Positions 1 through 26,279 of a stretch of 26,279 nucleotides of DNA are shown here, piece after piece. Below the pieces are notes generated by a model, which did no database searches, had not been told where the DNA came from, and was given only the letters and a program-made list of their open reading frames with translations. The stretch is from the NCBI GenBank assembly GCA_964646625.1, contig CAZYHC010000065.1:1-26279 (forward strand). Direction: 5' to 3'. The first letter of the stretch is position 1; every line of letters begins with the position of its first letter. Position numbers and translations under genes: made by a program. Source of the stretch: an uncultured Anaerolineales bacterium (GTDB lineage: Bacteria; Chloroflexota; Anaerolineae; CAZYHC01).

Positions 1-101
1 TCATGCAAAACCTGGGCAGCCAGCACTACGCCGTAGCCTATGGCGACCTGCGCCCTGAACTGGAGACCTTCTGCCGTCTACGAAGCATCGAAGTGGTATA
101 G
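1..101 (+). CDS. 3' end of an upstream gene (C-terminal fragment, ...RLRSIEVV*), product unknown
   Basis: Open frame running in from the window edge and ending at TAG 99-101. An AGGAG RBS follows for the next gene. Too short to assign a function. Confidence 0.3.
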   Translation, partial: MQNLGSQHYAVAYGDLRPELETFCRLRSIEVV

Positions 102-125
102 GGAATGGGGAATAGGAGATAGGCG

Positions 126-1655
126 ATGAATTATCTGCTGGGTCTCGACGCAGGCACGACCTCTCTCAAGACCGCCCTCTACAGTGAGGCTGGCAAGCTT
201 GTAGCCAGCAGCGTGCAGGAGTATCATCTGATCACTCCCACCGTGGATACCGTAGAGATCGACCCCGAAGAGTACTGGTGGGCCTGCGTACAGGGTATCA
301 GAGAAGCGTTGAGCAGCAGCGGCGTAGACCCTGCGGCGGTGAAGGGTCTGGCTATCTCCAGCCAGGGAGAGAGCTTTGTGCCCGTGGACGAAAACGGGCG
401 CCCCCTGCGTCGCACCATCGTCTGGCTGGACAATCGGGCGGTGAAGGAGAGCCAGGATATTGCCAGGCATTTCGGAGTGTCCAGGGTTTTTCAGGTCACA
501 GGTCAGCCGGAGGTGGTGCCCACCTGGACCGCTCCCAAATACCTGTGGCTGCGCCGTCACGAGCCGGACGTCTTCCGGCGGACCCACAAAATCCTCATGG
601 TGGAGGATTACCTGGTCCACCGCCTCAGCGGCCTGTACGCCACTGACTGCGCGGTGGTATCATCCACCATCTACCTGGACCTGGTGAAAGGCGACTGGTG
701 GCCGGAGATGCTGGACTTCGTGGGCCTTTCCCCCGATAAGCTGCCCGCCCTTCATTATTCGGGCCAGGTGGTGGGCCCTCTCACCGCCCAGGCTGCCGCC
801 GAAACGGGCCTGACCACCTCCACGCTGGTAGCCAGCGGGGCTATGGACCAGGTAGCAGGGGCGATCAGCGCGGGCAACATCGCGCCGGGCGTGGTCACCG
901 AGACCACAGGCACGGCTATGGCCCTGACCGTGACCCTGGAAAGTCCCCTTTGCGACGAGAGATACAACATCCCCTGTCACTATCACGCCTGGAAAGATGG
1001 TTACATGCTCATGGCCTGGGCCGAATCGGCCGGCCTGGCCTTGCGCTGGTTTCGGGATGCTTTCTGCCAGGAGGAGCAGTGGGTAGCTCGCCATGCCGGG
1101 GCCGACGCCTACGACTTCCTGGGGGAAGCCGCGGCCCGCGTGCCGCCCGGCTGTGAGGGGCTGGTGGCCCTGCCGCACCTGACGGGGGCGGCCTGCCCGG
1201 AGTTCGATCCGGCGGCGCGGGGGGTTTTTCTGGGCATCTCCCTGAAGCACACCAAAGGCCATTTTGTGCGGGCTATCATGGAAGCGGTGGCCTTCATGGT
1301 GCGGCGCAACATCGACAGCATTGAGGCCCTGGGCATCGAAGTGAAGGAGATTACCTCCCTGGGCGGAGCGGCCAAGAGCCCCTTGTGGAACCAGATCAAG
1401 GCCGACGTGCTGGGTAAACCCATCCTGGCCTTGCAGTCGGAGATGGGGGCTGCGGCCGGCGCGGCCATGCTGGCTGGCCTGGCCGTCGGCTCCTTCGAGA
1501 ACCTGGCCCAGGCTTACGAGCGGCTGGCCGTGCCCGGCCAGCGGTTCGACCCCAACCCGGCCCACGAAGCGTTGTACCGCCGCCAGTACGAGCTTTACAA
1601 ACGCCTCTACGAGAGCACCAAAGAGCTGTTCGCGATGGCAGGGCAGGGGGAGTGA
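126..1655 (+). CDS. FGGY-family carbohydrate kinase (xylulokinase-like)
   Basis: The N-terminus LGLDAGTTSLKTALY is the FGGY_N phosphate-1 motif. The C-terminus GGAAKSPLWNQIKADVLGKPI is the FGGY_C motif. 509 aa is a typical length. AGGAG RBS lies 7 nt upstream of the ATG. Confidence 0.88.
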   Translation: MNYLLGLDAGTTSLKTALYSEAGKLVASSVQEYHLITPTVDTVEIDPEEYWWACVQGIREALSSSGVDPAAVKGLAISSQGESFVPVDENGRPLRRTIVWLDNRAVKESQDIARHFGVSRVFQVTGQPEVVPTWTAPKYLWLRRHEPDVFRRTHKILMVEDYLVHRLSGLYATDCAVVSSTIYLDLVKGDWWPEMLDFVGLSPDKLPALHYSGQVVGPLTAQAAAETGLTTSTLVASGAMDQVAGAISAGNIAPGVVTETTGTAMALTVTLESPLCDERYNIPCHYHAWKDGYMLMAWAESAGLALRWFRDAFCQEEQWVARHAGADAYDFLGEAAARVPPGCEGLVALPHLTGAACPEFDPAARGVFLGISLKHTKGHFVRAIMEAVAFMVRRNIDSIEALGIEVKEITSLGGAAKSPLWNQIKADVLGKPILALQSEMGAAAGAAMLAGLAVGSFENLAQAYERLAVPGQRFDPNPAHEALYRRQYELYKRLYESTKELFAMAGQGE

Positions 1656-1736
1656 TAATCCCCCTGCTTTCTTTACAAGGATGCCCCGCCAGTTCATGTT
1701 TCACGTGCAACCTCCCATGTTACGGCGATGTGATAT

Positions 1737-1764
1737 TTGACTTTGCGGGGGGATGGTATACTTT
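1737..1764 (+). promoter_or_regulatory. Putative sigma70-like promoter (TTGACT, 16 nt spacer, TACTTT) for the metallopeptidase gene
   Basis: AT-rich hexamers in the intergenic region between the kinase and the peptidase. The spacing is less ideal than at the other promoters in the window. Confidence 0.35.
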
Positions 1765-1940
1765 TAGTCAATGATATGATGGGGCTTGACGATGACCGCG
1801 TGCAGAAGGAGGTGATAGCAATCGAGAGAACCATGAGCGCCGCTCTGAAGCCGCTGGTCCAGCGGCTGGACGTGTATAGCCAGCCGTGGCAAAGATGAAT
1901 GAACAACTTTTACTTTCTATTCAAGGAGGAAAGAAAGACA

Positions 1941-3884
1941 ATGAAAAGGCTAACATGGACACAAACGATAGTGGCGGCATTAACTGTGCTGGCAGCTATG
2001 GTTCTCTTACACATGAGCCTGCCTGTACCCAATTATGCCCAGGAGCCGCTTCCACCAAGCGCGGCTCTTATCGAGGAGAGCTATGAACGGGGCGAGATCG
2101 ACTATGAGACTGCTTTGCTCTACAAAGTGTACTCGCTCTTCGACCCTGAAAAGCTCCCCGCCGAGTACCAAAGCGATACGTCGATCCCATGCGGAACCCC
2201 TATCCTGTTGGAAGTCAAAAGGAATTGGGACAGGTTGAGCCCTGAGGTTAAAAGCGCGTTGAGTGTGTATCCAATGCAGGGCAGACCGACCTTAAGTGGG
2301 CCTGAACTCACTTACGACACGGCCCACTTCCAAATCCACTACACCACCTCTGGCGCCGATGCTATTGCACCTGCGAACGACGACAACGGCAATGGAACAC
2401 CTGACTGCATCGAGGCGATAGGCACGGCGTTCGAGAACGTCTGGAACGCGGAGATTAACACCCTGGGGTGGCTACAACCACCTTCAGATCAGAGCTCAGA
2501 TGGAGATCCAGATGTTGATGTCTACATTTATGATATAGGTTTTAGTGGCGGATTTGCTAGCTTCGAAAGCTCGACAGGTGATAACGAAAACTCGCCTACA
2601 GTCATTGAACGTTTCGCTGGATATGGATGGATAGCATTTACGAACGGCTGGACGATCTGGGGGAGCTGCACTGAATCGTCGTTCATGCCCCTAGCCGCTC
2701 ACGAGTTCAACCACCTTGTCCAGTTCGGCTACAATTATTGGGGGGCAGGTTGGTTCATGGAGGCGACTGCCAACTGGATGCAGGGTGAGGTTTTCGAGGT
2801 TCTCGGAGCCGACTGGTGGGCATCTCCCTACGTTTACTTTAGCTCTCCAGATACCTGTATGCCTCACCAGGATCACGGGTACGCAGATTGGATTTTCCTG
2901 CGTTACATCTCGGAACATCACGACCAGAGCACGGTGAGGAGCATCTGGGAGCACATAGTCCATTATGCGAGTAATATGGCTGGTATCTTTCAGGCCATCA
3001 GCGATGCTCTGGGCGCGGCAGGCACGAGTTTAGTCGATGTCTTCGAGAATTTTACCGCGGCCAACCGCGTGCTCTCTACCTGTCCGACAAATACTCCCTA
3101 CTGCTATGAGAAAGCAGTTGCCTATCCCGATGTCTACATTGAGGGAAACATTAATTTCAATGGGACAACGACTACTTACAACCCGCCGGACGGAATAGGG
3201 CAATACAGCGCCGACTACGTCGCCATCAACTCTACAGTAGACGCCATGAAAGTTTCGGTGGCCGGAAGCGGGCCCTCAAATAACTACGGAGCGCAAATAG
3301 TGAGCCTGGGTGATGGGGTAGCAACAGTCACTCCTTTCTTTATGACGAGCGGTACAGCCGGCTGGGCGATAGTGAGTGGCACCGTACCTTATAGCCTGAC
3401 CCTGGTCATAAAGAATGAGGACAATTGGGAGGACGAGTGGGGGCGGGCCGACTGCGCTGATTCAGGCTATACGGTTAGCGTTGACCCGGCCTCTTTTTTG
3501 CCGACCAAGGTCGATAACCCGGACCCGGTCCAGCCCGGCGGCCTGCTGACCTACACCCTGACCATCGCCAACGTCACCACAGGTGGGTTCACGGGTCTGG
3601 TCATCACCGACACCGTACCCGCCAAAACGAGTTTCGTCTGGGCCAGCGAGGGAGGCACGTTGGTAGCAGGCAACGTGGTAAGCTGGACAGCGCCTAGCCT
3701 GGCCGGGTGGGCATCTATCACTCGCACGTTGGTGGTGTCCGTCTCCAGCGCAGCCCGCAGCCAGGTCATCACTAACACCACCTACGGCGTGCGCTGCGAC
3801 CAGGTGCCCACTCCCACCTGGGGCGCGACGGTAGCCACTACTGTCGAGGGGGCAGTCTACCTGCCGGTCATCAGGAGGGAGTAA
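1941..3884 (+). CDS. Secreted zinc metallopeptidase (HEXXH...E gluzincin-like) with C-terminal DUF11 repeat domain
   Basis: Start reassigned to ATG 1941 (AAGGAGGA RBS 10 nt upstream). The ORF track starts at 1899, in the same frame. The signal peptide is MKRLTWTQTIVAALTVLAAMVLLHMSLPVPNYA|QE. The HEFNH motif at ~aa 265 is followed by MEATANW, a candidate third ligand Glu. The C-terminal LTYTLTIANVTTGGFTGLVITDTVPAKTSFVWASEGG matches the DUF11 'conserved repeat domain' pattern. Confidence 0.75.
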   Translation: MKRLTWTQTIVAALTVLAAMVLLHMSLPVPNYAQEPLPPSAALIEESYERGEIDYETALLYKVYSLFDPEKLPAEYQSDTSIPCGTPILLEVKRNWDRLSPEVKSALSVYPMQGRPTLSGPELTYDTAHFQIHYTTSGADAIAPANDDNGNGTPDCIEAIGTAFENVWNAEINTLGWLQPPSDQSSDGDPDVDVYIYDIGFSGGFASFESSTGDNENSPTVIERFAGYGWIAFTNGWTIWGSCTESSFMPLAAHEFNHLVQFGYNYWGAGWFMEATANWMQGEVFEVLGADWWASPYVYFSSPDTCMPHQDHGYADWIFLRYISEHHDQSTVRSIWEHIVHYASNMAGIFQAISDALGAAGTSLVDVFENFTAANRVLSTCPTNTPYCYEKAVAYPDVYIEGNINFNGTTTTYNPPDGIGQYSADYVAINSTVDAMKVSVAGSGPSNNYGAQIVSLGDGVATVTPFFMTSGTAGWAIVSGTVPYSLTLVIKNEDNWEDEWGRADCADSGYTVSVDPASFLPTKVDNPDPVQPGGLLTYTLTIANVTTGGFTGLVITDTVPAKTSFVWASEGGTLVAGNVVSWTAPSLAGWASITRTLVVSVSSAARSQVITNTTYGVRCDQVPTPTWGATVATTVEGAVYLPVIRRE

Positions 3885-3927
3885 GAAGCGTCTCCAGGCA
3901 ATACCTGCCAGTCTATAATAGATCGAA

Positions 3928-3962
3928 GGAGCCCCGTCTGAGCAGATGGGGCTCCTTTTTTC
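3928..3962 (+). terminator. Rho-independent terminator after the metallopeptidase gene
   Basis: GGAGCCCCGTCTG..CAGATGGGGCTCC stem of ~13 bp with one mismatch, followed by TTTTTTT. Confidence 0.6.
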
Positions 3963-3977
3963 AACGCGGCTTCGCTC

Positions 3978-4006
3978 TTGCCAAGATAAGGAGAAGTAGG
4001 TATAAT
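3978..4006 (+). promoter_or_regulatory. Sigma70-type promoter TTGCCA, 17 nt spacer, TATAAT driving the DUF433/DUF5615 pair
   Basis: Exact 17-nt spacing. -35 at 3978-3983 and -10 at 4001-4006. A GGAGGAG RBS precedes ATG 4039. Confidence 0.5.
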
Positions 4007-4038
4007 GGAGCCAGCAGTGAGAGACGGAGGAGCTTGAA

Positions 4039-4449
4039 ATGTCTGAAATGGTAGCACTTGATATGGAACGCATCCGCACCCAACTGGATCACCTGGAAGA
4101 AGAGATCCGCAGGCTGAGACGAATGGTAGAAGGGGCTGACACCTCGCCGACCAGGGTGGAAAGGACCGAACATCCTCACATCGTCCGCGCCGAGGGAGTC
4201 TGTGGCGGCGATCCAGTGATAGAAGGGACAAGGATCACGGTGTGGATCATCGCCGCCATGATCAAACGAGGAGAAACAGTGGACGGTATTCTGGAAGCCT
4301 ATCCCTGGCTCTCTGCCGCTCAGGTGTACGATGCTCTGGCCTATTATCACGATCATGTGGAGGAAATAGAGCAGCAAATCGCTGAGAACTCAGAGGAAAC
4401 TTGCCGAGATGAATACCGAGCCTGGCTTGTTCATCACCCTTTACCTTGA
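4039..4449 (+). CDS. DUF433-domain protein (antitoxin-like partner of DUF5615)
   Basis: The core GGDPVIEGTRITVWIIAAMIKRGETVDGILEAYPWLSAAQVYDALAYY matches the DUF433 signature (P-x-I-x-GTRI...YP.L). It overlaps the downstream DUF5615 gene. Confidence 0.75.
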   Translation: MSEMVALDMERIRTQLDHLEEEIRRLRRMVEGADTSPTRVERTEHPHIVRAEGVCGGDPVIEGTRITVWIIAAMIKRGETVDGILEAYPWLSAAQVYDALAYYHDHVEEIEQQIAENSEETCRDEYRAWLVHHPLP

Positions 4450-4783
4450 TGAACACATTCCTCTGAAGTTGGCCTCGGCCCTGCGTGAGCGCGGTTTCGA
4501 TGCTATGCACGCTGAAGAGTTGGGAATGAAAGGCGCTCAGGATCAGCAACATCTAAAGCTGGCCCTGGAGACAGGACGCACGATCCTTACCTATAACGCT
4601 AAGCATTTCAGGCAACTTCATCAAGCTTACTGGGAAGCGAACCAAGAGCCTTGTGGGATAGTGATCTCCGAAGAGCTGGAAATCGGAGAGCTTTTACGTT
4701 GTGTCTTGAAGTTGCTCAACACGGTCACCGCTGACGAGATGCGTGGACAGTTAAGATTCCTGTCAGATTTCGCTGAAAAATAG
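4409..4783 (+). CDS. DUF5615-family (PIN-like) putative toxin
   Basis: The N-terminus LFITLYLDEHIPLKLASALRERGFDAMHAEELG matches DUF5615 (M.k.llDEn.p..l...L...G). It overlaps the DUF433 gene by 41 nt if it starts at ATG 4409, or 23 nt if it starts at TTG 4427. This is the canonical DUF433-DUF5615 gene pair. Confidence 0.75.
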   Translation: MNTEPGLFITLYLDEHIPLKLASALRERGFDAMHAEELGMKGAQDQQHLKLALETGRTILTYNAKHFRQLHQAYWEANQEPCGIVISEELEIGELLRCVLKLLNTVTADEMRGQLRFLSDFAEK

Positions 4784-4787
4784 TGAA

Positions 4788-4820
4788 CCTCTTTCGTTCT
4801 ACCGAGAGAGGATTTTTTTA
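4788..4820 (+). terminator. Rho-independent terminator after the TA-like pair
   Basis: CCTCTTTCG / CGAGAGAGG stem with one mismatch, loop ttctac, then ATTTTTTTA. Confidence 0.55.
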
Positions 4821-4835
4821 CTGAGTGGAGGACAT

Positions 4836-5741
4836 TTGACCGAAAACGGCGAGAAAAGCGCTACCCCCCGCATCTGCGACTACGAGGGTTCAACCTACCG
4901 CACCGATTTCTGGGAAGGTCGGGAGTACGAGGACCTGGCCGAACGCCTGGCTCTCCAGAAGCTTATGCCCCCGCCAGGAGGCCGCCTGATCGACCTCGGG
5001 GCTGGCTTCGGTCGTCTGGCCGACTTCTACCCCGGCTATGACCAGGTAATCCTCCTGGACTATTCCCGCTCGATGCTCCGAGAAGCGCGGGAGCGCCTGG
5101 GGGCTGACCTCCCCTGCACCTGCGTGGCCGCCGACCTCTACAACCTGCCCCTGAACGACGCCCTGTTCGACACGGCCCTGACGGTGCGCGTCCTGCACCA
5201 CGTTCAGAACATCCCCGCCGCCCTGAAGGAGATACGGCGGGTGATGCGCCCCGGCGGAGCCTACGTCCTGGAATACGCCAACAAACGCCACCTGAAGGCC
5301 ATCTTACGCTACCTGGCCGGCCGCCAGAGTTGGAGCCCCTTCTCGCCCGAACCGGTAGAGTTTGTAAATCTCAACTATGATTTCCACCCGGCCTACGTGA
5401 AAGCCCGCCTCAGCGAAGCGGGCTTTGCCATCGAGAGGCAGTTGACCGTTTCGCACTTCCGTTTGCCCCTGCTCAAACGCTTGATCTCCCCTCGTCACCT
5501 GGCGGCCCTTGATGGCCTGCTCCAGTGGTCGGCGCCCCTGTTTAAGCTAAGCCCCAGCGTCCTGGTCAGGGCCAGGGCCAAAGGAGGGCAGGCCGGGGCC
5601 CGATCAGGACAGGGCCTCTTCCGCTGCCCCCACTGCCATAACCCCCACCTGATCCAGACGCCCCAGGCTTTGGAGTGTCCAGGCTGCGACCGACGTTGGG
5701 CCGTCGAGGATGGCCTCTACAACTTCAAGGAGCCGCTGTAA
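4836..5741 (+). CDS. Class I SAM-dependent methyltransferase with C-terminal Cys4 zinc-ribbon
   Basis: Motif I is LIDLGAGFGRL, with an acidic post-I residue in ILLD and the motif VMRPGGAYVL. The C-terminal CPHCHNP...CPGCD has a CxxC...CxxC ribbon pattern. The start is a TTG preceded by GGAGGA at short spacing, so the start call is tentative. Confidence 0.7.
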   Translation: MTENGEKSATPRICDYEGSTYRTDFWEGREYEDLAERLALQKLMPPPGGRLIDLGAGFGRLADFYPGYDQVILLDYSRSMLREARERLGADLPCTCVAADLYNLPLNDALFDTALTVRVLHHVQNIPAALKEIRRVMRPGGAYVLEYANKRHLKAILRYLAGRQSWSPFSPEPVEFVNLNYDFHPAYVKARLSEAGFAIERQLTVSHFRLPLLKRLISPRHLAALDGLLQWSAPLFKLSPSVLVRARAKGGQAGARSGQGLFRCPHCHNPHLIQTPQALECPGCDRRWAVEDGLYNFKEPL

Positions 5742-5807
5742 ACCCGTTCAGAGGGTCATTCGTTCACGCTTCATACGTTTGCACGCTCCGATGAATCCCC
5801 CCGCTTT

Positions 5808-5833
5808 CAGGGCCGTGCCAGGCCCCTTTTTTC
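5808..5833 (+). terminator. Putative rho-independent terminator after the methyltransferase
   Basis: GGGCC-gtgcca-GGCCC hairpin followed by CTTTTTTC. Confidence 0.45.
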
Positions 5834-5849
5834 GGCCGAAAATTGCCAC

Positions 5850-5878
5850 TTGCCAAAAATGAAAAAAGGTGGTATTAT
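5850..5878 (+). promoter_or_regulatory. Sigma70-type promoter TTGCCA, 17 nt spacer, TATTAT for the LPXTG surface protein
   Basis: A direct repeat TTGCCAC TTGCCAA supplies the -35. The -10 is at 5873-5878. It is followed by a GGAAAGGAGG RBS and ATG 5958. Confidence 0.5.
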
Positions 5879-5957
5879 ATATGCATAAGGTTTCATCCAA
5901 ATGACCATTGACGCACTTCTCGGATTAGGACCGGTCAAACCGGAAAGGAGGTTCCCT

Positions 5958-7028
5958 ATGAGGGAAAAAATCGTAAGGAGAGCCCCAATCTATCTTATCG
6001 TGTTCCTGCTGGTGGTGGGCACTGTCTCTTGCTCCGCCCTCCGCAACAGGCTGAGGGTGGGAGAAGCGCCGACCAACACCTCAGCGGCGGTGACGGAATT
6101 GCCCGGTTCGCCGGTGGCGGTGGAACAAGTGGAACCAGAGGAGCCCACAGAGAGGCCACAGCTGCCTACCGCCACACCTACCTTTACCCCTCTGCCCACC
6201 AACACGCCGGTGTTCGTGGTGCTGGAGCCCACCAAGACTCCCACCAGACTTCCCGCGACCAGCACTCCCACTGCCACCGCCTGGCCTACCGTCACCCCCA
6301 GCCCCACCAGGAGCCAAAGGGGAGCCGGCTCCAATGCTCCGGCCCAGAAGCCCGCGTACTACTGGCAAGACGTCCTGACCAATGGCGATTTTGAAGAAGG
6401 CTTCGGTTATGGCGGGGTGGCCCAGGGCTGGCACGGTTTTCACAACGGGTCCGCCGATTTCGTATGGGGCGATACTATCTGGGACGTGGCCGTCTGGGAG
6501 GGGAAACACGCTCAACTGATGAGCGTCCAAAATCCTCTCCAGGGCGACCGTTACGTCGGCATCTTTCAGACCTTCCCTGTCACTAAAGGACTGTCCTACG
6601 AATTCGCCTTTCACGGCCTGATTCAATCCAGCGCCGGGAGCGCCGAGGCTTCCAAATGGGGCAACCGCATCCAATGGGGCGTAGACTATAACGGCGGCAC
6701 CGACTGGCAAATGGTGAACTACTGGACCGACGCCGGCTGGGACGAATACCCCCTGCTGGACGGCTCTTCCATCATCGGCGATTACAGGATCACTCTCCAG
6801 GCTACCTCCGAGGCCATGACCATTTTCATCCGGGGCTGGAAGAAATGGGCCTGGTCAGGCAGCGTGGCTAACTTCTACCTGGATGGCATCAAGCTCAAGG
6901 GGCCCAAAATCGTCGAGGAACCCAGCAAACTCCCTACCACCGGCCTGACGCCGGGCCTGTTCCTGGTGGCCGGTCTCCTGGGTTTGCTGGTGGTCGCCTT
7001 CCGTCAGATACGCCGGAGCATGGCCTGA
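5958..7028 (+). CDS. LPXTG-anchored cell-surface protein with Pro/Thr linker and CBM4/9-like beta-sandwich domain
   Basis: Start moved to ATG 5958 (RBS GGAAAGGAGG); the ORF track begins at 5901. The signal and TM segment is IYLIVFLLVVGTVSCSA. A Pro/Thr-rich linker follows (PTATPTFTPLPTNTP...TPSPT). The domain begins NGDFEEGF...W, typical of CBM_4_9 or galactose-binding-like modules. The C-terminal sorting signal is LPTTG + LTPGLFLVAGLLGLLVVAF + RQIRRS. Confidence 0.7.
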   Translation: MREKIVRRAPIYLIVFLLVVGTVSCSALRNRLRVGEAPTNTSAAVTELPGSPVAVEQVEPEEPTERPQLPTATPTFTPLPTNTPVFVVLEPTKTPTRLPATSTPTATAWPTVTPSPTRSQRGAGSNAPAQKPAYYWQDVLTNGDFEEGFGYGGVAQGWHGFHNGSADFVWGDTIWDVAVWEGKHAQLMSVQNPLQGDRYVGIFQTFPVTKGLSYEFAFHGLIQSSAGSAEASKWGNRIQWGVDYNGGTDWQMVNYWTDAGWDEYPLLDGSSIIGDYRITLQATSEAMTIFIRGWKKWAWSGSVANFYLDGIKLKGPKIVEEPSKLPTTGLTPGLFLVAGLLGLLVVAFRQIRRSMA

Positions 7029-7049
7029 CGGGGGAGGAACGAAAACCCT

Positions 7050-9071
7050 TCACTGCACTTCCAGGCGCTCGATGACGACGGCATCTGCCTCGGCCCAGCG
7101 GGGGTCGAGGACGTTCAGGCGTTCCATCGTCTCTTGAAAATATAACCCCAGTGCCAGGTGATAGCGCCCGGCCGGGGCTTCCGGGGCCAGGGGCAGCCAG
7201 CACTCCTCCCGGAAAGTCTGGCCTGCCTTCCAGCGGGAGGTGGGGTAGTAACTTAATTGCCTGCTAAGATCCGAGTACAGGATGCTGAGCGGCTGTTTAT
7301 CTAGCTGTCCCCAGCCCTGGCCGTTTGGTCCTACCAGGTGCACGAAAAGGTGGTAATCCCTCTCCATCTCGCTCAAAGCCTGCCAGTAGAGAGTGAGGTG
7401 AAACACCCCCTCTTTCTCCACCACGTTAGAACCCAGATCGTAGCCCAGCAGACGGATCTTATCCTCGAAATCGACCGCCAGGGAGAATTGAGGTTGAGCT
7501 TCCTGATAGAGCGGTATGGGGATCATTTGTACCAGGCCGTAGGGCGGATAGGCGCGTTTGCTGGCTTCCAGGGGGAAATCCAGCAGATAGAGGGGCCGCC
7601 CGGCCTCCAGACAGTTCTCGAACAGCTTTTTGCCCCCTTTCGAGGTCGGGTGGGCGGAGATCACCAGCAGATCGGGACGCTGGTCGGCGGTGTACTGGAA
7701 GTAACGTATGGCCGCCGTCAGCCCCGAAGGGCCGAGGAGCACCGCTTTTTCCTCCAGGGGGCGGGTCAAGACCTGCTGAGCGTAAGTGGCGGCGCTGTAA
7801 TCCCCGCTCATGTCCAATTCAGGGTAATGGCGATACAGGAGGCCCAGAGGAACGACCGCCCACAACAGGTAATAGAAGATGTAGGGAAGCTGGTAGCCTT
7901 TGGCCAGGTTGATAGCTTTCTGCCGGGCGGCGAGGAGAGACCACAGCCAGTCCAGCCCCACTCCCATCCAGATGGCGAAGATGAGGTAGGCGGGCAGGAA
8001 GTAAAACTGAGGCTCCTCGTGCCCCACCAGCGGGAGGCTGTAGGCCATCACCCCCAGGTAAGCCAGCCAGAGGAGAACAGAGGTCTTCCGCCCGATCACG
8101 ATCAGGCGAAAGGCCCCGATAGCGCCCACCAGCAGGCCCAGGGGACCAAACTGGGCAAACTGGGAATCCAGCCACACCCCCAGACGCTCGAAGAAGTGGG
8201 CCAGGGAATATATGCGCAAATAATAGGCGTATTCTCGCCCGGTGACGACGTTAATGAAGCCCGCCAGGGAATGCTGATAGTGGGCCGTGACCTTGCCCCG
8301 CAGGACGGCTTCGGGCAGGCTGGGATACAGTGCTGCGTTAGCCGGATCGGCCTGGGCCAACAGCACCCCTCCCCGCCAGGGAATGTAAAGATAAAGCAAC
8401 AGGGGCAGCAGGCCCACCAGCGCCGGCACCACCAGCCGCTTGAGCTTCAGGCCCGCGGTCAGAAAATAAAAGACGACGTAGGCCGGCAGCAAGAGGAGGA
8501 TCATGCGATGGTGAGCCAGGCTCAGGCCGTATGCCAGGGCAAAAAGCGTCAGCCAGCGGGCGCGTTCGGCCTCCTGTTCCTCTCGCAGCCCTCCCCAGCG
8601 GAGCAGCAGGTAGAGGGTCAGGGCCACGAAGAAAATATTGAGGGCATATACCCTGGCTACCACCGCCCCCGACCAAAAAGTGTGGCTCACCGCCAGGCAG
8701 AAGGCCGCTAAAATGGCCGGGGCGCGGGGTTCGATGACCTGGCGGACGGACAGGTAAACCAGGGGCACGGCCAGCGCAGTAGCCAACGCCGAGAGCAAAT
8801 TTACCCGATAAGCGACGTCCCCCAGCGGAATGAAGGTAAACAACTTGCCCAGCAGGGTGTAAAGCGGATAGCCGGTGGGATACAGCACCCCCAGGATGTA
8901 ACAGCCGTACTGGTGGGCGGCGCTATTGCCATACCACACCGTTGGGGCCATGGTCTTTAGGTAAAGCGCCAGGCTCCCTATAGCCAGAATCAGGGAAACC
9001 AGCCCATCCCCGGCCAACACTCTTTTTCGATTCTCTAATCGAGATTCGTTCACTTGTGCCACTGCCTGCAA
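7050..9071 (-). CDS. DUF2723-family polytopic membrane protein (GT39/PMT/ArnT-like glycosyltransferase fold) with C-terminal soluble domain
   Basis: The N-terminal YGNSAAHQYGCYILGVLYPTGYPLYTLLGKLF matches the DUF2723 signature (HPPGYPLY). There are >10 predicted TM helices and a ~200-aa C-terminal domain. It is the last gene of the minus-strand operon and overlaps the lipoprotein gene. Confidence 0.6.
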   Translation of the reverse strand: MQAVAQVNESRLENRKRVLAGDGLVSLILAIGSLALYLKTMAPTVWYGNSAAHQYGCYILGVLYPTGYPLYTLLGKLFTFIPLGDVAYRVNLLSALATALAVPLVYLSVRQVIEPRAPAILAAFCLAVSHTFWSGAVVARVYALNIFFVALTLYLLLRWGGLREEQEAERARWLTLFALAYGLSLAHHRMILLLLPAYVVFYFLTAGLKLKRLVVPALVGLLPLLLYLYIPWRGGVLLAQADPANAALYPSLPEAVLRGKVTAHYQHSLAGFINVVTGREYAYYLRIYSLAHFFERLGVWLDSQFAQFGPLGLLVGAIGAFRLIVIGRKTSVLLWLAYLGVMAYSLPLVGHEEPQFYFLPAYLIFAIWMGVGLDWLWSLLAARQKAINLAKGYQLPYIFYYLLWAVVPLGLLYRHYPELDMSGDYSAATYAQQVLTRPLEEKAVLLGPSGLTAAIRYFQYTADQRPDLLVISAHPTSKGGKKLFENCLEAGRPLYLLDFPLEASKRAYPPYGLVQMIPIPLYQEAQPQFSLAVDFEDKIRLLGYDLGSNVVEKEGVFHLTLYWQALSEMERDYHLFVHLVGPNGQGWGQLDKQPLSILYSDLSRQLSYYPTSRWKAGQTFREECWLPLAPEAPAGRYHLALGLYFQETMERLNVLDPRWAEADAVVIERLEVQ

Positions 9072-9610
9072 CGCGAGTAATACCAGCGGGGGGATACTTC
9101 CCGACGGGGCCGCTCGGCGGTACGCACCACGTAACGGTCCACCTCCACCCAGCCTACCACCTGACCTCCAGAGATCACCTTCAGGGCCTTATTGCCGCCT
9201 TTTACCTCGGCTGGTTGCAGCCTTTCTCCCCCCTCCAGCACCGAGAGGGCCAGAAGTTCCTCTTTGAATTGGGCCAGCGTCCACCTTTGCGGCTGAAGCT
9301 GGCCGTTCACCAGCATGACCACCTCCTCCGCTCTGGCCCCGAACTGGAGGTTATAATCCCCTTCGGGGCAGGAGGAGGTGGTGGGCGACGGGGTTGGAGT
9401 CGGGAGCGCCGTCTGCGGGGAAAGGGTGGGGGTGCTAAACGGGAAGGCGGGGGTGGGAGAGGGCCAGCCCGTGGGCCACTGCGGCTCAACCACATTATGG
9501 GTGCCCGTGCGTTGGACGCCAATCACGATGTCGCAGCCCGTCGATAAAAATAAGACCAGCGCCAATGGCAACCATAAGATGTCGATAACCCGCCCATTCT
9601 TCAGCGTCAA
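9050..9610 (-). CDS. Putative lipoprotein / exported protein with Pro/Thr-rich linker
   Basis: The ORF-track frame 9050..9739 overlaps the M23 gene in another frame. The plausible start is TTG at 9610, 4 nt after the M23 stop. That start gives MTLKNGRVIDILWLPLALVLFLSTGC, a signal peptide plus lipobox-like Cys. A PT-rich linker (PTPAFPFSTPTLSPQTALPTPTPSPTT) precedes a ~80-aa C-terminal domain. Confidence 0.5.
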   Translation of the reverse strand: MTLKNGRVIDILWLPLALVLFLSTGCDIVIGVQRTGTHNVVEPQWPTGWPSPTPAFPFSTPTLSPQTALPTPTPSPTTSSCPEGDYNLQFGARAEEVVMLVNGQLQPQRWTLAQFKEELLALSVLEGGERLQPAEVKGGNKALKVISGGQVVGWVEVDRYVVRTAERPRREVSPRWYYSRCRQWHK

Positions 9611-9614
9611 CGTT

Positions 9615-10295
9615 TCATTCCCCCGGCAAGAAATACATGGGATCGACAAACCCCCGCCCGCCCGGCTCGAAGGGGTGGTCTGGGGTGCCGGTCCACTGCA
9701 CCCCGACCAGGATCTCGAAATGCAGGTGAGGCCCCCCACTATAGCCCTCGCTGCCTACCCTGGCGATGAGCTGACCGCCGACCACATATTCCCCGGCGCG
9801 GACCAGGGCGGCGCTGTTGTGGGAATAAGTGGAGTATACGTCTTCGCCGTGACTGATGACCACGGCCTGTTCACCCCGTCCCACCCTGGCCCCCCGCAGA
9901 TACAGCCAGCCCACGTAGACCACCAGCCCGTCGCCTACGGCGTAGATGGGCGTGCCGGTCGGGGCACAAAGGTCGATGCCGGTGTGATAACCGGTAGGCT
10001 GGTAGTGGATCGGGTTGCCAAACCGCTGGCACAGCTCGGAAAAGGGCGCCAGGGGATTGTGGGTGATGTAAGCCAGCCCTTCGTATTGCGCCAGCACGGT
10101 CTCGATAGCCTCCCGATCGGTGACGTAGCCCCGCCCCAGTCTTTCCTGCGGGGAGGCCAGCAGGAAGGACACCTTATCCAGAAAAGTGACCACCTCTTTG
10201 GGGCCGACCTGGGTAGCCAGCAGACCCGCGCATAGCCCCACGATCAAAAACACGTCCAGGATCAGCATCCGGCGTCCAGGCTCAGGCCAGGCCAT
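9615..10295 (-). CDS. M23-family peptidoglycan metalloendopeptidase, membrane-anchored
   Basis: HTGIDL (HxxxD), SHNS and GGPHLHFEI (HxH) are the M23 Zn ligand and catalytic motifs. There is an N-terminal TM anchor. It lies 12 nt downstream of the ATPase gene. Confidence 0.85.
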   Translation of the reverse strand: MAWPEPGRRMLILDVFLIVGLCAGLLATQVGPKEVVTFLDKVSFLLASPQERLGRGYVTDREAIETVLAQYEGLAYITHNPLAPFSELCQRFGNPIHYQPTGYHTGIDLCAPTGTPIYAVGDGLVVYVGWLYLRGARVGRGEQAVVISHGEDVYSTYSHNSAALVRAGEYVVGGQLIARVGSEGYSGGPHLHFEILVGVQWTGTPDHPFEPGGRGFVDPMYFLPGE

Positions 10296-10307
10296 CCTCG
10301 CTCCCCC

Positions 10308-12530
10308 CTAAACGCCCCAGTGTTTGCGCAGGTCTCGTACCTCCGTCAGCGGCTTGCGGGCGAAAAGCTGCATCTCCCACTCTGTGGGGCTGGAATGCAC
10401 GTCCCGCAGCCATTTGCCTACCTGGAGCACAAAACGTCCCTTGAAAGGAGCCGCCGCGCCCGGGGGCCAGAATCGGCTGATCATGTGCACGATGTGTTCG
10501 CTCTCCAGCAATTGCAATTTGGGCAGAATCGGGTAGTCGTAGGTGAAAAAATCACAGAAAATCTGGGTGGTAGCCATGAGAGCAGCCATGCGCATCGGCT
10601 CGTTAGGGCGGTCGAGCATGGTGAGCGCCTGGGTGGTCCAGATGCCCACCGTGTCCTTGCCCAACCCCTGGGACAGAATTTCGGCCAGAATCAAAAGCCG
10701 GTCATCCGTAGCCGCGGCCCAGGGGAAAACCTCATCCACCACCAGCATCATGGGTTGCCCTTTTTTGGAGAGGCCCTGCACCCAGCGCAAGAAGATAATA
10801 TCCAGTGCGGGCTTGTGTTTCTGAGCCTGATAAAATATGTAACGCTCCTGGTTATAGCTTTGCAGCCGGCGGGCGAAAGCCTCCTGCTCTGTCGGGGCCT
10901 CGTCGGGAGTGATGAACACCCCACCCAGCCGCGAAAACACCCCCCACCATTCCGGGTCTTCGCCCGGCACCAGGGTCTTGTTGTTGATAACCGCGATGCG
11001 CCGGGTCAGACCCAGCATCCACAGCCGATAAAGAATGGTCTGGGCCAGAGTGCTTTTGCCCACCGTGGTCATGCCGATGATCCCCATGTGGCCGGTATGC
11101 CAGGGCGCCAGCGCCACCGGTCGGTTGGTGCGTTCCTCCCGTCCGATGAGGATGGCTTCCCTGGGCACGGCGTAGCCGTGGAAAGAGAGCATCGGTTTAG
11201 CCCGTTCCAGGTTCAGGAGCATGGTATCCCGGCCCGACAATCGATGGGGCACAGTAGGCAACAGGGCGTTCAGGATACGCTCGTTCTGGCGCTGCGAACG
11301 CCATTCCCGGTAGCGGATGCGGTCGTTGTTCAGGCTGTAGAGCGTATCGCGGTACATGGCCTCCAGGCGCTCGGCGGTGTACGCTTTAAGTATCAGCTCG
11401 GCCCGCACGTCGACCGGCATCTCTCCCTTGCGGATGCTGTCCACCACGGCGCGGCGTTGTTCAAACTCGGTTTTGCGATCTTCCGGGAACTCGCGCAGTT
11501 GGTTGCGTTGCTCGTCGCGCGCCAGTTGCATTTCCTCACGGCGGATGGCCAGCGCCCGGTTGCGACGGATAAAAACACTCCATTTCAGGATCACCTCGTC
11601 GCCGCTCTCCGCGATGCGGTCCTGAAGCCTCTCCCGCAATTGGGGGATGGTCATCTCCCCCAGGTGGAGCAGGGTCAGCCCCCGCAGATAGGCCGAGGGT
11701 CTGATAGGCGCGCCGGCCGGGGTCTCCTGAAAAATGACCCCTCTGGAAGTGATCCGCACCCAATCGGGCAGGATGAGCCGCACACAATCGCCAGTTTCCC
11801 GCCCCAGGGAGACGAAAGCTTCCACCCAACGCTCGTCTTGAGGACGGCGCAGGAGACGATAGAAGATGGGGAGAAACTCCACCTCGCGCAGGGAGAAGCT
11901 CAGCAGGCGTTGTCGGACGTAAGATGAGGGATCGCGGTCGAGCGGCCAGGCGATGAACGTTCTCAGCATTTTGGCCTGCTTACTCAGGCTGTGCAGCACC
12001 TCCTGATAGCTCTCCCAGGCCCGTCCGATTTCCTGGCGGACCCTCTTGTCTCGTACCCGCTGTTTGTGGTTCTCTACCTGTTCTTCGGCCCAGGTGCCGT
12101 GGGTGGTCAGATCGGGGGTCCCCATCCACATCAGGTCGAAGATGCACAAGGGAGCACCCAGCACCCCCAATTCCTGGCTGACCTTGTCCAAATCCTGAAC
12201 GTCCAGGTAGGGGAGCTTGTACAGAGCCACCTGGCGCCCATCGGGCCCGGCCAGACACCGGGGCGTGCCTCTGGCCGGCCAGCGTTCGTAGACGCCATCC
12301 AGCCTGCGCTGTCCGGACTCCGACCAGCGCTGCACGGCCTTATCCATCTCCTCCACCCGGATGGCCAACTGAAAGCCCAATTCCTGCACCTGGTCGGTCC
12401 GAGGCTGAATTTTAGTGGCGGCTTTCCTGGCCACTTCGGAACCCAATACCCGGATACGGGCCGTGGAGGCGGTTAAAAGCCCGCTCCCTTTGGTGCGCCA
12501 TGCCACGTCCAACAGATTGATACGCTTCAC
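10308..12530 (-). CDS. FtsK/HerA/VirB4-clade P-loop ATPase with large uncharacterised N-terminal region
   Basis: Walker A in the C-terminal half is HMGIIGMTTVGKST (H-hh-G-x-T-xx-GKS/T, as in VirB4, VirD4 and HerA). Walker B is MMLVVDEVFPW (compare DEAW). It is followed by GKDTVGIWTTQAL (compare RK-G...hhaTQ). The N-terminal ~450 aa has no motif I recognise. Confidence 0.7.
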   Translation of the reverse strand: MKRINLLDVAWRTKGSGLLTASTARIRVLGSEVARKAATKIQPRTDQVQELGFQLAIRVEEMDKAVQRWSESGQRRLDGVYERWPARGTPRCLAGPDGRQVALYKLPYLDVQDLDKVSQELGVLGAPLCIFDLMWMGTPDLTTHGTWAEEQVENHKQRVRDKRVRQEIGRAWESYQEVLHSLSKQAKMLRTFIAWPLDRDPSSYVRQRLLSFSLREVEFLPIFYRLLRRPQDERWVEAFVSLGRETGDCVRLILPDWVRITSRGVIFQETPAGAPIRPSAYLRGLTLLHLGEMTIPQLRERLQDRIAESGDEVILKWSVFIRRNRALAIRREEMQLARDEQRNQLREFPEDRKTEFEQRRAVVDSIRKGEMPVDVRAELILKAYTAERLEAMYRDTLYSLNNDRIRYREWRSQRQNERILNALLPTVPHRLSGRDTMLLNLERAKPMLSFHGYAVPREAILIGREERTNRPVALAPWHTGHMGIIGMTTVGKSTLAQTILYRLWMLGLTRRIAVINNKTLVPGEDPEWWGVFSRLGGVFITPDEAPTEQEAFARRLQSYNQERYIFYQAQKHKPALDIIFLRWVQGLSKKGQPMMLVVDEVFPWAAATDDRLLILAEILSQGLGKDTVGIWTTQALTMLDRPNEPMRMAALMATTQIFCDFFTYDYPILPKLQLLESEHIVHMISRFWPPGAAAPFKGRFVLQVGKWLRDVHSSPTEWEMQLFARKPLTEVRDLRKHWGV

Positions 12531-12620
12531 CGTCGTTCCCTACCAGGCCCGAAAGTCAAACTCTCAGGCCGAAAGCTCAGACCTGTTCAAGTATGTTTCA
12601 CCATCACCGCCAGCCTATTG

Positions 12621-14108
12621 TTACGGCTGGCTGCCCCCCTTTTGGCCGGGGATGCCGGGCGGAAGGGTGATGTCGGAGGGCATGAAGAGAGTGGCGCGGT
12701 CCTCCTTGGGGGTTTCAGCGATCTTTTCCATTAGCTCGATCGTGTAGATAGCCCTCGGGTCACCCTGATGTAGCAGCCAGCTTACCTTTTCCAGAACGGC
12801 TACGTACCGTTGAAGCAGGGCGGGGTCTATCACTCCTCCACCATCGGTCACAGCTTGCAGGAATTGGCCCAGATTCTCGGCCATAGTCGCGTTCATGACC
12901 TGCTCCAATCTGCGCCGGGCTTCGGCCCGGAACTCGGTGGCCTCCTGCTCTCCCCTGGCTTCGATGACATTGACCAGCCGCTCGGTTTCGGCCTGTAGTT
13001 GGCGGATAGCCCGCTCCCAGCTTATCTGGCGATAGTCACGCACCGGCCTTAGAGCCTCGTCGGTCTGAACTTCTACCTTCTCGATAGCCAGGTCCATGAT
13101 CTCCACCCCCCAACGCTCGACGTCTGCCTCCAACCGACGTCGTATCTCGTCCACCACTTCCTCGCGCGGGCTGGAGGTCCCGCTGGTCGTCCGTCTCATA
13201 GCCGGATCGCTGATGTCGTCCAGCGTGTAGCGGGCCACGATCTCCTGGGCCAGGAGTTTGGCCTGATCCCTGACCGCCTGCTGCCAGTCGTCCACCTTGA
13301 AGGCGGCGGCCAGGACGGCCTCCGGGTCGTAGGCCAGGAGGTCGTCCCAGGCAAACTCATCGTAGCGCCCATCTACGGAGCCTCGGCGGACTCGATAACG
13401 CACCAAAAGCTCGATATCGACTTCCACCCCGTCCCTGGTCAAAAGGTCTTCCACTTCCACGGAGTCCGTTTGGGGGTAGAGATCGACGACCGCCACGATG
13501 TATTCGAAATCGTCGGACATGAAGAAACGGCCTGCTATCCGCCTGAACCTTCCAAAGCGTTCGGTGATTACGGCGTCGCCCTTGTTCACCACTACCAGGG
13601 AGGGGCCTAGATCTCTAAGCTTGGAACCTTCGGGAAAGACGGATTTGCCTTCGCTGATAACGTGAACGGAGAGAGGATACATGGCGGTGCTGAGCATGAA
13701 AGCCCGTCTCATACCGATAACACCTTCAAATATCTGCATAATACGCCTGCCTAGCAGCCGTTGCCGCAGGAAGCGGGCATTGCCCAGACCCATCTCCACG
13801 TAGATCAGAGAGGTAAGGCCAAAGGCCGCCTCGAAGATCAACAGGCCCAGGCCCGCCAACAGCAACCCATCCAGCCAGGGAGAGATAGAGACCCTTTCCG
13901 GCTGGGCGAAAAGCCCGGCTATCAGGAGGAGGACCACCCCGAAAAGGACGGTCAAAATGTACCCCATGGGCCAATCCTCCCTGAATAGAGAGTGGTGCAG
14001 GGTTATCCCAGCGCACAGAATAAATATCAGGAGAGGGAACTCCCACCATCCCAGCAGCAAAAGCAGCACCGCGCCGATAAAACCCAACCACAAAAACGCC
14101 TTTATCAT
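12621..14108 (-). CDS. SPFH/band-7 (stomatin/flotillin-like) domain membrane protein
   Basis: Several N-terminal TM helices are followed by an SPFH core (VVVNKGDAVITERFGRFRRIAG...EVDIELLVRYRV...) and then a long Glu/Arg-rich coiled-coil tail. Confidence 0.75.
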   Translation of the reverse strand: MIKAFLWLGFIGAVLLLLLGWWEFPLLIFILCAGITLHHSLFREDWPMGYILTVLFGVVLLLIAGLFAQPERVSISPWLDGLLLAGLGLLIFEAAFGLTSLIYVEMGLGNARFLRQRLLGRRIMQIFEGVIGMRRAFMLSTAMYPLSVHVISEGKSVFPEGSKLRDLGPSLVVVNKGDAVITERFGRFRRIAGRFFMSDDFEYIVAVVDLYPQTDSVEVEDLLTRDGVEVDIELLVRYRVRRGSVDGRYDEFAWDDLLAYDPEAVLAAAFKVDDWQQAVRDQAKLLAQEIVARYTLDDISDPAMRRTTSGTSSPREEVVDEIRRRLEADVERWGVEIMDLAIEKVEVQTDEALRPVRDYRQISWERAIRQLQAETERLVNVIEARGEQEATEFRAEARRRLEQVMNATMAENLGQFLQAVTDGGGVIDPALLQRYVAVLEKVSWLLHQGDPRAIYTIELMEKIAETPKEDRATLFMPSDITLPPGIPGQKGGSQP

Positions 14109-14141
14109 GATGATGGCCTCCTTACCGTGACATCGCCCCCC

Positions 14142-14822
14142 TCAAATGCGGATGGTGATAACCAGATCGTACAGAGACGAAACGTACATAAGCAAGACGA
14201 ACCCAATAGCTGCCCCCAACAGAATGGTCAGCAGGGTCAAGACCCTGGTGCGGCGGAATATCCAAAACTGGAAAAGCACCCAGCAGATGAGGCCCACCCC
14301 CAGGGCGACGATCAGCAGCACCTCCAGCCTGGGGTGGCCGACCACGGGCTGCAAGATGCCGTACCAGGTGATAAAGCCGCTCTCCAGGCCCAGCGAGATG
14401 GATACCATTAGCTGCTCCCAGGGGGGGCTGATGGTGTCCACCCGGTGCTCATCCTGGCGGCTCAAAACGGACGGTTTGAGCCCCAGCCAGTAGAGAAAAT
14501 CGTGAGCCCCGTCTCTCCAGGGAATGGTGTAACGAATAATATCGGCCACGATGACCACCGCGGTCAAAACGAGCCAGCCTTTGAGGCCCCGCGGATCGGA
14601 TGGGGTGGCAAACCAGTAGGTCAGCCCCAGGGGTAAGCCCAGGAACATCAGAAAAGCGACCAGGAGCACCTCAAAACGCAAAGGGATGTGCACAATGGGC
14701 AGATAGAACCATTCGTGCTCCAGGGTCAGCATGGTTGACCGAATAAACATATTCTCGTCCCAGGCCTGGATCAGCTTCGCCCATATACTGGTCCCATTCT
14801 TTTCCCTGGACCTGGCAGCCAT
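14142..14822 (-). CDS. Integral membrane protein (~4 TM), function unknown
   Basis: Hydrophobic segments, 12 nt downstream of the large membrane protein gene, same operon. No recognisable motif. Confidence 0.5.
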   Translation of the reverse strand: MAARSREKNGTSIWAKLIQAWDENMFIRSTMLTLEHEWFYLPIVHIPLRFEVLLVAFLMFLGLPLGLTYWFATPSDPRGLKGWLVLTAVVIVADIIRYTIPWRDGAHDFLYWLGLKPSVLSRQDEHRVDTISPPWEQLMVSISLGLESGFITWYGILQPVVGHPRLEVLLIVALGVGLICWVLFQFWIFRRTRVLTLLTILLGAAIGFVLLMYVSSLYDLVITIRI

Positions 14823-14834
14823 TTAACCGCTCCC

Positions 14835-16760
14835 CTAGCCCTGTTTATCTTTGGGCACAACCTGGGCCATCATCTCACGGCCTATACTTTCCATAGAAGC
14901 AGCCAGTTTTTCGTCGGTGGCCCGCAAACGACCGGCATACGCTTTGGCCTGCTCGACGGCCTTTTTGACGGAGATGTATTCCACCGTGCCCACCACGGTG
15001 GCCGCCACAATAGCCCACACCAGAGGGTCAGGCAAATCCACCAGGGTCTTGACGAAAGGTTCTGGCAGGCCGAGCGTTTTCCCCGAAGCCTGGATGAAAG
15101 CATCCAGGCGGGACACCCCGCGGGGCGGCGGTGGATTTGGCGGATTAGATGGCCTGGCCGGCTTCGATGGCTCCGAGGAGCCCGGAGGGGGCTCAGGCCC
15201 CGCAGGAACGACCACCCCCGCCTCCACCGGCGAGCTCACGGTGGCCTCCGAAGGCCACTGCCGGGCCATCTCCACGGGAAGAGTGGTGCTGACCTCTCCC
15301 TGCTCAGTCGGGCCGGTCACGGTATACCCGCTCCTGTGAAGGGTTTCCTGCTCGCTGCGCAGCACTTCCAGGGAACGGCGCAGTTGCTCAATCTCGCTCT
15401 CCTGGACAGTCTCGATGCGTTGCTGTCTCATACGGTCCAGGAAATCGGCTATAAAGTTGATGACTACCGGCAAAGTTGTGCCGGCCACCAGGCCAGCCAG
15501 CAGCGGTGAGGGAGCAGGCGCGGCGGGCACGGCCTCTCTGGGGGGCGGGTCCCCTCCTACCTCCTCGGTCATCCGTTCTAAGGCGGCCGCGGCGCCACCT
15601 ACTATGGTATCAGGCAGACGAGCCCAGGAGTAGACTACGGCCAGCAACGCGAAAGGCCCCACGAAACTGAACGGCGGCGTGTGAATGATGATGGGCGTGA
15701 TCATGATCAATCCGTAGAGCAGGGCCTGAGTGGAGACCGTTCGCAGAAAGGCCACCACCGAGCGCGACATTTGACGGGTGCGGTTCAGGCCCAGACCGGC
15801 CCCCACGTCCCAGGGCAACTTGGCTCCGCGAAAGACCATCTCCAGCAGCCGATAGGTCCCCTGCCAGAGCGTCACCCCCAGAAAGTAGAGCACAAAGATG
15901 CCGACGATGACCGTAATCCAGACCGTGGAGGCGCTCAACAGGTTGGCTATGGTCTGCCACAGCAGCGTCCCCGGCGAAGGACCGGGGGCCAAAGCGTACA
16001 ATTGCTCGACGATAACGCGAAGGCCAAAGCGGGCAGCCCGGATAACCGCTTCGTATAACTCCAGCCCCAACTGGGTGAAGCCGATCAGGACGATCAGGCG
16101 GCTCAGAAGCTCAAAGGGCGTTTCTATGCCCCGTCCCTTCCAGATGATATCCCAATCGGTCATCTGCGCTTCGGACACGCCGGAACGCCTCAACCGCAGG
16201 ATGGCCTTGCGGGCCCGCAATGGATAGTAAACGAGGAAGATGGCCCATCCATAATTGAAGGCCCACAGCAGCAGGTTGAAGATAACACCCCAGGGATTAT
16301 CGGGCGTCATGCTGGGGAAGACCAGGACCTGCTCCGTCCAGTTGTCCCAGGCGGCGGCCAGTTGCTCTCCACCAAGCAGCGTCACCAGGTCAGCGGCCTT
16401 GTGATCGGGGTCGAGGGCGAAGGCCAGGGCCGTCTCCACGGTTTGATCGTCCACGCCCATCAGTCTGGCGAAACTGGCCATGGCTCGCAGCAGTAAATTG
16501 GGCTTACGGGGCGGAGGCGGACCAGGCCCAAACGGAGCAGTAGTGGTCACGGTTACCGTATCCGTGATCTGGGCCCTGGCCTCCAGAATGGGACCATACT
16601 CCACCAAGAAGCCCACCCGCGGTTCTGCTGCCCAGGTTGCCTGGGGGCTTAATATCAAGAGGACTGACAGGCCGACGAGCCCGCCACATAAGAGCATCAT
16701 CTGGAAAGGACGCCCGCCAGGCCCCCTTTCCTGGTGAGGGCGTTCCCTTCCCCAAGGCAT
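14835..16760 (-). CDS. Large polytopic membrane protein (signal peptide, ~7 TM, coiled-coil, Pro-rich C-terminal region, terminal TM); VirB6/TrbL-like architecture (speculative)
   Basis: Likely start is ATG 16760, giving MPWGRERPHQERGPGGRPFQMMLLCGGLVGLSVLLILSPQATWA|AEP. The ORF track begins at TTG 16787. Multiple TM helices are followed by EIEQLRRSLEVLRSEQE and the Pro-rich PAGPEPPPGSSEPSKPARPSNPPNPPPP, then a final hydrophobic helix. Confidence 0.5.
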   Translation of the reverse strand: MPWGRERPHQERGPGGRPFQMMLLCGGLVGLSVLLILSPQATWAAEPRVGFLVEYGPILEARAQITDTVTVTTTAPFGPGPPPPRKPNLLLRAMASFARLMGVDDQTVETALAFALDPDHKAADLVTLLGGEQLAAAWDNWTEQVLVFPSMTPDNPWGVIFNLLLWAFNYGWAIFLVYYPLRARKAILRLRRSGVSEAQMTDWDIIWKGRGIETPFELLSRLIVLIGFTQLGLELYEAVIRAARFGLRVIVEQLYALAPGPSPGTLLWQTIANLLSASTVWITVIVGIFVLYFLGVTLWQGTYRLLEMVFRGAKLPWDVGAGLGLNRTRQMSRSVVAFLRTVSTQALLYGLIMITPIIIHTPPFSFVGPFALLAVVYSWARLPDTIVGGAAAALERMTEEVGGDPPPREAVPAAPAPSPLLAGLVAGTTLPVVINFIADFLDRMRQQRIETVQESEIEQLRRSLEVLRSEQETLHRSGYTVTGPTEQGEVSTTLPVEMARQWPSEATVSSPVEAGVVVPAGPEPPPGSSEPSKPARPSNPPNPPPPRGVSRLDAFIQASGKTLGLPEPFVKTLVDLPDPLVWAIVAATVVGTVEYISVKKAVEQAKAYAGRLRATDEKLAASMESIGREMMAQVVPKDKQG

Positions 16761-16773
16761 CGCGGTCAGAGCG

Positions 16774-17097
16774 TTACCCCCCTCCAAAAATGCTGATGAC
16801 TACTGGCTTGACGAAATTGGCGATCGCGTTCCGCACGTCATCTTTTAAAAGCCAGGCCACCGGAATGGCCACCGCCGTCAGGCCCGCGGTCAGGAATTGA
16901 TCGCGGACCCCTTTCCAGGCGCCAGGGGCGACGGGCTGCCCCGCCGTGGCTGCGTCTCGCTGGACCTTGTTGCTGAAACGCAGCGCACGCCACAACAACC
17001 AGCCAGTGAGAATGGGCGGACCGTAGGTCATCAAGAGCCCCACCAGACGCTGGATGCCGTTCAGGATACCGCTAACACCTGAAACCAACGGCTCCAT
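16774..17097 (-). CDS. Small 2-TM membrane protein, first gene of operon
   Basis: Preferred start is ATG 17097, with AGGAGGTG 6 nt upstream. The ORF track offers TTG 17133. The product MEPLVSGVSGILNGIQRLVGLLMTYGPPILTGWLLW...AVAIPVAWLL is 107 aa. Its stop overlaps the start of the next gene. Confidence 0.45.
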   Translation of the reverse strand: MEPLVSGVSGILNGIQRLVGLLMTYGPPILTGWLLWRALRFSNKVQRDAATAGQPVAPGAWKGVRDQFLTAGLTAVAIPVAWLLKDDVRNAIANFVKPVVISIFGGG

Positions 17098-17163
17098 TAC
17101 CTTCACCTCCTCTCGGTGAAAATTCATGCTCAACTATTTGATACCTGGAGTTTATCTCCCTTT

Positions 17164-17192
17164 ATTATACCTGTAGTTTACTATTAAGTCAA
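17164..17192 (-). promoter_or_regulatory. Consensus sigma70 promoter (TTGACT, 17 nt spacer, TATAAT) for the 8-gene minus-strand operon
   Basis: On the minus strand the -35 TTGACT is at 17192-17187 and the -10 TATAAT at 17169-17164, with exactly 17 nt between. It lies in an AT-rich intergenic island. Confidence 0.55.
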
Positions 17193-17314
17193 GAGCCAAA
17201 AGTTGCGATTTTCTGCAACCAATAGTTCATCCATAGGTGGGAGCGCCCCAACGCGGAGGGTGCGGAAAAGGACCGTGAACGGATAATTGATGGTCAAATA
17301 GGACTAGAGTACTA

Positions 17315-17343
17315 TTGCCTGGGGAACGCAAAAGTGTTATAAT
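17315..17343 (+). promoter_or_regulatory. Consensus sigma70 promoter (TTGCCT, 17 nt spacer, TATAAT) for the Flp pilin gene
   Basis: -35 at 17315-17320 and -10 at 17338-17343. It is followed by AAGGAGGTGA and ATG 17421. Confidence 0.55.
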
Positions 17344-17420
17344 AGCCTTAAGAGTGCTATTTTGTGTTTCTGCGCGACCCTTGTTATTAACGTCAAAAAT
17401 AGAAAGGAGGTGATGAACAA

Positions 17421-17654
17421 ATGTATAGTTATATAAATAACCTGGCAACTTCACTCTCTTTGCTTTATCTATTTTATGTCATACTTTTTTATTTTCAATA
17501 TAGGTGGCTAAGAGTGAGTCTGGCCAGGTTGAACGTTCTCAGAGGGTCGAGTGGACAGGGCCTGGTGGAATACGCCCTCATCCTGGTCATGGTGGCGGTG
17601 GTGGTTATTGCCATCTTGATGTTGCTGGGGCCGGCCATCAGCAACGTCTTTTGA
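17421..17654 (+). CDS. flp: Flp/Fap-family pilin (Tad pilus major subunit) with unusual N-terminal extension
   Basis: GQGLVEYALILVMVAVVVIAILMLLGPAISNVF matches the Flp motif G-X4-EY followed by a hydrophobic helix. The first ~30 codons (MYSYINNLATSLSLLYLFYVILFYFQYRWLR) are AT-rich and hydrophobic. An alternative start is GTG 17513 (RBS AGGTGG), which gives a conventional ~47-aa prepilin. Confidence 0.65.
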   Translation: MYSYINNLATSLSLLYLFYVILFYFQYRWLRVSLARLNVLRGSSGQGLVEYALILVMVAVVVIAILMLLGPAISNVF

Positions 17655-17805
17655 GAGGTCTATATCGCCCTAGTTCAGGGCGTTGATGTCAAAAAAGGTT
17701 GGACCCAAGGTAAAGGCAATAGCCCGTGCAAGCACTTCGATCCCACCAATTGAAGTCCTAAAAGACCGCTACCGGACGTCGGGGCTATTCGCATCCTCGT
17801 AAGGT

Positions 17806-17838
17806 TAAAGCCGATCACTTATCGTGATCGGCTTTTTT
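17806..17838 (+). terminator. Rho-independent terminator between flp and the convergent sensor kinase
   Basis: AAGCCGATCAC-ttatc-GTGATCGGCTT stem of 11 bp followed by TTTTTT. Confidence 0.6.
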
Positions 17839-19661
17839 CAGTCAGCATCAGGCGGCCGATTGATGTCTGAGGAGACGGGCGGGGGCGGTATTTCCCTGGG
17901 CAGGACTACCTCCAGACGGGTGCCGTGTTCCGGCTGAGAAACGATCTTCAACTGGCCGCCAAGAAGCTGAACCCGCTCCTCGATGCCTAGCAGTCCAAAA
18001 CTGCCCAGGCTGGCCAGGTCGGTGGCTGTTTCGGGCATCACGAACCCCATCCCGTCGTCTTCCACCGAGATCTCCACCTCCTGGGGGTTGAACTGAGCCC
18101 GCACCGTCACCGTTTCGGCCCGGGCGTGTCGGCGCACGTTTTGCAGGGCCTCCTGGACGATGCGATAGATAGCCACCTCCAGGTCGAGCGGCAGGCCCTG
18201 GGGAGACCCGGCAGTTTCCAGATGGGCCTGGATGGAGTCTGAGCGGGCCAGATCGTTGACCAGGAATTGCAAGGCCGGGATCAGGCCCAGGTCCTCCAGG
18301 GCCATAGGCCGCAGATCGCGGCTGAACTGCCGCACGTTTTCGATGGTGGCGGTGACCATGTGCCGGATGTCGCTCAACTGGGCCATCGCTTCCATAAAAT
18401 CTGTATTCGAGGCCTCACCTGGCAGGGAGGCGCGACATAGCTCGATGCGTTGACCAATGGCGATGAGAGACTGGATGGTATCGTCGTGCAGATCGCGGGC
18501 GATGCGTTTGCGCTCCTCCTCCTGGCTGTGGGTGACGGCCGCCACGTAGCGACGCAGGCCGGCCCGGTAACGGTCCACCTGTTCCACCATGGCGTTGAAG
18601 GCCAGGCCCAGCTCCCTGATCTCCTTGATAGTCCCCAGCCCCACCCTGGCGCTGAAATCTCCCCTGGCTACATGGGCGGTCTGGTTGACCAGGTTGGCGA
18701 TGGGCTCGGTGATGCGCCGCACTCCCAGCGAGATCATAGCCGCCGTCAGCGCGAACGTGACGATGAGCACCAGCACGATGATCCGCAGGTAAGAGGCAAT
18801 AGGGGCCACCACCTGCGCCCAGGGCTCCTTGATGACCAAGCCCCAGCCGGTGGCCGACACGATGGCAAAGCCGAAGACCGCCCGCGCTCCCTCGGGGTCC
18901 TGGGCCACCAGCGCCCCTTCTTCGGCGTGCATCAGGTGCTCGACGGGCAGCCGGTCGCTGAAGTCCTGGCCGATAGCCTCGGCCTCGGGGTGATAGATCA
19001 CCCGCCCGTTGCGATCCACCAGGTAGACCAGCCCCCTGTCGCCCACCTTGAGCTTCAACACCGCCTCGCCCAGACGTTGGCGTTCGAGGTAGAAAGTGCC
19101 GGCGATAAGCCCCTGAAACCTCCCCTCCCGCAGGATGGGCGCGGTCACCACGATGACGTTTTCGTTGGAGCCTGTTTCCTGGAAGATGTCCGAAAAGGTG
19201 GGCCGCCGCAGGGCCCGGGTGTTCTGGAAATAGGGGCGGATAGCCATGTTCTGCCCCATGAGGTCGGGACGATTGGGGACGCTTACCGTCACCAGGCCCC
19301 GACCATCCAGGATGATCACCCCGCCGTCGAAGGCATCCAGCAGCCCCTGGGAGTGGGCCAGGGCCAGGGCCTGGCCCTGACGCCGGGCGTCGCCGCTCTT
19401 GAGCTCGTCGCCGTTAGCCAGGGCGGTCAGGATGTCGGCGTAGCTCTCCATGTTCTCCGAAAGGCGGCCCGCCGAAACGCGGGCCAACTCCTGGTCACGG
19501 GCTTCCACCAGCGAACGCACCACCCGCTCGTAGGCGTAGAACCCTGTGGCGGCCCCCAGGGCCAGGATCAGGGCCAGGGGCAGCACGATCCACATCAGGG
19601 CTTGAAGGCGTAGCCCCTGCCACCATCTCCCCTCGTCCGTGCGCTTGTCGTTCATCTTCAC
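17838..19661 (-). CDS. Sensor histidine kinase, HisKA_3/NarL-partner type, with periplasmic sensor domain and HAMP
   Basis: Two TM helices flank a ~270-aa extracytoplasmic domain. A HAMP-like linker follows. The H-box EERKRIARDLHDDTIQSL is the HisKA_3 type. A C-terminal HATPase_c is present (DDGMGF, GSFGLLGIEERV). No response regulator is adjacent. Confidence 0.85.
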   Translation of the reverse strand: MKMNDKRTDEGRWWQGLRLQALMWIVLPLALILALGAATGFYAYERVVRSLVEARDQELARVSAGRLSENMESYADILTALANGDELKSGDARRQGQALALAHSQGLLDAFDGGVIILDGRGLVTVSVPNRPDLMGQNMAIRPYFQNTRALRRPTFSDIFQETGSNENVIVVTAPILREGRFQGLIAGTFYLERQRLGEAVLKLKVGDRGLVYLVDRNGRVIYHPEAEAIGQDFSDRLPVEHLMHAEEGALVAQDPEGARAVFGFAIVSATGWGLVIKEPWAQVVAPIASYLRIIVLVLIVTFALTAAMISLGVRRITEPIANLVNQTAHVARGDFSARVGLGTIKEIRELGLAFNAMVEQVDRYRAGLRRYVAAVTHSQEEERKRIARDLHDDTIQSLIAIGQRIELCRASLPGEASNTDFMEAMAQLSDIRHMVTATIENVRQFSRDLRPMALEDLGLIPALQFLVNDLARSDSIQAHLETAGSPQGLPLDLEVAIYRIVQEALQNVRRHARAETVTVRAQFNPQEVEISVEDDGMGFVMPETATDLASLGSFGLLGIEERVQLLGGQLKIVSQPEHGTRLEVVLPREIPPPPVSSDINRPPDAD

Positions 19662-19700
19662 ATTACTTCCTCATCATGAGGATAGCACTACCATAAAAAA

Positions 19701-19727
19701 AAGTCAAGAGATATGTATCTTTTGACT
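19701..19727. promoter_or_regulatory. Near-perfect palindrome AAGTCAAGAGATAT|GTATCTTTTGACTT containing back-to-back divergent -35 boxes
   Basis: 13/14 positions are symmetric. TTGACT faces each direction. It is a candidate operator shared by the divergent sensor-kinase and M28-operon promoters. Confidence 0.4.
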
Positions 19728-19750
19728 TGCCGGGGTGCTGTGGTATAATT
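19722..19750 (+). promoter_or_regulatory. Consensus sigma70 promoter (TTGACT, 17 nt spacer, TATAAT) for the M28-methyltransferase-ATPase operon
   Basis: -35 at 19722-19727 and -10 at 19745-19750, with exactly 17 nt between. Confidence 0.5.
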
Positions 19751-19800
19751 AAGCACGCTCATCTTTACAGGCATCTGGCCGGGAAGGCTCTTGGGGGCGG

Positions 19801-20976
19801 ATGGAAGAATTGCTTGACATTGTGCGGGTTCTGACCGTCGAGATCGGGCCGCGCCCTTCGGCTTCGGCGGCGGAGAGAAAGGCCGCCCAGTACGTGGCCG
19901 GGCGGTTAGAACGGGCGGGCTTCGAGGTGAAGGTAGAACCCTTTCGGGCGCTGACCACCTTCAGCCTGCCTTATGGGCTGATCTATGTGGGCTTTATCGG
20001 GGCCTGTCTGCTCTACCTGGTCAGCCCGTGGGCCTGTTTTGTCCTGGCTCTTCTTTCTTTGGCGGTCTTCCGGGCCGAGATCCGGGCCAGACCGATTTTC
20101 AGCCATATACTGCCCAAGAAGCCTAGCCAGAATGTGGTCGGCGTCCGACCGGCCCGCCAGGAAGCCACCCGCCGGGTGATCTTGACCGCCCACCTGGATT
20201 CTTCCAGGGCTGCGCTTCTTTTCCATCCTAAATTAGTGCCCGGTTTTCGCCTTTCCTTCCTGATAACGCTGGACGCTATGGTGGGTATCCTCATCCTGGC
20301 CTTGATAGGGCTTTTTAGACCTTTGGGCTGGCTCTGGTATCTTCAACTGATTTGCGCTCTCTATCTGGGGGTGGGGCTGCTGCTTCTGATCCATCGGGAG
20401 TTATTCATGGCCCATACCCCCGGCGCCAACGACGATGCCTCCGGGGTGGCGGTGCTGGTGGTCGCCGCCGAGGAACTATCCGACCTGCAAACCACCGAGC
20501 TATGGGCCGTAGCCACCGGCTGCGAGGAGTCCGGCCTTTACGGGATGCTCGCTTTTTTGGAGGCCCACTCCTTCGACCGCGAGAGCACCTATTTCATCAA
20601 CCTGGACAACCTGGGGGTCGGCCAGGTAGCTTACATCACCGCGGAGGGCATGTTGCTGGTCCATCCCTCCGACCCGACGTTGGTGCGCCTGGCGGAGGAA
20701 ACAGCGAACGAGACAGCGAACGAAACAACGAACGAGGGGAACGAAGAGGGGCTGGATGTCGGGGGGCGTCCCTTTCACACTCTGACCACCGACGCCGTAG
20801 GGCCTCTGGTGCATGGCTACAAAGCCATGAGCATCATGGCCTTTGATCGGCAAGGAGTCTTGCCCCACTGGCATTGGCCTACGGATACCATAGACAACCT
20901 GGAGCCGACCGCCCTGGAAACCGCCAGGAGATTATTGCTCGGCGTGGTCAGGAGATTGGATCAGGGCGGGCTGTAG
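19801..20976 (+). CDS. Membrane-inserted M28-family zinc peptidase (aminopeptidase-like)
   Basis: The M28 ligand and catalytic motifs appear in order: HLDS, GANDDASG, GCEESG, NLDN, HWHWPTD. Hydrophobic TM segments are inserted at aa ~55-95 and ~150-200. An acidic (T-A/T-N-E)x3-GNEE low-complexity insert is also present. Confidence 0.75.
   Translation: MEELLDIVRVLTVEIGPRPSASAAERKAAQYVAGRLERAGFEVKVEPFRALTTFSLPYGLIYVGFIGACLLYLVSPWACFVLALLSLAVFRAEIRARPIFSHILPKKPSQNVVGVRPARQEATRRVILTAHLDSSRAALLFHPKLVPGFRLSFLITLDAMVGILILALIGLFRPLGWLWYLQLICALYLGVGLLLLIHRELFMAHTPGANDDASGVAVLVVAAEELSDLQTTELWAVATGCEESGLYGMLAFLEAHSFDRESTYFINLDNLGVGQVAYITAEGMLLVHPSDPTLVRLAEETANETANETTNEGNEEGLDVGGRPFHTLTTDAVGPLVHGYKAMSIMAFDRQGVLPHWHWPTDTIDNLEPTALETARRLLLGVVRRLDQGGL
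20701..20748 (+). repeat. Imperfect 12-nt tandem repeat (ACAGCGAACGAG x4) inside the M28 peptidase CDS
   Basis: The four units are ACAGCGAACGAG, ACAGCGAACGAA, ACAACGAACGAG and GGGAACGAAGAG. They encode TANE TANE TTNE GNEE. Confidence 0.7.
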
Positions 20977-20982
20977 CGACCG

Positions 20983-21633
20983 ATGGGCTTGTGGCGCAAA
21001 CTGGTAACTTTTGGTTTTCGTCTCTTGTATAATGAGTTGGCCTGGACTTACGACTGGGTGAGTTGGGCTGTATCTCTGGGGCAGTGGCGGGGTTGGCAGC
21101 GGGCCGTTTTGCCCTACCTGGCCGGCCAGCGACTTTTGGAGGTGGCCTTCGGCACGGGCGATCTGCTGCTCGACCTGAACGCAGCCGGATATCGGTGTTA
21201 TGGGGTCGATCTATCGCCCTACATGCTGCGCATAGCCTCGGCCAAGTTGCGGCGGAAGGGCCTGGAGGTCCCGCTGTGTCGGGCACGAGCGGAAGGGCTG
21301 CCATTTTGCGACGAAGCCTTCGACTCTATAGCCATCACTTTTCCCACCAACTTCATCCGCGATCGGCGCGTGGCCCGCGAACTGGCCCGCGTTCTGAAGC
21401 CAGGCGGACGGGCGGTGATCGTGGAGGAAGGCTATCTCGGCGGTCAACACCCCTTGAGCCTGTTCATCAACTGGCTTTACGTCATCACCGGCCAGCGAGG
21501 GTCATCGCCGCTGGTGGACGACCAGTTCGTTGAGTTCGTTGTGGCGCTCGGCCAGGCCGGGTTGACCGCCCGACGGGAGCAAGGCCGCGATCACACCAGT
21601 CAGGTAAAGCTGATTGTGGCTACTAAAAAGTGA
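20983..21633 (+). CDS. Class I SAM-dependent methyltransferase
   Basis: Motif I is LEVAFGTGDLLLDL, the acidic residue is in YGVDLS, and the post-II motif is LKPGGRAVIVEE. It starts 6 nt after the M28 gene and overlaps the next gene by 4 nt (GTGA). Confidence 0.75.
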   Translation: MGLWRKLVTFGFRLLYNELAWTYDWVSWAVSLGQWRGWQRAVLPYLAGQRLLEVAFGTGDLLLDLNAAGYRCYGVDLSPYMLRIASAKLRRKGLEVPLCRARAEGLPFCDEAFDSIAITFPTNFIRDRRVARELARVLKPGGRAVIVEEGYLGGQHPLSLFINWLYVITGQRGSSPLVDDQFVEFVVALGQAGLTARREQGRDHTSQVKLIVATKK

Positions 21634-23846
21634 GTGTGGTGAAGCCAGTGAATCCTTACATCACCAGCCGACCGATCGGCGATGAAAAGATGTTCTTTGG
21701 ACGAGAGGAAGTTTTCACCTGGCTGGCCGAGAATCTATTCAGGGGCCGCCGGATATTTGTCCTGTATGGCCCGAAACGTATCGGTAAAACCTCGCTCCTC
21801 AGACAGTTGCCTCGCTATCTGCCGGCCGAGTACATTCCTCTCCAACTCCACCTGCAAATCGAAGGGCTGCCGGACGCCGACGCTCTGCTCCGCCAGGTGA
21901 TCATCGATCTGAGGCGCAAGCTGGGCGAAGAAGGCTGGCTTGTCCCGTCTGAGCCTGCCTGGGACGACAACGAACTGTTTTATGAGCAGGTCGCTTCTCT
22001 GGCCGACCGCTTCCTGACCGCCATGGAACAGCAGATGGGGGAACGAACCCTGGTCCTGATCTTCGACAACGTAGAGGTTCTGCTGGAAGATGAAGTGGGG
22101 CGCGAGTTGTTCTGGTCCTTCGCCGCTCAGATGGCTACCTATCTGGACAAGGGTTCCGGGTTATGCTTTATCTTCGCTCTGGACGGGACTGATAGCTCAA
22201 AGTGGGAGGGGTTCCCGCTCTTAGATCATGCTCTCTATCTCCGTCTCGGCCCGCTGGGGAAGGAAGGGGCTACGGCGCTGGTGACCAGGCCGGTGGAGGG
22301 CGTATTGGATTACGATCCCCGGGCGGTGAACCGCCTCCTGGAACTGACCTCCAGGTATCCTTATTTCCTCCAACTGTTCTGTTACATGCTTTTTAACCGC
22401 TGCGCCAAGAGCGGCGGGTACGTCAGTCTTCACGATGTGGGCACCGTTTTGGACGCACTGTTGGAGCTGGAGATTTCCTATTTTGAGGGGTTGTGGGAAG
22501 CTTCCACTGCCGAGGAGAAACTGGTGCTGGCTGCGCTGGGTGTTCTACGTGGCGGACACGGCATCGCCACCCAGCAGGAGGTGGGTAACGCCCTGCGTGC
22601 ACAAGGCACGCGCATCAGCCAGACAGGGGTAAGCACCGCCCTGGAGTCTCTGGCGCGTGGTGGGGTTTTGGAACGGCTGGGGGCCTTGAGCTACCGCTTC
22701 AGCGTGGATATGTTCCGGGTGTGGCTGGGCAGACACAAGGAAGTGGAAAAGGTGATAGAGGAATTACAGCCGCCAGCCAAAGTGCCGGCTATTCTGCCTC
22801 GTTCGCGCCGGGAGTTCTCCCTTATGGTGGTAACCCTGATTGTGCTGGGGTTGGCCGCTTTCGGTCTATGGCGGTTGATAGTGCCGCCGGGGCCAGGCCC
22901 GACCCCAACGGTCTCGCCCTCGCCAGTTCCCTCCCCGACCCTGACTGCCACCCCAGAAAAAGTGGCGGTCACGCCCATACCCACTCAAACGCCAGGGGCG
23001 ACCCCGACGGTTACCCCGCCCCTGGTGGTGGCTCGCCCCATCCCTGCCATCGCCTACATGGTCAAAGTTATGGAGGACGCTCCCTGGCAGATATACGTCA
23101 TGGATAGCGAAGGGGCCAACCCGGCCCCCCTGACCGACACCCCCAGTAATGATACCGCCCCCCTTTGGTCGCCTGATGGGCACCAAATTGCCTTCGTGTC
23201 CGACAGGAACGGCGACAGGGACATCTACGTCATGAATAGCGACGGCTCTGAGGCGGTGAATCTGACCGACAATGCGGCTGACGATTTAATGCCTACCTGG
23301 TCGCCAGATGGAGAGCAGATAGCCTTTGTGTCGCGCCGTGATGGCAACTGGGAGCTCTACGTTATGAAGGCCGATGGAACGGAGGTGGTACGGCTTACCT
23401 ACAATGAGGCCGATGACTGGACGCCAGCCTGGTCGCCTGGTGGGGACGAGCTCGCTTTCGCCTCAAATCGGGATGGCAACTGGGAAATTTATCTCATGAA
23501 CAGCGATGGCTCGTATTCGAGCAGGTTAACTTATAATACGGCCACAGATATTTCCCCGGCCTGGTCGCCTCGGGGGGACAGGATTGCCTTCGAGACCACC
23601 CGTGACGGCGACGCCGAGATATACCTGATGCGAGCCGATGGCAGCGGCCAGACTAACCTGAGCCGTGATCGTACGGCCGATGATCACTGGCCCAGTTGGG
23701 CGCCTGATGGCAGCAGAATTGCTTTTTGTTCCAACCGGCGAGGGGGCAATTGGGATATTTTTGTTATGAGCGATCAGGGCACCGACGTAATCAACCTGAC
23801 CGAAGGCAGTGCGGCCAATGAGCAGGGCCCGGCCTGGCGACCTTGA
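21630..23846 (+). CDS. AAA/STAND-like ATPase (AAA_16/ORC-type N-domain) - single TM - Pro/Thr linker - TolB/PD40 beta-propeller fusion protein
   Basis: The N-terminal FFGREEVFTWL...IFVLYGPKRIGKTSLL (Walker A) and LVLIFDNVE (Walker B) match AAA_16/Arch_ATPase-type domains. TM helix FSLMVVTLIVLGLAAFGLWRLIV lies at aa ~400. A PT-rich linker follows. There are >=7 repeats of the form W/SPDG..IAF.S.RDG..DIY.M..DGS, which are PD40/TolB blades. The start is either GTG 21630 or ATG 21690. Confidence 0.75.
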   Translation: MSVVKPVNPYITSRPIGDEKMFFGREEVFTWLAENLFRGRRIFVLYGPKRIGKTSLLRQLPRYLPAEYIPLQLHLQIEGLPDADALLRQVIIDLRRKLGEEGWLVPSEPAWDDNELFYEQVASLADRFLTAMEQQMGERTLVLIFDNVEVLLEDEVGRELFWSFAAQMATYLDKGSGLCFIFALDGTDSSKWEGFPLLDHALYLRLGPLGKEGATALVTRPVEGVLDYDPRAVNRLLELTSRYPYFLQLFCYMLFNRCAKSGGYVSLHDVGTVLDALLELEISYFEGLWEASTAEEKLVLAALGVLRGGHGIATQQEVGNALRAQGTRISQTGVSTALESLARGGVLERLGALSYRFSVDMFRVWLGRHKEVEKVIEELQPPAKVPAILPRSRREFSLMVVTLIVLGLAAFGLWRLIVPPGPGPTPTVSPSPVPSPTLTATPEKVAVTPIPTQTPGATPTVTPPLVVARPIPAIAYMVKVMEDAPWQIYVMDSEGANPAPLTDTPSNDTAPLWSPDGHQIAFVSDRNGDRDIYVMNSDGSEAVNLTDNAADDLMPTWSPDGEQIAFVSRRDGNWELYVMKADGTEVVRLTYNEADDWTPAWSPGGDELAFASNRDGNWEIYLMNSDGSYSSRLTYNTATDISPAWSPRGDRIAFETTRDGDAEIYLMRADGSGQTNLSRDRTADDHWPSWAPDGSRIAFCSNRRGGNWDIFVMSDQGTDVINLTEGSAANEQGPAWRP

Positions 23847-23931
23847 TCGCTGGCACCAGGCCCAGCGGCGTAAAGAGAACTGAACGTAAGGGCCGCGCCC
23901 TTCCACAGGGGGCGGCCCTGTGGTCGAGGGC

Positions 23932-24444
23932 CTACGCTTGCTCAGGATGGTACAGGTGGATGAAATGTTTGTTTACGATCACCATCTCGGCGGTGGGCGT
24001 TATAGGGGCTTTGGCCGTAAATAAGGGGAAAATCTGGGCCTTGGTGGCCGGCACGAAGGTGCCTATTATCGCATCAAACAGGTCTCGCACACGCATCTCG
24101 CCCCCCAGGTGAAAATCAGCCCGCAGCACGAAATAGGGCGTGTAGATAATGAGCCGTTCGATTTGCTGCAACAGGCGCACGGTGGCTCGGTTTTCCTCAG
24201 ACAGAAGGCTGAAGAACACGATATCTTGTTTGTTCAGAAAGGCTTCCTTGGTGTTAATGGTGCTCAGGGGATTGGTGGCCAGCAGAGGGGTGGTGGTAGC
24301 TTCGTGAACGAGTAGGTAGTTTTTCCTGTCGTCGTTGACAACGCTTAGCAGTTCGCCGAAAGGTTCTATTTCGCCGTCGATCCGGCAGGAAGTGGTGTAT
24401 ATCTCTGACGGGTACACCCGGCGGGGTGGGGCTATACTCTCCAT
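23932..24444 (-). CDS. Hypothetical protein (170 aa) co-transcribed downstream of the GAF sensor kinase
   Basis: ORF with GC3 bias typical of the window, 70 nt downstream of the kinase stop. No receiver-domain motifs are present. It could be a roadblock/DUF4388-like signalling adaptor, but I cannot confirm this. Confidence 0.4.
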   Translation of the reverse strand: MESIAPPRRVYPSEIYTTSCRIDGEIEPFGELLSVVNDDRKNYLLVHEATTTPLLATNPLSTINTKEAFLNKQDIVFFSLLSEENRATVRLLQQIERLIIYTPYFVLRADFHLGGEMRVRDLFDAIIGTFVPATKAQIFPLFTAKAPITPTAEMVIVNKHFIHLYHPEQA

Positions 24445-24514
24445 AATCCTGTACCATGTCCTTTCTTACTCTGTTACGTCAGGGCGCTGCTCCCATCGCT
24501 GTGCGGAATGCCGA

Positions 24515-25891
24515 TTAGCGCTTTGCAGTACGAGGCAGAGTGATAACGAATTCGGCTCCCTGGCCGGCTTCGCTCTGCACCGAAATGTGGCCGCCATGAT
24601 CCTCGATGATCTTCCTGGAGATAGCCAGGCCCAAGCCGGTGCCATGTGATTTGTTATAGGTGACGAAAGGTTCGAAGAGGGTATTCTTGATCTCCCCAGG
24701 GATGCCAGGGCCGTTATCGGACAGCCGAAATTCCACCTCGTCGTCCACCAGACGGGTGGCGATGGTGAAAACCCCTCCTTGCTTCAGAACGTCGCCAGCG
24801 TTTATGGCAATGTTGTAGAGGGCGCGCCGTATCTTTTCCCAATCAGCCGTGATCCAGCCCGTGAAGGCCAGATTGGTCTCTATCTTAATGCCTTTTTGAG
24901 TAAAGTCTCTTTCCAGAAATTGAAGCAGGTTCTTTATCAGATCCTTTATCTCGAAGGAGGCCATAGTCAGGGCGCTCTCTCCACGCGCGTAGTCGAGTAT
25001 CTCCTGGGCCATGCCCACAAAGCTATCAATGGCCTTTGATATGGTCTGGGAGTAGTAGCGTCGAGTCTCAGAGGGGAGCTCGTCCATACCCAGAATTTCG
25101 GCAAAGCCCCTGATAGTGGTCATCGGCCCCTTGATATCGTGGATGATACTGCTAGCCATCCGCCCCACCGTGGACAGTCGTTCGGCCTTGATCAGTTCGT
25201 CCTGAGTCTCCCGCAACTCTGCTAAGGCGGCCTCTAACTCCCTGTTTTTGGCCTGGAGGTTTTCGTAGGTGCGCACCAGATGAATGGCGATGGCCGCCTG
25301 GTTGGCTACCGCGCTCAACAAAGCCACGTCGCTTTCCTGAAAAGGGCGGACGTGAAAGCGAGTATCGACGTAGATCGCTCCGATGAGTTCGTCCTTAAAG
25401 ATCAGGGGCGCGGCCAGCACCGAGCGGATTTGATAGGTGATGATGCTTTGGCTATCCTGAAAGCGGGGGTCCTCCTGGGCGTTGGTGGTGATGACAGGCT
25501 CTCGCGTGCGCAACACGCGACGGATCAGATGACGGCTGAGCTTGGCCTGGGGATCATCTGGCGTTTCGGGAGCGAATTGACGGGCCACGGAGACGTAAAA
25601 GTCGTCCTGGTGCTGATCGTAGAGGACGATAAAACCTCTTTCCGCCTGAACCAGGAGGATGGTCCGATCCAGAATAAGCTCCAGCAAGGACATGAGGTCG
25701 AGAACGGAAGCGATCTCCTGCCCCACTTCGTAAAGGGTGGATAGTTCTACCTGACTCTGTAACAAGCTGGCGATCTCCTGGCGCACCCCTTTGAGGAGGT
25801 TGAAGGCTTCATCTAAAGCCCCACTGTCACCCTGCCCCAGCCGGGTTAAGGCCCATTCCAGAGATTCCACTTGCTCCTTCAGTTGAGTCAT
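24515..25891 (-). CDS. Cytoplasmic GAF-domain sensor histidine kinase (GAF-HisKA-HATPase_c)
   Basis: N-terminal coiled-coil. The GAF-like region is ILDRTILLVQAERGFIVLYD...IYVDTRFHVRPFQESDVALLSAVANQAAIAI. The H-box is ERLSTVGRMASSIIHDIKGPM. The N-box is IAINAGDV and the G-boxes are DNGPGIP and GTGLGLAI. There is no TM segment. Preferred start is ATG 25891; the ORF track starts at GTG 25915. Confidence 0.85.
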   Translation of the reverse strand: MTQLKEQVESLEWALTRLGQGDSGALDEAFNLLKGVRQEIASLLQSQVELSTLYEVGQEIASVLDLMSLLELILDRTILLVQAERGFIVLYDQHQDDFYVSVARQFAPETPDDPQAKLSRHLIRRVLRTREPVITTNAQEDPRFQDSQSIITYQIRSVLAAPLIFKDELIGAIYVDTRFHVRPFQESDVALLSAVANQAAIAIHLVRTYENLQAKNRELEAALAELRETQDELIKAERLSTVGRMASSIIHDIKGPMTTIRGFAEILGMDELPSETRRYYSQTISKAIDSFVGMAQEILDYARGESALTMASFEIKDLIKNLLQFLERDFTQKGIKIETNLAFTGWITADWEKIRRALYNIAINAGDVLKQGGVFTIATRLVDDEVEFRLSDNGPGIPGEIKNTLFEPFVTYNKSHGTGLGLAISRKIIEDHGGHISVQSEAGQGAEFVITLPRTAKR

Positions 25892-25993
25892 TATCTGCCC
25901 CCCGATTATTTTCACTGAGGCCCATACATTCTACTTTATTTTACACCACTACATTCCCGTTGTCAAAGCGGTGGCCATTCGGGTGCGTCTCAT

Positions 25994-26035
25994 ATTTTGG
26001 GTAGGGGCCTGGCACTTCCAAAAGTGCCAGGCCCC
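25994..26035. promoter_or_regulatory. Perfect 14-bp stem hairpin (GGGGCCTGGCACTT-ccaaa-AAGTGCCAGGCCCC) in the intergenic region upstream of the GAF kinase and the downstream secreted-protein gene
   Basis: The inverted repeat is read directly from the sequence. It is followed by TATTATAATATTT. It could be an operator, or a terminator for a minus-strand transcript coming in from beyond the window edge. Confidence 0.4.
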
Positions 26036-26142
26036 TATTATAATATTTGGGACAGATAAGGTCAAGTCCTCTTTGTCTTTAGACTGAAAGTAGGTTATAA
26101 TATTTATAGAAGGGTTAGCAAATTGGTAGCGAGGGTAGGAAC

Positions 26143-26279
26143 ATGAGTCGAAAGTATATTTTTCTGGCCCTGGTAGCTTTGTCTTTGTTCATCTGCATCC
26201 AGGTCTCGGCCCAGGAGGAGGCCGCCCACGTCGATGTTCTGGAGGCCAAAGGGCCTGTCACTCCGGCTATGCTCAGTTA
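26143..26279 (+). CDS. 5' end of a gene for a secreted or membrane protein (possibly NfeD-like), truncated by the window edge
   Basis: MSRKYIFLALVALSLFICIQVSA|QEEAAHVDVLEAKGPVTPAML is a signal peptide followed by an hV-V-l-h-G-h-p-ma pattern. This is reminiscent of the N-termini of NfeD/ClpP-class proteases. There is too little sequence to be sure. Confidence 0.4.
   Translation, partial: MSRKYIFLALVALSLFICIQVSAQEEAAHVDVLEAKGPVTPAMLS

Follow-up and report, generated by a model that had tools for sequence, protein, structure and literature searches.

What does the tightly packed minus-strand operon in this uncultured Anaerolineae (Chloroflexota) genome encode? A first-pass annotation had described five genes (A to E) behind a consensus promoter as an undescribed envelope machine. 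All five indeed lie on the minus strand, and their reading frames, gaps and overlap confirm an operon: A and B overlap by 14 nt (counting B from its TTG start), and gaps of 12, 33 and 90 nt separate B from C, C from D and D from E. The sigma-70-type promoter (TTGACT-17 nt-TATAAT; 17164..17192, minus strand) matches the consensus at 11 of 12 positions, and the window, the whole 26-kb stretch of DNA analysed, contains four sites that reach at least 11/12 at this 17-nt spacing versus 0.03 expected. The -35/-10 block is 100% conserved in the sister genome (L001), though the intergenic DNA around it has diverged. The unit had been thought to end with E at 10308, but it continues down to 7050 with genes for an M23 peptidase (F), a Pro/Thr-rich membrane-anchored protein (G) and a glycosyltransferase (H). 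No terminator-like site was found between E and F, which are 12 nt apart; F and G are separated by 4 nt, and G and H overlap. The operon extends from 17192 to 7050, and H is probably its last gene. Curated libraries (Pfam, NCBIfam, PADLOC and PHROGs) name the SPFH (D), M23 and glycosyltransferase genes only, leave the other operon genes unnamed and, as the annotation had expected, assign the set to no described system.

Gene E (10308..12530, minus strand) encodes a soluble 740-aa protein with an N-domain and a P-loop domain, carrying Walker A (GMTTVGKST), Walker B (MMLVVDE) and TTQ motifs. Its earlier placement in the FtsK/HerA/VirB4 clade was right and is now narrowed to VirB4 by hhalign and Foldseek. 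A search of 1.84 billion representative proteins yielded three real relatives of E; the ordinary VirB4 HMM does not detect it (-1.4 bits), and none of the curated VirB4 models fires. Comparison of hhalign profiles from six members of the E family and eight Gram-positive VirB4s (PrgJ type) gave 97.7% probability (E 2e-12) over 288-295 collinear columns, aligning residues ~235-543 of E with ~208-515 of PrgJ, N-domain included. Such likeness might reflect a shared P-loop clade alone, with E as a generic FtsK/HerA-clade ATPase in a different machine, for instance an unknown complex for secretion, cell-wall remodelling or membrane maintenance with SPFH and M23 proteins at its centre. We consider this unlikely. 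The VirB4 alignment reaches ~200 columns upstream of the P-loop, whereas the EccC and T4CP control alignments do not: EccC matched the family over 69 P-loop columns only (E 4.3e-5), and T4CP, a two-sequence profile and as such a weaker control than the eight-sequence VirB4 profile, scored 0.71. The N-domain of E alone also aligned collinearly with VirB4 (E 7.7e-5 to 1.2e-3, at hhalign probabilities of only 19-62%), compared with 0.5-0.7 for reversed-sequence controls and 0.076 for EccC. Both structure searches placed VirB4 first, and the ten best Foldseek matches were all R388 TrwK/VirB4 chains (~730-850 columns; E 7e-11 to 1e-6). A gene order that mirrors Gram-positive T4SS modules also argues against a generic ATPase, and an SPFH protein outside the conserved core, as described below, argues against an SPFH-centred machine. 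Together, these data show that E, though extremely diverged, is a true member of the VirB4 ATPase family and retains intact Walker A and B motifs, which makes the operon most likely a chromosomal, non-conjugative relative of Gram-positive T4SSs.

The family occurs in very few genomes, so co-conservation of its neighbours rests on four lineages. The only taxonomically assigned relative of E comes from Ca. Chisholmbacteria (Microgenomatia, Patescibacteria; locus L004), where genes for proteins of 104, 524 and 239 aa precede the ATPase, and an M23 peptidase and a 277-aa protein follow it. Loci L007 and L018 share the order 106 aa, 499 aa, 234 aa and ATPase, and in L017 the ATPase gene is followed by a partial gene matching the N-terminal, non-catalytic part of the M23 protein from L004 (E 2e-11). 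The core order small-polytopic-4-TM-ATPase-M23 recurs in Ca. Chisholmbacteria and two other metagenomic lineages; E is co-inherited across phyla with small hydrophobic, polytopic, 4-TM and membrane-anchored M23 proteins. The original grouping stands for these proteins but not for the SPFH protein. Gene D (12621..14108, minus strand) encodes this 495-aa SPFH/Band-7 protein (Pfam Band_7, 1.4e-15), with four N-terminal TM segments, the Band_7 domain and a C-terminal helical region; it had no match among PDB sequences. D is also present in the sister genome (70% identity), but the Chisholmbacteria cluster has no SPFH gene, and the one near L007 is of an unrelated subfamily and lies on the opposite strand. 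D is outside the conserved core and inside the operon in the Anaerolineae lineage only, a lineage-specific insertion. What links it to the machine is its place in the operon, seen in only two genomes, which are closely related.

Among the membrane proteins of the core, the 226-aa product of gene C (14142..14822, minus strand) has four TM segments by hydropathy and a cytoplasmic-loop motif (L.W.GL.....L ... IS) conserved across phyla. It aligns with its CPR counterparts at an hhalign E of 0.0029, and the counterpart gene is directly upstream of the ATPase gene in L004, L007 and L018. C is a candidate docking subunit for the ATPase, a VirB3 analogue by position only. Gene B (14835..16787, minus strand) encodes 650 aa as its longest ORF; an alternative ATG at 16700 would yield 621 aa, and the NCBI call is 590 aa. 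Hydropathy of the translation indicates a signal peptide or TM segment at the N-terminus, ~7 further TM segments and a TM segment at the C-terminus; by eye, the sequence also shows a coiled-coil-like region (~450-485) and a Pro-rich one (~525-556). A search among 5.8 billion proteins returned B itself and its sister protein only, the AF2 model was unusable (pLDDT 34.5), and the match to the 524- and 499-aa proteins at the same position in L004 and L007 was weak (hhalign E 0.0011, 141 columns). The reported VirB6/TrbL-like character of B holds as an analogy in size, topology and position, but sequence or structural homology was not found; B is a candidate channel and a VirB6 analogue by position only. 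Gene A (16774..17097, minus strand) encodes 107 aa from an ATG with the ribosome-binding site GGAGGTGA, its longest ORF beginning at 17133. Its product has two moderately hydrophobic helices; because no segment exceeds 1.5 on the Kyte-Doolittle scale, the 2-TM topology assigned to it is plausible but not demonstrated. Genes of 104-107 aa occupy the same position in L001, L004, L007 and L018, with weak cross-phylum alignment. A has no family match in curated libraries, and profile comparison with PrgF/G/I and VirB2/B3 gave no hit either; its position would suit a pilin-like or VirB3-like subunit.

Downstream of E, gene F (9615..10295, minus strand) encodes an M23 peptidoglycan endopeptidase (Pfam Peptidase_M23, 2.9e-26) anchored by an N-terminal TM segment. 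It is similar to the M23 protein of L004 (E 5e-11) and is a candidate wall-opening enzyme, analogous to VirB1/PrgK. Gene G (9050..9610, minus strand) starts with TTG behind a GGGGGA ribosome-binding site, 4 nt past the F stop codon. No family match was found for its 186-aa product, which begins with a TM segment or lipoprotein-like signal and continues through a linker rich in Pro and Thr to a C-terminal domain of ~100 aa. PT-rich proteins with an N-terminus resembling a lipobox are also encoded close to the cluster, downstream of M23 in L004 (277 aa) and upstream in L007 (240 aa), with similarity to G confined to the low-complexity linker. Gene H (7050..9071, minus strand) encodes a GT-C-type glycosyltransferase (Pfam TMEM260-like, 6.1e-34; PMT_2, 1.3e-7) and has the same position in the sister genome; no counterpart was shown in the CPR loci.

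A minimal monoderm conjugation module consists of VirB4, a polytopic protein and a wall hydrolase, so the operon might be the mating-pair-formation module of an ICE that has its relaxase, coupling-protein and integrase genes beyond the 26-kb window; coupling-protein genes are often distant from virB4 (PMC12102498). The genomic setting makes this very improbable. As first noted, the window contains no relaxase or coupling protein (T4CP), and no integrase was found there either; a relaxase or coupling ATPase could be located elsewhere in the genome. GC content is even across the window, and the flanking genes, none of them of a mobile element, encode sensor kinases, peptidases, methyltransferases and a sugar kinase. 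The whole region, flanks and cluster, is identically syntenic in the sister Anaerolineae MAG at ordinary divergence (68-91% identity for operon proteins, 86-88% for flanking genes). The Chisholmbacteria cluster sits among chromosomal genes (ParB, L21, FtsW, IleRS), and no members of the gene family were found in IMG/VR. Least credible of all seems a role in anti-phage defence, with a HerA/FtsK-like ATPase at the core of the system. PADLOC gave a weak match of E to mad8 (9.5e-5, residues 460-564), and a STAND NTPase and a toxin-antitoxin pair are present elsewhere in the window. The mad8 match spans only the P-loop, however, and PADLOC detected no other MADS or defence component in the operon. 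Moreover, membrane proteins and wall enzymes account for five of the eight operon products, and the position of the cluster is conserved in the sister genome rather than within a variable island.

Overall, we favour, at a probability of roughly 60%, a model where the operon is a chromosomally fixed, relaxase-less, non-conjugative derivative of a monoderm-type T4SS in Anaerolineae. A hexamer of the VirB4 protein E would dock on C, acting in a VirB3-like role, and energise assembly of, or transport through, a channel formed by B in a VirB6-like role, with A as a pilin-like or accessory subunit. F would locally cut peptidoglycan cross-links, allowing the apparatus to span the wall, and G would be a wall-spanning anchor, with H possibly glycosylating its Pro/Thr-rich linker. 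D would have been recruited in the Anaerolineae lineage only; as an oligomeric ring or microdomain, it would probably act on the membrane complex as a scaffold or in quality control. Homology to anything known could be demonstrated for the ATPase and the M23 peptidase only; profile comparison of A, B, C and G with PrgD-M and with Ti VirB1/2/3/5/6 gave no similarity, and the putative roles of these four are inferred from size, topology and gene order. As the window contains neither relaxase nor coupling ATPase, the substrate is probably not a mobile element's own DNA. Candidate activities are protein export, assembly of a pilus-like fibre and DNA uptake in the manner of archaeal Ced/Ted. A domesticated T4SS for DNA import or exchange, a special case of the favoured model, is in our view a rather remote prospect. 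Ced/Ted are domesticated T4SS derivatives that share with the operon a layout of small 2-TM proteins, a channel protein with 6-7 TM segments and a VirB4-like ATPase, are chromosomal, have no relaxase or T4CP, and have components unrecognisable by plain sequence search (PMC9905601). The operon has no DNA-processing or DNA-binding genes, however, and comparable T4SSs of Patescibacteria are thought likelier to export proteins (PMC10633639).

Of the known systems, pCF10 (MPF_FATA) has the order PrgH/VirB6, PrgI/VirB3, PrgJ/VirB4, PrgK hydrolase and PrgL. The operon parallels it, as the suggested resemblance to monoderm mating-pair formation implied, with a polytopic protein, a small membrane protein, VirB4, a peptidoglycan hydrolase and a bitopic protein in the same order; E is homologous to PrgJ-type VirB4, and outer-membrane core genes are missing from both. 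Unlike pCF10, the operon has no relaxase, coupling ATPase or adhesin, is chromosomal and syntenic rather than on a mobile element, and carries an SPFH gene and a GT-C glycosyltransferase; its hydrolase is of the M23 type, whereas PrgK is annotated as lysozyme-type, its accessory proteins have no detectable sequence similarity, and its ATPase is unseen by ordinary VirB4 HMMs. Like the operon, T4SSs described in Patescibacteria are chromosomal, relaxase-less and of Gram-positive type, and have peptidase or lysozyme genes adjoining virB4 (Wang et al. 2023, PMC10633639; Quinonero-Coronel et al. 2025, PMC12102498). The operon likewise has a peptidase gene beside virB4, and the one taxon-assigned relative of E comes from a patescibacterium. 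To call the machine undescribed was therefore too strong. The operon differs in its Chloroflexota host and large genome context, in that TrsD and a VirB2-like pilin array were not detected in it, and in its SPFH gene, which is not reported for those systems. Ced/Ted, unlike the operon, are archaeal and have neither wall hydrolase nor SPFH protein, and the N-terminus of B does not resemble A in the way that CedA resembles CedA1. SPFH proteins have been tied to membrane machines with FtsK/VirB4-clade ATPases before: in S. aureus, the SPFH scaffold FloA aids assembly of the T7SS, which uses an FtsK-type secretion ATPase (PMC5718613), and Agrobacterium T4SS proteins are enriched in SPFH-marked detergent-resistant membranes, an association described there as independent of the SPFH proteins (PMC8656257). 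In both of those bacteria the SPFH genes are unlinked and serve many clients, whereas here the SPFH gene lies between the membrane-subunit genes and the ATPase gene.

The region from 17192 to 7050 holds eight minus-strand genes, designated A to H in operon order. The five genes and the consensus promoter described in the first-pass annotation were recovered: the five open reading frames are present, and the promoter, TTGACT-17-TATAAT at 17192–17164 (−), matches the consensus at 11 of 12 positions. Gene A (17097–16774, 107 aa) has an ATG start and a ribosome-binding site (GGAGGTGA), and is followed by the polytopic gene B (16787–14835; 650 aa as the longest open reading frame, 621 aa from the ATG at 16700), the four-transmembrane (4-TM) gene C (14822–14142, 226 aa), the SPFH gene D (14108–12621, 495 aa) and the ATPase gene E (12530–10308, 740 aa). 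The unit does not end at 10308, as had been proposed, but continues through three further genes on the same strand. The M23 peptidase gene F (10295–9615) starts 12 nt past E; G (9610–9050; 186 aa, with an N-terminal TM segment and a Pro/Thr-rich linker) starts 4 nt past F; and H (9071–7050), encoding a TMEM260-like/PMT glycosyltransferase, overlaps with G. The gene downstream of H lies on the opposite strand and is convergent.

The window contains four promoter matches of at least this quality, compared with 0.03 expected from shuffles, and the other three are also intergenic. L001, the corresponding locus of a sister Anaerolineae MAG in which the adjacent intergenic DNA has diverged, carries the entire promoter block unchanged. 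The further 11/12 matches to TTGACA-17-TATAAT lie at 3978–4006 (+), 25938–25966 (−) and 26037–26065 (−), and this host seems to employ sigma-70 promoters close to the consensus. Directly behind a consensus promoter, a DUF433/DUF5615 (PIN-like) pair at 4039–4783 (+) is a probable toxin-antitoxin module. Pfam and PADLOC profile searches, suggested in the first-pass annotation as a check, were run together with NCBIfam and PHROGs on all eight operon proteins and named only the SPFH protein, the M23 peptidase and the glycosyltransferase.

The ATPase E has a P-loop domain of the FtsK/HerA/VirB4 clade, in which Walker A, Walker B (hhhhDE) and a TQ-type motif are all intact. Pfam returned just DUF87 (0.0069, below cut-off) and NCBIfam just EccCb (0.0031, a sub-threshold P-loop match). 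PADLOC gave a sub-threshold match to mad8 (9.5e-5), and a reading of the cluster as a defence system was rejected because this match is confined to the P-loop. An ordinary HMM built from eight Gram-positive VirB4s taken from plasmids (PrgJ/CD1110 and TrsE types) scored E at −1.4 bits and its relatives from Patescibacteria (CPR) at ~15 bits, which explains why no library names E. Profile–profile comparison of the six-member E family with the eight VirB4s gave a match at 97.7% (E-value 2e-12) over 288–295 collinear columns. The aligned span, ~235–543 of the window ATPase and ~208–515 of PrgJ, the VirB4 of pCF10, takes in most of the region before the P-loop (~200 columns preceding Walker A), together with Walker A itself and the strand that follows. 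When the P-loop half was removed, the N-terminal part alone produced the same alignment with E-values of 7.7e-5 to 1.2e-3 and a probability of just 19–62%; reversed controls gave 0.5–0.7. As further controls, an EccC profile aligned with the E family over 69 P-loop columns only (4.3e-5) and did not match the N-terminal part significantly (0.076), and a coupling-protein profile built from two sequences gave no match to the family (0.71).

Sequence searches of the PDB yielded noise for E alone and weak P-loop matches only for the family profile, and tblastn of E against plasmids found coupling proteins at a non-significant E-value of 0.8. An AF2 model of E from five sequences was poor overall, with a better ATPase core. 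In a Foldseek search with this model (pLDDT 44.6), the best ten matches were chains of the R388 VirB4 protein TrwK, aligned over the full length with E-values of 7e-11 to 1e-6 and a TM-score of ~0.2 (~0.22). These were followed by EccC, EssC, FtsK and HerA, each aligned over the ATPase domain only. Overall, E is very probably a VirB4 homologue.

Word-indexed searches of 5.8 billion proteins with E and B returned only the query and one 84–88% identical sister protein each, and a word-indexed search with the ATPase profile likewise found only the protein itself and the sister genome. Exhaustive HMMER analysis of 1.84 billion representatives revealed three real distant relatives of E at 21–23% identity, one from Candidatus Chisholmbacteria (Patescibacteria, Microgenomatia) and the others metagenomic; P0007, also in this list, is a repeat-protein artefact. 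Scanning genome contigs recovered the sister MAG only, scanning metagenomes recovered only the Chisholmbacteria locus (L004) again, and IMG/VR scans for family members recovered nothing.

The window and the sister locus are syntenic across the whole region, with operon proteins 68–91% and flanking genes 86–88% identical, which looks like ordinary vertical inheritance. L004 encodes, in order, proteins of 104, 524 and 239 aa, the ATPase (817 aa), an M23 protein (422 aa) and a 277-aa PT-rich protein, and its neighbours are the chromosomal genes ParB, L21, FtsW and IleRS. In the metagenomic loci L007 and L018, proteins of 106, 499 and 234 aa precede the ATPase, and in a third, L017, the gene after the ATPase encodes a homologue of the N-terminal, non-catalytic part of the M23 protein from L004 (E-value 2e-11). 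In the CPR loci, the gene for the conserved 4-TM protein immediately precedes that for the ATPase. A loop motif, L.W.GL.....L...IS, and C-terminal residues are common to the 4-TM proteins (hhalign E-value 0.0029), and the large B-type proteins give a weak but collinear alignment (0.0011). From these gene orders and alignments, A, B, C, E and F therefore form a conserved core. The data show that a VirB4-family motor has been inherited together with three membrane proteins and a peptidoglycan endopeptidase anchored in the membrane, at a locus that is chromosomal and stable and is organized as one operon with a strong promoter. The most divergent family member, the L017 ATPase P0008 (133–2679, 848 aa), has an extended N-terminus that includes a hydrophobic stretch (IIPGSVFVITFALRRVFSMVVYAYSLV), conceivably a membrane anchor or else a VirB3-like segment acquired by fusion.

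Hydropathy analysis predicted a signal peptide or TM segment plus ~7 more TM segments in B, four TM segments in C, four N-terminal ones in D and none in E, and only moderate hydrophobicity in A. A, B, C and G had zero matches in Pfam, NCBIfam, PADLOC and PHROGs, and comparison of their families with the pCF10 conjugation proteins PrgD–M and with Ti VirB1/2/3/5/6 (hhalign, ~60 comparisons) gave none below an E-value of 0.03. The polytopic B sits at a VirB6-like position and resembles neither PrgH nor Ti VirB6 at the profile level; C, with its four TM segments and ~230 aa, lacks similarity to PrgI or VirB3; and neither A nor its counterparts matched T4SS_pilin or TrbC in Pfam. A CedA/CedA1-style relation of A to the N-terminus of B was tested, and no likeness was seen. 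An AF2 model of B from two sequences (pLDDT 34.5) was too poor and was excluded from the fold search. The N-terminus of B in the window is signal-peptide-like and contains no Cys, unlike its CPR counterparts (L004 7644–9218 and L007 3054–4553), which have lipobox-like N-termini (ALLSSGC and FFLTGC). F was identified as Peptidase_M23 in Pfam (2.9e-26), and as an immediate neighbour of E it reproduces a feature of monoderm T4SSs, a peptidoglycan hydrolase adjoining virB4. A conserved GT-C glycosyltransferase partner was considered and rejected, as H and a 420-aa protein of L004 show no similarity; the latter has no Pfam match.

The protein D matches Pfam Band_7 (1.4e-15, residues 173–363) and, besides this domain, has the membrane anchor and helical C-terminal region of SPFH proteins, the helical region being judged from sequence alone; a PDB sequence search with D gave zero matches. 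The first-pass annotation had counted an SPFH scaffold as part of the machine. D lies inside the cluster solely in the Anaerolineae pair, the window and L001, and is a lineage-specific addition instead of a component of the conserved set. L007 contains an SPFH gene (442–1395 (−), 317 aa) just upstream of the homologous cluster on the opposite strand, and a conserved SPFH partner was rejected because this unrelated protein and D show no specific similarity. Also just upstream of the L007 cluster is a PT-rich lipoprotein-like gene (1616–2338 (+)). An SPFH gene is found at most five genes from the ATPase in two of the three readable lineages, a very small sample, and this proximity may be beyond chance.

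The remaining window genes encode a sugar kinase, a DUF11 protein, the toxin-antitoxin pair, methyltransferases, two sensor kinases, an M28 peptidase and a STAND NTPase. GC content is uniform across the window, in which no Rfam family was found. A 77-aa Flp/Fap-type pilin gene at 17421–17654 (+) (...GQGLVEYALILVMVAVVVIAIL..., Pfam Flp_Fap 4.3e-5, below cut-off) is divergent from the operon promoter region, in the same layout as in the sister genome (L001 4874–5107); because it is absent beside the CPR clusters, a connection with the VirB4 machine is improbable. At 5901–7028 (+), a 375-aa protein with no Pfam domain has an N-terminal TM segment and an extended Pro/Thr-rich linker; at its C-terminus, LPTTG precedes a hydrophobic stretch and an RR tail. 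Such a putative sortase-type sorting signal is suggestive of wall anchoring of the Gram-positive kind in this Anaerolineae. The STAND-type NTPase (21630–23846 (+), 738 aa; nSTAND1/AAA_16) is fused to PD40 beta-propeller repeats and is kept in the sister.

No relaxase, coupling protein (VirD4/TcpA) or integrase was found among the main open reading frames of the 26-kb window, nor in the 10 kb on either side in L001 and L004. The lack of a relaxase and coupling protein nearby makes it probable that the substrate is not the DNA of an element itself; candidate functions are the export of proteins, the assembly of a fibre and DNA import of the Ced/Ted kind (PMC9905601). Our preferred reading of the cluster, to which we assign a probability of about 60%, is a T4SS-derived envelope machine. 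In such a machine, a VirB4 hexamer of E would dock on C and drive either assembly of the B channel or transport through it, F would cut a local opening in the wall, and G would span the wall. H may glycosylate the Pro/Thr-rich linkers, and D would assemble into an SPFH ring, either as a scaffold for the complex or to police it. A further-reaching proposal, which we put forward only tentatively and consider rather unlikely, is an unrecognised, deep-branching T4SS-derived class with its own A, B and C families, undetected by CONJscan-type and Pfam profiles, that pre-dates the Chloroflexota/Patescibacteria split or reflects very early exchange. Its SPFH cage would be an integral, dedicated subunit in Anaerolineae, and its role would be non-conjugative, for example cell–cell transfer within filaments or consortia.

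T4SS surveys depend on detection by VirB4 HMMs, and this VirB4 lineage falls below it (−1.4 bits with the proxy HMM built here). The lineage has no curated match, yet has retained the monoderm T4SS gene order; poorly sampled phyla may therefore hold more machines of this sort than have been counted. The presence of a patescibacterium among the closest relatives bears on the origin of the essential non-conjugative CPR T4SS, and on the proposed CPR–Chloroflexota affinity. An SPFH gene placed between channel subunits and motor ATPase would represent genetically hard-wired SPFH scaffolding of a secretion machine, a relationship so far inferred from unlinked genes only. As a counterweight, the family is rare, comes from uncultured organisms and is known here from its sequences.

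Among described systems, the window order B, C, [D], E, F, G parallels that of pCF10, PrgH (VirB6), PrgI (VirB3), PrgJ (VirB4), PrgK (wall hydrolase) and PrgL, although apart from E the match is one of position, size and topology only. In type VII systems the ATPase (EccC/EssC) is membrane-anchored, with FtsK-like domains repeated two or three times in tandem, and the substrates are WXG100 proteins; in contrast, E contains just one P-loop domain and lacks TM segments, and the operon contains no WXG100-like gene. SPFH proteins have been connected to secretion elsewhere: FloA promotes EssC-driven T7SS assembly (PMC5718613), and T4SS proteins of Agrobacterium are located in SPFH-marked membranes (PMC8656257). 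Relaxase-less chromosomal T4SSs of the Gram-positive type, with a peptidase or lysozyme beside virB4, are known and essential in Patescibacteria (PMC10633639, PMC12102498), and Ced/Ted are domesticated T4SSs of Archaea (PMC9905601). The earlier view of a T4SS-like set outside the reach of standard tools is thus borne out, whereas that of a wholly undescribed machine is not, as its kind is already known. A recent T4SS review mentions neither Chloroflexota nor SPFH, and we count the host phylum as new since this review omits it. What is new here, besides the host phylum, is the extreme divergence of the VirB4, membrane-subunit families without known relatives and an embedded SPFH gene.

What the first reader, a model, noticed from the sequence alone, without database searches (positions are those of the whole stretch)
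10308..12530. ATPase with divergent Walker A (GMTTVGKST) and an unassignable 450-aa N-terminal region
The C-terminal half carries the clade-specific pre-Walker-A His, the H-hhh-G-x-T-xx-GKS/T pattern, DEVFPW (compare DEAW in VirB4/VirD4) and a following TQ motif. Yet the canonical GSGKS is replaced by TVGKS. The N-terminal ~450 aa (rich in Arg/Glu, no TM helices) has no motif I recognise. This suggests a deep or new branch of the FtsK-HerA superfamily.
Basis: seen in the sequence. Interest (0 to 1): 0.6.

Follow-up and report, generated by a model that had tools for sequence, protein, structure and literature searches.

The report
Divergent VirB4-like secretion ATPase gene cluster
The 740-residue protein is a very divergent relative of VirB4, the motor ATPase of type IV secretion systems. 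It sits in a conserved chromosomal cluster with membrane proteins and a cell-wall peptidase but no DNA-transfer genes, so it is an unusual variant of a known machine rather than a new kind of ATPase.

Summary
The ORF (10308-12530, minus strand, 740 aa) and all quoted motifs are real. GMTTVGKS still fits the canonical P-loop GxxxxGK[ST], and R388 VirB4 (TrwK) itself reads GQSSSGKT, so the Walker A is not aberrant.

Curated HMM libraries give only sub-threshold hits. A full HMMER scan of 1.84 billion representatives finds only three related clusters. [quoted passage not shown]

Three independent comparisons put VirB4 first:
- hhalign against ten Gram-positive-type (MPF_FATA) VirB4s gives prob 98.2%, E 4e-14, covering residues 236-543. 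This includes about 220 aa of the supposedly unassignable N-region.
- Foldseek: the top 13 hits are all TrwK.

Residues 1-235 remain unassigned. The Walker A to Walker B spacing is about 110-130 aa against 200-270 aa in VirB4s. A crude tree places the family as its own clade.

The gene order is conserved from the window to the CPR loci: small 2-TM protein, polytopic protein, ~230-aa TM protein, ATPase, M23 peptidase, lipoprotein. No relaxase, coupling protein or integrase lies nearby. The best reading is a relaxase-less, monoderm-type T4SS-like machine, closest to the recently described Patescibacteria T4SS. Substrate unknown.

The parts
10308..12530 (-). VirB4-like ATPase, 740 aa (P0001)
11826..12530 (-). 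ATPase residues 1-235: unassigned N-terminal region
   Evidence: No hhalign match to VirB4 N-termini or to TrsD (prob <=0.2). AF2 pLDDT is mostly <50. W147, W172 and P127 are invariant across the family.
11166..11825 (-). ATPase residues 236-455: VirB4 N-terminal-domain-like region
   Evidence: Aligns to TrsE residues ~23-245. The N-region alone vs the MPF_FATA profile gives prob 75.5, E 2.4e-5 over 208 columns; vs VirD4 or FtsK-like profiles prob <=0.2. It contains the invariant LP..R motif (L424, P425, R430), which aligns with the VirB4 'LPan' motif.
10308..11165 (-). ATPase residues 456-740: compact P-loop (FtsK-HerA type) ATPase domain
11052..11075 (-). Walker A GMTTVGKS (residues 486-493)
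   Evidence: Sequence. Fits GxxxxGK[ST]. G486, G491 and K492 are invariant in the family.
10719..10748 (-). Walker B MLVVDEVFPW (residues 595-604)
   Evidence: D599 and W604 are invariant. It lies only 109 aa after Walker A, against 199-273 aa in known VirB4s.
10629..10637 (-). TTQ motif (residues 632-634)
   Evidence: T632 and Q634 are invariant in all family members.
9615..10295 (-). Membrane-anchored M23 peptidoglycan endopeptidase, 12 nt downstream of the ATPase
   Evidence: Pfam Peptidase_M23 E 2.9e-26. One N-terminal TM segment. HxxxD and HxH motifs are present. An M23 gene follows the ATPase in L001, L005/L007 and L019 as well.
9050..9610 (-). Lipoprotein with Pro/Thr-rich linker (TTG start at 9610; lipobox LSTGC)
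   Evidence: Start codon read. Architecturally equivalent lipoproteins follow the M23 gene in L001, L007 and L019. hhalign window branch vs CPR branch is not significant (E 0.009).
12621..14108 (-). SPFH/Band_7 membrane protein (accessory; not in all related loci)
   Evidence: Pfam Band_7 E 1.4e-15. 4-5 N-terminal TM segments. An SPFH gene is also adjacent to the P0003 cluster in L004.
14142..14822 (-). 226-aa protein with 4-5 TM segments, conserved position upstream of the ATPase
   Evidence: Topology. hhalign window branch vs CPR branch gives prob 54, E 1.3e-4 over 118 columns. No match to TrsD, VirB3 or VirB6.
14835..16787 (-). 650-aa polytopic membrane protein (VirB6-like by position and topology only)
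   Evidence: 7-8 hydrophobic segments. hhalign window vs CPR counterpart gives prob 24, E 8.5e-4 over 141 columns. No Pfam hit and no hhalign match to TrwI, TcpH, PrgH, Orf15, TrsF or TrsL.
16774..17097 (-). Small 107-aa protein with two hydrophobic segments (VirB3/VirB2-like by size, position and topology only)
   Evidence: The ORF is listed as 16774..17133; the L001 orthologue starts at the internal Met. ~105-aa 2-TM proteins sit at the same position in L007 and L010. No detectable sequence similarity to them or to VirB2/VirB3.
17164..17192 (-). Promoter-like site upstream of the cluster
   Evidence: TTGACT-17-TATAAT, 11 of 12 matches. This is a consensus match only.
7050..9071 (-). PMT/TMEM260-like GT-C glycosyltransferase, possibly co-transcribed (overlaps the lipoprotein gene by 22 nt)
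   Evidence: Pfam TMEM260-like E 6e-34. Conserved in L001 and not seen at this position in the CPR loci. Membership of the system is uncertain.

Best explanation
The ORF encodes a very divergent VirB4-type ATPase, the signature motor of type IV secretion systems. It belongs to a chromosomally encoded, relaxase-less, monoderm-style T4SS-like gene cluster.

Shown:
- The protein has an intact P-loop ATPase core of the FtsK-HerA superfamily.
- That core is preceded by a region (residues ~236-455) homologous to the N-terminal domain of Gram-positive (MPF_FATA) VirB4s.
- The gene sits in an operon-like array that is conserved from this high-GC genome to CPR (Microgenomatia-type) genomes. The order is: small 2-TM protein, large polytopic protein, ~230-aa 4-5-TM protein, (SPFH protein here), ATPase, membrane-anchored M23 endopeptidase, lipoprotein.

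Inferred, by analogy with pCF10/pCW3/pSK41-type systems and the Patescibacteria T4SS:
- The ATPase oligomerises at the cytoplasmic face of a channel formed by the polytopic and small membrane proteins, and uses ATP hydrolysis to assemble the apparatus and/or drive a substrate through it.
- The M23 peptidase locally opens the peptidoglycan.
- The lipoprotein acts as an extracytoplasmic scaffold.
- No relaxase, coupling protein or integrase is nearby, so the cargo is probably not conjugative DNA. It is more likely protein, a surface filament or another macromolecule. The substrate is unknown.
For: Sequence comparison:
- hhalign of the 8-sequence family profile vs 5 VirB4s gives prob 96.2, E 2.6e-9. 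Against VirD4 it gives prob 8.9 and against FtsK-like coupling proteins prob 42.8.
- Against 10 MPF_FATA VirB4s it gives prob 98.2, E 4.1e-14 over 287 columns (residues 236-543 to TrsE 23-314). The N-region alone gives E 2.4e-5. The reversed control gives prob 0.1.
- The best single match is TrsE of pSK41, prob 86.
- NCBIfam faint hits are led by conju_CD1110 (VirB4-like), matched by 3 of 8 members.

Structure comparison:
- Foldseek vs PDB: ranks 1-13 are all R388 TrwK/VirB4 (E 1e-11 to 1e-6, 480-800 aligned columns). EccC/EssC follow at 1e-5.

Gene context:
- The ATPase is followed directly by a cell-wall hydrolase, as in pCW3 (tcpF-tcpG), pCF10 (prgJ-prgK) and other Gram-positive plasmids.
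- The order is conserved in L001/L002, L007/L008, L010, L013 and L019, with matching TM topologies.
- There is weak profile similarity between the window and CPR membrane proteins.
- All cluster genes are under purifying selection, dN/dS 0.15-0.53.

Literature: Patescibacteria carry a chromosomal, relaxase-less, MPF_FATA-derived T4SS. The Chisholmbacteria genome that encodes family member P0004/P0008 is listed as VirB4-positive (PMC12102498).
Against: - No curated HMM reaches threshold.
- Residues 1-235 match nothing.
- The Walker A to Walker B spacing is 109-129 aa against 199-273 aa in VirB4s, so the helical insertion typical of VirB4 is missing. hhalign does not extend past the strand after Walker A.
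- The crude NJ tree of ATPase cores leaves the family as a separate clade, not nested in VirB4.
- None of the neighbouring membrane proteins matches VirB2, VirB3, VirB6, VirB8 or TrsD.
- Function is entirely inferred.
Confidence: 0.65

Rival explanations
1. A new, independent branch of the FtsK-HerA superfamily. Its resemblance to VirB4 would be only the shared superfamily fold, and it would work in an unknown membrane process.
For: - Own clade with bootstrap 99 in the NJ tree.
- Compact, FtsK/EssC-like Walker A to B spacing.
- The best sub-threshold HMM hits are HerA/DUF87 and EccCb.
- Residues 1-235 are unassigned.
- The neighbours match no T4SS component.
Against: - The similarity to VirB4 extends about 220 residues upstream of the P-loop into a region absent from FtsK, HerA and VirD4. 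It is specific: E 2.4e-5 against VirB4, prob <=0.2 against VirD4 and FtsK-like profiles.
- Foldseek separates VirB4 from all other members by six orders of magnitude.
- The ATPase-hydrolase-polytopic-protein context is that of monoderm T4SSs.
Confidence: 0.15
2. The mating-pair-formation module of a conjugative element (ICE or plasmid). Its relaxase and coupling protein would lie elsewhere or be too divergent to recognise.
For: VirB4 plus hydrolase plus polytopic proteins is the core of Gram-positive conjugation systems. Coupling-protein genes can lie far from virB4 (PMC12102498).
Against: - No relaxase, VirD4/TcpA-type ATPase, integrase or replication gene lies in the 26-kb window or within +/-10 kb in L001, L002 and L007.
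- The flanks are ordinary chromosomal genes and are syntenic between two genomes.
- In the CPR genome the cluster lies beside ParB, L21, L27, FtsW and IleRS.
- tblastn against 72,556 plasmids finds nothing.
Confidence: 0.08
3. An ATP-driven regulator of cell-wall hydrolysis, analogous in logic to FtsEX-EnvC/PcsB. The ATPase and membrane proteins would control the M23 peptidase for growth or division rather than secretion.
For: The ATPase-M23 linkage is strictly conserved. There is no identifiable substrate, pilin or coupling protein. The CPR copy lies near FtsW and ParB.
Against: The ATPase is VirB4-like, not ABC-type. A hydrolase directly after VirB4 is standard in monoderm T4SSs. A large polytopic protein plus small TM proteins fits a translocon.
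Confidence: 0.07
4. An anti-phage defence or DNA-processing HerA/FtsK-type ATPase (for example MADS mad8-like, Dnd/DptH-like or HerA-NurA-like).
Against: The hits cover only the generic P-loop region. No nuclease, Sir2, methyltransferase, Dnd or NurA partner lies in the cluster. The partners are all membrane or cell-wall proteins.
Confidence: 0.03

Closest known systems
VirB4 ATPases of monoderm (MPF_FATA) type IV secretion systems: TrsE (pSK41/pGO1), PrgJ (pCF10), a plasmid-borne VirB4 annotated next to a pLS20_p028-family protein (L024), PcpB4
   Same: - A P-loop ATPase preceded by a homologous N-terminal domain (hhalign prob 98.2, E 4e-14 over residues 236-543).
- The motif after Walker A, a strand followed by GG.
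- Soluble, with no TM segments.
- The gene sits directly upstream of a peptidoglycan hydrolase and downstream of small TM and ~200-300-aa proteins.
   Different: - About 16% identity in the aligned part.
- Walker A to B spacing is halved (109-129 vs 199-273 aa).
- Walker B context is DExxxW rather than DE(A/C/F)(W/H).
- An extra unassigned ~235-aa N-terminus.
- The hydrolase is an M23 endopeptidase rather than a lysozyme/CHAP/NlpC enzyme.
- No relaxase or coupling protein.
- Own clade in a crude tree.
Patescibacteria (CPR) T4SS described by Quinonero-Coronel et al. 2025 (PMC12102498) and Wang et al. 2023
   Same: - Chromosomal, relaxase-less VirB4-centred cluster of MPF_FATA ancestry.
- Peptidase or lysozyme genes lie immediately downstream of virB4.
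- VirB6 and VirB3 are too divergent to detect in Microgenomatia.
- The only relatives of the window protein found include a Chisholmbacteria (Microgenomatia) protein from a genome scored VirB4-positive in that study.
   Different: - The window appears to come from a non-CPR organism. It has 60% GC, multidomain sensor kinases, a STAND-PD40 protein and an FGGY kinase; this is inference.
- No TrsD homologue or VirB2-like pilin array was detected.
- An SPFH protein is inserted in the operon.
- Whether the family lies inside the published Patescibacteria VirB4 clade could not be tested.
R388 TrwK/VirB4 (PDB 7o41, 7o42, 8rtb, 8rtd) and Thermoanaerobacter VirB4 C-domain (4ag5)
   Different: TM-score is only ~0.32 and the model is low confidence. 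TrwK passes Pfam CagE_TrbE_VirB (E 4.5e-35); this protein does not. The diderm outer-membrane components (VirB7, VirB9, VirB10) are absent here.
EssC/EccC (type VII secretion) and FtsK/SpoIIIE translocases
   Same: Same superfamily. Compact Walker A to B spacing. Sub-threshold HMM hits around the P-loop. Foldseek E ~1e-5.
   Different: A single ATPase domain, with no FHA domain, no TM helices and no WXG100 or other T7SS genes. hhalign vs FtsK-like coupling proteins matches only the P-loop (32 columns, prob 43).

Membership tests
VirB4 (T4SS signature ATPase) | C-terminal FtsK-HerA-type P-loop domain with Walker A GxxxxGK[ST] and Walker B hhhhD[ED] | tested here: met
VirB4 (T4SS signature ATPase) | VirB4-specific N-terminal domain directly preceding the ATPase domain | tested here: met
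   Residues ~236-455 align to TrsE-type N-domains. N-region alone: prob 75.5, E 2.4e-5 over 208 columns. With the P-loop region: prob 98.2, E 4e-14. Reversed control 0.1; VirD4 and FtsK-like profiles <=0.2. The Foldseek alignments to TrwK span 650-800 columns.
VirB4 (T4SS signature ATPase) | Extreme N-terminal portion (the part that is a separate TrsD protein in pGO1-type systems) recognisable | tested here: inconclusive
   Residues 1-235(376) vs VirB4 N-termini and vs a 7-sequence TrsD profile give prob <=0.2. The profiles are shallow and the model pLDDT is <50 there.
VirB4 (T4SS signature ATPase) | Scores above the curated cut-offs of VirB4 models (Pfam CagE_TrbE_VirB, AAA_10, P-loop_TraG, DUF87; NCBIfam conju_CD1110) | tested here: not met
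   The best Pfam hit is DUF87 at 16.9 bits (cut-off 23.2). conju_CD1110 reaches E 0.15 at best. Control: PrgJ and the plasmid VirB4 in L024 also fail Pfam cut-offs, whereas TrsE, TcpF and TrwK pass.
VirB4 (T4SS signature ATPase) | Long (~200-270 aa) segment with helical insertion between Walker A and Walker B | tested here: not met
   109-129 aa in all family members against 199-273 aa in the 10 VirB4s where both motifs were found.
VirB4 (T4SS signature ATPase) | Groups with VirB4s in a phylogeny of FtsK-HerA ATPases | tested here: inconclusive
   In an NJ/BLOSUM62 tree of 23 ATPase cores the family is monophyletic (bootstrap 99) but joins at an unresolved base, not inside VirB4. The method and sampling are crude.
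VirB4 (T4SS signature ATPase) | Encoded with other T4SS parts (VirB3-, VirB6-, VirB8-like proteins, cell-wall hydrolase) | tested here: inconclusive
   The hydrolase (M23) is present and conserved. Small 2-TM and polytopic proteins sit at the expected positions with the expected topology. There is no sequence match to any VirB2, VirB3, VirB6, VirB8 or TrsD protein tested.
VirB4 (T4SS signature ATPase) | ATP hydrolysis, oligomerisation at the membrane channel, requirement for secretion | not testable with these tools
   Biochemical and genetic properties.
Conjugative T4SS / ICE | Relaxase and type IV coupling protein (VirD4 or TcpA type), usually with an integrase or replicon | tested here: not met
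   None in the 26-kb window or in +/-10 kb of L001, L002 and L007. No plasmid match.
Patescibacteria T4SS (PMC12102498) | Chromosomal VirB4 cluster without relaxase; peptidoglycan-degrading enzyme next to virB4 | tested here: met
   Description of the system.
Patescibacteria T4SS (PMC12102498) | VirB4 falls inside the monophyletic Patescibacteria VirB4 clade | not tested
   No sequence of that clade could be fetched. Only an indirect link exists: the source genome of P0004 (GCA_001816915.1) is flagged VirB4-positive in their Table S1, but the accession OGY20830 was not found in the stored part of the supplement.
Patescibacteria T4SS (PMC12102498) | TrsD homologue and VirB2-like pilin genes near virB4 | tested here: not met
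   The ~230-aa upstream protein is polytopic and does not match a TrsD profile (prob 0.2). The known TrsD proteins tested have no TM segments. The small protein does not match TrwL or TrsB.
EssC/EccC (T7SS) or FtsK/SpoIIIE | TM anchor, FHA domains (EssC) and two or three tandem ATPase domains, or gamma-domain DNA translocase | tested here: not met
   One Walker A per protein. Only 32 columns around the P-loop align to FtsK-like proteins.
HerA-NurA / HerA-type defence ATPases | Partner nuclease or effector (NurA, Sir2, DUF4297 and similar) and HAS-barrel N-domain | tested here: not met

The most novel reading that the evidence does not exclude
The cluster could represent a previously unclassified class of T4SS-like machine. 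Its features would be a compact VirB4 lacking the helical insertion, an M23 peptidase, a lipoprotein, unrecognisable membrane parts and sometimes an SPFH scaffold. It would be shared by a few Microgenomatia-type CPR bacteria and a high-GC non-CPR bacterium. That distribution would mean either vertical inheritance from a common Terrabacteria/CPR ancestor or exchange between an epibiont and its host lineage. The system would have a non-conjugative function.
Probability: 0.25. Interest if true: 0.7.

Novelty: new variant of a known kind. Interest (0 to 1): 0.45.

Why it matters
VirB4 is the only universal marker used to find and classify type IV secretion systems. A lineage that escapes the Pfam and NCBIfam models tested here, has a shortened ATPase core and lacks DNA-processing partners would be missed by screens that rely on such models. 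Its nearest relatives are in CPR bacteria, where a relaxase-less T4SS was recently shown to be essential for epibiotic growth. If the same type of machine exists in a free-living-looking, high-GC bacterium, it offers a second setting in which to ask what such T4SSs export. It also bears on whether the CPR system was inherited or acquired. The practical lesson is more modest: a missing Pfam hit is not good evidence of a new ATPase family for monoderm VirB4s, because PrgJ itself fails the Pfam thresholds.

Tried and rejected
- The word-indexed homologue search found only the protein itself and an 88% orthologue. Repeating it with family alignments added only P0012.
- The search for related loci with the whole-family alignment failed for lack of a conserved stretch. 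With the CPR sub-alignments it returned only the known Chisholmbacteria contig and one new partial member, L013.
- The single-sequence AF2 model was useless (pLDDT 36). The afdb50 fold library was unavailable.
- phmmer and a family profile against PDB sequences gave only insignificant P-loop hits.
- PHROGs found nothing for the ATPase. PADLOC gave only a weak mad8 P-loop hit, rejected as defence because no defence partners are present.
- tblastn against plasmids found no match.
- BLASTP between window and CPR neighbours found nothing. hhalign of the neighbours against VirB2, VirB3, VirB6, VirB8 and TrsD found nothing.
- The idea that the window PMT-like glycosyltransferase is related to the polytopic L007 420-aa protein was rejected.
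- The organism could not be identified: no tRNA or rRNA genes, no named cluster members, and no paper mentions the assemblies. A look-up of P0001's contig failed.
- P0005 from the representative search is a low-complexity repeat artefact.
Full report
**Observation.**
The window carries an uninterrupted ORF at 10308..12530 on the minus strand (GTG start, 740 aa). All quoted strings are present: HMGIIGMTTVGKST, MLVVDEVFPW and TTQ. The gene is real. An 88%-identical orthologue (P0002) occurs in two other assemblies in fully syntenic surroundings, and dN/dS is 0.15.

Two parts of the description are overstated. First, GMTTVGKS satisfies the canonical P-loop GxxxxGK[ST]. The distant family members have G(S/T)TG(S/A)GKS or GTPSSGKT, and the archetypal VirB4 TrwK has GQSSSGKT. 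The Thr-Val is therefore a lineage-specific substitution in an intact Walker A. Second, the N-terminal 450 aa is only partly unassignable (see below).

**How rare is it, and who are its relatives.**
Pfam and NCBIfam give only sub-threshold hits around the P-loop: DUF87/HerA at 16.9 bits against a 23.2 cut-off, and EccCb at E 0.003. A full HMMER scan of 1.84 billion representative proteins returned three genuine relatives, P0003, P0004 and P0006, with E 4e-11 to 9e-5 and 23-29% identity in the matched stretches (about 21% in the full-length alignment A1). It also returned one repeat artefact. Their full-length forms are P0007 (778 aa) and P0008 (817 aa). Later searches added P0012 and a partial gene in L013.

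P0004/P0008 comes from Candidatus Chisholmbacteria (CPR, class Microgenomatia). The family aligns end to end, with invariant residues in both halves: P127, W172, L424, P425, R430, G486, G491, K492, D599, W604, T632, Q634. This rarity refers to relatives that HMMER can reach from the window protein. It does not bound the size of a wider clade.

**What the protein is.**
Three independent comparisons put VirB4 first.

- *Profile-profile comparison.* I fetched annotated VirB4, VirD4 and FtsK-like coupling proteins from R388, pCW3, pCF10/Tn916 and pSK41.
  - The family profile matches a 5-sequence VirB4 profile at prob 96.2, E 2.6e-9. It matches VirD4 at prob 8.9 and FtsK-like proteins at prob 42.8, P-loop only.
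  - After adding eight more Gram-positive VirB4s, the match to a 10-sequence MPF_FATA profile rises to prob 98.2, E 4.1e-14 over 287 columns. It covers residues 236-543 of the window protein against residues 23-314 of TrsE.
  - The N-region alone scores prob 75.5, E 2.4e-5. The C-domain alone scores prob 96.3. Reversed-sequence controls score 0.1.
  - For calibration, known VirB4s of different classes barely detect each other as single sequences, for example TrwK vs TcpF at prob 0.1.
- *Foldseek.* Using an AF2 model built from the 8-sequence alignment (pLDDT 50.6, pTM 0.43, so low confidence), ranks 1-13 are all TrwK/VirB4 chains. They have E 1e-11 to 1e-6 and 480-800 aligned columns. EccC/EssC follow at 1e-5, FtsK at 1e-3 and HerA at 2e-3.

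In addition, NCBIfam's faint matches are led by the VirB4-like conju_CD1110 family.

**In what it differs from VirB4.**
- Residues 1-235 match neither VirB4 N-termini nor TrsD.
- The Walker A to Walker B distance is 109-129 aa in every family member, against 199-273 aa in the ten VirB4s where both motifs could be located. The helical insertion is therefore missing, and hhalign cannot extend beyond the strand and GG motif that follow Walker A.
- Walker B is followed by W at +4 (DExxxW) rather than +2.
- In a crude NJ tree of ATPase cores the family is monophyletic (bootstrap 99) but attaches at an unresolved base, not inside the sampled VirB4s.
- Failure to reach Pfam thresholds is not by itself remarkable. 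PrgJ of pCF10 and the plasmid gene annotated as VirB4 in L024 fail them too.

**Context.**
The ATPase lies in a tightly packed minus-strand array, with gaps of 5-90 nt or overlaps, behind a strong promoter-like site at 17192-17164. In order, the array holds:

- a 107-aa protein with two hydrophobic segments (16774-17097)
- a 650-aa polytopic protein (14835-16787)
- a 226-aa protein with 4-5 TM segments (14142-14822)
- an SPFH/Band_7 membrane protein (12621-14108)
- the ATPase
- a membrane-anchored M23 peptidase (9615-10295, Pfam E 3e-26)
- a lipoprotein with a Pro/Thr-rich linker (9050-9610; TTG start and lipobox read)
- a PMT/TMEM260-like glycosyltransferase that overlaps the lipoprotein gene (7050-9071)

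The CPR loci show the same order and the same topologies: a ~105-aa 2-TM protein, a ~500-aa polytopic protein, a ~235-aa 4-5-TM protein, the ATPase, an M23 peptidase and a lipoprotein (L007, L010, L013, L019). BLASTP sees no similarity between the window and CPR membrane proteins. hhalign gives weak signals: polytopic E 8.5e-4, ~230-aa protein E 1.3e-4, M23 E 3e-8.

None of these proteins matches VirB2, VirB3, VirB6, VirB8 or TrsD from the reference plasmids. Their T4SS roles are therefore inferred from position and topology only. An ATPase gene followed directly by a wall hydrolase, preceded by small TM proteins and a ~200-300-aa protein, is the layout of pCW3, pCF10, pSK41 and other Gram-positive plasmids.

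No relaxase, VirD4/TcpA-type coupling protein, integrase or replication gene occurs in the window or within 10 kb in L001, L002 and L007. The flanks are ordinary chromosomal genes, and in the CPR genome the cluster sits beside ParB, L21, L27, FtsW and IleRS. All cluster genes are under purifying selection.

**Comparison with what is known.**
Quinonero-Coronel et al. 2025 (PMC12102498) describe a chromosomal, relaxase-less T4SS in about 80% of Patescibacteria genomes. Its VirB4 clade is nested in MPF_FATA, peptidase or lysozyme genes lie next to virB4, and VirB6 and VirB3 in Microgenomatia are too divergent to detect. A 2025 review calls these systems essential for epibiotic growth (PMC12857230). 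The Chisholmbacteria genome encoding P0004 is flagged VirB4-positive in their Table S1. I could not confirm that P0004 is the protein they detected.

The window itself looks non-CPR: about 60% GC, dCache-HAMP and GAF histidine kinases, a STAND-PD40 protein and an FGGY kinase. Its taxonomy could not be established.

**Verdict.**
The finding is a real, conserved gene. The best explanation (confidence about 0.65) is a highly divergent VirB4-type ATPase that powers a relaxase-less, monoderm-style T4SS-like apparatus. In this model the M23 peptidase opens the wall and the membrane proteins form the channel. The cargo is unknown and probably not conjugative DNA.

The VirB4 homology of residues 236-543 and the conserved gene order are shown. 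Oligomerisation, the channel roles and secretion are inferred. The main rival (about 0.15) is an independent FtsK-HerA branch with only superficial VirB4 resemblance.

I rate it a new variant of a known kind with moderate interest. The most novel reading still open is a distinct T4SS class shared between CPR bacteria and a non-CPR lineage.

Noticed in passing
window 17421-17654 (+), spacer 17134-17420: An Flp/Fap-pilin-like ORF (GQGLVEYALILV...; Pfam Flp_Fap E 4e-5, below threshold) is transcribed divergently from the cluster. The spacer is AT-rich (GC drops to 0.49) and has promoter-like sites on both strands. The ORF is conserved in L001/L002 and absent from the CPR loci. No Tad ATPase or prepilin peptidase is in the window.
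   Followed up: partly
window 7050-9071 (-) and 9050-9610 (-): A PMT/TMEM260-like protein O-mannosyltransferase gene overlaps by 22 nt the end of the lipoprotein gene. The lipoprotein has a Pro/Thr/Ser-rich linker, which makes it a plausible glycosylation substrate. The pair is conserved in L001.
   Followed up: no
window 12621-14108 (-); L004 442-1395: An SPFH/Band_7 protein with 4-5 N-terminal TM segments is inserted between the membrane proteins and the ATPase. A shorter SPFH gene also lies next to the P0003 cluster on the opposite strand. L007 has none within 10 kb.
   Followed up: partly
L001/L002 2127-2841 vs window 19661-19801: The 88%-related genomes carry an 85-aa gene plus a PIN-domain toxin between the histidine kinase and the M28 peptidase. 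The window has only a 140-bp spacer there, so a toxin-antitoxin pair has been gained or lost.
   Followed up: no
window 21630-23846 (+): A 738-aa protein fuses a STAND/AAA_16 NTPase, a TM segment, a Pro/Thr-rich linker and five PD40 beta-propeller repeats.
   Followed up: no
L016 21206-23596 (pCF10 prgJ); L024 1989-3884: The experimentally established VirB4 PrgJ reaches only 20.9 bits on Pfam DUF87 (cut-off 23.2). A plasmid gene annotated as VirB4 (next to a pLS20_p028-family protein) reaches only 24.1 bits on P-loop_TraG (cut-off 25.8). Pfam therefore under-detects monoderm VirB4s in general.
   Followed up: yes
L020-L026 (Gram-positive plasmids): A 190-300-aa protein without TM segments (TrsD or 'hypothetical') sits immediately upstream of VirB4 in seven MPF_FATA loci. 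The protein at the equivalent position in this family is of similar size but polytopic and unrelated in sequence.
   Followed up: partly
L007 5319-6581 (+): A 420-aa polytopic protein with no Pfam hit lies between a polysaccharide-synthesis gene block and the cluster in the Chisholmbacteria contig. It is not similar to the window's PMT-like protein (BLASTP E 0.4).
   Followed up: yes
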